Source: Tubulanus polymorphus | Lineage: Eukaryota; Animalia; Nemertea | NCBI RefSeq assembly: GCF_964204645.1 | Contig: NC_134026.1 | Span: 11,679,950-11,743,949 of the forward strand | DNA: 64,000 bases | Direction of reading: 5' to 3' | Shown here: positions 1 to 64,000 of the stretch, one piece after another | How the letters are laid out: each line of letters begins with the position of its first letter | Numbering within the stretch: position 1 is the stretch's first letter | Translations under genes and position numbers: made by a program | The notes under the pieces: generated by a model | What the model was told of the DNA's origin: nothing | Database searches by the model: none | What the model saw: only the letters and a program-made list of their open reading frames with translations

Positions 1-1353
1 CTTTATATGCTTTTCTCCTTTCTCTATATTCGTTTTGCATTTCAAGCGTACATCTTTTAAATCTATATACTTAACCATCAATTGTTCCTTTCCCTTTATG
101 AAATTCAGAATAGTTTTTAATTCACCACAACCTATCTTTTCATATCAAATATTTAATCTGTACATAGATTTACACTTAATATTTTTACCCCAAATTTTCA
201 CATAATTTTCATTAGGCCTACTCACGTCATGCATTATTGCATAAAACATTCAAGTCCCAGCCGACTTGTATCATGTCTTTAAGTGATAAAAACATTGCCA
301 GGACCCTACAATGGGACCTTTGAATTGAGTGTCATTTCTCATTTTATGAATTATTTTCCATTTGTCTTGAACAATTTCTTACGGTATCCAATTTGGTATG
401 TCTTAAAACATAGATGGCAATTCCATATTTCAAAAGATGTTAAAGAGAACTCACATTTTTCAAAAACTGCAATTTTAACCGAATGTATACTAATTAATTG
501 GATCTATAGAGACTCTTATTAATTAAATTGTGATAGTTCCGTTATGTGAGCTGTCAGATATGACGATCTCGATATAAAGTTCGAGGCGCACACTAACAAC
601 CTATACCTTCCTTGTTGAAAATTGTGTTTAGACATGTCAATTATGGAATATTAACATAATTAATTTTTTCATTTTGTAATAAAATATAGTACCGGTATTA
701 TAAAAAGAGTCTACCGGTACTTCTAGTTAGTGTCGCGGAAATTCCCTTGTGATTGCGCCGAGAGCGCCAAATTCAAAATCAATTTCCTTTAATCGCCACA
801 GATAGCGTAATAATGTCATAATGTTATAACTACTTTATCAAACGTTAATCATCCGTCTTGTTCCTTTATGGCTGTTATATATCCGGGCCAAATTTCCAGT
901 TTATGCTGCGGCACGAACTCTCGTCCGGTCGAGTTGTGTTCGGTTAAGGATTTCACCCAGACTATGTTCTTACCGAGTTTTAAACTATCCGGGGAATCAC
1001 TTTTCCGCAGTTGTTAAATCGCGTGAGGAATAGAATCCTTATTTCTTGAAGCTTCTTATACTAGACCATTTTAGTCTTCAAATTATATTGTGAAATAGAA
1101 TTCCGATCTGAAGGCCGAGTCGCCCATATTTTCGGGCCGGTTCAATTCGGCACTCCACGGTGCGGTCCGTTCGGGTGCTCCCTCTTCTGGCGGTTATTTT
1201 TCAACTATTCGAACGATAAATCCTTTCACGGGTAATAAATCCCTTCTTTTTTAAGATTTAATGCTCGGTTCAGGCCGGAATTCTTATTAACTAATTTATG
1301 ATGGAAAAGTTAGATCGAGCGTCGTTGTTGACAAACTTAATCACGCGTGATCG

Positions 1354-1514
1354 TGACGTCACGTGTCCCTCGTGACCTCTAACCAATGAGGCGCGTCGGG
1401 GACAAAGAACTCTGACCAATGGAGGGCTTCGGGGACAAAAACTTCCATCCAATCAAAACATCGGGGACTGGGAGCCCTATATAAGGCGCGCAGAACTCTA
1501 GTTCAGGATTCATT
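1354..1514 (+). promoter_or_regulatory. Pol II-type promoter: CRE/E-box, three CCAAT boxes, TATA box, Inr-like site
   Basis: TGACGTCA 1354-1361 overlapping CACGTG; CCAAT at 1383, 1416 and 1449 (33-bp period), each followed by TCGGGGAC; TATATAA 1478-1484; TCATT about 32 bp downstream. Confidence 0.6.
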
Positions 1515-2268
1515 TTCGATTGGCATCGCCGCGGAAGACATACACATAGTTATATATAACAAGCGACTCTCGAGCGACAATTATACGTGACACAATGTAA
1601 GCGCTACCTCTTACGTCCAGATAGGGACCCCCGTCTTAGGGGATGTGATCACTTGTTACTACAGTTAAGATAGTTGATATATTATTATTATTGCCTTGCC
1701 GCGGCCTTGATTGCCCGGTTTTTGCGGTTACCGCCATGTTCTTTTATCCAAATTCCTTATCCTAATCTATCATTATTAGAATGTCTTATCAAGGGTTGCT
1801 CCTAATGACGACCTTGTAATTTCAAACTAAGTGGAATTACTGTCCCGGGTGGGGGGATTTTGGCGACGGTGGCTGGTGTTCGGTAGATGTCTCGCAGTAT
1901 CGCCGCCTTCAGCCGATGGTACTAGATGGAAGACGATGGCTACTGGTGTGGATGGTACAGCCGCCCTGAGGGACTTGCCGGTGTAAGATGAGGTTTGGTG
2001 TAGAAGATTCAACCGCCGACGGGAATGGTTCATTGGTCCTTGGAACGACGAAGAATGAAGCAGACCTACGCTATCCACCGAATGATGTCCGACGAGATTC
2101 TGCAGATTCTGCAGGCTGGCCGGGTACCGACCCTGTCGCTAGACCCACCCCCCCCCCTCTTACCTTAATCCTTCCTTTGTTATTCGGGGCTTATCCGTCC
2201 TATATCTCGTATAGTATTATCGATCGACGATCGACTGTTTTAGTATTAAATTGCAAAGTATTAAGTAT

Positions 2269-2627
2269 TGATACAGAGGATAGTATTTATTTAATATCTA
2301 AGTCATTATTCAGTTTTCATTACAAACATGTTATACTATATTTCCGTATGTTAATCATATCAAAAGCAATATTGTCTTTATCTCTTTAATCCTAACCGTC
2401 CACTTCACTCGGCACTGGTCATTCGGACTTTGTCCTACTGACGTCTGGCCATTGTCTAGTGGAGCAATATAAATTCATGTCTCTCTATTCCTCGCTCTCT
2501 TTCTCTTTGGCTCTCGTTCTCTCTCTGAGCTCTTTTCTCTTTGACTCGTTTCAACAATAAATCAAGCTTTAAATTATTTCAATATCGTTTGTGTTTGGTG
2601 ACTATTCTGAGCTAGTTCCAGGTATCA
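2269..2627 (+). repeat. 5' LTR
   Basis: Direct repeat of 13237-13595 with no difference seen by eye; contains AATAAA. Confidence 0.97.
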
Positions 2628-2628
2628 T

Positions 2629-2638
2629 TGGTGGAGAA
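2629..2638 (+). promoter_or_regulatory. Primer-binding site, probably tRNA-Ala
   Basis: TGGTGGAGAA 1 nt after the LTR; complementary to the ...UUCUCCACCA 3' end of eukaryotic tRNA-Ala. Confidence 0.7.
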
Positions 2639-2810
2639 CCACGATCTCGGTAAGTGCATTTTTTTTAAAATTTACTTTCAATTATATCCACCCACTTTAT
2701 TCCGGTGCACTTATCTCGCATACCCCAAGCGAAGTGCTCTATCGTTACCATTTCTAGTTCCTTTCATTACTTTATTGATTTTATTCCTACAATTATTTTT
2801 GTTTCTTGCA

Positions 2811-4079
2811 ATGAATGTTCAAGGAGTTGTTACGACGACACCAATATCACCTTCGGCTTCTTCGTCGAGTGAGGATTCACACGTTGTGACCTTCAGGCCA
2901 CAACCTAGTGCCTTCGTAACAGAATCCTTGCCTATCCCGCCTCATACTTTCCCTGGCTCTGGCCGCTACTCTCATACTCTTGTCGAGCCATATATGGAAC
3001 CTACTCCTAGATTCCCAGTACAGTCAACTCCTGCTGTTACCTGTACTTGTTCAGCGAACCCAGGCTTATCCAGGCCACATACCAGTTTTTCTTCTCCCGT
3101 TCCCCCCTTTCCCCCAACCCCGCCTATAACTGCAGCGCTAGCTAGTTCGCACCAAGGCACTTTGAATTCTTTGATTCATTTTCCTAGACCAGCACTCCAT
3201 CCACCCAAACTACAGAAATTTAATGGTAAGGCTTCGAGTGATTTCGGTAGGTTCGTTCGGGATTTTGAGGGTCTTGCTGCTTTAAATGGTTGGTCTGAGG
3301 ATGTTAAGGCCGCGGCTCTTCCGGCGTATTTGACGGACGTAGCAAGGGACCATTATGACGATGTAATTTCGACTTATCAAGGTCCAGGTTCAGCTACGTA
3401 CTCATTTATCAAGGAGGGGCTGCAGGCGAAGTTAGACCCAAAGGAACTCTACTGGGTGCAAGAACAGGCGTTACTTGGCCGTAAACAGGGACCGAATGAG
3501 CCGGTGAAATCATACTCGGAGGAACTCACCTCTAAATTTGCGAAATTGAAAACACCTCCTCAGACGCGATTGCAAGTCTTTTTGTTAGGGTTACGAACGG
3601 ATCTAAAGAAATTTGTTTTGACTCAACAACCTCGGTCAGTTGATGAGGCTGTTAATCAGGCCCTTACGGCAGAGATTATTACGCAGCTAGATCCTCCTGC
3701 AACACACTCAGTTGCCGCCCTTAAAGGCCAGGAGCAGGATAAAATGGAATTGTTGATTAACGAAATAAAATCTCTACGAGCTGACCTCACTTCTCAATCA
3801 AATTTCCAAGCAAACAATAGGCCGGCATCAGAAATTCCTTACTGTAATTACTGTCAGAGATCAGGTCATTCTGAGCGTACTTGTGATCGCAGGTACAATT
3901 CAAGAGGTCAGCAGTCTAGTTATCGGGGTCAAGGGTTGCGTAGGCAAAATTATTCGAGGAATAATTACCGTCCGTTTAATTCTGATAACCCGACAAACAA
4001 TCGAAACTATACACATAGGGGTAATTACGACAGGCAGCAGTTTCCCAACTCTACCTATCACACGAATCAGGGAAATTAG
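2811..4079 (+). CDS. gag: Gag (capsid domain plus CCHC zinc knuckle)
   Basis: KFNGK..DFGRFVRDFE retrotransposon capsid motif; CNYCQRSGHSERTC knuckle; first ATG at 2811 (the ORF track starts at a TTG in the PBS). Confidence 0.92.
   Translation: MNVQGVVTTTPISPSASSSSEDSHVVTFRPQPSAFVTESLPIPPHTFPGSGRYSHTLVEPYMEPTPRFPVQSTPAVTCTCSANPGLSRPHTSFSSPVPPFPPTPPITAALASSHQGTLNSLIHFPRPALHPPKLQKFNGKASSDFGRFVRDFEGLAALNGWSEDVKAAALPAYLTDVARDHYDDVISTYQGPGSATYSFIKEGLQAKLDPKELYWVQEQALLGRKQGPNEPVKSYSEELTSKFAKLKTPPQTRLQVFLLGLRTDLKKFVLTQQPRSVDEAVNQALTAEIITQLDPPATHSVAALKGQEQDKMELLINEIKSLRADLTSQSNFQANNRPASEIPYCNYCQRSGHSERTCDRRYNSRGQQSSYRGQGLRRQNYSRNNYRPFNSDNPTNNRNYTHRGNYDRQQFPNSTYHTNQGN
4070..4076 (+). promoter_or_regulatory. 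-1 ribosomal frameshift site joining gag and pol
   Basis: Slippery heptamer G GGA AAT just before the gag TAG; the -1 frame is open from here into pol. Confidence 0.75.
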
Positions 4080-4096
4080 GCACGGCTTGTATCAAC

Positions 4097-7000
4097 GTGG
4101 GTGATAACAGCCAACCACATGCACATAACCCCGCGAACCATTTACCAACATCCCCTCCTAACATTAATTTCGATACTTTTGCAGATGATTCCGCTAATTC
4201 TGACGTTTTTAGCAGTAAATTTCATATTGATTTTTGTGACTGTTTGCTCAGAATATTTTATGTTTTCATGGCCTTTTCCCTACTTATATTCTTTTTATGC
4301 AAAGACATCGTGTGTAGAGCCACTCCATTTCTTATCAATGTTTTCATCGTGCTATTCAAACTTGTACGACGGTCAGCACGTGGCAGTATAACCATATTTG
4401 CTAAGTCTCGTGTCTTGGGTGAGTCTCTCTATTCAAGTATTTGTTATCATGTTAGCCTATTTATGAACGGCATCAGTTTCCCGAAATGTGATGAAAAATG
4501 TAAACAGTCGCCGATAGTTAGCGAAAATAGTCAAAAGTCTTATAAAATTTTAGCATCGGTCGCCAATTCAATTCCCGGAAAAGTTAGTGGAACAAATGTT
4601 ACTATTTTAATTGATAGTGGTAGTGACTTGACAGTCGTTAGTAAATCTCAGCTTGATAAATTAGACAGTTGCGAGCTAATTGACCCCGATAAAAGTATCA
4701 ATGCCCATTCAGCTAATGGATCTAATATTCGAATTTTTGGCGTCACTGAATTAAAACTTAATATTGGGCTCTGTGATTATAATATAACTGCACATGTAAC
4801 GGCAGATTTGGCATACGACGTTATTTTAGGTATGGACTTTTTGATACCACAGGGAGTTATTATTGATTTAGGGGAAGGTACCGTACAATTCCCTGGTAGC
4901 GGTCCTCTGATATTACAGAAGCAATACGATCTTGTAAATGATGCCCAACTGCGTGTCAAAGAAACCACGGTAGTTCCACCTTTTTCAGAAATAGTCATAC
5001 CGGCAAAAATATCACAATCCGTTTCAGATGGGACCGAATGCATAATTGAACCGAGTCTCAAATTACACAGAACAAATTTGATTGGTGCTAAAGTCATTGC
5101 TTTAGTCAAGAAGAACTCAGTTCCATTTCGTATTTGCAATCCTACCGTTAAACCCGTGAAACTTTATAGAAACACAACACTTGGTCATCTATCTACAGGA
5201 TCGTTTGACATCATAGATACAGATGTACAAAACGAATCAGCAAGTATACCGGGACCCAACATTTGTAATCTTAATTGTCAGCCTGGGAACCTGAAGTATA
5301 AAGGCCCACCTGACGTCGACCTAGGTAAATCGCAACTTTCAGGCTCAGAGAAACAGCGTCTGCGTAAACTTCTCTTGAAGTACCGTGACGTTTTCGCCAA
5401 TAGTGATGACGAACTGGGTCATTCAACGTTAATAGAACATCATATCGATGTCCAAGGCCACCCTCCTATCAGGCAACGAGCCTATCGATGGACCCCAGAC
5501 ATGAGAAAAATCGAGGAGGAGGAAGTAGATAAGATGGCACGTGCCGGGATTATTCGAGAATCTAACTCGCCATGGAGTAGCCCGGTCGTGCTAGTTAAAA
5601 AGAAAAATGGCCAGACTAGGTTCTGCGTAGACTATCGGAAGGTCAACGAGGTCACTCGGAAGGATTCATTCCCGATGCCTCGTTGTGACGATATAATCGA
5701 CAGTTTAGGTAGTTCCCAGCCAAAATTCTTTTCATCACTAGATTTGCGATCTGGTTATTGGCAATTAGAGGTTGACGAAGATTCGAAGCCAATCACTGCG
5801 TTTACCTGTAGTCGTGGCCTGTTTGAATTTAATCGCTTACCATTTAGCTTATGTAATGCGCCTAGCACTTTTGAAAGATTGATGGAAAATGTTCTCCGAG
5901 GGCTTAGTTGGAAGATATGTCTAATTTACCTCGACGACATTGTAGTATTTTCCAATTCATTTGAAGAACATTTGGAACATTTAGAGCAAGTTTTCCAACG
6001 GCTAAGAGAAGCTGGACTGACTCTGAAGCCGTCCAAATGCAACTTCGCTATGGCAAGCATTCTTTACTTAGGACACGTTCTCAGCGCCAAGGGAGTCGAA
6101 CCCGATCCTGAAAAGTGCAAGGCAATTTTGGAGTACCCAATTCCAAGAACGTTGAAAGATCTAAGATCATTTGTAGGCCTGGCTACGTATTACAGGAAAT
6201 TCATTCCCAGATTTAGCGAAATATGCTCACCTCTATATGCCATGACCAAGAAAAATGCAAAATTTGATTGGACACCTGAATGTGACAAAGCCTTTAACAC
6301 ATTAAAACAACGACTCACGACTCCCCCTGTATTAGCATTTCCCGACTTTAATCTACCCTTTGAACTGCACACAGATGCCAGTGCAACAGCAATAGGGCTG
6401 GTATTGTGTCAGCGTGTGGATAATAATGAACGCGTTATTGCGTATGGGGGCCGGAACCTCCTCCCTAGGGAAAGAAATTGGGACACAACCCAACGGGAGA
6501 TGGCTGCTGTCATGGAAGGCATCAAGAAGTTCAAGCCCTACCTCCACGGTCGCAAGTTCCGTGTCGTTACAGACCACAATGCACTCCGTTGGTTAATGAC
6601 ATTAAAAGAACCTCAAGGACGATTATGTCGTTGGGCATTAGCATTGCAAGAATACGACATGGAGATTGTGCATCGTGCTGGTCGGGTACACAATAACGCG
6701 GATGCCTTATCACGTCGAAACTATATTAACACCATTGATTCAAATCAGGTTTTGAACATTTCAAATGAAGATAGGGTTGAGTATCAACCAAAGCCAGACA
6801 ATATCTCATTTATCAAACGCACACAGAGGGATGACCCTTTTTCTTTAGATTTGATAAAGTACTTGAATGATAGAGAATTACCCGAAGACAAGAAGGCCGC
6901 TAGAAACATCATCCTCCAGTCTGAATTTTTCTGTCTACGCGAACACGGATTATTATGGCGCAAGTCCAAATTGAACCGATCAAAACATCCGGGTCAAATT

Positions 7001-8500
7001 CTGTTTCAATTATATATCCCTCCATCATTGAGAGAGGACGTTCTCATAGCTTATCATGACGATGTTTTGGCTGGTCACTTTGGTTTTGATAAGACCTACG
7101 ATAAAATACGAACGAAATACTACTGGCCAGGCATGTACGAAGATATAGCACACTGGGTCAGGTCATGTAGATTGTGCAATACCAAGAAAGTACCGAAACA
7201 CAAGCTCACGGCACCCCAGATCCCTTTACCTGCAGTAGATTCTCCGTTCGATCGAATCGCAATTGATTGCGTAGGGCCAATCCATCGCACTAGGAAAGGG
7301 AACCAATATATTGTAGTCATAACCGACTATTTGACACGTTGGGCAGAAGCCTTTGCCACCAAATCTATTTCTGCAACTGTGATTGCTCGCATTCTGTTTG
7401 ATGAAGTTCTATGTACCCACGGCGCACCACTCACAATTTTGAGTGACAGAGGAACGAACTTTCTGTCTTCTCTTGTAAGAGAACTATGTGAATTATGCAA
7501 TACTACTCAGATCCGTACTTCCGCTTATCACCCATGTACAGATGGACTTACTGAAAAGTACAATGGCACTTTAGTGCAAGGACTGAGCATGTTTTGCAAT
7601 TCAAAACAGACTAACTGGGATGAATTCATCAAGCCACTCCTTCATGCCTATAGAACTACCATCGTCAAAAGCACCGGCTACACACCATTTTTTCTCATGC
7701 ACGGTCGTGAAGCTAGGACACCAATAGACACCTCACTCCTACCTCCTGAACATGAATTCTACTCAGCTGATGAATATGTCCAAGAAATGGGTAGAAAGTT
7801 GCAAGAAGCTCGCATTTGGGCCAAAACAAATCTGGAAAATACTCAGGTGATCACGAAATTGAAACATGATCAACGACACAAGGTCACAGATCCTGTCTAC
7901 CAGGAAGGCGACTTAGTTTGGCTTCGGACTCCAAAGACAATAAAAGGGCTATCTAAGAAGTTGCTTCATCCATATTCTGGACCATTCATTATCTTCAAGA
8001 AAACATCGCCCGTTATTTATCTCCTTAAAACACGAGCTGGTAGAACCCTTAAATCTCCCGTGCACGCCAACAGACTTAAAATGCACACTGACCCTAATGC
8101 TCGACGTGTCGGAATTCAGAAATTTGATCGTGATTTGCAAGTTAAAGTACAACCCCAAATACCCAGGAAACAAGCACAGGTTGTCCCTCAACAACAGGGA
8201 GGTAGCGATAGCAATAAACCCAAGGATTCCGAGCCAACGGCCGCATCCGCGAATAATCCAACACCACCAACTACAACTGAGCACACAATCACAAAGAATC
8301 TTCCCGATCCCGAACTTAAATCCCGGAACAAAAAGCAATCAGATGTCTTTCCCGTCAAATGCCTATTAAAATCACGGAAATCGAAAGGTCGTTTACAGTA
8401 CCTAGTACAATGGGCTGGTAACTATCCTCCCTCATGGGAGCCATCAAGAAACGTATCTAAAGACCTAATTGAAAAATTCCGGCTGGATAAAAGACAATGA
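4097..8500 (+). CDS. pol: Pol: protease, RT, RNase H, integrase, chromodomain
   Basis: LIDSGS protease; RFCVDYR and YLDD RT; TDAS..TDH RNase H; HHCC and DDE integrase; C-terminal QYLVQWAGNYPPSWEP chromodomain; uninterrupted 1467 aa. Confidence 0.97.
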   Translation: MGDNSQPHAHNPANHLPTSPPNINFDTFADDSANSDVFSSKFHIDFCDCLLRIFYVFMAFSLLIFFLCKDIVCRATPFLINVFIVLFKLVRRSARGSITIFAKSRVLGESLYSSICYHVSLFMNGISFPKCDEKCKQSPIVSENSQKSYKILASVANSIPGKVSGTNVTILIDSGSDLTVVSKSQLDKLDSCELIDPDKSINAHSANGSNIRIFGVTELKLNIGLCDYNITAHVTADLAYDVILGMDFLIPQGVIIDLGEGTVQFPGSGPLILQKQYDLVNDAQLRVKETTVVPPFSEIVIPAKISQSVSDGTECIIEPSLKLHRTNLIGAKVIALVKKNSVPFRICNPTVKPVKLYRNTTLGHLSTGSFDIIDTDVQNESASIPGPNICNLNCQPGNLKYKGPPDVDLGKSQLSGSEKQRLRKLLLKYRDVFANSDDELGHSTLIEHHIDVQGHPPIRQRAYRWTPDMRKIEEEEVDKMARAGIIRESNSPWSSPVVLVKKKNGQTRFCVDYRKVNEVTRKDSFPMPRCDDIIDSLGSSQPKFFSSLDLRSGYWQLEVDEDSKPITAFTCSRGLFEFNRLPFSLCNAPSTFERLMENVLRGLSWKICLIYLDDIVVFSNSFEEHLEHLEQVFQRLREAGLTLKPSKCNFAMASILYLGHVLSAKGVEPDPEKCKAILEYPIPRTLKDLRSFVGLATYYRKFIPRFSEICSPLYAMTKKNAKFDWTPECDKAFNTLKQRLTTPPVLAFPDFNLPFELHTDASATAIGLVLCQRVDNNERVIAYGGRNLLPRERNWDTTQREMAAVMEGIKKFKPYLHGRKFRVVTDHNALRWLMTLKEPQGRLCRWALALQEYDMEIVHRAGRVHNNADALSRRNYINTIDSNQVLNISNEDRVEYQPKPDNISFIKRTQRDDPFSLDLIKYLNDRELPEDKKAARNIILQSEFFCLREHGLLWRKSKLNRSKHPGQILFQLYIPPSLREDVLIAYHDDVLAGHFGFDKTYDKIRTKYYWPGMYEDIAHWVRSCRLCNTKKVPKHKLTAPQIPLPAVDSPFDRIAIDCVGPIHRTRKGNQYIVVITDYLTRWAEAFATKSISATVIARILFDEVLCTHGAPLTILSDRGTNFLSSLVRELCELCNTTQIRTSAYHPCTDGLTEKYNGTLVQGLSMFCNSKQTNWDEFIKPLLHAYRTTIVKSTGYTPFFLMHGREARTPIDTSLLPPEHEFYSADEYVQEMGRKLQEARIWAKTNLENTQVITKLKHDQRHKVTDPVYQEGDLVWLRTPKTIKGLSKKLLHPYSGPFIIFKKTSPVIYLLKTRAGRTLKSPVHANRLKMHTDPNARRVGIQKFDRDLQVKVQPQIPRKQAQVVPQQQGGSDSNKPKDSEPTAASANNPTPPTTTEHTITKNLPDPELKSRNKKQSDVFPVKCLLKSRKSKGRLQYLVQWAGNYPPSWEPSRNVSKDLIEKFRLDKRQ

Positions 8501-8535
8501 TCTTATCGTGTCGTTTTCCATCTATTTTTCAGACA

Positions 8536-11500
8536 ATGATGATTTATCCAATATTTTTCATACTGATGGGTACAGGGACCGGTGCTGCGAGGGAAAGGTT
8601 GATACTCCGGAAAGATTACTGTGTCTTGTTTACGCAACAGGGCCAGATCGACAACGCTGGGTCAGCATGGAGCCACACGTATGCTCTACCTTGGCTGCGT
8701 TATCCCCTGCCGCACATGACACCACCTTCCTGTCCGGACAACCCCGACCAAGCGTGCCAGCACCTACTTAGGGCCATCAATGCCCTTGCACAACAGCGCA
8801 ATAATTCGGCAGCAGATCTCAATTCAACCATAAACGAAATTAAGTCCCTAATGCCTGCACGATTATATCAAACTAAGTCAAGGTCAAAGCGAGGATTACT
8901 GAATTTTGTCGGAAGCATTTCAAAAAGCTTATTTGGTACAGCCACTGAAGTGAAGTCGACGAGATTCGATCCCACATAGGGCAACTTGAACAATCAAATA
9001 ACCTAATCAAAAATGAAGTCATTCGTCAAGGGAAGGAAATGTCATCATTCATGAATGTGACATCTTCCCGTCTTGAAAATATCATGACTGGTGTAGAAAA
9101 TAATCACAATTTGGTGAAAAATGTGCAATCAAATCTCCTAGAGTTGGCCAGTTTTTCTGAACAGAATAGGGTTCGAGTCACTGATTTAGAAGCTTCAGTG
9201 GCAGCAACCAGCACTTTCATTCAGTATTTCGCTATGACCTTGGAAGTATCAGCACAATATTCACTGGAAGCAAGAGCCTGGTTAGCCGGTATTCAAAACT
9301 TAATCGACGGGTACCTTCCATTAAACTTAATCCCGTCATATATCATAGCAAAAACGCTTAGTTCCATTCGCGAACTCCTGTCTTCAAACTACCCTGGATT
9401 TACTTTATCATACTCAAATCCAGGGCATTATTATCAAGTTCGGAATGTCCTTTATACACGAACCGATAAAGCTATATATATAAATGTTAAATTTCCAATT
9501 TCTAAAATGAGTACTATTTTCGATGTATTTGCAATAGCAGCTATGCCAGTACCAGTGAATGCCTCCTCCCATAATTGTACACTAATTCGACACTTGCCTG
9601 ATTACATAGGCGTCACCCACTCTGGCGACTTTTATACTGAGCTGGACGCCAAACAGTTCCTTCAATGTGAGGGTGAGTTGGCCAGTTTTTCTGAACAGAA
9701 TAGGGTTCGAGTCACTGATTTAGAAGCTTCAGTGGCAGCAACCAGCACTTTCATTCAGTATTTCGCTATGACCTTGGAAGTATCAGCACAATATTCACTG
9801 GAAGCAAGAGCCTGGTTAGCCGGTATTCAAAACTTAATCGACGGGTACCTTCCATTAAACTTAATCCCGTCATATATCATAGCAAAAACGCTTAGTTCCA
9901 TTCGCGAACTCCTGTCTTCAAACTACCCTGGATTTACTTTATCATACTCAAATCCAGGGCATTATTATCAAGTTCGGAATGTCCTTTATACACGAACTGA
10001 TAAAGCTATATATATAAATGTTAAATTTCCAATTTCTAAAATGAGTACTATTTTCGATGTATTTGCAATAGCAGCTATGCCAGTACCAGTGAATGCCTCC
10101 TCCCATAATTGTACACTAATTCGACACTTGCCTGATTACATAGGCGTCACCCACTTTGGCGACTTTTATACTGAGCTGGGCGCCAAACAGTTCCTTCAAT
10201 GTGAGGGTAAAGGTATAAAAGTCTGCCCTACTGCGCAATCAATGCGCTCTAGATTGTTTTCATCGTGCGCTAGCGCCCTTTTTTTCAATAATCACGAGGA
10301 TATCATGAAACTTTGTGATATCAGATACCAGGAATCTGGCCTTTTCGAAGGAGCTCTGGATCTTGGTTCTGGTTCCTACTTAGTTAGTGGTCGTGAGGCC
10401 TCGTGGTCAATGACTTGCCCAGGCAAACCCGCGCGCGCAATCATGTCATGCACTATGTGCCAGATTAAACTACCTTGTGGTTGCGGGATAACCTCTTCAA
10501 CTTTTAAAATACCAGCAAAAATCAGCAATTGCCATAAAACATCCACCACCCCTATTTATTCCCATCCTATAAACCTTCCAGTTATGTTGTCGTTTTTTAA
10601 ACATATGTCGATAATGGATAAACGCAAGTTGTTAGATCCATCATCACACTCATCGAATATACACAAAGTAGTTCTTCCAGAAATAAAGATAATCAGGGAT
10701 AAATGGGATCAGGTAGCTCACAAAGAAGAGAAATTCAAAGCTAGTTTTCAGAAACTGTCAACCGAGGGCCATAAATAGGTCGAACTATTTGCAACTGCGG
10801 CGGATGCCTTAGCATCACCGTGGCATAAAAGTTCTTTTAGTATGGATTCCTCACAAATTATTGCCTCTACATCATTAATCTCAAGTTTGTTAGCTTTGAC
10901 TTTCTCGCTGTATCTATTCTGTACTAATCGAAGAAGAGCGGCAACTTTGTTTGCACCTCTCGCAACAACCAGCATTCCGTCGGCAAATGCATTTAAAATA
11001 ACGATAAATGAAACACTAGCCTTTTATCCACCTGACGAACAAAGCAATCCGGCTACCGACAATGCTACAACCGATTTTGTATCCTCTTTTGAATTAATTT
11101 CTTCGCATATTCAGGAGAACGTACATTTCATCGTTTTGTTGTTAGCCGGCTATGTGTTATTTCGGTTGTCTTTATTAATTTTAAAGAATATATTCCGAAT
11201 GGTGTATCCGTTACGTACTAGCGGCTGTTCTTTAGTCCTCTCACTGGCTAACATCAGCGATAGCGTTAATATAACTATTTTAAATCTTCCTGACTGTCCA
11301 CATCACTATTATATCAATCACGCCCCCAATGGTCTAAGGATAACAAGTCAGGTCAAGCTTTTAAGTCCTTATCTCTCGACCTATTGGGGAAACAGTCAAA
11401 TTATAGCAAATTCTCGGCGGCACGACTTACCTGAATTAACCAGAATGTCATGGTGCGCGTACATCCAATTAATAAAAATTATTAACTCTAACTATTTTGA

Positions 11501-11561
11501 TACTTATCTATATCTTTCATTCACGGATGGTAAAATGATTGCACTTCCGACACTTGATTAA
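8536..11561 (+). pseudogene. env: Env (class I, baculovirus F/errantivirus-like fusion glycoprotein), disrupted
   Basis: Signal peptide MMIYPIFFILMG after splice acceptor TTTTTCAG (8532); furin site and fusion peptide RSKR|GLLNFVGSISKSLFG; Cys-rich ectodomain; TM segments. Lesions: 1-bp frameshift near 8950, in-frame TAG 10776-10778, 534-bp tandem duplication. Confidence 0.85.
9141..10208 (+). repeat. In-frame 534-bp tandem duplication within env
   Basis: 9141-9674 repeated at 9675-10208; three substitutions seen. Confidence 0.95.
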
Positions 11562-11988
11562 GTTTACCCAACCACTAAACCTTAATAATCATTAGTTACA
11601 CGTACTCACAAAAGTCTTTTGCAGATCGTGAATATCCATTACTGCTGCGACACTAGCTCAGAGATATCCTTTTATCAAACTACTCATATTTTTCAAATTC
11701 TATAACAAAATTTTATGAGAGAGCTTCCTACAATGTTTTATTTTGTCTAATCCAAAACGTTCTTTTGCAGGTGCAACAGCTTAAGTTTTTCTTGGTTTTG
11801 TTTTTTTTTTTTTGCTTTACGCTATCGTTAAGCTAACTATCTTTTCCTAACTAATATCGGTATCATCCATTTGCGCGTCTGATATGGGAAAGCATGGAGG
11901 TAGTTTAATATATCAATTTGATCTATAATCTATGTAAATGACTCGCATGCGATATAGTCTCAGGTCGATGTCACATCTCCGTCAGAAG

Positions 11989-12462
11989 TCACACCCTAAA
12001 TAGTCTCTGAGGAAAACCACAGACGCCAAGTGCCCACAATGCGGTCTTCGAATACGAGGCCTCTTCCACAAACAAGTTCTTCCAGACGTATCGGTACTCC
12101 ACATTGTTTACACCGGAGACAGCGATGAAAAATCGTAAGAAGTCATCAACTCTATCTAAAGAAGTTATCGCACCAAGCTGACCTTTGTCAGACTCACTAC
12201 GAGATGGACTGTAGATGTGAACGTGACAACTAGACATTGCTGGCCCCACCTGCGTCAACATAGGTGGTAAGCCCAATGTCGAATAACCAACAACACACGT
12301 CATGTCGAACCGTCCACAAACCTGTAGTCTCAAGAACATCCGATGGAGAGACGTCCACAAACCTGTATCGAAGCCTGTTGTCCGGCATAGATGTCTAAAC
12401 CTGATGTCTCGGAGACTAACAAAGTGTGCGCTGTGTACCATATCAAATGCTAGCCTTTGCAT
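11989..12462 (-). CDS. Hypothetical antisense accessory ORF in the element's 3' region
   Basis: 157-aa ATG-initiated ORF in a relatively GC-rich patch between env and the PPT; no motif recognised. Confidence 0.3.
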   Translation of the reverse strand: MQRLAFDMVHSAHFVSLRDIRFRHLCRTTGFDTGLWTSLHRMFLRLQVCGRFDMTCVVGYSTLGLPPMLTQVGPAMSSCHVHIYSPSRSESDKGQLGAITSLDRVDDFLRFFIAVSGVNNVEYRYVWKNLFVEEASYSKTALWALGVCGFPQRLFRV

Positions 12463-13218
12463 AACTATATTTGGCTAACACTCTTTGCTTTTCCTCTGGA
12501 GTGGTTCCTCCAGCACAGAAATAACCCGGGAGTTAACCCACTCTCGTCAAGGAAAAAGGGCTAATTGTATGGTTGATACCGTTTGGGGTTTTCTGAGTCC
12601 TCTCCCCAACACAGAACAAAGAGGATCGGCTGTTGCTAATGTTTATTTTTATTTTACAAAACGCGTGCCTCTGTGTCAGCCCGCCTTTTATTAGAAATAT
12701 TTAGTATACTTATTATCGTGTATGTGGAACTTGATACTTACTTAGTTACTATCGCGCCATAGTTTTCATTTATTTTCGTGCGTGCAGTCCACTTATTGGA
12801 CTTTGATATTTATTTTAGAAGTGACAATGATATTTACTGCCGTACTGACCACATTACTATTATTGACAACCTATACGCCTATCTTTATATGGGTTAAATT
12901 CCATTCATATGAATCATGTACTATCTTTGTTTATTTCTCCTGATTACGCTTAATTGTTGAGTGGTGGACCTGTATACATTTTTTCCGTGTGTCTACGTCT
13001 TCTTGCTACAATGATAAGTCGTTAGTGTCATCCGCGTAATTTAAGTGTCTTCCAGGTTTTCACCCCACTGATAATTGCGTGTTTAAAGGGAAGAATATCA
13101 TGCAGTATATATGGTTACTTTTCATGTTTGGATCTTTTATCGAGTAGTGGTTTTTCACTCGTTGTCAATAGTTTTTTTTTCGTCGGTATAGTTTAATTTT
13201 GAGATTCGAGGACGAATC

Positions 13219-13236
13219 AAGTGAAGGTGGGGCATA
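13219..13236 (+). promoter_or_regulatory. Polypurine tract
   Basis: AAGTGAAGGTGGGG immediately upstream of the 3' LTR. Confidence 0.75.
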
Positions 13237-13595
13237 TGATACAGAGGATAGTATTTATTTAATATCTAAGTCATTATTCAGTTTTCATTACAAACATGTT
13301 ATACTATATTTCCGTATGTTAATCATATCAAAAGCAATATTGTCTTTATCTCTTTAATCCTAACCGTCCACTTCACTCGGCACTGGTCATTCGGACTTTG
13401 TCCTACTGACGTCTGGCCATTGTCTAGTGGAGCAATATAAATTCATGTCTCTCTATTCCTCGCTCTCTTTCTCTTTGGCTCTCGTTCTCTCTCTGAGCTC
13501 TTTTCTCTTTGACTCGTTTCAACAATAAATCAAGCTTTAAATTATTTCAATATCGTTTGTGTTTGGTGACTATTCTGAGCTAGTTCCAGGTATCA
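13237..13595 (+). repeat. 3' LTR
   Basis: Copy of 2269-2627, followed by GTAT. Confidence 0.97.
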
Positions 13596-14135
13596 GTATT
13601 ATTATTGAGTTGCCACATCATTGTGATGCTGGGACTGGGACACGGCGAGGGTTATCCCTCTCCGTCTCCCAGTCGCTCATATTCCGAGCTAGTCTAGTTC
13701 AAACTTGTGACAATCAGGCAGTTTAGCCATCTGACCGTTAGTATTATGAACCTGCGGGATCTAACCGTTCAGGCTACCTCTCGCGTCAATCCGCGTATAC
13801 ATCATATGGGTAGAACTAACCCCTTATTATTTTAGTCGGGTGCCGTCAATGGCCTTAGTGCATTTATACCCTCAAGCAAAGCTGCGTGCGGTATTTTTTC
13901 TAGCTATTAATAGAGAAAGGTGTAAGAGTACTCTTCCAGTTACATTATAATACGTTGGTTTCACTAAAGTCTCGGAATTTGTCGGGTGACGATTAGCCAT
14001 TCTGCCAGTGGTAGTCCAGGTCGAAACCAAGTCTTCCCTTGATGTGTTACTTCCTAAGAGGACCGGAGATGAGTTTCCCGAAGAAAGAATGGAGGGCCAG
14101 GGAACTGATCAGTCCCTGCGTCGGACCACCAGTGA

Positions 14136-17100
14136 AGGCATCAGACCACAATTAGGTTAGTAGCTCGAAGATGCGTAGGGCCGGACCCCAAAAATAGTAC
14201 CTAGAGTGAAGAAGAGGTCCCCCATAAATGTTGCCATAATTTCTGCAAATGGGATAGGTAACGAATTTCGGTTATATGTATGAAATCCATTGATCCTGAG
14301 AGACAAATTGATGATGAAATAAGGGATTCCCTGGACTTTTTTTGCTTGGAGTAAGGGTACCAAACACGGTGGGGGATTCCCTTAGATATTTGGCTCGGAT
14401 GTACTGGCATACCTGTACTGGGATACCCCTCCCTTCTAAAGGTTTGATTATTTCAAAAGTTAGGTTGGGTATGTGGGGCGAAAACCACTTCAATGCGTAG
14501 CTAAGATGCTGGCCTATGAGCCATAAGCAGGATTTCCCCTGAATTTACGCGCTTATATATGAACTAAACTCTCGAATTTCTTGTTTTTACTATAGGATAT
14601 AGAAGATTTTGGAATAGTGGTCTGAGCTCTGACAGCCAATACAGCCAAAATGACAAATTTTGAGGTTTTGATGAAATTTCACAAATAATCTTTATGTTAT
14701 ACATCTTTTGCACATATAAGTCGCCTTGAGGCATTCATTGAGACCTAATTTGCTGATTTTAATCAGTTTCATGGTAGGATTTGGTAATATTTTTGCTTGA
14801 AGAAGGCTAGAATCGCAGATTTCGGTCAATTTTTAGGCATGAATCGTAAGATATATTCTCGTAGGAGGCTTGGTCTGGGCTCATAAGTTTATTTCATAAA
14901 GGCCATCCTTGCCCATGCAGAATAATCACATTAATTCAGCTTTCTTTGATTTAGTTATCTAGTTTGGCTGACTTTTTGGTGCCAGATACTGTCAGGAATT
15001 TAAGGGGTAGAGGAAATGCATATATTCGTTGAAACCATGGCAACCGAAAGGACATTGTCAGAGGCCAGTTGTGATATTTTTCCTAACTGGTACTGGTGAC
15101 AACTACGCTTAGTATATAAAATTCGTCCCGGCCAAAGGCCTGTGGACGCAGTAGGGTGCATTCGAATTAAGCCTTCTGGGCAAGAAAACGCCAAATCTAA
15201 AGGTTTCAGCCAATTCGATGATGTAAATGGCATTTTTTTCAAAAAATGCTTAAAGATTGTGTTTCTGATTTGTATCCATAGCCATATATTTATATCCATC
15301 AGTGAAAAAACCTATCAAGTATTCAGAAAATGCTGTATAATTGTTTTATTCATATTTTGAAATGAATGTTTGACTTAGATGATATTGATAGAAAACTTGG
15401 ATTTTGTCGCATACGCGCGATTTGTGCATTAGTATGTATTTCCATGTGTAATTGGCCGAGAGCTATTGTATTGCGTTGTATAACTAGGGTGTCTCCACTC
15501 TTTCTAAATCTGTACAAAAACTAATGCTATTCTTAAGTTTGGGTACTAGTCAGGCATCAGACCTCAATAAGGTTAGTAGCTCGAAGATGCGTAGGGCCGG
15601 ACCCCCAAAAATAGTACCTAGAGTGAAGAAGAGGTCCCCCATAAATGTTGCCATAATTTCTGCAAATGGGTTAGGTAACGAATTTCGGTTATATGTATGA
15701 AATCCATTGATCCTGAGAGACAGATTGATGATGAAATAAGGGATTCCCTGGATTTTTTTTTGCTTGGAGTAAGGGTACCAAACACGGTGGGGGATTCCCT
15801 TAGATATTTGGCTCGGATGTACTGGCATACCTGTACTGGGATATCCCTCCTTTTTAAAGGTTTGATTATTTCAAAAGTTAGGTTGGGTATGTGGGGCGAA
15901 AACCACTTCAATGCGTAGCTAAGATGCTGGCCTATGAGCCATAAGCAGGATTTCCCCTGAAATTACGCGCTTATATATTGATCCACAGCTAGATTTTCGT
16001 AGTATTTGAAAATGTTTCGTAGTATTTAGAAATGTTCTTAATGTTGTTTCCGTATGCGTGGGGGTTACGTTAAAGCCGTCAGACAAGAACGTACTAGTAG
16101 TAAGAATTACGAAAGTTCTTGTTTGATGCTTTCATCTACCAACGCAAACCATAAATCAGTCTATAAACAACAATTCTTTCTCGGTTCTTCTGCTGTGAGA
16201 TCTGGCAAACATTCAGAAAATCTTTATATAAAACTTTTAAATAGTTGGAACCATATTTGGTTGGGTCGGAACAATGGAGTGTATTTATAATGAGGCTCGT
16301 GAAGGGATCACGCTGATACTTGATGATATTCCCGGCTACTTTCCGTAAAAGGAAAAACCGGAAGTTTAGGAAGATGTGGTTGTTTTGCTTATCCTGTATT
16401 AAAATAGAATTAGTTAAATTGTAGATAAAATAATTAGTATAAGTATTTCAAATAATTTAAGAATTGAGTAATCTAGATGTTGTTTAAGAACAAATTGTTA
16501 ATAATCGCTAATGTTTTAGAAAAACTAATTTGTGTTAAATGTTAAAACTAGCTGTCTGAAGTTTCTGTTGTCTGTATGCGCTCGTTGGTAATTCACTGAC
16601 AATAGCTGCTCTCTCAACAACGACTAGCAAGGAGTGAGTAAATCACAACGCGTCATGACAGGAGGGTTGGAAGAAAAAGTTTATATCAGCAAATCAGTTT
16701 CTTAAAAACCTTTAGATCAGCTAATCAGTAGGGCTAAATTTTCCGTAACTAAAAACGGTCATGACAGTTGGGTAGCTGCTCTTTGCCAAAAAGCGGAAGA
16801 CCCTGCGTGGGAGAATCGGAATTCTGAGAATGCCGGTTCTCTCTACAAAAGGGGGCCGCTATCGAGAGAGAGGAGAGAGTCTGTACCTTAGTAAGACGAG
16901 TGTCGACGACAGCAGGACAGGAGAAGCTTCGGAACGATAGGGATTCATATACAATAGGGATTAGGAAAATCATTCTTTGTTCAAGGTAAATAAAATATAT
17001 TATCTTCAAGATTATCATCCGGTATTTCAATTTATTCATTCGGATTTGTGCACGGACACGTTCTCTCGCCAGGGGCTTACTCAAGTATTTTATAGATAAC

Positions 17101-17207
17101 GATTAAAGAGAGGATTGTGACCGGTGTATCAATATGAACTAAACTCTCGAATTTCTTGTTTTTACTATAGGATATAGAAGATTTTGGAATAGTGGTCTGA
17201 GCTCTGA
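14136..17207. repeat. Non-coding element with ~497-bp direct repeats (second copy split by a solo LTR)
   Basis: 14136-14632 is repeated as 15552-15978 plus 17136-17207; TGAAGGC at both outer junctions. Confidence 0.8.
15979..17131. mobile_element. Solo LTR (1153 bp)
   Basis: TGAT...ATCA ends, ATAT TSD; the empty site GCTTATATATGAACT is visible in the other repeat copy at 14551-14565. Confidence 0.8.
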
Positions 17208-18380
17208 AGGCGAATTCCAACCAAGATGAAGAATCCCTGTAGTGGTAGTTCAAGAGGAGGTGTTATCGAGTCGGCCCTGGGGCCGGGTTCAGATATTGGG
17301 ATCTGTCTATCGTCACTGACATTTCCGCTTCAGACTCAAGCCTTTTATTTATTTAATTTCATAGTTGTACCTCTCACCCCTCTCTCCCCCTAGATGTTCT
17401 TTCATAGCGTGAGTTAACCACATTTCGTACGAAATATTAGTTGAACGTGATTAGGCTGACGAGCCGTCATTTAGTGAGATATTGTGACCTTATCCTAGGG
17501 GTCTACTAGTAATACGAGTATTAAGAGTATTACGAGTATAAAAAGTATTACTATGAATGAGCACTACGAGTAGCGAGCAACATTCCATTTATAAATTTTG
17601 CGTTGTTGAGGCAATAAACATGTCTAACGTTACGTTTTACGAATAACGGTCTTATGTCTTTATTGAGTGGATTTCTGAGTCCGAGTCAGTTCAACCAGTT
17701 TCGGGAACAACTCTGGAACCGATAAGGACGCGCTACCCAGAACGAAGGAGTCCGAGTTGTTGTTGGTCGCCTTCAGGTTAAGGACGATTGGACTCGAAGA
17801 CCCACCTAGAATCGATATGAGGCACAACGTGTAGAGGGGATCCCCGACGAAGTTATTTGGCCCGACCCGTGCGTTAGCGAGGCCAAGCTGTAGACATCCT
17901 CGCTTGCTAGGGGTCCGGTATCACTCCCGAACTCGCTTCCACCAGCCCCCTGGCCTCACGAAGCGTGATTTCATTACTGGCGCTGTTGCGCGTGACGTCA
18001 TATATCGATTTGCGAAATACTTCCTTGTTCGGTAAAACGTTCGCTGATTGATCAATTTAACGGGAAAACCAACATAAGTCTACTGACGGTTTGTTACAAG
18101 CGCTGTGATTGGTACGACCGGATTCTGGTCGGCTAGTAACGACTCCAACGACTCGTGGGGTCAAGGGGTTCGGGGGAACAGCTTTAGCGTAGTAGTCAGC
18201 CAGCCAACCTTAAAAAACTATCCTAAAATTCGACGATCACGGCATTTTTTGTTACAGCTTGGCATCCGGGCTCATTTGATAGCAGAGTATGTGGGAGTAA
18301 TTGGGAAAGTAGGCTTTCAGGCCAGAGTACGAGAGTACTAGACACCACTCATCACCACAAGTAATTTTTTTTCCTTATAA

Positions 18381-18707
18381 ATGGGAGATAGAAAAGCATT
18401 CTTAGCAACAATAAATAACAGAATAAAACCAGCAAAAAAACAATTTGAAATAAAAAAGTTAGTTGATGTTACAAAAGAAATTGAACATAAAATATTGAAA
18501 TTAGAAAAGATAAAAACTAAATATGGAGAGAAAGTATCAGCTAATTTAAGCTACTGTAATGTTAGTACATCGCGAGAATTTAAAGTGTTTTTACCCGATA
18601 AATGGGTTTCATTGAGTACGGAGGAATTGAAAGATTTAGTAGGATTTAAAATAATATATCATGGGAAAAATGAAGACGGTCATCATGATTTAGAAATTGT
18701 TGATTGA
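18381..18707 (+). CDS. Hypothetical protein (starts inside the left TIR)
   Basis: 108-aa ORF preceded by the element's TAATTTTTTTT..ATAAATG motif. Confidence 0.7.
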   Translation: MGDRKAFLATINNRIKPAKKQFEIKKLVDVTKEIEHKILKLEKIKTKYGEKVSANLSYCNVSTSREFKVFLPDKWVSLSTEELKDLVGFKIIYHGKNEDGHHDLEIVD

Positions 18708-18713
18708 ATAAAA

Positions 18714-18748
18714 AATAAAAATAATGAATATCTAGAATCCAAAATGAC
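18714..18748. terminator. 35-bp repeat, putative 3'-end/termination signal (copy 1)
   Basis: 34/35 identical to 19593-19627; lies just downstream of the + strand ORF. Confidence 0.35.
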
Positions 18749-19050
18749 CTTAGTCGTTTTATAAACAACTACAATCATACAGTACATCTGTTACATGTTA
18801 TTATAAGAGAGTGCTTCATTTGAATATTGATCAATCAAACAGGTGTTGCACAACGTTGTTGTTATATAATAAGCACGCAGTACATACAACACACACAAGC
18901 CAGTTAGCTGGTATTGAATTACTACGTTTTCATTAGTTGCTGAAAACGAGGTTTATTTAAATTAGCTCAGCCGTGACAACAGGAGGATAGTCATCATTCT
19001 ATCGTGATTAAAAGGAATATTTCAATGTTTTTACGGTAAGTTTTAGCAAA

Positions 19051-19336
19051 ACCACCCGACTTGACTCGCAGAGTTTTTAGGGGATAAGCATCCCGTTATT
19101 GAGAGGCGCCACGAGATACCTATCCCCAAGCATTTCTACTTACACCCCTGTGACCCACACCTCACCAATTCTCCTTCAATGGTTGACAGGAAACACATTA
19201 TATTAAAGGCGCCTAATGCATTTCCTATCAACCCCTTACCCCCGAAAGGAGGATCGAAAGTCGAAACTGAAGGAGAACCACGGAGGGTGGACAAAGGTGC
19301 ATTTTCGAAATGCCCCTGCAAGCCAAGCCCGGCGGC
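19051..19336 (-). ncRNA. Putative highly structured viral ncRNA with two GGCGCC loops
   Basis: GC-rich island. Manual pairing on the minus strand gives a 22/23-bp closing helix and perfect 20-bp and 17-bp hairpins, with many G-U pairs that become A-C mismatches on the plus strand. TATATAA lies upstream at 19367-19361. Confidence 0.7.
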
Positions 19337-19592
19337 ACTCCAGTGGTTGAATGAATTACCTTATATACTTAGCTAAAACACCTAAGTAAATGTTGTTGGT
19401 GCTAAAAAAATATGTGAAATTTGAAATTATAAATTATTCCGAATGAAAAGAATGTAAGAATGAAAACTGATAAATGAATTATGTATTTTTAACTTAATTA
19501 TGATATAATTTTTAATCAAATTAGTAATCAATTACTATGTTAATTGATTAACAAATTCAAATTCAAATATTCAAATAAAAACAAAATAGATT

Positions 19593-19627
19593 AATAAAAA
19601 TAATGAATATCTAGAATCCGAAATGAC
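19593..19627. terminator. 35-bp repeat, putative 3'-end/termination signal (copy 2)
   Basis: Lies just downstream of the last gene of the minus-strand block; matches 18714-18748. Confidence 0.35.
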
Positions 19628-19712
19628 TTATCTGGATAATTTAATTGCTCCGCATAGATAGACAAAAGTAGTGAGATATTTAATTATTTTTTTTACTTTT
19701 TTTTCTAAAATA

Positions 19713-20081
19713 TTAATCCATTTTTTTTATTATCAATTTTGGAATTTCAGAAGTATTTTCATTTTTGATAGCAGTTGGTTCAGAATTACTAATATCATGA
19801 ATTTTATTTGATTTCTTATACCAATTACACCCAATCAAAATGAATACAATTACAAATCCAACTGTAAAATATAAATATTTATTAAATATTCTACTATCAG
19901 AAGGAGTAGAAATAACAATATTTTCACCATTTTTATTAACATTTTTATTACTTATTTTTTCTTTTACAGCTTTTTTATATTCTTGTGATTTAATTCCTAA
20001 TTGCCGAGACCATTCAATTTGTTTCTGAGTTCTCGGTTTTTTCTTCACAGTTAATTCCTTCACTTCTTTCACCTCGCTCAT
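19713..20081 (-). CDS. Hypothetical single-pass membrane protein
   Basis: TM segment YLYFTVGFVIVFILIGCNWY; TAAATG start. Confidence 0.75.
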   Translation of the reverse strand: MSEVKEVKELTVKKKPRTQKQIEWSRQLGIKSQEYKKAVKEKISNKNVNKNGENIVISTPSDSRIFNKYLYFTVGFVIVFILIGCNWYKKSNKIHDISNSEPTAIKNENTSEIPKLIIKKMD

Positions 20082-20619
20082 TTATTATAGAAATATTTTT
20101 ACTTTCAATATTTGAAAATGTTATAACCCCAGTTGATAATAATGTCATAAATCCACCTAATTGAAATGATAAATATCCAATCCATTTATTTAATTCAGTC
20201 ATAACTAAATAATCATTTTTTAAATCGGAATATAATCTATTTTCATCTTCAATTGGTAGTATATAATTACATAATTTACTATAACCTTTTACTACATTTT
20301 CTGATATCGCGTCATTAATTCTAGCTGTTCTCGCGGCTTCATAAATCTTAAATAATCTAATAATTTCATCTGATTTCATTGTATCTAATTCATTATAAGT
20401 TAAATTTTTACCGACAAAATTTTTACATTTTCCAGATGCTATTGATATTTCTAATTGATGTTTACAATAAATATAATATTCATAATTATTATTTGTTGTA
20501 ACATTATTTAAAGCACCATCATCTGGAGTTAATTTTGTTTCTGTTATTCCTAAATCATCTAAAGTTTTTTCAATTGGAACATCACCATTTTTAGATTTTA
20601 TTTTCTTTTCACCTACCAT
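20014..20619 (-). CDS. Hypothetical protein with C-terminal hydrophobic segment
   Basis: 201-aa ORF with the conserved upstream motif. Confidence 0.75.
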   Translation of the reverse strand: MVGEKKIKSKNGDVPIEKTLDDLGITETKLTPDDGALNNVTTNNNYEYYIYCKHQLEISIASGKCKNFVGKNLTYNELDTMKSDEIIRLFKIYEAARTARINDAISENVVKGYSKLCNYILPIEDENRLYSDLKNDYLVMTELNKWIGYLSFQLGGFMTLLSTGVITFSNIESKNISIINERGERSEGINCEEKTENSETN

Positions 20620-20651
20620 TTATATAACAAAAAAATTAATTGTGTGATGTT

Positions 20652-20903
20652 GCAACTAGAATTTAACTAGAATGTAACTAGAATTCAACTAGATTAACAA
20701 GCTAGTTGAAATATTGTTGTTTTTATTTATTTCTTGTTAAATCTAGTTGATTTTTTGTTTCAACTATTAACAACTAGAATTCAATTAGAATGTAACTAGA
20801 ATTAAACTAGATTAACAAGCTAGTTAAAATATTGTTAAATCTATTTGATTTTTGTTACAACTACCAATAACTAGAATTCAACTAGATTAACAAACTAGTT
20901 GAA
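20652..20903. repeat. Intergenic array of AACTAGA ~11-bp repeats with inverted CTAGTT copies
   Basis: Blocks of CAACTAGAATT.../AACTAGATTAACAAGCTAGTT repeated about three times. Confidence 0.85.
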
Positions 20904-20904
20904 T

Positions 20905-21513
20905 TTAAATAAATTCATATTTAAATGGGTGTTGTAATCTAAATAGTAATTTTGATCTTTTAATATTTTTCAACTTATCCATATATTCATTATGTAAATC
21001 ATGTGAAATAATATCATTTTCCTCAAGTGCATTTTTCATCGATTTTCTATCTTTATTGTAGAATAAAACTAGAAATCTAATGTTTTCTCTAAAGTCTTTA
21101 ACAATTGAATTATATTTTTGATTTAAAACCCAAGTTGTTATCCCAAAATGTCTACCAGAGAAAGCCAAATAACATAACTCACTTTCCCTAACTTTTGAAT
21201 CATGTAAATTTGCGCAATCATCTATGATAAATAATGTATTTGATCCTTTATAAATATCAATTGCTATTTTTATACAATTATCTAAATTTTCTTTTACTGT
21301 TTTAGGATCTAATATAATAAATTTATTATTCCTAGTAATATTTTTATCATAAGTTTGATTAAATTCATATGTTGGACAAAATAATACTATATTATCAAAA
21401 TAGTTTTCATAAACAGTTTCTAATAAATGTAATATAAAATAAGTTTTTCCACAATTTGTTACACCAGAAATTAACATATTATGAGGCTCAAATATGAATA
21501 ATTCCTTATTCAT
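20905..21513 (-). CDS. A32/FtsK-like DNA-packaging ATPase
   Basis: Walker A GVTNCGKT, Walker B LFIIDD, SGRH arginine motif, VLNQ, FREN. Confidence 0.92.
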   Translation of the reverse strand: MNKELFIFEPHNMLISGVTNCGKTYFILHLLETVYENYFDNIVLFCPTYEFNQTYDKNITRNNKFIILDPKTVKENLDNCIKIAIDIYKGSNTLFIIDDCANLHDSKVRESELCYLAFSGRHFGITTWVLNQKYNSIVKDFRENIRFLVLFYNKDRKSMKNALEENDIISHDLHNEYMDKLKNIKRSKLLFRLQHPFKYEFI

Positions 21514-22641
21514 TTATATATTTTTAATTTTACTTGATAATATCCATTCATTAAATTTATCTGGCCATCCAACCCTATTTACTAAAGAATATTTTTTTCT
21601 TTTAATAGTTTTTGTTTTTAATACTTTTTCAATTTTATATTCTTGTTCTAGATTTTCAGTAGTTAAACTTAATTCTTCTTCGTAAAAGTAGCCATCAACT
21701 TCTTCACCATCTAAATCTTCTAATTTATAGACATATGGTTTTGTTGTTATTACCTTTTTTATTTTATATATTTCCCTAGTAAAATTTCGATCGTATCCTT
21801 TGTCAAATATCTTTTTATACTTAGAAATTCTAACATTTTGACCAACTTTAAATTTAGGTTCACCAAAATCATCTACAAGAAATGCTCCATATAAATTATT
21901 CCAAACAATTTCAGCATTTTCAGGTTTTCTAGCATCAATAGGTTTCATTCCAATAGAAGAATGATAAGAATTATTATATCCTTCTATCAATTTTGGTAAA
22001 ACATCAATCCATTTAAAAGTATTATTTGCTGTAAAATATTTCCACATTCTTGTTCTTAATGTTCTATTAAATCGTTCAACAACTGCTGCTTTTTTATCTG
22101 ATTTTGTTGAAAAATTTTTAATATTATGATTATCTAAGAGTTCATGAACAAGTGAATTATCAAACTCTTTTCCATCATCAAATTGTATTTTTTCTGGTTT
22201 TAGTTTATCATCCGAAAGAAATTTTCTTAAAACATTTGATGTTTGTACAGCATCTTTTCTATAAAGTGGGAAACTCCATACATAACGACTAAAAATATCA
22301 ATTATATTCAATAACCACCAATAATCATCATTATCTTTCTTAACATTTTTCATATCAATTAAATCTCCTTGCCACTGTTGATCTACATAACTTACCATAG
22401 TTTTACGAGTTTTATATTTTCTAACAATTTTTTTATGTGTTGTATATGTTGGTTGTTCTAACATAAATTCATTTATATCTTTATATTTAACTAAATTTTG
22501 TGGGATTATCTTATCTAATTTATCTTGTTTTACTTTACGCCATATATTTTTAGTAGAAGAATAAGCAACCGAACTCTCAGGGTTGTAATATAAATTTCTT
22601 AAATATTGTTCTTTAGTATTAGGAGATTTTTTACCTCCCAT
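21514..22641 (-). CDS. Retroviral-like (rve) integrase with C-terminal chromodomain
   Basis: WQGDLIDM, IDIFSRY, DDGKEF, VERFNRTLR; KFKVGQNVRISK; IEKVLK..GWPDKFNEWI. Confidence 0.95.
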   Translation of the reverse strand: MGGKKSPNTKEQYLRNLYYNPESSVAYSSTKNIWRKVKQDKLDKIIPQNLVKYKDINEFMLEQPTYTTHKKIVRKYKTRKTMVSYVDQQWQGDLIDMKNVKKDNDDYWWLLNIIDIFSRYVWSFPLYRKDAVQTSNVLRKFLSDDKLKPEKIQFDDGKEFDNSLVHELLDNHNIKNFSTKSDKKAAVVERFNRTLRTRMWKYFTANNTFKWIDVLPKLIEGYNNSYHSSIGMKPIDARKPENAEIVWNNLYGAFLVDDFGEPKFKVGQNVRISKYKKIFDKGYDRNFTREIYKIKKVITTKPYVYKLEDLDGEEVDGYFYEEELSLTTENLEQEYKIEKVLKTKTIKRKKYSLVNRVGWPDKFNEWILSSKIKNI

Positions 22642-22671
22642 TTATATACGCTTAATTTTAACTTTATATTT

Positions 22672-23919
22672 CTAATATTGAATACTATCTAATTGTGAAT
22701 TTACAATATTTAATTGTGCGTCAGATAATATATAAATATGCATTTTAAAATTTTTGATTCCTTTATTCTTTTTCATGAATAATTGTATTCCATCTTTAGT
22801 GTTTTGTAGTTTTTTTCCAGAACCATGTAATGAATTATCTTCTGTTGTTCTAAAATCTAACCATAATGCATATTTATTACCGGTATAATAATCAATTTGA
22901 TTAATGTTACAATTTTCAGATGATTTTACTTTTTCATTCATAAAATGTTTTCTAATTTCTGGCCATTGATCAATCATTCTCATTCCTTGACAAAATATTT
23001 TATTTGCTATTCCTTCGATAGTTATTTCTACTTTTGTTATTTCAGGATTATAATAATTATCAACATTTATTGCACCATTAGAATATGTTGCAATAGTAAA
23101 AAATATTAATATACCTTTAATAGATCTTCTAGGAAAGTTAATATTCTCATTAATTATTTCATCATTTGCATTAATAGTTACAGTTTTAAATTTATCAATA
23201 TAATCATATAATAATGAAAATCCTTGATTGTATTGAGTTTGAATTGTGCTAGCAATATTTTCATTAGTTACTGTGTTATATTCTAAACATATATTTGATA
23301 ATTTATAACCCATATCTTTAACAACGCTAGATAATACAATTTCATTTACAGGAGCAAATGTTATCTCAAATATAATATCTTCTTGAATTGCGTATTTATA
23401 TAAAGGTGCATTATTATTTATCAATTCAAAGTCTAATGGAATTTTATATTTGCTTCCATAAATCTTTTTAATCAAATTATCTGTAGCACGAGTTACTACT
23501 GCATTATTGGCTTCAGATCTTAATTTATTATGGTTTTCCGATTGGATGCCTTGAAATATCATATTATTTCTATTTTCTTTAGTTAACCATAAATCTTTAT
23601 AATGCATAAATAAATTATAATCATCTAATGAGAAAACTGTTTCCGGACCAATCTTTATAGTTAATTTTTTAATCAAATATCTTCCAACATTATCAACAAC
23701 ATAATTGTTATCATGGCCAGTTACTTTTATATCGGCTGATAAATAAATACTGTTTGGAACATAAAAAGTATTTTGTGTTAATCGAGGGATTCTAACGTAT
23801 AAAGTTTCATCGGGATTAATATTAGAAGGGTTATGAGTAATTATATGATGTGATCTCTCTGCTTTAATAGCATTAGATATTCTATAATTCTTCGAAGGAC
23901 TTATATAACTCCCACTCAT
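22672..23919 (-). CDS. Putative double-jelly-roll major capsid protein
   Basis: 415 aa, beta-rich, no TM segment; size and position next to integrase and ATPase fit a Polinton MCP; not confirmed by search. Confidence 0.65.
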   Translation of the reverse strand: MSGSYISPSKNYRISNAIKAERSHHIITHNPSNINPDETLYVRIPRLTQNTFYVPNSIYLSADIKVTGHDNNYVVDNVGRYLIKKLTIKIGPETVFSLDDYNLFMHYKDLWLTKENRNNMIFQGIQSENHNKLRSEANNAVVTRATDNLIKKIYGSKYKIPLDFELINNNAPLYKYAIQEDIIFEITFAPVNEIVLSSVVKDMGYKLSNICLEYNTVTNENIASTIQTQYNQGFSLLYDYIDKFKTVTINANDEIINENINFPRRSIKGILIFFTIATYSNGAINVDNYYNPEITKVEITIEGIANKIFCQGMRMIDQWPEIRKHFMNEKVKSSENCNINQIDYYTGNKYALWLDFRTTEDNSLHGSGKKLQNTKDGIQLFMKKNKGIKNFKMHIYILSDAQLNIVNSQLDSIQY

Positions 23920-23953
23920 TTATTTAACAAAAAAATTAATTATTTATTTTTTA

Positions 23954-25405
23954 TCATGGTTTACTTGATATTTTTTTTGATATCATATTCACTAACCCAA
24001 AAATAATAGCACTTACAACAGTGATTAAAAATAAAATAATATGTTCAGCAGCAAAGTTAAGAATATTACCTGCAGATTTCAATATAAAACCAACAATTGA
24101 AGCAATAACTCCTGGCAATGCTGCAGCAGATTTTTTAGATAGTTCCCATAAATATTTTGCTAATTTCTTTAAACCATCTTTAACTTTATCTTGTATAGAA
24201 TTATTTCCTGGAGGTTTATCTGGTTTATTGGGAGTAGGAGTAGGAGTAGATTTCAGTGAATTTGATATAGCTAAACCTATTGTTGTAAATAACATAGTTA
24301 CAGCTGTTAGAATTGAAAGAATTGTTATTCCTTCTAATTTAAATAATAATCTTATTCTATCTTTTAATGATATTTCAGAATTTGGTTTAATCAACAAATC
24401 TTTAAAAATAACTTTTAATCTATTAATATTATAATCATATGATTTTAATAATAATTTAATTTCTTCTTTCTGAAATTCTATGTTATATTCTAAATCATCT
24501 TTTTCTTTTTCTAAACGTAATTCTTTTTGCCTATATTCTATTTCATCAATTACTTGATGATCTAAATCAGACTTTAGTTGTTCTATTTCTTTATTTTTAT
24601 CAGTTAATTCTTTTTCTAAAGTTCTAATTTTAAAATCTCTTATACTTTTATTATGTGCAATTTTATCAGATGCAAGTCTTATACTAATAATTTCTCTAAT
24701 TGCTTTATCAGAAAATATATCTAAATCTTCTAATTCTTGATCTGTTGCATCAAGTAATCCATTCGGTAAAAGTTTTTCAATTGGAACTTTATTTGATCTA
24801 TGTTTACTATTTTTGGAAGTTATATTCTGTTCAGAAGTTGTTTCTGTTTCTGATTTCTTTTTGATTATTTCAAATAATTCATTAATTCTTTGTTTAAATA
24901 CATCTATATTATCATCTATTTCTTTTTGTGTAACATCAGTTATTTCATTACTATTACTTATTATTTTAATTCTATCTGGTTTTAATTTTTCTAAAGTTGA
25001 TTCTGATAATATTTTATTTTTATTATTTTTATAAGTGATATCAATATAATAATCACCTTTCAAACGATAATAACATTTACCATTATCTAAAAATTTTAAT
25101 TGATCTGCTAAAAGTCCAACGTCTTCATCATTTATGTTAAAATTAGATTTTTCAATTAAATCTTCTAATTTAGGTATTTTGTTTAAATTATCTAAATCTT
25201 GTTTTACTAAATCTGGGTCTAAATTTTCAGGATTTAATTGTGATTCAGCATTTTTAATATAATCAGGCATATTTAAATTATTGTTATATTCTGGTTCATT
25301 ACCATCATTAAAACTTGTTTCATCAAAATCAGGTGGTTGTTCATCAGTTATACCAGGTTTATCAAAAGGATCCGTTCCAATATCTTCTACACCTTCTACT
25401 TCCAT
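23954..25405 (-). CDS. Coiled-coil protein with several C-terminal hydrophobic/TM helices
   Basis: Acidic N-terminus, heptad-rich middle, hydrophobic ITILSILTAVTMLFTTIGLAI and IILFLITVVSAIIFGLV. Confidence 0.8.
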   Translation of the reverse strand: MEVEGVEDIGTDPFDKPGITDEQPPDFDETSFNDGNEPEYNNNLNMPDYIKNAESQLNPENLDPDLVKQDLDNLNKIPKLEDLIEKSNFNINDEDVGLLADQLKFLDNGKCYYRLKGDYYIDITYKNNKNKILSESTLEKLKPDRIKIISNSNEITDVTQKEIDDNIDVFKQRINELFEIIKKKSETETTSEQNITSKNSKHRSNKVPIEKLLPNGLLDATDQELEDLDIFSDKAIREIISIRLASDKIAHNKSIRDFKIRTLEKELTDKNKEIEQLKSDLDHQVIDEIEYRQKELRLEKEKDDLEYNIEFQKEEIKLLLKSYDYNINRLKVIFKDLLIKPNSEISLKDRIRLLFKLEGITILSILTAVTMLFTTIGLAISNSLKSTPTPTPNKPDKPPGNNSIQDKVKDGLKKLAKYLWELSKKSAAALPGVIASIVGFILKSAGNILNFAAEHIILFLITVVSAIIFGLVNMISKKISSKP

Positions 25406-25421
25406 TTATATAATAAAAAAA

Positions 25422-26810
25422 TTAAAATTTAAAATATAATATTCCTCCGATTACAATTCCTATACAAGTTATAGCTAATTTAGTATTTTCATGTGATTTA
25501 TTATCATTATCAGTTTTAATTATATCATGTTGAATTTTATCAGTTTTTATATTTTCTAATGTATTGTAATCTTTTATTTTGGAATCATTATTTAATTTAA
25601 TATTCTTAGTTTTAGTTTCTGTTGATTGAATATGTTTTTTATTTTTTTCACCTTCCATTAATTTTGGAGCAGTAATAATCTTTTTATTTATATCATTTAA
25701 CCCAAATGAATTATTTATTGTTGCAGTTTTAATTAGATTATTATAACCAATTATATTTCCCATCTTTAATACTAAATCATTAGAAATAATTAACAGATTA
25801 GGGCCTATACAATAATTAAGTCTTAAATGAGATTTATCTAAATAATTTTGATATCTTATAATGTTTTCTGGAATCGATCTATTTTTATCATTATGAATTG
25901 AATCTTCAAATAAAACTTTAAATTGTTTTTGTGTATCGAATGATGTATTCAAATTTCCAATTATCGGTGATCTTGTTTCAACTTGTGATCCTAGAATACA
26001 AATCAAATAAGTTCTAATAGATTGATTTATTCTTTCTATACCTGATTTAGTAAAACCTTCACTATTTTCTAAAATAAAATAAACCCAACCATTATTGTTT
26101 TCTTGTTTTAAATGATCATAAAATTTCGGTAATTTATTGAAATTTAATGTTTCTAAATCCTTTGTTTCTATTTTACCATAACCTAATTTTTTATTATAGA
26201 TATTATAAAAACTATTAGATGGTATAGGAAGTGCACAATATTCTGCAATCTTTCTAGGGCAAGGAAGTGATCTTATTGTTCCAATTTTTATTCTAAAATC
26301 AGAATTATTTATATCTATATTAAATTCATTGCAAATTTTATAAAACTTTGATAAATTAATATTATTATCTAATTCTTTAAAATATCTAGATCCTGGTAAA
26401 GCGCACTCTAATTCATTTAATATTATTCTGATTTGAAAGTATGTATGAAATCTAAATAAACTTTGAATTAATTTATATTTAGAATTATTCAAATGATCAT
26501 TCCAACTAATTCCACATCCTGTTGTTGCACAATAAACAGCAAAATTTAATTGATTCTGCCAATACTTCATATTAGATTTTAATAACCATTGTTTTTCATC
26601 TTTCAATTTTTTAAAATCAATTAAATATACATGAAATATATTTTCCATCTTTGCATTAAAATTATTAGTTTCAGTAACATAAATATATAAATCAATTAAT
26701 GAATCTAAAACTTCATTTCTATATGTAATATCTTTATTAAAATCTATTGCTGGAATATTATATTTAATTGATTTATTATATTGGAAAGCTTTTGGAAAAC
26801 TATCTGCCAT
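25422..26810 (-). CDS. Hypothetical protein with C-terminal membrane anchor
   Basis: 462-aa ORF ending LAITCIGIVIGGILYFKF; conserved upstream motif. Confidence 0.8.
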   Translation of the reverse strand: MADSFPKAFQYNKSIKYNIPAIDFNKDITYRNEVLDSLIDLYIYVTETNNFNAKMENIFHVYLIDFKKLKDEKQWLLKSNMKYWQNQLNFAVYCATTGCGISWNDHLNNSKYKLIQSLFRFHTYFQIRIILNELECALPGSRYFKELDNNINLSKFYKICNEFNIDINNSDFRIKIGTIRSLPCPRKIAEYCALPIPSNSFYNIYNKKLGYGKIETKDLETLNFNKLPKFYDHLKQENNNGWVYFILENSEGFTKSGIERINQSIRTYLICILGSQVETRSPIIGNLNTSFDTQKQFKVLFEDSIHNDKNRSIPENIIRYQNYLDKSHLRLNYCIGPNLLIISNDLVLKMGNIIGYNNLIKTATINNSFGLNDINKKIITAPKLMEGEKNKKHIQSTETKTKNIKLNNDSKIKDYNTLENIKTDKIQHDIIKTDNDNKSHENTKLAITCIGIVIGGILYFKF

Positions 26811-26826
26811 TTATATAATTAAAAAA

Positions 26827-27261
26827 TTAATAATTTATTAATTCTTTTAATAATTTATCTTGTTCTTCAACTGTTATATGACCATTTAAACTTATTATAT
26901 AATCTAGTGTGTTCTTTAATTTATTAATTTCTTTTATATTAGTTTTAATTTTTTCTTTATTACTTTTTATATTTAATTTTGAACTTATACCAGTTAAAAC
27001 ACTTGAACTTAATCCTAATACACCAATTGATATAGCTAAAGGTGTTAATGGGCTGAATATTGCTAGAAATGTTATTACAGAACTAATTGTAACCGAACCA
27101 CTAATAATAAGATAATATATAATTTTACTTTTTAAATATTTTTTCTTTTTTATCTTTAAGTCACTTTCAAATTCTAATATTTGTTTTTCTAAATATGTTT
27201 TTAATTTAGTTTTATTTATATCATGAGGAATAATATCAATACTATCAACTTTATCTTCCAT
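26827..27261 (-). CDS. Two-TM hairpin protein flanked by coiled coils
   Basis: IIYYLIISGSVTISSVITFLAIF and LAISIGVLGLSSSVL. Confidence 0.8.
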   Translation of the reverse strand: MEDKVDSIDIIPHDINKTKLKTYLEKQILEFESDLKIKKKKYLKSKIIYYLIISGSVTISSVITFLAIFSPLTPLAISIGVLGLSSSVLTGISSKLNIKSNKEKIKTNIKEINKLKNTLDYIISLNGHITVEEQDKLLKELINY

Positions 27262-27280
27262 TTATTTAGAAAAAAAATTA

Positions 27281-27703
27281 CTAATTAGTAAACTTATAAG
27301 CAACAAATATAACAATAACTGTTCCACCTAAAATCCATATTATTTCATATTTCTGTTGTTCTTTACTTGGGGTATAATAATCTGATAATTTAGGTTTGTA
27401 AAGATGTAATTTTTCTTTATTTGTTACCGCGTTATATAAACTCATAGCATCATCAACTGATTGAAAATCTCTATGTGAAATCTTCTGATCATATAATTCT
27501 TTATTGATGTAATCCATATAGTTTTGTCTCTTTTCTCTATATTCTTCTGCAGCTTTATTGTATTTCTCTAACGCTAAGTTATGTCTTCTTTGTTCTCCTA
27601 ATGAACTATTTTTATCAATATGTTTAAATAAATAACCACCACCAGTAAATGCTAAAGCGTTAACAATTGCCGATCCTATAATAGTTATAATTGCAGAAGC
27701 CAT
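27281..27703 (-). CDS. Small protein with N- and C-terminal hydrophobic helices
   Basis: MASAIITIIGSAIVNALAFTGGGYLF...IIWILGGTVIVIFVAY. Confidence 0.8.
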   Translation of the reverse strand: MASAIITIIGSAIVNALAFTGGGYLFKHIDKNSSLGEQRRHNLALEKYNKAAEEYREKRQNYMDYINKELYDQKISHRDFQSVDDAMSLYNAVTNKEKLHLYKPKLSDYYTPSKEQQKYEIIWILGGTVIVIFVAYKFTN

Positions 27704-27727
27704 TTATTTAGCAAAAAAATTATGCAT

Positions 27728-27949
27728 TTATATGGGAGGAATATATTTTTGTTTTTCCAAATAATCAATTGTTAAATTAGATAAAGTAACTGCTAATGTT
27801 AACTTTAAAATATCATTTATATCAAATCTATCAACATTAACACTTCCCATTTTGAATACTTTTTTTAATACCATTGAATAACCAACAGTTCCAACTGATA
27901 GTAAGGCGCCATTATATAATCCAGTTATTATCCACTTATTATCACTCAT
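27728..27949 (-). CDS. Small hydrophobic protein
   Basis: 73-aa ORF with the conserved upstream motif. Confidence 0.7.
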   Translation of the reverse strand: MSDNKWIITGLYNGALLSVGTVGYSMVLKKVFKMGSVNVDRFDINDILKLTLAVTLSNLTIDYLEKQKYIPPI

Positions 27950-28133
27950 TTATTAATCAAAAAAATTACTATCATCAAAATATTTAGTTAACTTAGTGAT
28001 GATTATTTCAACATTTATTTCATTACTAGTTTCATTTGTATATATTTCAATTATTATTTTTTTGATATCATCGATGATAAAATCTTCATCTAATTCATAA
28101 AATCTTAAAGATTCTCTAATTAAATTAGTAATC

Positions 28134-28245
28134 TTATATAATAAAAAAATTAAAATTTAAAATATAATATTCCTCCGATTACAATTCCTATACAAGTTAT
28201 AGCTAATTTAGTATTTTCATGTGATTTATTATCATTATCAGTTTT
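28134..28245. repeat. 112-bp ectopic copy of 25406-25517
   Basis: Exact match by eye; sits where the polB/intein reading frame is cut off. Confidence 0.9.
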
Positions 28246-31200
28246 CTTCCAATGTTTCAGGTTCTATATTATAAATATTATCAATTATTTCATCAAATGA
28301 CATATGATTCATTCTTGGGTAAAATCTTTTATGTAATAATTCATCTCCAATTTTTATATCAGTTGGTTTTATTTCATCGCCATTTTGTTTAATTAAACTA
28401 TGATCTTCTGTAACATCTACAAATCCTAATTTAGTTCTAACTCTATAGATTTTCTTATTCGTTTTATGTCTAATAATATTATTTAATTTTTTCCATCCAT
28501 TTCTTGTCCAAACATCTATTAATCCATTTATTTGTATTAATTCTTTTTCACCATATGAAATATAAGATTTATTTTGATTAGGAATTATTTCTGAAATTCT
28601 TCTAATTAATATTTGGTTATTGTATTTTAATAATATTGGGGTGTCAGCTGTTACAGAATCAAAATATAATATTTCTATATGTTTTTCTCCAAAAAGTGGT
28701 TGTAAAACATTATAATAAAAATCATACATTAATAATTTTGATACTTCTAAAACAGTTGAACCAATAAATATAGGTTTATTAAATTTCATTGACGTTCTTT
28801 TTAATTTAACTGCTGTTAAATAATCTTCAAATCTTTTATTTCCTAAATGTCTAGGACTTGATTGTAAATGTCTTAATCTTTCAGAATTATTTACTAATTC
28901 AATATCATTTCTATTTCTAATATTTTCACATGTTTTACCATAAAAACTATTATTCATTAATTTGAAGAAATCTTTTTCAAAATCTGTTTTTGATATGGTT
29001 CTCTGTTGAGTATTGAAATCTATATATTTTTCTAACCACTTCGATTGATTAAATTCAATATATCTATGTACTTTCTTTAATTTCATTCCTTGTTTTAGAT
29101 AAAATTTTAACATTCTATAATGAACAATATAATTGTATTTATTATTTTGAGTAAGTATTAATTTTTCCGTAAAAACATGATCTTTCGGTTTTACTTTCTT
29201 CTGGTATTCACTTAAATAACTATCATCTACGGCTAAATGTTCTGGGCAATATGGCAAGTTTCTAGATTTAAATTTAATATGTTCAGGATATTCTAAATCA
29301 ACTACAAAGAAATAACCAATTGGTGCTTCATCTTTTAAACTCGTAATTGCGCTTTCCCAATCAGTTTTATCATCATTTTCAACTTCTGTTAATATAAAAT
29401 TTTTATATGGTTGAGGTTGCATCATTGCCCAACCATATAAATTATTGGCGTCAATATATAATAATTTATATTCATCATTTGCTTTAAAATACCTATCTCC
29501 CATAACACCACTAATTCCACCTCTAATTGATTTTTCAAATAATAAAACCATATCTGGTTCTTTTAATAAATCTAATTCTACATTTGTATATTTTAAACCA
29601 CATTGCCAGGTTAAACCAGGACTTGAATAACAATAACAAGGATCAACATTAAAATGGTTTAGATTAACTTCTCTAAACTTTTCAAATATATCTGCCAATA
29701 TCATAACATCTGATTTTAAATATAAATCAACTAATTCACCATGATTTTTCATATTAAAATGGTTCCAAATATTTAATGTTCTATTAAAAACTTCGTCTTT
29801 CACATACTCCTCTTTTAATTGATCATAAAATTGATCTTTTAATAATTCTGTTACATTAAAATCATCATGTGTTTTATAAAATTAATAAGGAATTGCGCCT
29901 TTATATCTCAATAATTTAAAATCTTGTACATTTGGATAATAATATCGAGTTATAATAAAATCATTATCAACTAATGATTTTGATAAATTATCTAATGAAC
30001 TTGCTAGAAATCTATAAGAATCTAAAAATCTAATGCAACCAAATTGAAATGAAATATAATTTTCAGATGTTTTAGCTAATAGTTTAAAATCATATTTTCT
30101 TACATTTGCTTCATTCATAGCATTATATTCTTCTATTTCTTGATTAATTGCACCCAATTTTCCCGATAATTGTTTTATAAATAGATGGGTATCATATCCT
30201 GATAAATTATGAAATAATATTGGTACGAAATTTACTTTTTTAGCTTGTAAATTGCAATCTTCATGAGCAGCTCCACGATATTTTGAATTTAAATGATCAT
30301 GATCTCTAACTTTTTTATCAAATGAATAAAAACGTTTTTCACAGTAACAACAATGAGTTGCATAATTAAAATCAATTTCATCTTCTTTTGTCATAACTAT
30401 TCTTTTATTTTTGTTTAATAATTTTGTAAAATCACTTTCTAATTCAATCATTTTATCACAAAAATCATTAACTACATTTTCACCTCTAAAAGAAATATAT
30501 TGACTTTCATATAATTCGAGATAATTTGATTTTATATAAATTCCATAAGCAGCAGCTCTTTGATGAACTTTTTTAATTGTATTTATAATTGGTGGGTCTT
30601 GTATTGTGTCTTCATTTAATTCATTTCCTTTATCCATTGATTTTAATAATTGCTTTTTGTTATATATTTCTTTTCTATCTTGATCAGTTAATTCTTTATT
30701 CAACGATTCAAAATCCCCATAAATTACAAATGGAACAATATTTTTAAATTTATGATTAGTAAATTTCAATTTATAATCTTTTTCTGTTGGCATTATTAAT
30801 TTACAAAAATCTTTATTATCACATAATTCTTTATGTTTTAATAATGTATTCTCAGTCATAAATTTAGATAAACATTTTCTACATAGATAAATTTTATTAT
30901 GATGATCACTTTCTGTTCTAAAGAATAAATCAATTTGTTTTAACCACATATAATGTTCATTTTCATCTTTTTTGTAATATAACAAATCTATAGCATTTTC
31001 ATCATCATAATATTCTGTTAAATATAAAGCTTCCAATGTATAATCTTTAATATTTTCACCTTTTGTCTTTGGTAATTGCATTAATTCAAATATATTTATT
31101 TTTAAATTATTAACTTTTTCTATTTTAGGAATCATTTTTATAGTTACTGGATATTGATCAATTTTATATAATGTTTCATATTTCCGGTAATCTGTTATTC

Positions 31201-32200
31201 TATAAACATGTTCTTCTGTTGGATGTAAGCAACTAATAATTGACCATAGAAAACATTTATTATCTTCATTTTGAATATTTATTACTGCTTTTGTTATAAA
31301 TGGTAATTTGATATAACTTGATGCTTTCATATCTTTTTCTGTTATAAAGTTTGAATCATTTTTAAACATTTTATTACTTTTTGATGTTTTATTTCTTTTT
31401 GTATTATAAACATTTAAATCTAAATATATAATTTCATTCAATGTTAAACCAGAACCCTCAAAATATCTTTCTTCAATATGACGTTTAAATTCATTTAATA
31501 TTTTTTCTAACTTCTCTTTTATTTGTGTTTTTGAAATTATTTCTTCAGAGAGTGTTTGAATATTATAATCCATTTTTTCTTCTGACTTTATAAAACTTAC
31601 TTTCCCAGAGATACTAATTTTTGGATATTCAACATCTGTTATCAAATCTAGTATTTTTTCTATTATTTCATTAAATTTACTATAATCTTCTATTGTTGTA
31701 CCTTTAAAGAATCTAAATATAATAGCTGCAGGGCCAATTTTACTATGTAATGTTTCTAAAATTTCAATTGTATCTTTTATTTCTAGTGAATCAATATAAT
31801 TTCTAACATTTTCCATGTAAGGTTTATTTGAAATGGATTTTGTTTTTGAAGTTGATTCTTTTACTTGTTGAGGTTTATTATCAAAATATTCTAATCCTAA
31901 AACATTTTTATTTAAATTTTTGTAATGTTTTTGTGATTCGAGATGTCTATTATAATTCCTTTTTACTATAAATTCGTTACAAACTTCACATTTTATTTCA
32001 TCCACATTCATATTTTCTAATCGTTCTTTTCTTTCATTAGAATTTTCTGGAGTTTCAAAATCTATTACATTTTTTATATGATTTGCAGATTTTTCATGTT
32101 TAGATTTATTAGATTTATCAATGTATTTTTTACAATATGGACAATAATATTGATTTTTATTGACATTATTGTTTTCTGGCTGGTGTTCATTCTCCCCCAT
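28238..32200 (-). pseudogene. polB: Protein-primed family B DNA polymerase with one nonsense codon and a truncated C-terminus
   Basis: N-terminal zinc fingers; YGDFES, FHNLSGYD and YLKSDV exonuclease motifs; DHDH..AHEDCN EndoVII-like insert; YIDANNLYG (motif A); KLMNNSFYGK (motif B). The two ORFs are in one frame, separated by TAA at 29882-29884. Confidence 0.93.
28246..28657 (-). other. Intein N-terminal splicing region inserted in PolB motif C
   Basis: Motif C Y-F-D is followed by SVTADTPILLK (block A), VWTRNGWKK, VDVTEDHSL (block B TxxH) and IKIGDEL instead of TDS. Confidence 0.88.
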
Positions 32201-35099
32201 TTATTAGGAAAAAAAATTACTTGTGGTGATGAGTAAAAAAAAAAAAATTACTTGTGGTGATGAGTGGTGTCTAGTACTCTCGTACTCTGGCCTGAAAGCC
32301 TACTTTCCCAATTACTTGTGGGCTATCATGTGTGGTGGATGCCTTTTACAATTTTTTCGTTTTTTGGCCTACAGGGGGCGTTAAAGTCAGACATTTTGAA
32401 ATTAAAACATCTTCATTTTCATTCGTCAAGGAAATACACTTTAAACTACTTTTGCTAAATAATTCGAATATCTCATCTTAGGTTTGGAGTAATTTTACAA
32501 TCTAAACCTTTTCTGAGTTGGGGGATTGCAGTGCATATAGCGCAACGTTAATTTTATGCATACATTCATTTGTTACCTAGTTACAGCAGCAACAATCGTG
32601 TAATATTCACTTGAAAATAGCAATTTCATATGAAATATTCATTTTAAAGGTTATTAGCTCAAATAGTGATGTTGTTAATGTTTTTTTGTTGATTATTTTG
32701 ATATTTCTTTAAACTTACTTATAACTCGTATGTACTTGGTCAATATCGGGATTAACTGTTTATTGGTTTCTATGGTAACAGCAATTCAAATCTGCGTTCT
32801 TCATCCGTCAGGTACCGGTATTTTGGGCGTTGGGTCTTTCGTGACAGACAGACAATAGTTTCTAAATCATAAGCGAAATGACGCAGTTGAGGCGGTAGGG
32901 TTTGAATAATTTGCTCGATCTCTAGAAAACCTTTAATTATACAGCGTAAGCTGCTTGCACTAATTCCTTTGTCTTTTTGTCTAAAGTCATGTTAAATTTG
33001 TGAGGCCCAGTAAAGTTCCAGGTTCTTCACTGACTGATAGTCGGTGGACCTGTGTTTAAATCTGCAGACTTAGGCCTGTACATGGGTTACCATTGTTGCA
33101 ATTCAATTGTTAGCAAGACGTAGTAATAAGCGGCCCAATACATGGCCGAAGACTTTAGGCAAGTTTGAGAACATTTGGAATGTCACGAAAGACCCAACGC
33201 CCAAAATACCGGTAGGCCTCTGACGGCGGATGAAGAACGCAGATTTGAATTGCTGTTACCATAGAAACCAATAAACAGTTAATCCCGATATTGACCAAGT
33301 ACATACGAGTTATAAGTAAGTTTAAAGAAATATCAAAATGATCAACAAAAAACATTAACAACATCACTATTTGAGCTAATAACCTTTAAAATGAATATTT
33401 CATATGAAATTGCTATTTTCAAGTGAATATTACACGATTGTTGCTGCTGTAACTAGGTAACAAATGAATGTATGCATAAAATTAACGTTGCGCTATATGC
33501 ACTGCAATCCCCCAACTCAGAAAAGGTTTAGATTGTAAAATTACTCCAAACCTAAGATGAGATATTCGAATTATTTAGCAAAAGTAGTTTAAAGTGTATT
33601 TCCTTGACGAATGAAAATGAAGATGTTTTAATTTCAAAATGTCTGACTTTAACGCCCCCTGTAGGCCAAAAAACGAAAAAATTGTAAAAGGCATCCACCA
33701 CACATGATAGCCCACATACTCTGCTATCAAATGAGCCCGGATGCCAAGCTGTAACAAAAAATGCCGTGATCGTCGAATTTTCCATGATTGGCTGGCTGAC
33801 TATAGTGGGTTCGAATCCCTTGACGGGTGAAGATGAGCTGTAGACCAGTACTGAGCGGCGGTATATTATCTGGCGCAGCCGTTGTGAGAAAATCTGGCCC
33901 GGAGAGCCAGTCGGTTACTGTGCCCGGCCTATTCGGTTACATTAGTACCGCCAGCGTTACTGGCGATTGTTAAAGTAGGCAGTGGACTTGTTGTTTACTA
34001 CATTTACATTACCCACTTAACTTAGAGCAACGCGTGACATCACGTATTATGACCTAGATTTTACGCTTACGAACTAGACTTTAGGATCTAACTTCAACAG
34101 CGGAATGTTCGATATCAATAAAGGTAATTTGTTTTTGAATTTGTTGTCTTTGACCCAAAGATCGCGGCTCGAAAAAATAAAGTGTGAATTGAATTGGTGG
34201 TGTTTATGCAGGGAAAAGCCAATTATCCGAGGCTGAGGCTGTGCATTGCAGATGTAAGTATAATCAACGAATTACAGCAAGGTTTGGTGCCCTCATTCAA
34301 AAATCGGGCACGGCAAGAACCACAGGGACTTATCACAATTGATATAGTTAGTTACCTAATCGTTGGTGGTTAAGTTTTTTAATCGGATCGGATGGGCTTA
34401 TACCACCAACGTTTACTTTAGGGATGACAAGGAAGGGCCAAAGGCAAAACACGGTTGAAAAAAGTAACACTTCAAAAATATACTTTCTATTCACTTCAGT
34501 CCACAATTAATGGCTTAAATCACAAACTAACACAGGTACCTTTCGAAGTAATCCAATTTGGAAGTTGCCGCGCATGCGCAGTAGTTTCCGCCGCATCATT
34601 ACGGTCACAGGCAAAAGCGAAGCCGTTTCATCCCTTGTTATTTTAATATAGTAAGGTGTCGCGCCCGCTGATACTATTACTGATCCTTAACAGCCAATTG
34701 TTTATCGAAACTCTATAGTGGATAAATAAACAACATCAACAAGAGGTATTTCTGTGATATTTTGAATTTATTTGCAGTTTAAATTTAGCACCATTCTCGC
34801 GAGATTATCAACAACCCGGAAGTAAAATCCAAGCCAGTTTACAAGCCCCTGTGCTTTCATACCCCCTCCCAAAATTTTTTATTTCTGTTTATTATTAATC
34901 AGGGAGGTCTGTAGTCAGTAACCTATGCATGATAGACTATGTGACCTATAAGGATTTATATGCCTAAAACTTTCAAGACGAAACGACAATTTTTTTTTTG
35001 GATAGTTTTCCAACTTATATTTCAAATCTTCGTGTTTTCCACAATAAATGATGAAAAATAAATTCTGATTGAAGAAAATGTGAATAAGTGTTGATTTCT

Positions 35100-35482
35100 T
35101 AATTTTTTCAATTTTGTCGTTTCGTTTCGTTAGTTTGTGTTGTGGTCCTGGCCTCAGTCCACAGGTGCCAGCACCCTCCACACGTTTTCAAAAAGGCCGC
35201 CGTCGAATCGACGGAAATTTACTCTCACTTTACGGCCGATTTGCACATGGATTAAGATCGTCAGGTGAGGTTTGATGGGGATCAAACAAACTACGAATCT
35301 GTTGTGCGTTGATTACAACAAAAATTAGACGGATATCTTAAGAGACAATGAAATGCTAGGCAAATAACTCGTGAGTCAAATTAACTCACGAAAATTTCAT
35401 TGAAAAATGACCTTCCCATTCCTGACTGTGGTTTGTGAAGATATCCGATCGTGAAACTAAACCACAGTCAGGTTACTGACTA
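35100..35482 (+). repeat. Dispersed repeat, diverged copy at about 48995-49373
   Basis: Shared CCTGGCCTCAGTCCACAGGTGCCAGCAC...GGTTACTGACTA. Confidence 0.8.
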
Positions 35483-36706
35483 CAATTGATAGTGAATGAA
35501 TATAACCAGTATCAGTGACCAACCCCAGTATCCCTCCTGTATAATAAAAATCAAGGGTGGCAACTACTAATCATCAATCTGAAAATAACCTCTCCACTTC
35601 AATCGACTGTAATTCCAAAAATCCTCAACCGATTCACATAAAATTAGCTTTAATACAAACTAGAAGACTTTTTGCTTCCAACGAGCCTATAACGATCACT
35701 GTAGGCCTACGACAAATATCTCACAACGAAATTGGCGTTTATTTACCGGAGATAGCTCAAAATGGAGGTGTACAGATTCTATGGTGGACAGCAAAATGGC
35801 AATTTTATTTCTGGGTTGTTGATAATCTCGCAAGAATGGCGCTAAATATGAACTGCGAATAAATTCAAAATATCACAGAAATACCTTGCGTTTATATTGT
35901 TTATCTATCCGCTATAAATTTCTGATAAAAAAAATGGTCGTTAAGGATCATTATCAGACGGTCGTGATGGTCTATATAAAATCACAAGGGATGAAACGCC
36001 AGGCCTCCGCTGTACTTAAATTGTCAGCCAGAAAGTTGGGACAGTCACGTGACATTCTGATGATGTCATCACATTTAAAACTTTAACATGAAAAGTTAAC
36101 ATATTCACAGATGGATATCAATTGTCAGATTATGATTCATATGAAATTAATAACTCATAAAGAATAAATTATGATCAAATATACAATTCATAGACAAAAA
36201 ATGCATTTGAATGTAAGTTATTCTCAAATATTTGTCGTATCATAGTTTCCATCTTAGATGTTTCAGGTTCACATTCACTCAAATAAGAAGCGTTAAGGTC
36301 ACGTGACTGTCCCAACTTTCTGGCTGGCACGACTTGAAGGCGTTTCACCCCTTGTGATTTTATATAGTAACGTGTTGCGACCATCTGATGATGATCCTTA
36401 ACGACCAATTGTTTATCGGAACTTTATAGCGGATCAATAAACAATATAAACAACAGGTATTTCCATGATATTTTGAATTTATTCGCAGTTCATATTTAGT
36501 GCCATTCTCGCGAGATTATCAACAACCCGGAAAGAAAACCCGAGCCCATCGCCAAATCCCTGTGGTTTTTTCACTTGAAACAATATTTTCTATGTGAAAT
36601 TTTTAGAGATAACCCTAACAAACTTATTTCTTATCAATGTTTTTTGATTTTTTTATGTTCTTCATTGATTTTTTTCCAATAAAGATGTTGTGAATTTGAC
36701 TTTGAT

Positions 36707-39067
36707 TTGAATTTGCTGTTTCCTTCCTCATTTTCGTATTTTGAGCTACTAAGCTATATCAAATCCAGGACTGCTAAAAGTAAAGTCAAGTTCCTTCAGG
36801 AGTGTTATGCCGAAAAAGTGGTTCCGCGATCACTTTCTTGGATTTGGAAATACGACTCCAGCTCTGCGTTTCCACCCGAAGCTAACAAGCAACTCAAATT
36901 CGCTATAGATCGTGCTAAGGAAGACTGTAACTATCAGTTCTATAAATTCCGTCAATCTCAAAATTATTTGAAGTCACACGTACCGGACCTATTCCTCTGG
37001 GAATCGTTCTCCACTATTGTTCAAGGCTCTGGAAAATATCATCAGCACAGAAAGTCCGTGGATCTTACCAACCAACTGAATAAACTCATTGATTCCAGCC
37101 CTTGGACTAGATTTAGCAACACCGAAAACATAGTAAATTTGTCTTCAACCACGTTATCTTCTACTCAGTGTCAACTTCTCGGCTACGGTTTGAATTTTTC
37201 TCTTCCTCATCAAGATAAACATGTTTTAGACTTTGTCACCCAATTGGAATATCGCAAATCATCTCCGAACAGTTTGGACTATAACTTTATATTCATGAAT
37301 CTACAGGCTATATGCGATCAACTCAACAGGAACCTTTTTGAATATCTACCTCGTCGATTTCGGCTCGCCCTCCAAGAACTACGGAAGTTAAAGACTATTA
37401 AAATATCTAAGGCTGATAAAGGTGGCAAGATTGTGATTTTAGATCTGGATAATAATAATGTTAAAATGCAATCTCTCTTGGATAATCCTGGTGTTTATAA
37501 GAAACTTAAATCGAATCCTCTTCCTCGTATGCAAGCTAATTTCAACAGAAGTCTTTCGGATATTATTAAACGTTTCCCCTCCGCTAAAGAAACTCTGAAT
37601 AAGTTCCATTCACGTCTTCCCTCTTTACCATATATCTATGGTTTGCCTAAAATTCATAAAGATAATGTTCCACTGCGCCCTATAGTCTCCAATTGTAATT
37701 CTCCTACATACCGGTTATCTAAATTTCTCGCGAAACAGTTATCTCCGGTGCTCGGTTCGTTCTCTCCGTCGCACCTTCGCCATAATCAACACTTACTTGA
37801 ACGTATTAAGAATATTATCCCTGGCAACGACAAATTTATATCATTTGATGTTACTTCCCTTTTTACCAATGTTCCTCTTGGACCTACTCTTGATTTCTTA
37901 AAACGCAGATTACCATCACTTAACATTAACTTCGGCATTCCTACGGATTGTATCATCGACCTTATCTCTATTTGTACGACGGACTCCTTTTTTGAATTCA
38001 ACAATTGTTTTTACGAGCAGACATTCGGTATCGCTATGGGAAATCCTCTAAGTCCTATTCTAGCTAATTTATTCCTAGAACATGTTGAATCTGAAATATT
38101 GCCTCTTTACACTGATATTCACCCTAAAATCTGGCTCAGATATGTTGACGATGTTCTGGCTTTGGTTCCCTTTGACTTCAATGTAGATAACTTTCTTATA
38201 TATTTAAACTCCCTTTACCCGTCTCTGGCTTTTACGTATGAATGGGAATCTAATAGTAAAATACCTTTTCTGGATGTTTTGATTTTTAACTGTGGATCCT
38301 TTTTGAAATTCGCGGTTTATAGGAAACCTACCAACGCTGAATCCTACCTCCATTACTTCTCTTTTACTTCTCCGGATATTAAACTCGGTTTAGCTCAAGG
38401 ATTATTTCTTCGCGCTTTGAGAATTTGCGACCCCTCATTTCTACCCGATGAAATTCACCATATTAACCAATCTCTCAAAAAACTTGCCTACCCCGATTTC
38501 CTATTGAAAAAAGCTCTACTTAAAGCTCGTACTACGCATTTTAGAAATAACAACCTTAGAACTCCTACGTTGGCTACCGATAAACAGCCTATCATTGTAC
38601 CGTATGTACCTTTCCTCGAGAATTCTAAAGTTTCTCTTCGGTCACTAAATAAACAACTCATCTTTAAATACAATAATAAACTTAGTAACATATTGATTAA
38701 CAACAAACCGAAAACCGAATCCCTAAACTGTGGAATTTATAAAATACCTTGTAAAGTTTGCGACAAAGTATATATAGGAGAAACAGGTCGGAATCTTAAT
38801 CAACGCATAAAAGAGCATAAATTAGATGTAAAAAACTTTAAACCTGAAAGCGGAGTTGCTAGTCATGTTTTTCAGACTTCACACAATTTTGATTTTGCTA
38901 ATGCTGAATTAGTTTACCCTTGCAGCGATAAAACTAGAAGACATATTTTGGAATCTGCATTAATTATTGAAAATTCGAACAACGTTGTAAACCTTAACAA
39001 TGGTTTTTCACCCCATAATAAACTTATATCAAAATTCCTCTGTAAACTGGTTAAACTCAACACTTGA
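36707..39067 (+). CDS. Penelope-like element RT plus GIY-YIG endonuclease
   Basis: KADKG, YGLPKIHK, SFDVTSLFTNV, GIAMGNPLSP, RYVDD; GIYKIPCKVCDKVYIGETGR; true start uncertain. Confidence 0.95.
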   Translation: MNLLFPSSFSYFELLSYIKSRTAKSKVKFLQECYAEKVVPRSLSWIWKYDSSSAFPPEANKQLKFAIDRAKEDCNYQFYKFRQSQNYLKSHVPDLFLWESFSTIVQGSGKYHQHRKSVDLTNQLNKLIDSSPWTRFSNTENIVNLSSTTLSSTQCQLLGYGLNFSLPHQDKHVLDFVTQLEYRKSSPNSLDYNFIFMNLQAICDQLNRNLFEYLPRRFRLALQELRKLKTIKISKADKGGKIVILDLDNNNVKMQSLLDNPGVYKKLKSNPLPRMQANFNRSLSDIIKRFPSAKETLNKFHSRLPSLPYIYGLPKIHKDNVPLRPIVSNCNSPTYRLSKFLAKQLSPVLGSFSPSHLRHNQHLLERIKNIIPGNDKFISFDVTSLFTNVPLGPTLDFLKRRLPSLNINFGIPTDCIIDLISICTTDSFFEFNNCFYEQTFGIAMGNPLSPILANLFLEHVESEILPLYTDIHPKIWLRYVDDVLALVPFDFNVDNFLIYLNSLYPSLAFTYEWESNSKIPFLDVLIFNCGSFLKFAVYRKPTNAESYLHYFSFTSPDIKLGLAQGLFLRALRICDPSFLPDEIHHINQSLKKLAYPDFLLKKALLKARTTHFRNNNLRTPTLATDKQPIIVPYVPFLENSKVSLRSLNKQLIFKYNNKLSNILINNKPKTESLNCGIYKIPCKVCDKVYIGETGRNLNQRIKEHKLDVKNFKPESGVASHVFQTSHNFDFANAELVYPCSDKTRRHILESALIIENSNNVVNLNNGFSPHNKLISKFLCKLVKLNT

Positions 39068-39371
39068 TTTCCCCTTTGATTATTTGTTATTTGTTCTCTC
39101 ATCAATTTCGTCTCTGACTTAACTTGTATTCACCTTTGTTTTAAGTGCCCCCTAGTTTGTCTTTCTTTTTACTACTGACTTTAAGTTTCATTTATATTTA
39201 TACTCACTATTGTTGTTTATAATCACCCCTTAGTTTGCTTCCCTTTAATCTATTTTAGCGTGTAACTGTTTCTACGTTAATTTTCCTTTAGTTTGTATCA
39301 TCTCTGATTACTTGAATTAGTCTCTTTGTCCCTGGATTGTATATATATCTCATAATTTCTGTAGTATCTCA

Positions 39372-39417
39372 TTATTCCTGAAGATGACTATTAGGATATA
39401 GTCGAAACGTTGAATAA
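39372..39417 (+). ncRNA. Minimal type I hammerhead ribozyme of the Penelope element
   Basis: Stem I TTATTC/GAATAA; core CTGAAGA; stem II GACTAT/ATAGTC; GAAA; palindromic stem III AACGTT; GUU cleavage triplet. Confidence 0.85.
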
Positions 39418-42112
39418 ACTACTATCTCGAAGTTTCATTTTCGGACTTTTTATTATCATTGTGGGATTCTCTCCTCATCGCGTCAACACGGATATTGTGT
39501 TTTACCTATCGTGAGTAAGCTCTGTAACTGCATGGATTATACAAATAAATGATACAGCTGGAAAGGTATGACTGTCTCGTTTCAGAATATGTATGGTTTG
39601 TTTGGGTTATCTCACATAGAGATCTCACATAGAAATCATTGTTAGAAGTGAATAAGCTGCCATTTTTGCTGTCTACCATAGAATCTGTACACCTCCATTT
39701 TGAGCTTTCTCCCATAAATAAACGCCAATTTCGTTGTGAGATATTTGTCGTACAGTGATCGTTATAGGCTCGTTGGAAGCAGAAAGTCTTCTAGTTTGTA
39801 TTAAAGCTAATTTCATGTGAATCGGTTAAGGAATTACAGTCGATTGAAGTGGAGAGGTCATTTTCAGATCGATGATTAGTTGCCACCCTTGTTTTTTTAT
39901 ACAGGGATACTGGGGTTGGTCATTGATACTGGTTATATTCATTCACTATCAATTGTGACAAGTCCCTGTGGCAATAACTGCCAAAATTCATGAAGAAAAG
40001 TTGAGCAGAAATGTTGCGACTGAAAAACGGCCTACTAACTTTTAGGGTTTTCAAGTGAAAATTTTCCAAACACTATAGAAACAATTTAAAAGGCCTAAAT
40101 GAAAGATTAATATAGGGTTTAATATAAGATCATAGCAACGTGTAACTGCAGTTTGGGTCACCTATCCACTGGGTGGCGCTAGTGTTAGTAAAGAATAGTG
40201 TTATGGTAAGGTTAGGTACATAACCATTAGGGACACCTAACCTGCTATCATACCCATAGCAATTTACAGAACTAAAATCGGTCAAGCTGTTCAAAAGTTA
40301 TGAAGGAATTTGTCGGCTGAAAAACGCACTTCTCAGCCATGGTGTCTGCATTAGGAAATGAACTAAAGGTCATAAGGTCAAATGGTGACCAAATGTTGAT
40401 CAATTTCTTAGTTAAGTAACAATTGAAAGTAGAAAAGAAACTTGTATATCTTTAGGAATTGTCCTGAGGACTTGTATATAATAATAATAATAATAAATAT
40501 TATTGATTATTAATATTAATAATTATGATAATTTATTAATTAAGCCAATTAAGGGTAATTAGCTTAATTAATTGGCTGGTTGCCAGATCCAGGCATTTAT
40601 CTGCTAAAAACAGAGGATAAATGTTTACTATTTTGTGTTACCACTTTACAGGGATAAATATATCCGACCATAATAAATCGCAGATATCGCAACATATAAA
40701 AAATCGGTTGCCATGGTAACCACTATAGCAACAATTGATCCCTTGGATCAAAGTGGTTGCCGGCGCTCAGAAAGTATTTCACACCCAAAAACGCATCATG
40801 ATTGGTATCAAACTGACAGTATTTACTCCAGCTTCCTCTATTTGATCAGGATTCATGCATTCAGTTGATTGGTAAGAAAATATTAGTGATCAAGTTACAA
40901 CTCGAATTTCAAATTTAGGCCAAGTCGCGTTAGGCCTAAAGGATCATCGTAGCTTAAGAAGATCCAGAAAGAACCTTTATGGTATATAAAGTACTTGAAG
41001 AAGGGTCTATTAATTGAAACTTTTATCTTTAGCAGGTGACACTAAAGAACTATGATGAGGATGATCAAAATAAGCTTCAATACAGATAAGTTAATGGAAT
41101 TGTGGATTGAGAATTTGATATGAACAATAAAATACAGCAATTATAAATTTTTTGGCGGCCAAAGAGTCCATGATAATTGACTTAGAGTCAGCTTTGGCCG
41201 TTTCAATTTTAGCTTATCATTAATTTGAAAAACATAAATAAATGATTTTTTAATGAATAAATATTGTATTTTCAGTTTAGTTTTTATAGGGACATTTTTT
41301 TTGGGGAGAGGCAGGGGGTTCATCTAGCTGATCTTTCAGTGTGATTGATGAGGTAGGCCTGAGGCTTTCAGAATGACACACGGGATTTCTTGAGCTTTAT
41401 CGGCGACATCATCCCCAAAACTGCTTAAAATAAAATAATTATCATAAATTTCATTGTTCCTGAGAGAAAATGACTTGAAACAACTTAAAACTAGCGTAAA
41501 CAGCTGATTTACAGATGTAAACAAACGCTTACGCGAACCCGGAAGTGAATGAAAATGCCCGGATGTAGCAATTTTTTTTATACTTCCCAACTTTACCCCA
41601 AATGTCGAGAGCGATGTCTTAACGAATCAAACTAAATCAAATCAAACCTTTTGCAATATACACTAAAACTACTCTATTTTCCCACCTGGAGGAGAATCAA
41701 TTTCTAAATTTCACGATTTGATGAAATATATTGCGTTAAAATCTTTAAATGTCACAAAATCGGTAAAATTGCCGGTACAAACAAGTACGGCATACCTGGA
41801 TGTAAATCAAGAACTTTTGAAAACACCTGTGAAGGTTTCGTGATCCCCAGTCCCGCCCCTTTTCTGCGCGATCGCCTAGAAGATGGGCATCTCAAAACTG
41901 CATTTTTCGAAATCCGCGGTGAAGAGTATACACGCACTTGTCAATCAACAATCTAAAGTTGGCTGGAATCCAACAGCTTGTAACTCACGGACTACGCCAC
42001 TATGGCCGGTTTTGATCACATGATCTGAAAACCCTAACTAACTACGTCATGACCGTGATGACATAAGCAGTCAGGAACACTTTCCGAAAACGAAGTGGAT
42101 GTTTAACCATAA

Positions 42113-42545
42113 ACGGCAAAGCATTTACTTCCGCTATTTTACCGTACATTATTACTATATATATAAAATATTAACTATAAAAAGTAAAAATAAAATCATT
42201 ATATTCGGTTTAGGGTTAGGGTTTCGATAGGGTTAGTGTCGAGAGGGTGAGAAGAGGGTCCAGAGGGTTCCGTTTTACCCTTAGGGATAGGATTAGGGTA
42301 AGGTAAGGTACTAAAGCTAGTTAAAACATTCGGTTGGTTGTCAGTGAGCTCGGTGGTCTAGTGGTATGACACTGCACTAGTAAGCCCTGGCCCGGGTTCG
42401 AGTCTCGGTCTAACCGCTCTATTTTCTCTACTCCGTTCTCCACACTTTCCTCGAATTTCGCGCACCTCTGTGCGCATGCGCGGCGTAAATCAGCCAATCA
42501 GCGACGATGTACGGTAAAATAGCGGAAATAAATACTCGACCGTAT
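42113..42545. mobile_element. MITE-like element containing degenerate TTAGGG repeats and a tRNA-like segment
   Basis: Inverted repeats TTCCGCTATTTTACCGTACAT and ATGTACGGTAAAATAGCGGAA; GGGTTAG-like units about 42207-42305; A box TGGTCTAGTGG and B box GGTTCGAGTC about 42354-42404. Confidence 0.6.
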
Positions 42546-42558
42546 ACTGTAAAATATC

Positions 42559-45500
42559 CACTGCCTTCCAAAAATGGCTTATTCTGCCAATTTCTGCCGT
42601 TTTCCGCCAATAACGGCAGAATACCGTTTATGGATCACTCAATTTTGAAACTTTCACAGTCGTTTATGGCTTTATCAGCCAGTTTCAGCTCACTAAGTTT
42701 CGAGTTTTGCTTTAAAGTCTTTAGTGCACTTCCGGTTCAACTTGTGCATGTCGCCGATGACATCATCAGGGATGAAAATCTTACGCGGAAACACGGAAAT
42801 CCGCGGTTGGATATCTATTTTTATCATTCGTGTGATTCATGTAGATCCGTTGAGAAAATACGGGGGGGGGGGGGGTACCTGGTAGTGGTTATAGTTTTGA
42901 GGAAAAGTTCTGAGTTGAGATCATAGCACACTTAATGCACAGACCGTAAAAGGGTCTTATAAAACCGGTGCTACGATCTCTTAAACTCTCGTATACAACA
43001 TCGTTGCGAAACATCGGTATTGTCTAAAGCCACATGTCAGTGCGAGTTTCAACAAATCAATAATTGTATATAATAGCGCTGGCGCTGCGCAGGAGATTTA
43101 TATTTAGAATTTGCGGTCGCGCGTTCATTCAACAAGGAATATATATATATATACGTAAACAATGATAAAATTAGTCATTGTTTCAATCCACGCACTTTGT
43201 GTTGGTCCTGAGCGATGGATAGGAAAATCATAGATAGGGGCTCCGCTTTGGACCCCTCAACCATTGACTCAGGGATTCGAACCTAACTGGTCTCACTATA
43301 TGTATCTAAGATTTGGATATTGTCGGAGCCATCCTTTTCATTGACTCCAGACATAAACAACAAACGATTCACGGCGCGCGGTAGCAGTCTTATTTTGTCA
43401 TTAGTCAATGCTGGATAATGGACCTCAGATGCGCCAAGAACCCCTTGAAATTTCAAAATTTTCTTGGGGGAGGACCCCCAAACCCCCCTTAAGGGGCTTG
43501 GCACCTTCGGTGCTCGCAACTGCTGGCTAAGCCAGCTGTTTTCTCGTAGTTTTACTTACTTCCGCGTTTTTCAAACTACTCCGTTTTCATCCCTGCATCA
43601 TAATCTCGAGTAGACGATAAGCTTTCATATGACGCTAGGATGGAAATTTTTGGGCGCTTTTGCATTTTCGTACCCCCCGCCCAAAAATTCTTTTTTCTGC
43701 ATATTTATTATCAGGGAGGTCTAGGGATTCAAAATCAGTAACTTTTGACCAAAAAACTTACTTTTTGGTTTACCTTTGTCAGCGATATGAGGTTGGCATT
43801 GAGCCAATTCATGTAAAATTGCGGTACATTTTTTTTTTATGTGAGCATTTGTTTCATTGGTTCTCGGCTTAAACGTATAATCGATGCGATTGAAGACATG
43901 GCGAACCTCCGTCGATGTATATGGTCAACTGAGTTAAAATTCTACGAAAAACTGTTTTTGGCGGGAAAATTCTTAGCTCTCGCGTATAAAATTGCAATGA
44001 CCTCGATTGGGGGGTGTCGTCTCTACGAGCGAATGGGATTGGCTGTTTTTGGGATATACGGGGCTACTAAAATAATTATGGGAAAGCCATAGAATGGCGT
44101 ACGTTTCATTGGACTTGGTGCCGTATACGTGCGAATTTTAAATGCTCATTGCTGGTGAGGATGTAATTGTTTCACACATCCGCCATAGGTATTGTTTCAT
44201 TTTAATACCCGGAGATTGTTTTGATTGACATTGAAGTGTAAGCGAACATTCACTTACACAAGACCTCCACCTGTGCTCGCTGAGTTTCTGGGATTCATTG
44301 AAATAAATTTTATTTTTGATAAAAACGGCCGACCGACCCACTGCCTACGTATGAGCTACATATTATATATGTTTGAATTCAAGTGTGCATCGCGTGAAAA
44401 CATGCCTTGTCAATGTGGCCTAATTTAAGTTTTCCAGGAAACTGGCAGAGTTCCAATAAGCTGCCATTCATTCTCATAGTGACTATATCAAAGCTGGCAA
44501 CGTAAAACCGCGCACATATTCAATGTACTGTTTCATTTTTAACACAGAGATGACGCTCTAGACGAAGTTATAATTTTAGAATAATTCTCGAAATCTACGC
44601 TATTAGACAAATTTCCCGTGCACAACGTAGATGATTTTTGCGATATTGATTCCATGTAAAAAGGTGATAAATTTGTTTTTTTTTGCCCAAAAATTTAGCA
44701 AAAAGAATTTTTTCTTACCTACCGACTCATCCTGAAAAGTTGAGTCGGTGTTACGGCAAACAGACAATTATTTTGGGATGGCCTTAGGCCTATTTGAATA
44801 TTTTTTTCATATTGTGAAACATATTTTTTTTGAAAATATAAAATAATTTCCCTGCCACACCTACCTGTACCCTACAAACTTTTGGATGTGGACCGTAACC
44901 AAATGTATATCTTTGGTCTTATTTGACTACAAAATAATTCTTTAAGAAAGATGAAATACAATATACACTTGTGGAACTTTGAAGTCACGAATTAAAAAGA
45001 TTTTTCAAGCAATGCCCTTACTCCAAACAACCTCTAGCTTTCAAGGTAAACCACACTTTGTCCATGGGCAATTTATTTTATTCTATATTAAAATTTTGAT
45101 ATTTTGGGCCCTAAATTGCGTGTAAATTCGCCGACTTGCGACGTCAATGACACCATATTGGATGTCAATCAAAGTTTCTAACCCTCTACTGAAATGTCAT
45201 GACATTAAAAGTTTGAAAAAACCATGTTTTCAAACATAACCATTTCTGAAAACTACGCGTATGTTTGCATTATTTTCACACGTAGCTATTGATTAAAAGA
45301 CGTGTTCTGAAGAAGGAAAGTTATATGCCCAAAAACGAAATTTTGTCAGTTCAATTAAATTTATTGAGACATTTATTCAAATTTTTTTAGGTGGAAATTA
45401 GTGCGGAAACATGGCCGACCCGTCGAGGAAATCGGCCCCAAATTATCAGAATTTTGACTTGGAAAAAATTTTTTTTGGTCAAACTACAACCTCCCTGATT

Positions 45501-46746
45501 AATAATATACAGAAATGAAAATCTTTTGGAGGGGGTACGAAAGTGCAATAACGCCAATTTTTGAGCTAGGTAAAGTGGTCAAGTTTACATCTTCTAAATG
45601 ATAACGTCATTTGAAGCCCAAAACCTCCGGGAAAACTCTCAAAACTTCTTCAGCATGAAACAAGTTTATTAATCATGATTTTGTTAAAAATTAATGTGGG
45701 AGCTAGTTTTAAAAACTACTATAAAGTTTTCAAGTAAACGTTGCCATGGGTACACATAAAAAATTCCCCATTTCTGGCGTAGTTAGTTTCATAACCATAA
45801 ACTATTAAGCCATTATTGGCAGTACACTTGTTATATAGGCCTATGAGGATTCCCCCACCCACTTAAACGTTTTCCCTAGTGTCGACACGGTACTTTTTAG
45901 GAATAGAAAAATTAATTTGCTGAGGTGAACGGATGTGTAAATATTATATGTTAAAAATAGAAATAAAATTATTATTATTATTTTCATTCTCATAAGACAA
46001 ATCAATCATGGACGTATAAACTAGTGTATCTAAAATCTAGTTTATAAGTGTTGCCCATGGTCTTAACTTGTCTAATAAAGCATAGAAGGGTTGAGGGATA
46101 TATTAGCAGACTGTGACTGCATATGATGTTGGTTAATTGAAGGTAATTTACATCTTCAATGCCTCCCAGCTAATTGGACTTGTGATGGATAGTGATTGAA
46201 TGAATTGGTGGTCCCTGACGTTACAACACTCAAAATAGATACAGCCGTATTCAGACTCATTTCAAAATACAAAAAACATTTTCGAAACAATTTGGGACAC
46301 ATGTATGTATATATTTATTACATAGAATAGGGCCTACAGGTATACAGAAAGCACCGAATTTAAGTACTGTTGCCATCGGAAATTCTGTATATTTAGGCCT
46401 ATATTTAATTCTTTCTTGAAGCCTGGAATGGATCAATGAGATTAATTTTTCGGCCAAATATACAAATGTATGCCAGCAGAAAAGCGATGATGTCATAATA
46501 GGGACTCCCATTGAAATAAGCACTATAAAAAGCACCTGTAAAACTATCTATGCTAAAAACGCCTTTTCTAGCGATGTAGTTTTAAACTGTAACAGCTGAA
46601 AACGGGGGAAATGGCATTTTTTAAGAACAAACCAAAAATGGCTAAATTGGCAGAAGCAGTTTAAAACTGAGTGATACATAAACGGCTGATTCTGCCGTTA
46701 TTGGCGGAAAACACCAAATTGGCAGAATAAGCCGTTTTTGGAAAGT
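42559..46746. mobile_element. Degenerate non-autonomous TIR element(s)
   Basis: About 90-bp inverted repeats at about 42559-42655 and 46655-46746; inner inverted pair about 43650-43725 and 45480-45560, with a further copy near 34850-34915. Confidence 0.5.
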
Positions 46747-46806
46747 GTTCCCAACTGCTAAGTCTAACCAGGACTAACGTTAGTACCAACCACAGGGGCT
46801 CGTATC

Positions 46807-47900
46807 TATGGAAGCCCTGAAACGACATTACGTTTTACGAATTACGTCCTTAAACAACATTACGAATTCGTAAAATTTATGAATTACAAGTTACGAATTA
46901 CGTCTTACGAGTTACGTTTTACGACTTACGTTTTGGGCCCTTACGTATGGAAGTCCTTAAACGACATTACGAATTACGTTTTACGATTTACGTTTTACAA
47001 ATTCAAGTTACGTTAACGATTTACCATATGAGCTCCCTGCATTTCGTATGTCGTGTGAGGTCAAGGTCTTATACAATTACGTTTTACAAATAACGTTTTA
47101 CGAATTAAACGTTTTACGAATTACGTTTTACGAATGTTTTCCATTGACATATTGGCTATTGCTTCAACAGTTTTTCGGAAAAACACGGGCTTTGCAATGA
47201 AGTCGAATCATGACGAAGAATGAATCTGACTGAATTTATTTTGCATTTCGAAATATATATATATATATATGTATATATCAGTAGTAAAATTGAGGGAGTT
47301 TCGTATGCATTTTCTATTACAATATAGAGTAATAATGAGACCAAGGAAGTCAAAAAGTGACTTATGATAATTTCAAGTGATTAAAAGTATGGAGATTCCT
47401 GCATATGCCCGGATTCATTAATTAATAAATTACAAACCCTGACACTGTCCTGTTTGGCAAGCGCACGATGATTAAGACAATACAAAACTGGAAATTATTC
47501 GGGGTTCATGGAGATAAAAAGGAATTTGACTCCATATCGGTGCGGATACAATTGTGCAATTGTTACAAATGATCAGAACAAGTCTTAGCTTTTAATAATG
47601 AAAATATATATATTTATATTTGAAAGCAAAGCGTTTGGACTGCAAAGTCATCCATCATCGTTAATAGTTGAAGCATTCGGCAAATAATTACAACCGATCA
47701 CATTACAGTGCTGCCTTCTGCCTGTAAGCTACGCAAAGTTATTAATGACACGGAGAGTGCACCACAACCTTGACCTCTTGTGATAAATTGAACCGAAATG
47801 TAGTGGTAAATGGTTGCCCAAAACGTAACTCGTAAGACGTAATTCGTAAAACGTAGTTCGTAAAATGTAATTCGTAATGTCGTTTAAGGGCTTCCATACG
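46807..47900. mobile_element. MITE with TTACG-rich subterminal repeats
   Basis: TATGGAAG(C/T)CCT(G/T)AAACGACATTACG at about 46808 and 46947, inverted copy ending near 47898. Confidence 0.7.
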
Positions 47901-50842
47901 TATCAGAGTTATAGGTAATGTAAAAACAATAATCTGTTAATCCAATGTCTATAGTATAGACATATATAAAATAGGGGGCTAACGATGCTCACAAACTACT
48001 CAAATTCAGTCACTTACTATTTCATTATTTCTCATCCAATTTCGATAATCCAGGCATGATATGAAAGCTAATAGCTTCCTGCTTATAATGAAACTAATCC
48101 CGTTAACTTCCAATGAATATTTCGTGAATTATTTGTCTTTGAACGCAAAATAAGGCCCGAAATCGCCAGGACAGAAAATGCTATGATGCTGGTTTTTGCA
48201 GATTTCAAACATTAAAACGAGTTTGATGGGAAATCCTTCACCAATTTTGATGATGGAGGGCTTCAAATGCGCAAAAAATTTGAAGAACTTGGGAGCTTTT
48301 GTCCTGATTGGTCTGTAAATGATAATTAAAAACCTCCAATGAAACCCAATTTCTCACCAAGTTTGTACCGGGTCACTCCAGCAGGTATTCACGTGAACCT
48401 GCGGTATCGTCTACCATTTTACTTCCGGGTTTTATTTTAAGATCTAAAATTGTATTTCAATATCGATTTCTGTGAAAGTGAAATCTTTAGTTGATTTGGT
48501 TTTTGGGAGGAATATCTTTATTTGCACTACAGAAAATATCAGTGCTAAGTCCAGGAAAGCTTTTTCTCAAATCGGATGGATGACCTTGATATGCTAATTA
48601 GCCATGTGCTCAAACTGCAAATTCAATCAAATTTTATTCTGCAAAAAATATCAAATCTAATTCAATTTTACTTTATTGAACAAGGTTAAACAGCAAATGC
48701 ATTTAAATTTTGCTTTATTGACCAAATTTCAGAAAATTCAATTCTATTCCACATTTATATCAATTAGACCAAGGGAAAAGATTAGTCTGAGGTATTTGTT
48801 CCTGCCAGCTCCAGTCGCTGTCTGTGCTACTTATGAAAACACGATTGAATTGTGTAAATTATTAGCCTGGGATTGACTAGTCTATGAGCTGGGCCGTGTA
48901 TTTGGACAAATTTAACCCACAGAATGCATCATTTGCCATTTTGTTAAAAGCTGACAGGCTGGCCGCAAAGTGCCCCTTGGGGCTCTTGTTGATTTCTCAA
49001 TTTTCTTCAATTTCGTCGTTTCGTTAGTTTGTGTTGTTGTCCTGGCCTCAGTCCACAGGTGCCAGCACGTTCCACAAGTTTTCAAAATGGCCCCCGTTGA
49101 GTCGACGGAAATTTACTCTTATTTTACGGCCGATTTGCACATGGATTAAGATCGTCAGGTGAGGCGTTATATGTATCAAACAAACAATGAATCTGTTGTG
49201 TGTTGATTACAACAAAAATTAGACGGATATCTCAACAGACTACGGAATGACAGGCAAATTACTTTTCAGTCAAATTGGCTGACGAAAATTGACTTGAAAA
49301 ATGACCTTCCCATTCCTGACTGGTTTGTGAAAATATCTGATCTTGAAACTGAACCACAGACAGGTTACTGACTAATGTGTAGTCTGAATACCAGTCATTA
49401 CGGGTTTCCCTAACGTATGTCGCTTAACTGATAAACAGAGGTTAACTCATTGCAGATTTCACAGTACTAGGTACCAATATCTACTTGCAAACTTTTGACT
49501 GAGTGCTCGTATATGAACAAAACAAAAAGGAGCGAACAAAAAGTCAACAAAACGTCTTACGTTCGATAAAAAAACTGTGCCCGGCGCTCTTTTGTAACCA
49601 TTGATTTGAACCGCCAGTGTTCTAGATTCTTATTCACTGCGCTTGGTGTGCAACATGTGATACTCTGGCAGTCAGTGATAATGTGATACTCCTGGAAGAG
49701 TAGTCTGAATACCAGTCGTTATTATGGGTTCCCTACAACGTCTGACCCTAAACTGTCATATAGAGGTTAACTCCTGTTCATTGCAATGCAACAACTGATT
49801 TTAATGTCAAATCAAACCTTGTACTCAAATGAATTAAGTAGTTAACTTATTTACTTTGAAAACATGCTTTATGTTAGGCCTAATATATTTGATGATTTAA
49901 AGTAGGAACCGGGGAGTTTATTGATTTGATTTGAATTGAATTTATTGCCACAATCAGGATTTTCAATACGGACTCAATTGATTGAGTGTGAAAATGTAAT
50001 ATGTCTCCCTTAAATAATCCTAAATGTTATCTTTTGTTGATAAAACTCATTAATTTTGGTTAGTTATACCTTAAGAATTTGAAACAGGAATAATATCTGC
50101 TTTGGAATCGATGTCAGTCCAAGTTCAAGTCCGAATCCATAATTTACATTCCCATCGTGCAACACGAAAAGCCGCCATATTTGTTATGTTGCTTCACTTC
50201 AACTATTTTACGAGGCGACTAGTCAAAAGTTTTACGACTTATCAAAAGCTAATAAGGATTATCAATTTATGCTAAAAACAATATTTAACTTCCATCTGAT
50301 TACAGAACAGTCAATTTGAGGTAAGTTACGGCTGTATTTCCGTCAAGTACTGTATCCTATCCTATGGTTTTTGTCAATAATTTCTGAGTTTGGATTGATT
50401 GCCAATGGTTTTTCTATACGACCTGGCCCTGCGGTATTGCATTTACCCACCGGCAAAATCCGCCATCTTTTTTCTTGGCGTTCTTGCTTATGAAAGCGTT
50501 TGATTTATAAGGGGTGTAATAGATGCTCAAAGCCTCGTCCCTCAAAATGGGGGATGAAAATTAATCTTGAGCACTTGGGAACGACAGCTAGGTACTAGAC
50601 TACTCAGAAGGGTTACGTTGTTACGAAGTTCCCTACCCTGTCACTTTCATCCCAATTGGTACTCGGCATATTCACTTTTGCATGCACTTATGTTTTAGAT
50701 ACACCTTGTTTAAAGAAGTGTACATATGGTGGATACCTCAAAATGGATAAAGACTTATTATGTGAAAGTTTAATAAAATGGGTAAGTGTGCAATGAAATC
50801 AATGTTGATATTGAGAATATGCCAAAATTGACATAGGCCTAC

Positions 50843-51392
50843 CACAGGCACTTGAATATGGGCTTTGGCCTTGTCGCTGTGTTTAAAATGATGAAGTTTA
50901 CCGTGATCTACGATAAAAAATACACCGGGGTTGCCGTCCTAATTATCCATGATGCAACTGTTTTACCCATGATCCAATGCGCGCTCCTCGCCGATACAGA
51001 AAGGCAGGAAATCAGTAATGCTTAAATCTAACCGCAAGTATCGGGACAGCAGACGTCACAGCAATCCCGAAGAAGCATTTGGTTATTTCCATTAGAGCAC
51101 TCATGCCCCATCATCTGGTGGTCGCACTTCCGGTGAATTTTCAAAATCAATTTTGTTGCTGGTTAAAATATTTAATGGAGCTAAATCAGTGTCAATGTTT
51201 CCAAAAAATCATCTACAATTGAAATCATGGGCCCTCCTCATATTTCAGGATAAAATTGACATTTCGGGACGAACTTCATCGTGGGTAAATTCATTATAAA
51301 ACATGGTGGATTATCGAAGTAGGAATAACATAATCGCTGGTGAATTATTACATGTTTATCCAATTATCAAAGCCCATATTCATGTACCTGTG
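50843..51392. mobile_element. MITE, P-superfamily-like (550 bp)
   Basis: TIR CACAGG(C/T)AC(T/A)TGAATATGGGCTTT; flanks GGCCTAC and GGCCTAT. Confidence 0.65.
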
Positions 51393-51909
51393 GGCCTATT
51401 AACTTGTCAGTAGCTTCAATTTTAATTGTATAAGCGTAAGCCCTTGAGGAGCTAATAGTATTGTGTCATAATATTCCTCATGAACATACATGACATGTTT
51501 GTGTTAACCAAATCTCACAGATTTTACAATCAATTGAGTTAGATCTGATCAACGAGGTTGGATACGCTGCAATTAAAAGTTCTCATTGTAGAGAATTTGA
51601 ATTGACTGACTGGTCACACAATGCAAATGATAAAGGAAAACAGAATCTTGATTAACTAAATATACTAACTAAATTATAAATATATACAAAACCGAAAATG
51701 ATATAATACATGGTACCTAACATGGAATTAGCCTTAATTACTGAAGGAAAGTCCTGTAAATTATACTTTACCCAGGTTAATTGAGGCCCAGGTCCGGTAT
51801 GATCAAGAGTGCCTGGACCGTGAATGCGCGGCACTATCCTAACCAGACAACCTTTAAATTCAACTCCTGATTGCTCCAAGAAGATCCAATTTGGGACTGC
51901 TACCATTTT

Positions 51910-53520
51910 GTTAGCCCACTTGGGACTTTGGTCCCAGCGGGCTATTGCGTTCACTTTTCGTCCGTGGTCCGGAATCCAATTATTTTTGAAGTTTTGAAGA
52001 CGCTTCAAGGTAACGTCTTGATATTTGGGTTAAACATGTATCTACCCTAGACACATCTTCAGCCCCAAAACTGGCCCTGTCAGAATCAAGATGGCCGACT
52101 GGCAGCCATTGTTGTTCGCCAAAATCAGCACTTTTTACACATTTTTAAACTTTTTGTCGGAAATTTTGAAGACGCTTTGATCAATTACCTTGATCTTTCG
52201 GATATATGCGAATCCCCCCAGGGCCCATCAGCATAACAAAATTGGGTTGATCGGACTCAAGATGGCCGTCCTATGACCTTTTTAGTGGCCAAAAATGTTA
52301 ATTTTGGCCCGAATTCTGAGTCCTGTAGCTTCATACTGGTTTGCCATTTCTCACTGCAATTTGTGATGGGTATTCTTTGGAAAGGGATGTTTTAATTGGC
52401 GGCCATCTTGGTGTCACCAGTACTCATTCGTAAGTGGGAAAAAGTTTTTCCGCATTATATTGATACCTAAGCATATTTTGCTACCACAATCAATTAGAAA
52501 GTTGTAGCTCATAACGTGTTCTATGATTGTGGTGAGTTTCAAGGTAATTTTGATTTGATTTTGATTTTGTATATGGCCACCAGGGGGCGTTGAATAATAC
52601 AATATCTTAGCATTTCTTTATTATATTTGTACCTATGCATATTTTGTAACCACAATCAATTGGAAAGTTGTAGCTCATGACATCATCTATGATTGTTGCG
52701 AATTTTAAGGACATTAGTTATTTTATATGGTCACCAGGGGGCATTGAATAGTATAATAACTTAGCATTTCCTTATTATATTGGTACCTAGGCATATTTTG
52801 TTACCATGATGATTGCAAAGTTGTAGTTCATGACATGTTCTATGATTGTGGTGAGTTTCGAGGTCATTGGGTTTTGAATATGGTCACCAGGAGGCGTTGA
52901 ATAGTAGAATAACTTAGTATTTCCATATTCAATTGGTAACGAGGCATATTTTGTTATCACAATCAATTACAAAATCGTAGCTGCTGACATGTTCTATGAT
53001 TGTGGTGAGTTTCAAGGTCATTGGTTTTTGTATATGGTCACCAGGGGCGTTGAATATTGAAATTGTTAGATTGTTGAGCATTTGGAACCACTTCCCAAGT
53101 GGGCATGGTGTCCCTGGACCCCTAGTTTCAGTAACATTTTCCATTTTAAGGCAGAAAGCACCTGTCCCGTCTCTTGATAATGTTTTTTAGCCCACTTGGG
53201 ACTTTAATCCCAGCATGCTATTGCAGAAGTTAATAAGACGCTGTATTGTAATTCTTGATATTTTGGTTACACATGTATCTACCCTAGACACATCTTCAGC
53301 CCAAAAACTGGCCCAGTCAGAATCAATGAACGTTGAACTTTTTGACGGAAATTTTGAAGACGCTTTGATCAATTACCTTGATCTTGTGTATATATTTGAT
53401 TCCCAAGGGCCCATCAGCAGGAGAAAAATTGGGTTGATCGGACTCAAGGTGGCCGTCCTATGACCTTTTTTGTGCCCAACAAAGTCACTTTTGACACAAA
53501 TTCTGAGTCCTGTAGCGTCC
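51910..53520. repeat. Complex repeat family with internal tandem subunits (GGTCACCAGGGGGCGTTGAATA); related sequence at about 54605-54678 and 60270-60810
   Basis: Four diverged subunits at about 52470-53060; blocks about 51910-52330 and 53188-53520 are similar. Confidence 0.7.
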
Positions 53521-54678
53521 TATGATATCAAATTACCGATGCTTGATCGGAAACTACTGACAGAGAAATATTCATTAAAACTGCTGATATGAGCTTATTT
53601 TTACCGGTTTCTTCACGCAGAAATGCAGAAACGCAGAAATTGGTGTGTTAATTCTACGGACAATTTTTAGGTTTCATTAGAGCCGCATGAAGTCGAAACC
53701 TGTCTGTGGTTTGGTTTCACGATCGGATATTTTTACAAACCACATGTTGGTATAAGCCCATCCGATTATAAAAAGCTTACCACTAAGCGATTGGGTAACT
53801 ATTAACTAAGCTGCATGCAAACATATTTTTACTACAGCTGTATACAAACGAATTTGACCTTCCAACTCACTCACTCTGCTTGCTTGTTACGATTTGGTTG
53901 CTGAGAAAATAAACATTTTTTTCTCATCAGTGGGCTATTTATTACTACGAGTTTTGTTCATTGTTTATCTGTTAATCTGTAGATGGAGATGCTCGCAAAT
54001 TGATTTAAGTGTCTAATTGAGAGAAAAAATCTTTCAAATTTTCAACAAATCTTTTAAACCGCAGCAATGTATCTTCGATATGATAAGTTTCCTTTTTCAT
54101 CGGTAAATGATTTCCTGAGATGCTGAGTAATATATTTGCAGGTTATGCATAAAACTCTTGGACCCCTTCCAAATCTCATGATATGATTGGATTTTTTTGT
54201 GAGTAAGATAATAGGCCTATCTACATTTTTTCGAAACTGTTGTCGGCACGGTTTTGTGCTTCAGCATTGGGTTTTGAATGAATTCTTAAGAAGCAGAATA
54301 TTTAATCTTAGTATTTTTATTCAATTGTAAATCATTCATCGTGGCTCAGAACGATTGTGAATTTGGCTATGTTGTCTGTATAATTTCAACAACACAGTAT
54401 AACGGGAATGATTACTGAAATTGAGCTGGATAAAGTAAAATTCAATTTAGCTTTATTGTCCGTAAAATAAACACACCAATTTCTGCATTTGAAGAAACCG
54501 TATTTTTACTGAGATAAACATGCAATACTACTGATGTTGAAATTTTGGGGTTAGCAGGTCTGTATACCCAAGACAGGTATTATTTAGCCAATTATGACGC
54601 AATAAGTGGCCATCTTGGTGTCTTCAGTGCTCATTCGTAGGTGGAAAAAAGTTTTTCCATATTAGGCCTGTTAATACC

Positions 54679-57600
54679 TGTTACGACCAATTGAGAATCC
54701 TCTGGAAATCTTGTTGCGAATTCCTTGAAGTCAAGTATTAAAGACCAACGACTTCCACATTTCAGATAACAGCAATTTATTTTACGTAGTACTGGTCTGG
54801 CCGTAACTCTCGAACTGCCTGCATGTTCACAAAACCAGATATTTATATTGAAGACCGTGACTGTGAACAGACAGTACAGTTCAGTGGTTCTTAGCACACA
54901 TTATATATAGAAGTTATACAGACAGTTTAACAGAGAAATATGAATATACAAGATAGAATACCATGGAGATTATATACATTTCACATACATGGACATAACA
55001 GACGCCCCCCCCTTAAAAGGGTCAGTCAAATTTATTATAGCACTTTAATAAACTATAGAATGAACTGCAAAATGTTCAGCCGTTACTCATTAAGACTTAT
55101 TATAATTCAAAATTCCTTCTTCAAAATTCAATCATCACAGTAATAGACCTAAGTACAACTAGATTCTGGAAAGAGCGTCGGCTATCACATTATTCTTGCC
55201 ACGAATATGATAAATCTCAAGATTGTATTCCTGTAACATAAGACTCCATTTCATCAATCTTTTATTACGGTTACACATTGACTTCAGAAATGTTAACGGG
55301 TTGTGGTCCGTAAACACGAGTAGTGGAAACTTTCTCATGGATGTATACACATTAAAATGTTCAAGAGCGAGTATAAGTGACAAACATTCTTTCTCGATTG
55401 TCGAGTAATTCAATTGTGCACCAGCAAACTTCTTAGAATAATAACATACCGGGTGCTCAATACCGTTTTCATCAGTTTGAACTAATACCGCACCCGCGCC
55501 AATGTCGGAAGCATCCACAACTAATTTAAATTGTTTGCCGAAATCAGGTGCTAATAAGACAGGACTACAAGTTAACAAACTCTTAACAGATTCAAAAGCA
55601 ATCTGACACTCTTTGGACCAGAACAATTTAACGTCTTTCTTCAGTAAATTCGTTAATGGTTGAACTACTGAAGAAAAGTTTCTGCAGAACTTTCTGTAAT
55701 ATCCAGCCATTCCAAGAAATCTCATGATACTTTTTTTATCTATAGGAACCGGATAATCAATAATAGTTTGAATTTTAGCTGAAATTGGTTTGACATGTCC
55801 TTGACCAACTACGTGACCCAAGTATCTAACAGTCGCTTTTCCGAATTCACTCTTAGATAGATTAATGGTGAGATTAGCAGCAGTCAGATTTTGGAACAAA
55901 CCACGTAATTGTTCGAGATGTTCATTCCAATCGGTAGAAAAGACAATAATGTCGTCCAAATAGACAATGACACACACTAACCCTTTCACAACTTTATTCA
56001 TTAACCTTTGGAAAGAAGCGGCCGAGTTTTTCATGCCGAAGGGCATAACCTTATACTGATACAACCCATCCGGAGTTACGAAAGCAGATATCTCTTTCGC
56101 ACGGTCAGTCAGTGGAACCTGCCAGTACCCTTTATTTAGATCAAATTTCGACACAAATTTTGCTTTGCCGATTTTGTCAATAAGATCGTCAATTCTAGGC
56201 ATCGGAAAACAATCTGTTTTAGTAAGTGAATTAACTTTCCTATAATCAGTGACAAAACGCCACTTACCGCCAGGTTTAGACACAAGGATACATGGTGAGC
56301 TCCACTGACTGTCGCTAGGTTCTGCTACTCCTAATTTCAGCATTTCGATCACTTCTTCCTTCATGATTTCTGCTCTTTCAGGATTTAGACGGTAATGATG
56401 TTGTTTAACAGGACGAGAATTACCAACATCAACATCATGTTTAAGGAGATCAGTTAAACCAGGCTTTTCTGTGAACAAATGTTTATACTCAATTAGTAAA
56501 TGATTTAATTGAGCCTTTTCGTCAGATTCTAAATGCTCCAAATGACAACTAATCTTTTCAAGAAAATTATCACTAGTTACAGTTTCCTTAACATTGTTAC
56601 TACCCGAACTAGAACGGTCCAAATAGTTATCAAATTCACAACAATCATCATCAATTTCATCTAAACTATTTACAGTTTGAACACTAGAATACGATTCTGA
56701 GACTAACGGTCGGTTTAAAGACATGCAAGATTCCACTTTCTCATTATACGGTTTAAGCATATTTATATGACACAATTGCAATTCTTTTCGGCGATCAGGA
56801 GTTTGTATTAGATAGTCAACATCATTTAATCGCTTTTGAACTATGTACGGACCGTGGAATTTAGCAGTCAATGAATCGGTCCGAATAGGGAAGAGTACTA
56901 AAACTTAATCACCACAGTTGAATTTTCGATTTCTAGATTTCTTATCATACCAATGTTTCATCTGAATTTGTGCTTCTGCAAGATTTTCACGAGCACATTT
57001 CCACGCGTTATGTAGTCTAGATTTGAAATCAGATACATACTTTAATAAAGGAATATCCTTTACATCCGACAACCAATGATCTTTAAGAGGTTTTAGCACT
57101 CCTCTCACTTGATGTCCAAATACTAATTCGAAGGGCGAAAAACCCAGAGACTCCTGTACCGCCTCTCTCGTCGCAAAAAGTAATAAATGCACCCCTTCAT
57201 CCCAATCCTTTCCGTTCTCATTACAATATACTCTTAACATAGACTTTAAAGTCTGGTGAAATCTCTCAAGAGCTCCTTGTGATTCGGGGTGATAAGGACT
57301 AGACTTGCTTTGCGATATACCTAACTGAAACATAACCTGTTGGAAAATGCCAGACATAAAATTGGATCCATTATCAGATTGTAACGATCGAGGAAGTCCA
57401 AACAATGTGAAAAACTTGACCAGAGCTTTACAAATTGAAGGTGTATCAATTTTTCTCAATGGAATAGCTTCAGGAAATCTAGTCGCTTTACACATGATAG
57501 TAAGTAAGTATTGATTACCCGATTTCGTTTTCGGTAAAGACCCTACACAATCACAAATTATCTCTGAAAATGGTTCACCAATGGCCGGAATTGGTATTAA

Positions 57601-60128
57601 AGGAGCAGATGGAATTCCTGACTTCCCCTTTCCACTCACTTGACAATCATGACAAGTTTGACAGAATTTCACTACTGAGCTTTTCAAACCAGGCCAAAAG
57701 AAATGTCTCAAAATCTTACTATACGTCTTATTGACGCCCAGATGACCTCCAAATGGAGTTTCATGCGCAAAATGTAATATATCAGAACGATATTCAACAG
57801 GTATAACAATTTGATAAACTGTTTGCCAATCGTTATTAGCAGGCGCCGTAGGCGGTCGCCACTTACGCATCAATATACCGGACTGATAGAAATAACCAGT
57901 AGAACTATCTAGAAGTTGTTCTTTTGAATCAACAGCACTATTCATGATATTTGTCAAACTCTGATCAGACGACTGTAAAACAACCAAATTATCTTTAGAC
58001 AACAAATTACAGTCAGGTATATCACAAGCAGAATTTTCAAATATTTTCTGAAGAAACGTTTTATCTAAATCAACTGCTAAATTTTCAGCACTATCACCAG
58101 ACAATTCAGAGATTTCTGTTTCCAAAGATTTAGACCTACTACGAGTCGTTACACAAGCAGGAAATAATCCTGGCGTTATTTCATTCAAATTCCCTGTCGC
58201 CTCGTCACAGTTTGGGATCAAGCTAACAACTGGATTTAAGTTAACCTCTCCTCCAGCAATATCATTACCAAGTAAGAATTTTATATCTTTTACCGGTATA
58301 GAAGTACAGACCCCAACAACGAAAGATCCATTAATTATTGCCGAATTTAAATGAACTTTATGTAATGGTATACTCAGAACTTCATTGCCTACACCCTTAA
58401 TTAAGACATCTCTACCTGTATATGTTTTATCAGACAATGGCAACGTATTTTCTAGAATAAGACTTTGCGATGAACCAGTATCTCTAAGCATTTTAACACT
58501 CACTGACGGAGATGAATCAATAGATACCGTACAGTCAGAAACAAAAGGATCATACAACTTAACCGAAGTAGAATGCATTTCAGGTTTACTTTGAAATTGT
58601 AGTGTTGTAGTGAGAACGGAACCAGACTGAGGTGAAGATGTACTATAAGTTTTCTCATTTTCACGTTTGTTTTGTAGCTTAAAGCAATTAGACATAATAT
58701 GACCTTGCTTTTTACAGTAGTGACACACAATGGATTTATTTACATCCTTTCTAACTGTAGAATTATCAACCGTTTGAACTTTAGGTTTGAATTGTTGATT
58801 TTTATTAACTTTATGAATCAATGAATATTCATCAGATGATTTAGCTGCTTCTGATAGATTATCAATTTTCCGTTCATCTAAATACGTATGTAAACTAGGA
58901 AAAATATAACGTTTGAATTCTTCTAATAAGATAACTTGACGTAAACTCTCATAATCACGATTAACCGATTTTGAATCACACCAACGGTCGAAAAGCACCT
59001 CTTTTTCACGTGCAAACCCAACGTAAGTTTCGTTTTCATCTTTCTTTCGGTTTCGAAATTTTTGCCGATATGCTTCAGGAACTAATTCATACGCACGCAA
59101 AATTGACTGTTTAACGGTTTCATAGTTAGCACTATCTTCCGGTGACAAAGAAGAATAAGCATTTTGAGCTTTACCGACTAAAACGCTTTGCAATAAGAGT
59201 GGCCAAAATTGCTTTTGCCAATTAAGGCTTACCGCGACTTTTTCGAATAATAAAAAGTACTTATCTATTTCTTTTTCATTGAATGCAGGTACCAGACGGA
59301 TGTGTTTCGTAACGTCGAAGTCCGTGTCTCGATGACGGTTGCTATTAAATTCAAGTTCTTTCAGACGCAGGTCGTACTCCAGTTCCATTTCCTTCAAACA
59401 CTTTTCAGGCGTGTCTCGTATTGCAGTTCCAATTCACGAATCTCTGTATTTTCTGAAATAGGCTTGCATTCCGAATCTTTGAATATACCCTTCGCAACCA
59501 AATAACTGGCAATAATATGTTTAATTTCATCTTTCTTCATTGACATTTTACACGAAACATCATAATGTTCGGCAACAGACATGAGATCAGTTTTTCTGAG
59601 TCTATCCAAATATTCACTCGACGGTGACTTCAGAAATTCCTCCACTGACGACATGATGACTAACGGATGAAGTCAAATAAGGCACAAAACAAAAAATTTC
59701 ACACGGTACCTTAATAGAAAGACGGAGACTTCATCCGCAGTCGAGAACCAGTACTACGTATGCTGAATGATATTTGCCGACGTTCAGTAAGGACGAGCCC
59801 CCACTTTGTTACGACCAATTGAGAATCCTCTGGAAATCTTGTTGCGAATTCCTCGAAGTCAAGTATTAAAGACCAGCGACTTCCACATTTCAGATAACAG
59901 CAATTTATTTTACGTAGTACTGGTCTGGCCGTAACTCTCGAACTGCCTGCATGTTCACAAAACCAGATATTTATATTGAAGACCGTGACTGTGAACAGAC
60001 AGTACAGTTCAGTGGTTCTTAGCACACATTATATATAGAAGTTATACAGACAGTTTAACAGAGAAATATGAATATACAAGATAGAATACCATGGAGATTA
60101 TATACATTTCACATACATGGACATAACA
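54679..60128 (-). mobile_element. Gmr1-like Ty3/Gypsy LTR retrotransposon (PR-IN-RT-RH order)
   Basis: 322-bp LTRs (54679-55000 and 59807-60128, two differences seen); ATACC TSD; PBS TGGGGGCTCGTCC (tRNA-Pro) at 59803-59791; G-rich PPT next to 55001. Confidence 0.96.
55159..59654 (-). pseudogene. gag-pol polyprotein with one frameshift (near 59395) and one in-frame stop (56905-56907)
   Basis: CHYCKKQGHIMSNC knuckle; LRDTGS protease; HHCC and DDE integrase; then YLDD RT and VDAS..TDH RNase H. Confidence 0.93.
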
Positions 60129-60810
60129 ATACCTAAACAATTTTAGGCCAGCCGTAGGCTGAGCCTATTACTATACAAATGGAGCAAATATAAATGACAT
60201 GGTTTCCAGAGCTGAGGCTCTTTGACTGTGCAACTGAGCATATATTCATACAAAATATTCATTAGAGCATTACCCATTCGCCAAAGTCACTTTTTACACA
60301 TTTTTGAAGTTTTCAATGGAAATTTTGAAGACACTTCAATCAATAACCTTGACCGTTCACACATATTTGTATCCAAAAAGGGCCCGTCAGCATGAGAAAA
60401 ATTGGGGCGATCGGACGCAAGATGGCCGTCCGGTGACTTTTTCTGTGCCCAAAAATGTCAATTTTGGCCTGAATTCGAGTCCTGCAGCTTCCTCATGGTT
60501 TGGCATTTTTCATCACAAATTGTGAAGGGTATTCTATGAAAAGGGATCTTTTATGCACGTGGCGGCATAAATCTCCTCATATGGAAATTGGGATGACCCA
60601 ATTCTTTGTTCTTGCCACCAGGGGGAGTTAGATATTGAATACTATACAATTTGTCTTCTTACAATGGTGCCTATGCATATTTTGTATCTAAAATCAATTG
60701 CAAACTTGTAGCTCATGGTATATTCTATGATTGCAGTGAGTTTCCAGGTCATTGGTTTCAGTAAATGGTCACCAGGGGGCGTTGAATAGAAGAATAACTT
60801 AGTATTTCAA

Positions 60811-60874
60811 TATGCATGCATGCATGCATGCATGCATACATACATACACACATACACACATACACACAGTCACC

Positions 60875-60970
<96 letters not shown>
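60811..60970. repeat. Compound microsatellite (CATG)n(CATA)n...(TA)n
   Basis: Seen directly. Confidence 0.97.
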
Positions 60971-60972
<2 letters not shown>

Positions 60973-61173
60973 TCACCAGGACCCGGTTTCACGAACGGGG
61001 ATTAAGTCCGTAATTCGAATTAATTCTCTAATTCGAATTAAAATTTTGAGGTTAATTTTCGATGCCCGTTTCACAAACGCGAATTAACTTTATTTCGAAT
61101 TAGTTTAACCCGGAAATCTAATCCTGCCATGGAGAAGGATTAAATCGGCTAATTCGAATTAGTTACTACGAAA

Positions 61174-62657
61174 ATGGCTGCTGCACTGTTTTTTGGAGCG
61201 AGACTCGAACGCAGAAATCGACAGAGTTTCGAATTAGTTGACAATTTTAGTGATGAGGAGATGCGAATGAGATTTGGAAGACAAAGTATTGAATATATAG
61301 AACGTTTAATTGGAGAAAGTATTCAAAGAAATACTCATCGATCAAATGCGATTTCACCATACCACCAAATCCTCGTCACTTTGAGATACTTAGCGACGGG
61401 GGCATTTATGAATGAAATTGGAGACACATTTGGGATTTCAAAGGCATCCGTGTCGAGGATCGTAGAAAGGGTGTGTGCGGTGTTAGTAGAGCACATGGAT
61501 GATTTTATTTGCTGGCCTAATGCCGCTGAACGAACTCGGCAAAAAAGAGAATTTATTGAAATCGCTGGTTTTCCCGGTTGTATTGGCTGCATAGATGGGA
61601 CTCACATCCGCATACAAAGGCCGAGTGAAAATGAACCTGCGTACATCAACCGCAAGTCATATCCATCAATAAACATTCAAGCTATATGCAATAGTAATGG
61701 TAAATAAATCGTCTTATTCAAAAAATTGATACGTCTCTATAAAACTGACAGCGGTGTTTCCGCTCTAGCTAAAACGATATTAATTTTTAGGGACTATTCC
61801 ATTCTGGCCACGAGCCGTTACTTAGAATGACATTAATGGTTAATTGACACTGCAATATCAAAGCAATTGTTTGCAATTGCAATCTTTTTAGAATTCTTAA
61901 AACATATATTTATTCAAAGACACTTTTCACTACTAATGACTTCACCGGTTGTAATAATCAAACCGATAATTCTTTCTGGAATTCAGGTAAATTCATCAAC
62001 ATCGTAAGCAATTGGCCAGGTTCTACGAATGATGCGCACATATTCAACAACTCTGCACTTGGCAGGTAGGCCATCGAAGTGATCCATGGTTGATGTCATC
62101 TATGCCTGAAGGCTAATTCAATTTTATAGGGACATGCTAGTCTTATGAGAAATTAAATTTTAGACACCTTGAAATGAATCATCGTGGATTTGTTAGAGAT
62201 GGTGTGCTTTTAGGAGACAGTGGTTATGGTTGTAAACCGTAACTAGTCACACCCTACCTTGCGCCTTCAACGAGAGGACAAGAAAGGTTGGTTTTGAGAT
62301 CCAACATTTTAGAGTATATACGATTAAATGTATATTTATAATGGTTTGTTTTCCTATCTTGATGGTCAAGGTATAATGTTACGCACAAGAAGACTAGGTG
62401 TCTCATTGAAAGGACATTTGGAGTTTGGAAGAGGCGATTCCATATTCTACATGGTGAAATTCGATTAGCGCCGAGGAAAGCCTGCACTGTTATTACAGCA
62501 TGTGCAATTCTTCATAACATTGCTATAACGATGGGAGAACCCGACTTAGATGTGGGTTTTAATTTTTGATGACGAAGTTGGTGAAAATGATGTAATTGAT
62601 GCCGCAAACGCACGACAGACGGTCAGAGAATTTATCGTCAGCAAATACTTCGACTGA
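61174..62657 (+). pseudogene. HARBI1-like DDE transposase, four exons, premature stop
   Basis: LRYLATG and GCIDGTHI (exon 1 to about 61699); WPGSTNDAHIF (about 61987-62065); LLGDSGY..KP*L (about 62164-62287); [12 protein letters not shown] (from about 62371); GT-AG introns. Confidence 0.9.
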
Positions 62658-62793
62658 GAGAAATGAAAAGCAGAATTTCTTGCAATAAATGACTAAAAAC
62701 TATTTAAATATATTTAAACATATGAATTAAATCTTCAAACAATATTTCAAAACGTAAACGTTTATAAGTTAATTCAATTAATTAAATTCCTGT

Positions 62794-64000
62794 TTACTCT
62801 TCCTGAATTACAATTTCCACCCCGGTTTCTTTCTGCAATTTAGCGATCTCTAGCTGCAACTTTATGTTTTCGAGGTTCAACTTCTGACACGCTAACTTGA
62901 TTCTCTTGTTATCTTCGATTAGATTCAACCATTGCTGATGATTAATGTCAGCTGCAGTTTTACGTTTGGTGTTGTCGACTGCTGTAGTGCTGGTGTCTGT
63001 ATGAGTCGAACTTGGTACCGGTAAAACTGCTTTCAGCGGATGATTTTGGTGACCGTCAGTCTCTTCGATCTCATTCTGATCAAACCCTAAAAATTGTAAA
63101 TTACAGCACCGGTGTTAAAGTGCATAGAATGAATTAATAAATATATGTAATCAATGGGATTCGAACATCAAATTGCCGAGCAATAACGCCTACGATTAAG
63201 CGTTAAGCAAGCTCAAGCACACGCTCTCTGAAGAATTGGACTGGCCCAACGCTCAATCTGAACAAGTTTACCGCAGAATTTCGGAATGAATATATGGATA
63301 CTGAAGGATGATATACTATATGCTAGACATAAAACATTTTGTTCAAAGTGATAGTGCACAAATCGAGGTGAGTCATTTAAAAAATAACAAATTTTCGACG
63401 TGAACTAAAGACATGATTTGAAGAAGGCGATAGGTTGCATCTAAAAGCCACGGAACCTATCACACCCATCCGCGAAATAATAGAATGCTCAAATATTCCT
63501 GGAAGTTAGCAGACGTAAACAAACAAAACGCGAATCGAAAAATAAAAATTATAACAAAATAAATAAAGTTCCAAGGTCGGATATATGAATTGAAGCTATT
63601 GTCTTAACGTGTTGACCTACCTTTACTTTCGATTGGGTTGACAGCTGATATCCCATCCCAATTTCGCGCTCCATCAAAAAATTCGACTATCGCCGAAGTT
63701 GCCTCGTCCAACGATTTTGGAGGTGGCCCACCACCGGTTTTTGCGGCTACGTTTTTCATGGTCATCTTCTCTTGTTTCGCCTTTTTCTGATAGTTCTTCC
63801 AACAAATTTTTACTTCAGGGCCACTTCTCGTGGCGACTCCTAAACTAGAGACGGATCTTGCAATTTCGCTCCATTTCTTTTGTTTACTTATGTTCGTAAT
63901 TCCTTTCGCGTAGTCTAACTGACCATACAACACATCGTAATTGTTTTTGACTAGGTCTACTATCATGTTCTTCTCCTCTCGAGTGAAATTTTGCTTATGT
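62794..64000 (-). CDS. Myb/SANT-like DNA-binding partner protein of the Harbinger element (5' end outside the window, two exons visible)
   Basis: KKWSEIA..RSGPEVKICWKN..KTGGGPP; intron 63620-63087; coiled-coil last exon. Confidence 0.85.

Follow-up and report, generated by a model that had tools for sequence, protein, structure and literature searches.

A 14.0-kb Polinton integrated in an animal genome carries ATAAATG at the start of every one of its twelve genes, and at nine of these starts the motif is preceded at a fixed distance by a TAA and a run of six to eight T's. The 19-nt stretch formed by TAA-T6-8 and TAAATG is likely a post-replicative promoter, recognised by the late factors and RNA polymerase that a co-infecting large DNA virus of pox type would supply. 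On balance we lean toward the element being a Mavirus-like provirophage of an animal that is transcribed by such a helper, and we infer that it would depend on this helper and be transcribed in the cytoplasm.

The start motif and its layout

The twelve starts lie at positions 18381, 20081, 20619, 21513, 22641, 23919, 25405, 26810, 27261, 27703, 27949 and 32200 of the window, by which we mean the whole 64-kb stretch of DNA that was analysed. As the first-pass annotation had claimed, all of them read ATAAATG; among the 501 other ATGs of the element, TAAATG occurs at 31 (6.2%) and ATAAATG at 13 (2.6%). Because each terminal inverted repeat contains one of the starts (18381 and 32200), there are 11 independent starts rather than 12, and on these 11 the enrichment of TAAATG has p ~ 5e-14; a null restricted to the spacers (44 TAA in 703 nt) gives about the same value. 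The same annotation had listed nine starts with TAA-T6-8 and exceptions at 20081, 21513 and 22641, exactly as we find them. In all nine the distance from the first base of the upstream TAA to the ATG is 19 nt, and the resulting 22-nt composite, TAATTTTTT-N6-ATAAATG, occurs nine times in the 64-kb window, each time at a gene start, and not once in 100 shuffles. Counted from TAAAT, position -10 is a T at 11/12 starts against 11/31 non-start TAAATG sites, T6 occupies -13 to -8 at 9/12 against 0/31, and the spacer between T-run and TAAAT is 5–7 nt. The three A-rich starts may tentatively represent an intermediate-type class (n=3), and an early-type class is absent from the element, PolB and the integrase carrying the same TAAATG start.

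The T-runs had also been linked to the poxvirus early terminator TTTTTNT, a reading that we reject. Such a terminator would be expected after early ORFs and with avoidance on the coding strand only, and neither was seen: the T-run is missing after several stop codons, it precedes starts near which no gene ends (18381, 32200, 20619 and 27949), and depletion of T5NT affects the sense strand (7 against 12.3) as well as the antisense strand (72 against 92.5). Since the T-run follows starts and not stops, it is better understood as a promoter core.

The element and the state of this copy

The Polinton spans 18296–32316 between two copies of a 6-bp target duplication, TGTGGG, at 18290–18295 and 32317–32322 (both plus strand). 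Its left terminal inverted repeat (18296–18383, plus strand) has AG at its start and is exact over 77 nt, followed by the shared TAAT8-N5-TAAATG motif, so that a composite late-type promoter motif lies within the repeat at 18362–18383 (plus strand). The right repeat (32198–32316, minus strand) contains a short internal tandem duplication. The gene entering from the left repeat (18381–18707, plus strand) encodes a 108-aa protein that is possibly a single-stranded DNA-binding protein; this is a lead only, from the nearest named cluster, PF17427 Phi29 SSB (score 0.88, 44% of members), the fold model being unusable (pLDDT 49). Next to it lies an 873-bp stretch flanked by 35-nt repeats (18710–19582) that is left out in some copies.

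All other genes are on the minus strand. A 122-aa gene with a hydrophobic segment (19713–20081) has a TAAATG start without T-run, within the upstream ORF, and is followed by a conserved 201-aa gene with a hydrophobic C-terminal part (20014–20619; composite motif 20617–20638). An AACTAG/CTAGTT repeat array with 11-nt and 118-nt periods (20653–20898) occupies the sole long intact spacer. The A32-like packaging ATPase (20905–21513; PF04665, E 1e-12), whose start adjoins the integrase stop, and the rve integrase (21514–22641; PF00665, E 2.7e-10), which also starts at TAAATG, both have TAAAATT at -16 to -10. Composite motifs then precede the double jelly-roll major capsid protein (22672–23919; motif 23917–23938), a 483-aa gene with C-terminal hydrophobic segments (23954–25405; motif 25403–25424, the first TAA of which is the upstream stop), a conserved 462-aa gene with a hydrophobic C-terminal tail (25422–26810; motif 26808–26829), a 144-aa gene with a weak SLATT two-TM match (26827–27261; motif 27259–27280), a conserved 140-aa gene hydrophobic at both ends (27281–27703; motif 27701–27722) and a conserved hydrophobic 73-aa gene (27728–27949; motif 27947–27968). 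The ORFs are uninterrupted and separated by 0–34 nt at seven junctions, with one overlap and one 285-nt spacer, which agrees with the earlier description of intronless, closely packed genes; splice-donor depletion within the window (5 against 6.9) was uninformative.

A point missed by the first-pass annotation is that PolB is disrupted in this copy. Its first frame (29882–32200, minus strand, 772 aa), with a composite motif at 32198–32219 in the right terminal repeat, is ended by an in-frame stop, and the second frame (28238–29881, minus strand) ends inside an intein starting at 28657. An exact 112-bp duplicate of 25406–25517 (28134–28245, minus strand) marks the point at which PolB is truncated. 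The two frames each align with P0122, itself a PF03175 match, which makes the gene a protein-primed family B DNA polymerase. Being broken, the copy cannot show present activity; it is also internally deleted and has neither minor-capsid nor protease genes. No adenain/protease match was found in the window element or in the scanned ORFs of its relatives, which are partial, and a Pfam search of the window and P0122 gave no match to the OTU domain, which in the adintovirus definition of Starrett 2021 lies at the PolB N-terminus. For the 201-aa and 462-aa families there was no useful Pfam, PDB or atlas match, and an Rfam search of the element returned no group I intron and one sub-threshold microRNA match. 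The capsid model (pLDDT 84) resembles PBCV-1 and iridovirus capsids in Foldseek (E 5e-16), and on this predicted fold nucleocytovirus capsids rank above those of Mavirus and Sputnik. With PolB, an rve integrase, terminal inverted repeats with a 6-bp target duplication, a double jelly-roll capsid and an A32-like ATPase, the element is a Maverick/Polinton.

Conservation of the motif among relatives

The presence of the motif in relatives, a check that had been proposed for it, supports the promoter reading. Across 13 relatives, including contigs of 36–44% GC, TAAATG is found at 52/64 starts (26/30 in the group with 21% GC and 26/34 in that with 35% GC, on a background of 3–5%), and several of the misses are TAAATA or internal ATGs of broken genes. 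A T peak at -9 to -11 is common to the window element and both groups. The elements with TAAATG form one clade in the capsid tree (SH-aLRT 96). In L002 and L009–L013, CATTTA…TAAATG stands back to back with 19–30 nt between divergent ATGs, too short a distance to hold a TATA box and a leader. The original reading as an expression signal is thus strengthened by conservation across the clade, by divergent pairs in which no stop codon is involved and by the match to the vaccinia late layout.

Basal relatives have TAAATG at 0/43 starts and instead show a TTTT…TATA layout that is asfarvirus-late-like, with TATA within 20 nt of 29/32 curated starts and a T-rich core at -15 to -12. Two of them, L018 and L022, carry a VLTF3-like gene (PF04947, E 6e-4 and 4e-5) and an AA-TTTT core ahead of their own initiator. 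Eleven distant loci have TAAATG at 1/60 starts, a poor control since their genes are mostly broken and first ATGs are therefore unreliable. The relatives are partial contigs, mostly from environmental metagenomes, and a transcription-factor gene could therefore lie outside them. Searches of a viral contig collection with the capsid protein and with alignments of the capsid and the ATPase found no relatives, and a genome contig collection yielded two short fragments only, under 800 bp. In the viral contigs the strict composite motif gave 39 single matches with no clustering. The back-to-back motif matched at least 121 loci; among those listed, 4 had ORFs of at least 60 aa both ways and no helper lineage was picked out. 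No pox-derived genes were seen in the window or the relatives.

A proposed pox-type helper and its rivals

We propose that the RNA polymerase and late factors of the helper would read the 19-nt motifs. By analogy with vaccinia, transcription would start inside the AAA, and slippage would generate a poly(A) leader that puts A in place of T at -3. By analogy with Mavirus, the provirus would be silent until helper infection, without an early-type promoter even on PolB or the integrase. Infection would then trigger expression; the protein-primed PolB of the element would copy it, probably inside the cytoplasmic factory of the helper, and packaging and re-integration by its own integrase would follow. 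One late-type promoter upstream of essentially all genes is a virophage-like trait, assessed here against the poxvirus consensus rather than against an identified helper. A poxvirus is the best motif fit for the helper, and another Nucleocytoviricota lineage is possible. The intein in PolB had been offered as independent support. Its relatives lie in family-B polymerases and type II topoisomerases, and of the two intein-carrying polymerases checked neither is pox-like; one is Pol delta-like, and the other is presumably asfarvirus-like. What the intein indicates is contact with polymerases and topoisomerases of the large-DNA-virus type; it does not single out poxviruses.

It is unlikely, in our judgment, that the element is an autonomous nuclear virus in which an element or host factor steers host RNA polymerase II to the motif, the pox likeness being convergent or inherited. 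Such a virus would suit an element that integrates in the nucleus and exists in several related copies, and the VLTF3-like protein and AA-TTTT core of L018 and L022 offer a precedent, VLTF3 being known in some polintoviruses and small mriyaviruses. However, no RNA polymerase, TBP, TFIIB or VLTF3 match was found in the window element or the scanned ORFs of the TAAATG clade, and these elements lack the VLTF3-like gene at the site that it occupies in L018 and L022. PolB and the integrase carry the same motif, which means that there is also no distinct early class from which such a factor could be produced beforehand. In addition, an initiator over the ATG leaves no leader, and AATAAA is dense in the coding strands: 66 copies in 12.1 kb of sense coding sequence, where 58.8 are expected, is no depletion, and basal relatives are depleted (10 against 18.1), although the test is blunt because nuclear retroelements in the window are likewise not depleted (13 against 9.6).

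We give still less credence to a helper that is a large DNA virus other than a poxvirus, from other Pokkesviricetes or Megaviricetes with late genes at TAAATG. The T at -10 and the 5–7 nt spacer are the described poxvirus late layout, and the described asfarvirus, mimivirus and CroV late motifs differ, even though TAAATG marks 4/10 and 5/11 starts in two MAG fragments of giant viruses (L070 and L079), the intein relatives checked belong to non-pox polymerases, the relatives of the element are mostly environmental metagenome contigs, and the matches of a limited literature search name no marine-invertebrate poxvirus. We consider it very improbable that the motif serves translation or packing alone, whether as an overlap of stop and start codons, as an AT-rich context for the start or as a trans-splice acceptor within a polycistronic unit. 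The genes are indeed densely arranged in a common orientation, a stop directly adjoins one of the starts, and in two spacers the stop codon of the upstream gene supplies the motif's first TAA; yet the TAA of TAAATG is an upstream stop at just 1/12 starts here (the ATPase) and 1/52 in relatives, and the motif is kept in divergent pairs, at genome ends and in contigs of 36–44% GC. Position -3 is T, which is disfavoured in animal start contexts, and no AG lies between T-run and ATG at any of the nine starts with a T-run, the next AG falling in differing frames. On these background, relative and frame data we reject AT content and stop-start overlap, which the first-pass annotation had itself named as possible causes, along with start-codon context and trans-splicing.

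If a pox-type helper does transcribe the element, a poxvirus-type late promoter on every gene would explain silence in normal tissue. The Mavirus provirophage model would extend from protists to animals, and an undiscovered helper virus would be predicted. Virions have reportedly not been observed for any of the animal Maverick-Polintons (bioRxiv 10.64898/2026.06.19.733378). The asfarvirus-like layout of the basal relatives suggests that promoter motifs could be used to assign helpers to Polintons. More speculatively, the family might comprise Pokkesviricetes virophages that switched helper, from asfarvirus-type promoters in the basal group to poxvirus-type promoters in the derived clade, with loss of the VLTF3-like gene. 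In that case the promoters of Polintons would preserve a fossil record of pox-like and asfar-like invertebrate viruses still to be discovered, and integrated copies could serve as inducible antiviral provirophages in animals.

Comparison with known systems

With animal Maverick-Polintons and adintoviruses, as described in the available text, the element shares PolB, rve integrase, terminal inverted repeats, A32 ATPase, double jelly-roll capsid and residence in an animal genome (PMC8502044; bioRxiv 10.64898/2026.06.19.733378), text in which the word "promoter" does not occur. It differs in its several hydrophobic, probably membrane genes, its PolB intein and its uniform promoter motif, and no adenain protease, which is part of the adintovirus definition of Starrett 2021, was found in this internally deleted copy or its partial relatives. 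Polintons in entomopoxvirus occlusion bodies have already been published, without promoter analysis, and are a precedent for the proposed pox-type helper. AHEV_PLV1, AHEV_PLV2 and CBEV_PLV1 belong to the Polinton supergroup and are proposed poxvirus hyperparasites (Barth 2024, PMC11296320); two of them are divergent members of the mavpol2 capsid clade, and their tie to poxviruses is co-packaging, the words "promoter" and "transcription" being absent from the main text (PMC11296320). As described there, these elements have a tyrosine recombinase or no known integrase (PMC11296320), which sets them apart from the window Polinton with its PolB, rve integrase and 6-bp target duplication.

Among promoters, the ASFV late type, with its TATA initiator and T-rich core, as far as the available text describes it, fits the basal relatives but not the window element, where the initiator is TAAAT fused to ATG (PMC5294985; PMC7163114). 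The vaccinia late promoter, in the portions of the literature available, has TAAATG over the start codon and a T at -10 among T's, 5–7 nt before TAAAT (PMC11980589, PMC5294985). With vaccinia late and intermediate promoters the Polinton shares, according to the same kind of source, TAAATG, the T at -10, the 5–7 nt spacer, an A/T-rich block at -14 to -16 and a minority of starts with an A-rich core (PMC11980589, PMC5294985, PMC12917281), whereas its own core is near invariant (TAA-T6-8) and stands on a 14-kb element that has neither an RNA polymerase gene nor an early-type class.

Mavirus differs from the Polinton in its host, which here is an animal, and in its CroV-type TCTA in place of the pox-type TAAATG; no protease was found in the Polinton. 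In the fold comparison of the predicted Polinton capsid, nucleocytovirus capsids come first and Mavirus further down, and on this ranking and the protease result we do not place the element in the virophage taxon of the Mavirus type. Even so, as far as the available account goes, a CroV late promoter stands upstream of all Mavirus genes, and Mavirus and the Cafeteria endogenous provirophages share with the Polinton a protein-primed PolB, an rve integrase, a capsid, an ATPase, integration into the host genome and one helper-type late promoter before all genes (PMC6723459).

A fixed sequence at the gene starts

The motif at the gene starts of the Polinton is real and lies far beyond chance. ATAAATG stands at 12 of 12 starts, as the first-pass annotation had reported, and among the element's other ATGs (n = 501) TAAATG occurs at 31 and ATAAATG at 13. 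The two outermost starts are one terminal-repeat sequence, which leaves 11 independent starts and a p of about 5e-14 for the excess over chance expectation. The T-run noted at nine of the starts was confirmed: TAATTTTTT-N6-ATAAATG, the composite motif, is found at nine places in the 64 kb, each of them a start, and in none of 100 shuffles. Its spacing is fixed: relative to the T of TAAAT, TAA occupies -16 to -14 and the T's begin at -13. Upstream positions also separate the 12 starts from the 31 other TAAATG sites: AA at -15/-14 (12/12 versus 8/31), T at -10 (11/12 versus 11/31) and T6 (9/12 versus 0/31). At two junctions the spacer is the motif and nothing else, because it is 16 nt long and its first TAA is the upstream stop.

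Vaccinia late promoters have TAAAT, in most cases completed to TAAATG by the start codon's G, and ten bases upstream of it a conserved T surrounded by further T's (PMC11980589); their T-rich core lies 5–7 bp from TAAAT (PMC5294985). Both features, TAAAT and the upstream T-rich core, are matched by the nine T-run starts. Judged from this layout and from conservation across the clade, the poxvirus-like promoter reading of the motif is well supported. Vaccinia intermediate promoters are described as TAAA plus an AT-rich block 15–19 bases upstream (PMC11980589). The ATPase (21513) and integrase (22641) starts have TAAAATT at -16 to -10 and may belong to an intermediate-type class, a weak suggestion because two of the three A-rich starts overlap coding sequence. 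The further claim that the T-run serves as a TTTTTNT early terminator is rejected: the run precedes starts that have no nearby gene end, several stops are not followed by it, and T5NT falls below expectation on both strands.

Relatives with TAAATG and TATA starts

A capsid alignment yielded 44 metagenome loci, of which 31 were counted after 13 near copies or short fragments were dropped; a start was scored as the first ATG of an ORF that had a homologue or at least 200 codons. The motif recurs upstream of the relatives' genes, with TAAATG at 26/30 starts in the closest group (4 loci, 71–76% capsid identity, 21% GC; background 5.3%) and at 26/34 in the next (9 loci, 50–58% identity, 35% GC; background 3.1%). 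Both groups show a T peak at -9 to -11, and the upstream stop coincides with the TAA of TAAATG at just 1 of 52 such starts. Five independent divergent gene pairs read CATTTA…TAAATG, with 19–30 nt separating the ATGs. Two elements of this clade have deoxynucleoside kinase genes (L001 10340-10981, -; L007 2898-3380, -). Related HNH-like genes occupy differing positions in the clade (L002 5568-6083, L007 1717-2448, L008 3289-4023, L017 2278-2898), and all four start at TAAATG.

Relatives at 40–47% identity have TAAATG at 0/43 starts. TATA lies within 20 nt of 29/32 hand-picked starts of these basal relatives versus 148/1167 of all ATGs, and in two GC-rich members (18 starts) a AAATTTTC core precedes it at -18 to -11. 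This core, with a TATA initiator 3–20 nt before the ATG, was seen in L018, L022, L015, L016, L020, L025 and L026. The arrangement matches the late promoter layout described for ASFV, with TATTT at -15 to -11, TATATA at -1 to +5 and short leaders (PMC7163114, PMC5294985). L018 and L022 carry a VLTF3-like gene, of which no counterpart was found either in the window or among the TAAATG loci. A quick tree of 40 capsid rows, with SH-aLRT as its only support measure, places the 14 TAAATG rows on one side of a branch (support 96); midpoint rooting alone would make the TATA type basal and TAAATG derived.

Candidates for the transcribing polymerase

One fixed motif stands at each gene start across the clade, and no transcription gene, nor in particular any pox polymerase subunit, was found in the element or the clade. 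We infer a helper, and lean toward a pox-type virus as the transcriber of the element. Vaccinia post-replicative mRNAs initiate in AAA and bear a poly(A) leader (PMC7163114); the helper's polymerase would likewise initiate within AAA and add such a leader. The provirus would stay silent until helper infection, as in Mavirus, where every gene carries the late promoter of the helper virus CroV (PMC6723459). This model must also account for how a provirus in the nucleus gains access to the polymerase of the helper. Transcription by host Pol II, with a factor of the element's own or of the host, appears unlikely. AATAAA is not below expectation in the element's coding strands (66 in 12.1 kb, 58.8 expected), a weak test because nuclear retroelements in the window are not depleted either (13 versus 9.6 expected). 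Its depletion in TATA-type relatives (10 versus 18.1 expected) hints that this group could be nuclear. Two MAG fragments of giant viruses likewise have genes starting at TAAATG (L070, 4/10; L079, 5/11), which speaks for another large virus as helper, a reading we consider rather improbable. Animal start contexts prefer a purine at -3, and it seems very improbable that the motif is a translation signal.

The intein (28238-28657, -), at a YxD|S site in the Polinton PolB, had been cited as independently fitting a helper. Intein relatives occur in other Polinton PolBs, and one relative's PolB protein (P0122) has a LAGLIDADG domain. The N-terminal part has 187 relatives; among the best 120, which were examined, 17 are Polinton PolBs by their flanks (2 with PF03175), 91 carry PF00136, 11 are type II topoisomerases and 1 is unannotated. 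A quick tree of 71 intein rows unites the Polinton inteins (support 84) and sets them among the others. Two carriers were checked: one matches PDB 8ywg/9l8u ('DNA polymerase'), which we take to be the ASFV polymerase, and the other is Pol delta-like. These relationships suggest possible traffic with large-virus-type enzymes, not with poxviruses specifically.

The window copy and known elements

The Polinton (18296-32316; 14,021 bp) has 24% GC versus about 35–45% in its flanks and ends in 77-nt exact terminal inverted repeats with TGTGGG on either side. It is inserted into a larger inverted-repeat element of the host, within one of the arms of about 500 nt (18225-18295, 32317-33781). A gypsy element with chromodomain and F-type envelope (2616-11561, +), a Penelope-type RT-GIY-YIG ORF (36683-39067, +), a SCAN-domain gypsy whose integrase precedes its RT (55159-59433, -) and a DDE fragment indicate an animal genome.

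We identified an rve integrase, an A32-like ATPase, a protein-primed PolB carrying the intein and a double jelly-roll capsid, whose model (pLDDT 84) matches PBCV-1 and iridovirus capsids best in Foldseek. Seven further conserved genes (19713-27949), without assigned function, encode hydrophobic segments, and a 108-aa gene gave a lead to Phi29-type SSB and nothing else. Neither a minor capsid gene nor a protease gene is present in the window copy; the hydrophobic genes and missing protease may point to a membrane-containing virion. The copy is defective: an in-frame stop interrupts PolB after codon 772, and the gene is cut off within the intein, followed there by an exact 112-bp duplicate of 25406-25517. 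Adjoining the duplicated promoter stretch is an open frame of ~55 codons without a start codon (27971-28133, -), for which a homologue search was empty. An AACTAG/CTAGTT array after the ATPase (20653-20898) is possibly an origin or binding array; other repeat arrays adjoin the ATPase or the 201-aa homologue in L001, L002 and L005. An 873-bp stretch of higher GC (18710-19582), bounded by 35-nt repeats, is skipped in some copies (26 reads in X7, one contig in X1). Several related copies exist, because raw DNA reads labelled as the same species, mostly 90–99% identical, cover most of the element ~230–1000-fold (one bin 87), versus 75–100 for the flank with the lowest coverage.

By the defining features in Barth 2024 (PMC11296320), the element is a Maverick-Polinton. 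We do not assign it to the adintoviruses, adenain having been looked for and not found in the element, nor place it in a virophage taxon. In the literature searched (titles and abstract openings, mostly outside subscription journals) no paper came up that describes the motif in animal Polintons; the clade may be named, or its promoters shown, in the supplements to Barth 2024 and to the PLV framework preprint of 2026 (bioRxiv 10.64898/2026.06.19.733378). Poxvirus-linked Polintons have been published on the basis of co-packaging, without promoter analysis in the main text (PMC11296320). If the helper reading is true, the element would work like Mavirus.

Follow-up and report, generated by a model that had tools for sequence, protein, structure and literature searches.

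A predicted minus-strand RNA with twin palindromic loops on a repeat-flanked insert of a Polinton, a possible VA-like decoy

Adenoviruses, whose ancestors were presumably Polinton-like, deploy VA RNAs made by RNA polymerase III (Pol III) against host defences, and the HIV-1 DIS presents a GC-rich palindromic kissing loop. The VA RNAs are described as Pol III products with a four-U end, in which the terminal stem serves both as an Exportin-5 binding site and as a Dicer substrate (PMC7589676, PMC4378190). Foamy viruses produce dumbbell pri-miRNAs by Pol III, each with two hairpins (PMC7693620), and in the ornate bacterial RNAs OLE, ROOL and GOLLD symmetric intermolecular kissing loops build RNA-only multimers (bioRxiv 10.1101/2024.12.08.627333). 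Polinton-like viruses carry non-coding RNA genes of their own, including those for tRNA, snRNA, snoRNA, a group I intron and rRNA (PMC12220804), and mosaicism has been described in these viruses (bioRxiv 10.64898/2026.10.13.758929). Our survey of the literature on non-coding RNA in Polintons and adintoviruses found no dedicated RNA of a family of its own in an animal Polinton. The available portions of PMC6431247 and PMC12220804 describe no such RNA, and tables S11 and S12 of the latter may list comparable cases.

The locus considered here lies on the minus strand of the window (the whole stretch of 64,000 nucleotides that was analysed, to which all positions refer). Its setting, a small DNA virus of the double jelly-roll capsid lineage, recalls that of adenovirus VA RNA I/II (and of EBV EBER1/2). 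The predicted RNA is likewise GC-rich and highly paired, with a terminal stem of ~22 bp joining its ends in the predicted structure and a four-U end (T4 at 19051-19048, with none inside the body), as in the VA RNAs (PMC7589676, PMC4378190). In contrast to these, it is ~290 rather than ~160 nt long, has an upstream TATA element but no clear internal A and B boxes, carries twin paralogous hairpins with palindromic loops, and appears to have arrived as a repeat-flanked cassette. The words GGGU and ACCC, which form a pair of tetranucleotides in the central domain of VA RNAs, both occur, but are not paired in the corresponding register of the minimum free energy (MFE) structure, and the Rfam VA model gives no match over the RNA. 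Judged by its sequence, the RNA thus fails membership of the VA family, having no Rfam match, unclear boxes and twice the length.

The foamy-virus dumbbells and the Pol III pre-miRNAs of BLV share with the locus a Pol III-type unit and, in the dumbbells, two hairpins (PMC7693620). The hairpins of the Polinton RNA, however, are short (stems of 20 and 17 bp, ~53 nt apart), lie inside a larger closed multibranch fold, and have kept their loops rather than their arms best. The likeness to HIV-1 DIS and to OLE, ROOL and GOLLD consists in a hairpin loop that exposes a GC-rich palindrome of 6 nt; the Polinton RNA differs in being small, in having two such loops and in its eukaryotic setting, and within its 13-14-nt loops the palindrome occupies the 5' edge, followed by a 7-8-nt 3' linker. 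It also resembles the RNAs of polinton-like viruses as non-coding cargo in a Polinton-type genome, but those were matched by Rfam or ARAGORN to known families (PMC12220804), whereas this RNA matches none.

Fold, twin hairpins and ends of the RNA

The predicted parts of the RNA, all on the minus strand, are as follows.

19360..19367, minus: TATA element TATATAAG; its first T is 31 nt upstream of the first paired base (sequence; spacing compared with U6-type promoters)
19051..19336, minus: predicted non-coding RNA body, ~286-290 nt, 109 bp, 20 G-U (folding; +1 placed at 19336-19340)
19314..19336, minus: closing (terminal) helix, 5' strand, partner 19073-19051; 22 bp, one G.G, 6 G-U; mean pair probability 0.99
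19051..19073, minus: closing helix, 3' strand; the T4 run begins, with its first U, on the final base of this strand (fold)
19130..19313, minus: long arm, with helices of 7, 11, 4, 4 and 15 bp up to a four-way junction (fold)
19239..19264, minus: two small hairpins, predicted with less certainty, at the four-way junction (mean pair probability 0.71 and 0.79)
19181..19233, minus: hairpin H1, 20 bp (3 G-U); 13-nt loop 19213-19201, GGCGCCUUUAAUA, GGCGCC first (fold)
19080..19127, minus: hairpin H2, paralogue of H1, 17 bp (3 G-U); 14-nt loop 19110-19097, GGCGCCUCUCAAUA, GGCGCC first (fold and alignment)
19251..19259, minus: B-box-like word with one mismatch (19259); an A-box-like word, also with one mismatch, starts at 19325 (consensus patterns)
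19048..19051, minus: T4 run and candidate Pol III terminator; past 19378, no other T4 precedes it on this strand (sequence)

Folded against shuffled sequences, the minus strand of 19045-19345 reached -158.9 kcal/mol (z -11.98), a stability attained by 0 of 100 shuffles, versus -93.2 kcal/mol (z -4.29) for the plus strand of the RNA region. The minus-strand MFE structure comprises 109 bp in 11 helices, including 20 G-U pairs, while the plus-strand fold has 86 Watson-Crick pairs and 0 G-U; each wobble therefore pairs on one strand only. Were wobbles distributed randomly between strands, a 20:0 split would be expected, by our own arithmetic, at ~1e-6. The mean pair probability was at least 0.96 in 9 of the 11 helices. 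The region has a GC content of 51% against 23-24% for the element, and was the most stable 300-nt window of those scanned across the Polinton. Folded as DNA, the minus strand still exceeded the plus strand (z -6.7 vs -4.3); the bias is smaller, so that energy alone leaves room for a single-stranded DNA. As a control, AT-rich hairpins 3' of the ATPase gene in three sister loci folded equally on both strands. The word UUUCG occurs four times in the RNA, three times in or just before the hairpins at 19264-19239, and four such words were reached in 5 of 5000 shuffles. As modelled, the region is a real, strand-selected fold outside any catalogued family.

These results bear out an initial annotation of this DNA, which had proposed a structured, single-stranded minus-strand RNA inside a Polinton, of no family that it recognised, as a GC-rich island with wobbles on the minus strand only. 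All of the helices that it listed recur in the minus-strand MFE structure, namely the closing helix (19336-19314/19073-19051, with its one G.G mismatch and six G-U pairs), three helices of the long arm, and the perfect hairpins of 20 bp (19233-19181) and 17 bp (19127-19080). It had overlooked the two small hairpins at 19264-19239, the T4 run at 19051-19048 and the 35-nt direct repeats described below. It had described the two hairpins as near-identical loops on stems of differing sequence; the stems are paralogous, with GAUAGG common to both stem bases.

The alignment of H1 with H2 scored 36, compared with 19.4 +/- 3.4 for shuffles, and none of 5000 shuffles reached this score. Among the 17 aligned pairs, eight were the same, six showed two-sided and three one-sided changes, and none was broken, a tally that is biased towards pairing because both hairpins had been chosen as perfect stems; it constitutes the sole covariation evidence to hand. 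The elements fixed between the two are GGCGCCU...AAUA in the loop and GAUAGG at the stem base, such that the loop ends stayed fixed while the stems diverged. Judging from this comparison, H1 and H2 are products of a duplication, with pairing maintained.

Both GGCGCC hexamers are predicted to be unpaired (p 0.91-1.0), like the DIS palindrome, and any loop-loop combination would give a 6-bp GC duplex computed at -14.1 kcal/mol; a cofolded dimer was computed ~13 kcal/mol below two monomers. By chance, some 6-nt palindrome would occur in a 13-nt loop at ~12%, the two paralogous loops counting as one event. The hexamer is identical in both paralogous loops, and the searches described below found no homologue in which to look for a swap to another palindrome. 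Loop-loop kissing is plausible on these energies. In the predicted geometry the arm continues at its end straight into H1, the two forming a stacked rod of ~83 bp and ~23 nm, and H2 emerges from a three-way junction whose linkers measure 0, 2 and 6 nt; by the usual rules for such junctions, it would point back along the terminal stem. The two loops would thus lie near opposite ends of the rod, which favours pairing between molecules over pairing within one, and intramolecular kissing looks unlikely on this geometry. The conserved loop could equally be a protein site. The only other GGCGCC in the element (27905-27910) lies in a 73-aa ORF, and its complementarity to the loops was not above that of controls.

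U6-type Pol III promoters have a TATA element ~30 nt upstream of +1, and such a spacing is present here, though TATA words are common locally. The upstream word, already noted by the initial annotation, is TATATAAG at 19367-19360. The T4 run starts on the last paired base of the closing helix, and the RNA body has seven T3 runs and no T4; internal T4 is absent from 833 of 5000 shuffles as well, making this weak evidence. At local densities of 6.7-9.2 per kb for T4 and 4-6.7 per kb for TATAWAW, the chance of a T4 within 3 nt of the end, or of a TATA within a 9-nt band, is ~2-6% each by post hoc arithmetic. The A- and B-box-like words have no exact match to the consensus, and both occurred with one mismatch in 92 of 1000 shuffles, i.e., at chance level. 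A word near 19404-19385 is, by resemblance, a candidate for the proximal sequence element of such promoters. In contrast, the genes of the Polinton itself use another signature, in which a T-run precedes (T/A)ATAAATG and the latter includes the start codon. Overall, the ends of the fold are laid out like those of a Pol III gene.

Directly after the T4, minus-strand positions 19040-18965 contain a word reminiscent of the snRNA proximal element, and after it box C-like and box D-like words only ~30 nt apart; this segment has neither a folding excess nor an Rfam match. Of the 13 listed ORFs of the element, 12 start at TAAATG, mostly after a T-run, which resembles the late promoters of poxviruses (examples at 20619, 23919, 25405, 26810, 27261, 27703, 27949, 32200 and 18381).

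The carrier Polinton, the insert and related loci

The element that carries the RNA and the segment in which the RNA lies have the following features.

18225..33781, no strand assigned: Polinton/Maverick with terminal inverted repeats (terminal repeats and gene content)
20905-21513: A32-like ATPase (protein-domain match)
21514-22641: rve integrase (protein-domain match)
22672-23919: double jelly-roll major capsid protein, 415 aa (structure model match)
18749..19592, no strand assigned: 844-nt insert containing the RNA (direct repeats and sister comparison)
18714..18748, plus: left 35-nt direct repeat, directly after the stop of a 108-aa ORF (34/35 identical)
19593..19627, plus: right 35-nt direct repeat, continuing into intergenic sequence that sister locus L001 has without a break at 2433-2529 (83%; sequence comparison)

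The terminal inverted repeat at 18225-18372 matches 32240-32316 and 33711-33781. The capsid model (pLDDT 80.6) matches PBCV-1 Vp54 and the mavirus major capsid protein (best E 1e-16), and on these matches the element is a Polinton/Maverick. This copy is damaged: the gene that we take from its motifs to be the polymerase gene is divided between two ORFs and terminates prematurely, and the right terminal repeat is interrupted by a non-coding element of 1.4 kb (32317-33716), whose inverted arms are perfect over 370 nt. The RNA lies between convergent genes, ~380 nt past the stop of the last minus-strand ORF and 1.6 kb from the ATPase gene.

Besides the RNA, the insert comprises an upstream flank of 247 nt with 19% GC and a downstream flank of 300 nt with 33% GC. 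Past the T4, the downstream flank has a CpG observed/expected ratio of 0.96, which is host-like (host 0.94-0.95; element 0.51), and the 5' flank is element-like in its GC content, both in small samples. Terminal inverted repeats were not found at the ends of the insert, nor was a second copy of the insert or the RNA within the 64-kb window. The 3' flank shows no folding excess indicative of a second RNA (z -1.29 and -0.65 for the two strands). An origin as a Helitron or a TIR transposon was considered and rejected, as neither would account for a 35-nt direct repeat. In L001 the segment that begins with the repeat runs uninterrupted over 98 nt at 83% identity, but elsewhere in that element. This 98-nt intergenic segment (19596-19692; L001 2433-2529) is conserved as well as the coding genes, lies 3' of a gene in both elements and is possibly a 3'-end signal.

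A metagenome scan yielded at least 19 related loci, all of them fragments whose missing parts may hold the RNA, and blastn found no match to the RNA in any of those listed. In the five closest of those listed, no 250-nt window exceeded 31% GC, and GGCGCC occurred in one of the 19 listed. The RNA is absent from the five listed loci with ATPases of 75-81% identity, two of which are just 1.3-1.4 kb long, and from the larger fragments compared, L001 (11.5 kb), L003 (6.3 kb) and L005 (7.4 kb). L001, in which the ATPase is 81% identical and the gene order matches along most of the element, carries a gene for a deoxynucleoside kinase (10340-10981, E 2e-31) after the neighbour gene that it shares with the RNA cassette, and in L003 and L005 the sequence continues into other ORFs at that position. 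Accessory cargo in this slot is thus, to judge from the sequences compared, normal in these elements. The initial annotation had suggested sister Polintons as a source of homologues of the RNA, and the listed loci provide none.

What is new here, from sequence comparison, is an RNA in an 844-nt insert with 35-nt repeats, for which a sister Polinton has an uninterrupted site. Together with its absence from the listed relatives, the repeats and that site identify the RNA as acquired cargo on a repeat-flanked cassette, as far as sequences can tell. The near-perfect repeats suggest a late arrival, and an RNA that arrived late would therefore have evolved elsewhere. From one copy, insertion in the virus lineage or after integration may both fit.

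Searches with Rfam gave no gathering-score match in the whole 64-kb window; relaxing the E limit to 5 and to 10 added, for the RNA, only two chance matches to unrelated families. No tRNA and no host snRNA gene were found in the window. The models for 7SK, SRP, RNase P/MRP, vault, Y and telomerase RNA gave no match, the invertebrate coverage of Rfam being incomplete. Core words for SRP, 7SK, P/MRP and Sm are absent from the RNA; the RNA strand has one GAUC and a telomere-template match of at most 6 nt. As regards a guide or antisense role inside the element, the best duplexes were similar to those of shuffled controls. Blastn against phages and against plasmids returned four weak matches each (E 0.07), every one of which fell in the AT-rich 5' flank. 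Translated-frame proxies gave no match for a 65-aa plus frame and three for a 61-aa minus frame, all to unrelated repeat proteins, and neither frame therefore looks gene-like. No relatives based on the ATPase or capsid were found in IMG/VR. Hairpin-motif scans covered 6 + 23 viral loci (IMG/VR) and at least 120 prokaryotic loci (GTDB); among the 155 motif matches listed, in at least 149 loci, no closing stem exceeded 5 bp. The searched collections are poor in animal genomes, which makes the lack of homologues weak evidence of rarity.

Two IMG/VR fragments from these scans, L044 and L027, were rejected as candidates: the 17-bp stems of L044 belong to a 36-nt tandem repeat array (1-530), those of L027 have the same spacing, and the RNA was unmatched in both. 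Such 36-nt repeat arrays with internal palindromes are unrelated to the RNA.

Possible roles of the RNA

Of the three roles offered by the initial annotation (packaging scaffold, immune decoy and ribozyme), the immune decoy appears to be the best. We tentatively favour, at a probability of roughly 0.35, a Pol III-made, VA-RNA-like double-stranded RNA decoy that self-associates through its loops. The RNA is known as a single copy, with its fold and layout predicted from sequence. On this reading the cassette is a TATA-led Pol III gene, a step that we consider probable, with a transcript running from ~19336-19340 to 19051-19048. The terminal stem of 22 bp, ending in a short 3' tail of oligo-U, would present the form in which VA RNA is accepted by Exportin-5 and Dicer, followed by ~60 further bp of near-continuous helix. 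Pairing between molecules through the two GGCGCC loops, for which we see about even odds, would raise avidity. The RNA would occupy the double-stranded RNA or RNAi machinery of the host as a decoy, and would benefit the Polinton beyond being merely carried; PKR is an unlikely target, as the host is likely an invertebrate. A more elaborate form, which we regard as unlikely, is a two-handed rod, in which a duplicated hairpin with a palindromic loop near each end would produce RNA-only rings or filaments, a high-avidity sponge for double-stranded RNA sensors.

If the decoy reading is true, it names a counter-defence for Polintons, and a Pol III decoy carried as exchangeable cargo would illustrate the origin of genes of this kind. 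The rod, if real, would be a eukaryotic-virus counterpart of the self-assembling ROOL and GOLLD RNAs and would have arrived at the VA-RNA strategy independently. Were it instead a captured host gene, an uncatalogued Pol III RNA of invertebrates would come into view for the first time. In either case the RNA is short and readily produced.

Nearly as likely as the decoy is that the RNA is a passenger, either an uncatalogued host Pol III gene or a non-autonomous host mobile unit, which would have inserted into this copy with a duplication of 35 nt and be of no use to the Polinton. The 34/35 direct repeats, the empty site in L001 and a 3' flank that resembles the host in GC and CpG content all accord with a passenger, in a Polinton copy whose right terminal repeat holds a further insertion and whose polymerase gene is broken; the capture of host rRNA genes by polinton-like viruses has been published (PMC12220804). 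Nevertheless, the inclusion of 247 nt upstream and 300 nt past the T4 speaks against a simple Pol III retrocopy, and a mobile unit or host gene sits less well with insert ends lacking terminal inverted repeats, a single copy in the 64-kb window, no match to a known host RNA family and a 5' flank as AT-rich as the element. Considerably less probable is a small-RNA precursor, a Pol III transcript whose hairpins or terminal stem would be cut into miRNA- or siRNA-like guides. Drosha substrates have a stem of ~35 bp, for which the 20- and 17-bp stems are short, and the part best kept is the loop, which is discarded in miRNA processing; no target of an arm or loop within the element stood clearly above its three shuffled controls (12 comparisons). 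The paralogous hairpins do have 13-14-nt loops, with GAUAGG close to the 5' end of each in the manner of a common seed, and foamy viruses provide a precedent in their Pol III double-hairpin pri-miRNAs (PMC7693620).

The location between convergent genes, past the last minus-strand stop, would also suit a cis element, either a 3'-UTR or read-through structure of the minus-strand genes or a single-stranded DNA structure for strand-displacement replication. G.T wobbles are tolerated in DNA as well, and the DNA fold retains z -6.7. Against this stand the TATA and T4 of the RNA itself, exactly at the ends of the fold, the lack of this structure at the equivalent position in the sister elements, and the AT-rich, strand-symmetric character of the DNA-type hairpins found there; we consider a cis element improbable. 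A packaging scaffold that works with the A32-like ATPase, in the manner of phi29 pRNA, could draw on two free, mutually complementary loops per RNA and on the proximity of the ATPase gene. The phi29 pRNA, however, has two different, non-palindromic loops that set ring polarity, and A32/FtsK-like ATPases are not known to need an RNA. Since the packaging ATPase is conserved without the RNA (the relatives with 75-81% identical ATPases, known from fragments, show none) and the cassette is apparently a late insert, we regard this proposal of the initial annotation as very doubtful. Its other proposal, a self-cleaving ribozyme or retrozyme-like unit, is the least credible: a compact, highly paired RNA lies between direct repeats, and the window holds a Penelope-type element, but no Rfam ribozyme family matched at E up to 10, the hammerhead core word is absent from both strands of the insert, and the fold is nearly all Watson-Crick helix with few junction residues.

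Other features of the window

The second polymerase-like ORF (28238-29752, minus) contains an intein N-terminal region (TIGR01445, E 5e-8, residues 367-453), at a location that looks like family-B motif C, and stops at a 112-nt duplicate of 25406-25517. For the polymerase of an animal Polinton, an intein may merit attention. The gap past the ATPase gene (20653-20903) holds short tandem repeats in the window, while the corresponding gaps of the sister loci (L003 3020-3110, L004 915-1000, L005 3553-3640) hold long, strand-symmetric, AT-rich palindromes that are unrelated in sequence. The gap feature is possibly origin-like or terminator-like DNA.

The flanks of the Polinton contain gypsy and Penelope-type elements, with a CpG observed/expected ratio of ~0.95, a value suggestive of an invertebrate host. 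The gypsy-type element at 2811-11561 (plus) has a chromodomain and ORFs matching the baculovirus F protein (envelope-like). In another at 55159-59388 (minus), in a genome without CpG depletion, the first ORF combines a SCAN domain with an integrase ahead of the reverse transcriptase, a domain order that we label Gmr1-like.

Follow-up and report, generated by a model that had tools for sequence, protein, structure and literature searches.

A truncated pol-c-type intein in the catalytic motif of a Polinton polymerase from an apparent animal genome

The stretch of DNA analysed here (64,000 nucleotides, hereafter the window) contains a Polinton whose polymerase gene raises the question of what interrupts its catalytic motif, and where the interrupting sequence came from. 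On the minus strand, the polymerase frame reads ...HIEILYFD/SVTADTPILLK...VDVTEDHSL...IKIGDELLH..., where DTDS is expected (the slash marks the insertion point, here and below). The preliminary description took the insert for an intein acquired from the RNA-primed PolB of a co-infecting large DNA virus.

The carrier is a Polinton/Maverick (Table 1), with terminal inverted repeats, a target-site duplication of 6 bp, which is the rule for Polintons, and genes for a protein-primed PolB (pPolB), a retroviral-type integrase, and a packaging ATPase. The putative capsid protein has Atlas look-alikes at 0.97-0.98 that include Capsid_N/DJR clusters, a recognition of low value. Penton (minor capsid) and protease genes were not identified in this deleted copy by profile searches, PHROGs, or the Atlas; PHROGs gave no match for any of the eight proteins, and the Atlas gave none for a 462-aa ORF. 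Lacking a PF03175 match, a criterion given in the text of PMC8502044, the polymerase matches the divergent Beta / group 1 type in its sequence. Short direct repeats lie between two of the Polinton genes (20653-20903), and a partial second copy of the inner end of the terminal inverted repeat adjoins the right repeat (32190-32265). The far arm of the host inverted-repeat element retains an empty site with a single TGTGGG. Because the Polinton landed in the left arm of a near-perfect inverted-repeat element, its insertion is recent; the arms of this element (18225-18295 plus 32317-33781) are long and nearly perfectly inverted (370 + 126 + 71 nt).

Table 1. Features of the Polinton locus, numbered from the first nucleotide of the window.
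Feature	Position	Strand	Remarks
Long-inverted-repeat host element	18225..33781	.	about 1.5 kb without the Polinton, non-coding; Polinton sits in its left arm
Left target-site duplication	18290..18295	.	TGTGGG
Polinton/Maverick, 14,021 bp	18296..32316	-	nearly all genes on the minus strand; 77-nt perfect terminal inverted repeats, 6-bp target-site duplication, rve integrase, Pox_A32 ATPase
Left terminal inverted repeat, 77 nt	18296..18372	.	
Packaging ATPase, 202 aa	20905..21513	-	PF04665 Pox_A32, 48.6 bits
Retroviral-type integrase, 375 aa	21514..22641	-	PF00665, 40.8 bits
Probable double jelly-roll major capsid protein, 415 aa	22672..23919	-	weak Capsid_N match, E 0.011, under cutoff
Filler, 112 nt	28134..28245	-	100% copy of 25406-25517, at the junction; rest of intein and C-extein missing
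Intein N-terminal fragment, 137 aa (137 codons)	28247..28657	-	runs from 28657 down to 28247; Ser1, block A SVTADTP, block B Thr83-x-x-His86
pPolB polymerase core to motif C (...YFD), end of N-extein	28658..29881	-	72-73% identical to intein-free P0144-P0146; without PF03175 match
pPolB 5' part, 772 aa	29882..32200	-	closed by a premature in-frame stop at 29882-29884; collinear with the intact pPolB of L038
Right terminal inverted repeat, 77 nt	32240..32316	.	
Right target-site duplication	32317..32322	.	TGTGGG

The insert scored 36.6 bits against the TIGR01445 intein_Nterm profile (cutoff 24.5, E 6.9e-9), which, together with the polymerase frame, confirmed that motif C of the Polinton polymerase is interrupted by an intein; the search for Hint/intein profiles was thus positive, with Pfam PF14890 at 18.7 bits remaining under its cutoff of 35.8. 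Two PDB sequences matched the fragment at E<0.01, the intein endonuclease PI-PkoII (best) and a chain of 173 aa labelled DNA polymerase. The intein-free relative L038 aligns with the window at 81% identity over 3,572 nt, up to exactly 28658, where it reads HIEIMYFDTDSY. Its motif C, YFDTDSY, is uninterrupted at the point where the intein of the window begins. The insertion point is therefore exact, because the alignment stops at precisely this position and L038 reads YFDTDSY there. As in class 1 inteins, the insert is in frame and missing from homologues (L038 and P0144-P0146 are empty), and it starts with Ser and carries the Thr-x-x-His of block B (Thr83, His86). Insertion at D/TDS of PolB motif C is that of the pol-c allele, and the point is the same as in the YGD/TDS of Mimivirus according to the text of PMC549080, as had been claimed. 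Also as described earlier, about 137 aa are left, and blocks F and G and any endonuclease are gone. All of blocks C-G are missing from this copy, together with the terminal Asn and the +1 residue. On the sequence evidence, a real intein remnant at the pol-c site is confirmed in the window, and the core of the earlier reading stands.

The fragment is best matched by P0001 (65% identical) and by P0002 (68%); P0002 is a pPolB of 1,693 aa that carries intein and LAGLIDADG domains. Complete inteins, 346-354 aa long, were found in six Polinton polymerases (P0002, P0008, P0018, P0024, P0141, and P0147), and each of these inteins has Ser at the start, a retained block B, two G-F-[FY]-x-x-D-G motifs, and a terminal Asn before Thr-Asp-Ser; the Asp of block F is kept as well, and the polymerase frame is otherwise intact. 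Two LAGLIDADG motifs (blocks C and E) occur in all six, and PF14528 LAGLIDADG_3 was above cutoff in each of the five that were scanned. The penultimate residue is His in four of the six, Ser in P0002, and Lys in P0008, and Thr comes next in every one. Intact sister copies with LAGLIDADG and a terminal HN/TDS had been predicted; the endonuclease and the return to TDS through Asn are present, but His only in 4/6. RNA-primed PolB relatives end in Lys-Asn too. The alignment-based AF2 model of P0024 reached a pLDDT of 92.9 (31 only in single-sequence folding), and in this predicted model a Hint fold encloses an inserted domain; its PDB matches were TliVMA, PhoVMA, PI-PkoII, PI-PfuI, PI-SceI, and I-DmoI, the best being endonuclease-bearing inteins. 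Integrated multi-copy families of other genomes are apparently represented by cluster P0141, with 136 members on contigs of up to 1 Mb, and by cluster P0024, with 55 members on contigs of up to 825 kb. Related inteins were also observed at DQD/TDG of topoisomerase II, a second D/TD site (P0003, P0025, P0030, P0038, P0050, P0069, P0077, P0081, P0107, and P0118).

The window copy is dead, carrying an in-frame stop and a deletion with filler DNA. Its truncation corresponds to residue 138 of P0002, a full-length relative in which the first LAGLIDADG-type motif begins at 142, so that the intein of the window ends 4 residues short of this motif (block C). In its source, the filler ends exactly at the TAA preceding the start codon of the next gene (25405), a curious coincidence. 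The polymerase of L038, the closest intein-free relative, is followed by a convergent ORF of 697 aa that belongs to no known family (4375-6465 of L038), and a gene akin to it may have been lost in the deletion of the window.

Sequencing reads bear on both the damage and the state of the intein in related copies. About half of the words sampled came from four runs of a single study; X5, a raw WGS run with the same species label, belongs to another study. X5 contributed 17,113 reads on 5 kb, mostly 90-99% alike, which suggests a diverse multi-copy family. Depth in X5 rose from 208-259 within the intein to 462-496 immediately upstream of the site and returned to 224-238 beyond, and within the window's own subfamily intein depth is similar to extein depth. 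Since depth drops again beyond the site, its doubling there was not read as the share of empty copies in this subfamily. Reads depart from the window sequence at 28658 (133 reads) and 28654 (79 reads); judged by position, they may come from an intein-free subfamily whose sequence is too divergent to be mapped beyond this point. At the junction with the filler, reads diverge from the window sequence on both sides (179 on one, 177 and 158 on the other), with no listed piece spanning it, and the premature stop is not common to X5 reads; both lesions thus look private to this copy or to the assembly. Among the listed read differences in the intein (n=24; best-supported rows only, 40/344 and 40/93), 16 fall at third codon positions (P 9e-4), while none lies in codons 1-11 or at Thr83/His86. 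This third-position bias indicates purifying selection on the intein.

The distribution of the intein is patchy. It was found in 4 of the 120 listed pPolB matches (1,466 passed the cutoff) and in none of 28 metagenome loci, and searches of metagenome contigs with P0002 and of viral contigs with P0141 returned no loci. The extein tree, built with FastTree, holds 126 rows (the 120 listed matches, eight hand-added sequences, and the window, minus three dropped for short coverage); its eight intein-bearing rows need 7 changes, at least 6 of them forced by starred branches. The exteins nearest to the window, P0144-P0146, are empty at 72-73% identity, whereas P0002, which hosts the nearest intein, has an extein just 57% identical. 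P0008 belongs to the other polymerase class, with a strong PF03175 match, and a BLAST comparison of its exteins with those of P0002 gave no match; the inteins of the two are 46% identical. By sequence, then, the intein is present in both Polinton polymerase classes.

Filled and empty alleles were compared within two 90% clusters. Among the 15 members listed for cluster P0141, seven carry the intein, six lack it, and two give no information, and two of the 10 listed members of cluster P0147 are empty. The filled P0141 and the empty P0267 differ at 4/15 positions upstream and 5/15 downstream beside the site, compared with 0/105 and 2/280 further upstream; between P0147 (filled) and P0272 (empty), 3/30 positions differ beside the site and 0 in the other 517 positions compared. 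Such site-localised divergence fits flank co-conversion, and it fits equally the survival of resistant, uncuttable empty alleles. All six empty members listed for cluster P0141 read DTDA or DCDS, and these motifs occur in 21/43 empty rows of the intein-exposed clade versus 1/75 outside it. The altered motifs may possibly represent escape from the endonuclease, a lead in which the rows are near-copies and not independent, for which reason a Fisher test was not taken at face value.

The nearest kin outside Polintons bear on where the intein came from. In a tree of the splicing domain (87 rows, quick search, SH-aLRT only), eight Polinton inteins including that of the window form a clade (97), which lies inside a 17-row clade (97) with inteins of RNA-primed PolBs; a distinctive C-terminal motif, G-x-[PA]-L-I-V-x-N, is common to these inteins. 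The nearest non-Polinton inteins sit at D/TDS of RNA-primed PolBs, the position of pol-c kin, and Polinton and giant-virus-type inteins share 39-43% identity. In a tree of full-length inteins (47 chosen rows, quick search without bootstrap), the Polinton clade (99) and the viral clade (98) were left unjoined by the free search, and a constrained tree joining them is 21 lnL better. The phylogenetic comparison with giant-virus PolB inteins suggested in the preliminary description therefore yielded the grouping, at SH-aLRT 97 on the splicing domain, but the nesting was not recovered. The intein of P0147 falls outside the eight-member clade and inside a 96-supported clade of inteins from hosts with PolB- or topoisomerase-type junctions. 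A single origin of all nine Polinton inteins was not rejected by the AU test (p 0.51), which leaves a second independent invasion, by way of P0147, no more than conceivable.

In BFVD, the best matches that carry a name are the DNA polymerases of a phycodnavirus, of pandoraviruses, of Megavirus, and of a marseillevirus. Among the best 150 of 2,118 representative matches, nearly all long hosts have YGD/TDS-type PolB or topoisomerase-type junctions and none has a pPolB reference as its best match, a survey that draws on printed motifs and pPolB absence and in which the 'topo' labels are unreliable (one reference stretch apparently contained another intein). L007, a member of the viral clade, lies on a contig of GVMAG-M-3300020169-51, a marine genome listed under Imitervirales in the taxonomy table searched (PMC8575486); of the three close giant-virus genomes, this table covers that of L007 and not those of L004 and L006, nor does it cover that of L013. 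RNA-primed PolBs are favoured as the source because the diversity of the intein lies there, and entry into Polintons from the RNA-primed PolB of a giant virus is the best-fitting reading of the sequences, although the true donor may be unsampled in giant-virus collections dominated by protist-infecting groups. The earlier proposal of such an acquisition thus keeps its general form, but the intein of the window itself was probably not taken directly: its place in the clade of eight Polinton inteins suggests that its latest steps were from Polinton to Polinton.

Gene starts bear on a shared infection. Twelve of the 14 ATG-started ORFs of at least 65 aa in 18296-32316 begin at TAA/ATG, against a background of 29/322 and 14/191 ATGs (7-9%), and 11 of these 12 have T at the 10th base upstream. 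The same start was seen in 2/2 ORFs of L038 and 3/3 of L039, and in 0/7 large ORFs of the neighbouring transposons. TAAATG with an upstream T matches the vaccinia late-promoter pattern described in the text of PMC11980589. This would fit transcription by a cytoplasmic large DNA virus and a helper-virus lifestyle, with AT-rich start contexts as the alternative; no helper virus was found. The TAAATG starts may therefore be taken as indirect support for the co-infection history proposed earlier.

According to profile searches, the Polinton is flanked by a SCAN-domain gypsy with integrase before RT, an F-env gypsy, a Penelope, and a Harbinger-type fragment, a transposon set that we take to be typical of animals, and from these neighbours we infer an animal host. 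The named pPolB relatives come from a mollusc, a wasp, a mite, and a spider, all in other clades of the extein tree. Among the neighbours, the element at 2616-11561 is a gypsy with a chromodomain and a weak dUTPase match, followed by an F-type env ORF (Baculo_F); the one at 55159-59433 has a SCAN domain and an integrase upstream of RT-RNase H, a Gmr1-like order; and the Penelope-like ORF at 36683-39067 (794 aa, RT and GIY-YIG) is about 53% identical to its closest relatives.

Taken together, the window carries a truncated pol-c-type intein at D/TDS of a Polinton pPolB, and we consider it probable that intact relatives splice as predicted and that their LAGLIDADG domain cuts empty genes so that repair copies the intein in. 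The insertion point, blocks A and B, the full relatives with both endonuclease motifs, and the Asn/Thr ends were observed directly. To judge from motifs and fold, class-1 splicing through Ser1, the block B His, the terminal Asn, and Thr+1 would restore the catalytic motif. Patchiness and site-localised divergence suggest homing among Polinton copies and lineages, also across the two polymerase classes. More tentatively, the lineage may have entered Polintons from the RNA-primed PolB of a large cytoplasmic DNA virus whose replication compartment the Polinton shared. The stop and the deletion with filler DNA that break the window copy were seen directly.

Other explanations were weighed against this account. 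The intein might be ancient in Polintons and have descended vertically, with many precise losses and no recent homing; the eight Polinton inteins do form one clade in both trees (SH-aLRT 97 and 99), and change counts on a tree cannot tell gain from loss. However, its scarcity among the listed matches and loci argues against this, as do an intein closer to that of P0002 (68%) than the extein is (57%) when the nearest exteins are empty, the 46% intein identity across exteins that cannot be aligned, and near-identical pairs that differ chiefly at the site, so that we regard vertical descent as very improbable. Still harder to believe is a non-splicing or one-sided Hint domain (Hedgehog/BIL-like), or a relic that is dead throughout the family. 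The missing blocks C-G of the window copy, the PF14890 score under its cutoff, and the two relatives without a penultimate His would agree with such a domain, yet the full relatives keep Ser1, block B, the block F Asp, and Asn/Thr in an otherwise intact frame, a Lys-Asn end is likewise found in RNA-primed PolB relatives, and the third-position bias indicates purifying selection.

A more serious contender, though in our view an unlikely one, accepts that homing is real and changes the route, with entry by way of protist Polinton-like viruses, or transfer from a Polinton to a giant virus, in place of acquisition from the host's co-infecting giant virus. The full-length tree, which leaves the Polinton clade unjoined to giant-virus-type inteins, would suit this route, as would the one classified relative, a marine Imitervirales genome; the junctions of the long hosts among the best 150 representatives, nearly all of PolB or topoisomerase type and none best matched by pPolB, speak against it, and so does the position of the P0147 intein within the 96-supported clade of inteins from such hosts. 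Slightly less probable again is that the truncation is an assembly chimera of a multi-copy element and not a true deletion. X5 reads do break off on both sides of the junction and the filler is a perfect copy of nearby sequence, but X5 comes from another sample and study, in which a private lesion would look alike, and both element ends and the target duplication are clean. Such a chimera leaves the reality of the intein untouched.

The preferred reading, a pol-c-type homing intein later truncated in the window copy, can be carried further. It is conceivable, though rather doubtful as a whole, that the intein is live and homes among the Polinton copies of animal genomes in the manner of a natural gene drive: captured in the factory of a poxvirus-like or other giant helper virus, it would have jumped between both polymerase classes, and empty copies would have been driven to change the DTDS catalytic motif, elsewhere almost invariant, to DCDS or DTDA and so escape cutting. 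What appears to be new here is the class of host protein in which a canonical pol-c homing intein resides, and the Polintons of apparent animals show signs that it spread among them recently. An intein in the protein-primed polymerase of such elements widens the range of both host proteins and host organisms. Because inteins move between DNAs that share a compartment, it may record, at the molecular level, that animal Polintons and large DNA viruses have been in contact, which bears on the question of whether the former are viruses that depend on a helper. With filled, empty, and altered-site copies present in single clusters, homing and resistance also become testable in vitro.

In the literature searched, a set outside which most subscription papers, Repbase, and InBase fall, we found no report of an intein from a protein-primed polymerase or from animal DNA. 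The 2018 survey places eukaryotic inteins in fungi, algae, a few protists, and giant viruses, in a table without an animal group (PMC5784728), and the passages of PMC12220804 and PMC3671162 that touch on inteins mention them in general terms only. Jeong et al. 2023 (PMC10748475) use neither 'intein' nor 'LAGLIDADG' in their main text (0 occurrences each).

According to Ogata et al. 2005 (PMC549080), pol-c inteins at YGD/TDS are established for Mimivirus and archaea. As far as that text goes, the pol-c (site III) inteins of Mimivirus, other Nucleocytoviricota, and archaeal PolB resemble the present family in D/TDS, Ser1, the block B Thr/His, LAGLIDADG, the terminal Asn, Thr+1, and a length of about 350 aa (351 in Mimivirus). 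Unlike those hosts, the Polinton host is a protein-primed PolB whose exteins have no BLAST-detectable similarity to theirs, and the carrier is an integrating 14-kb element in a nuclear genome. Selfish-type nuclease domains within Polinton polymerases are also represented by the HNH/VSR insertions in Polinton pPolBs described in the texts of PMC10748475 and PMC11071308, which Krupovic et al. 2024 suggest to stem from intein invasions (PMC11071308). The relatives studied here differ in having a full splicing domain with LAGLIDADG, located in the catalytic motif. Beta adintoviruses / group 1 Polintons (Starrett et al. 2021, PMC8502044) are alike in the divergent pPolB without PF03175, rve integrase, packaging ATPase, capsid, and terminal inverted repeats, and differ in that 'intein' and 'LAGLIDADG' have 0 occurrences in the main text of that paper. 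Finally, nuclear scaffolds of Klebsormidium, Tetrabaena, and a labyrinthulomycete also contain a viral polymerase intein in nuclear DNA, as described in the text of Gallot-Lavallee et al. 2023 (PMC10710043). Those hosts are algae or protists, and their viral-like polymerases are discussed there with giant-virus endogenisation, whereas the intein family described here belongs to a multi-copy Polinton of an apparent animal, with both filled and empty alleles.
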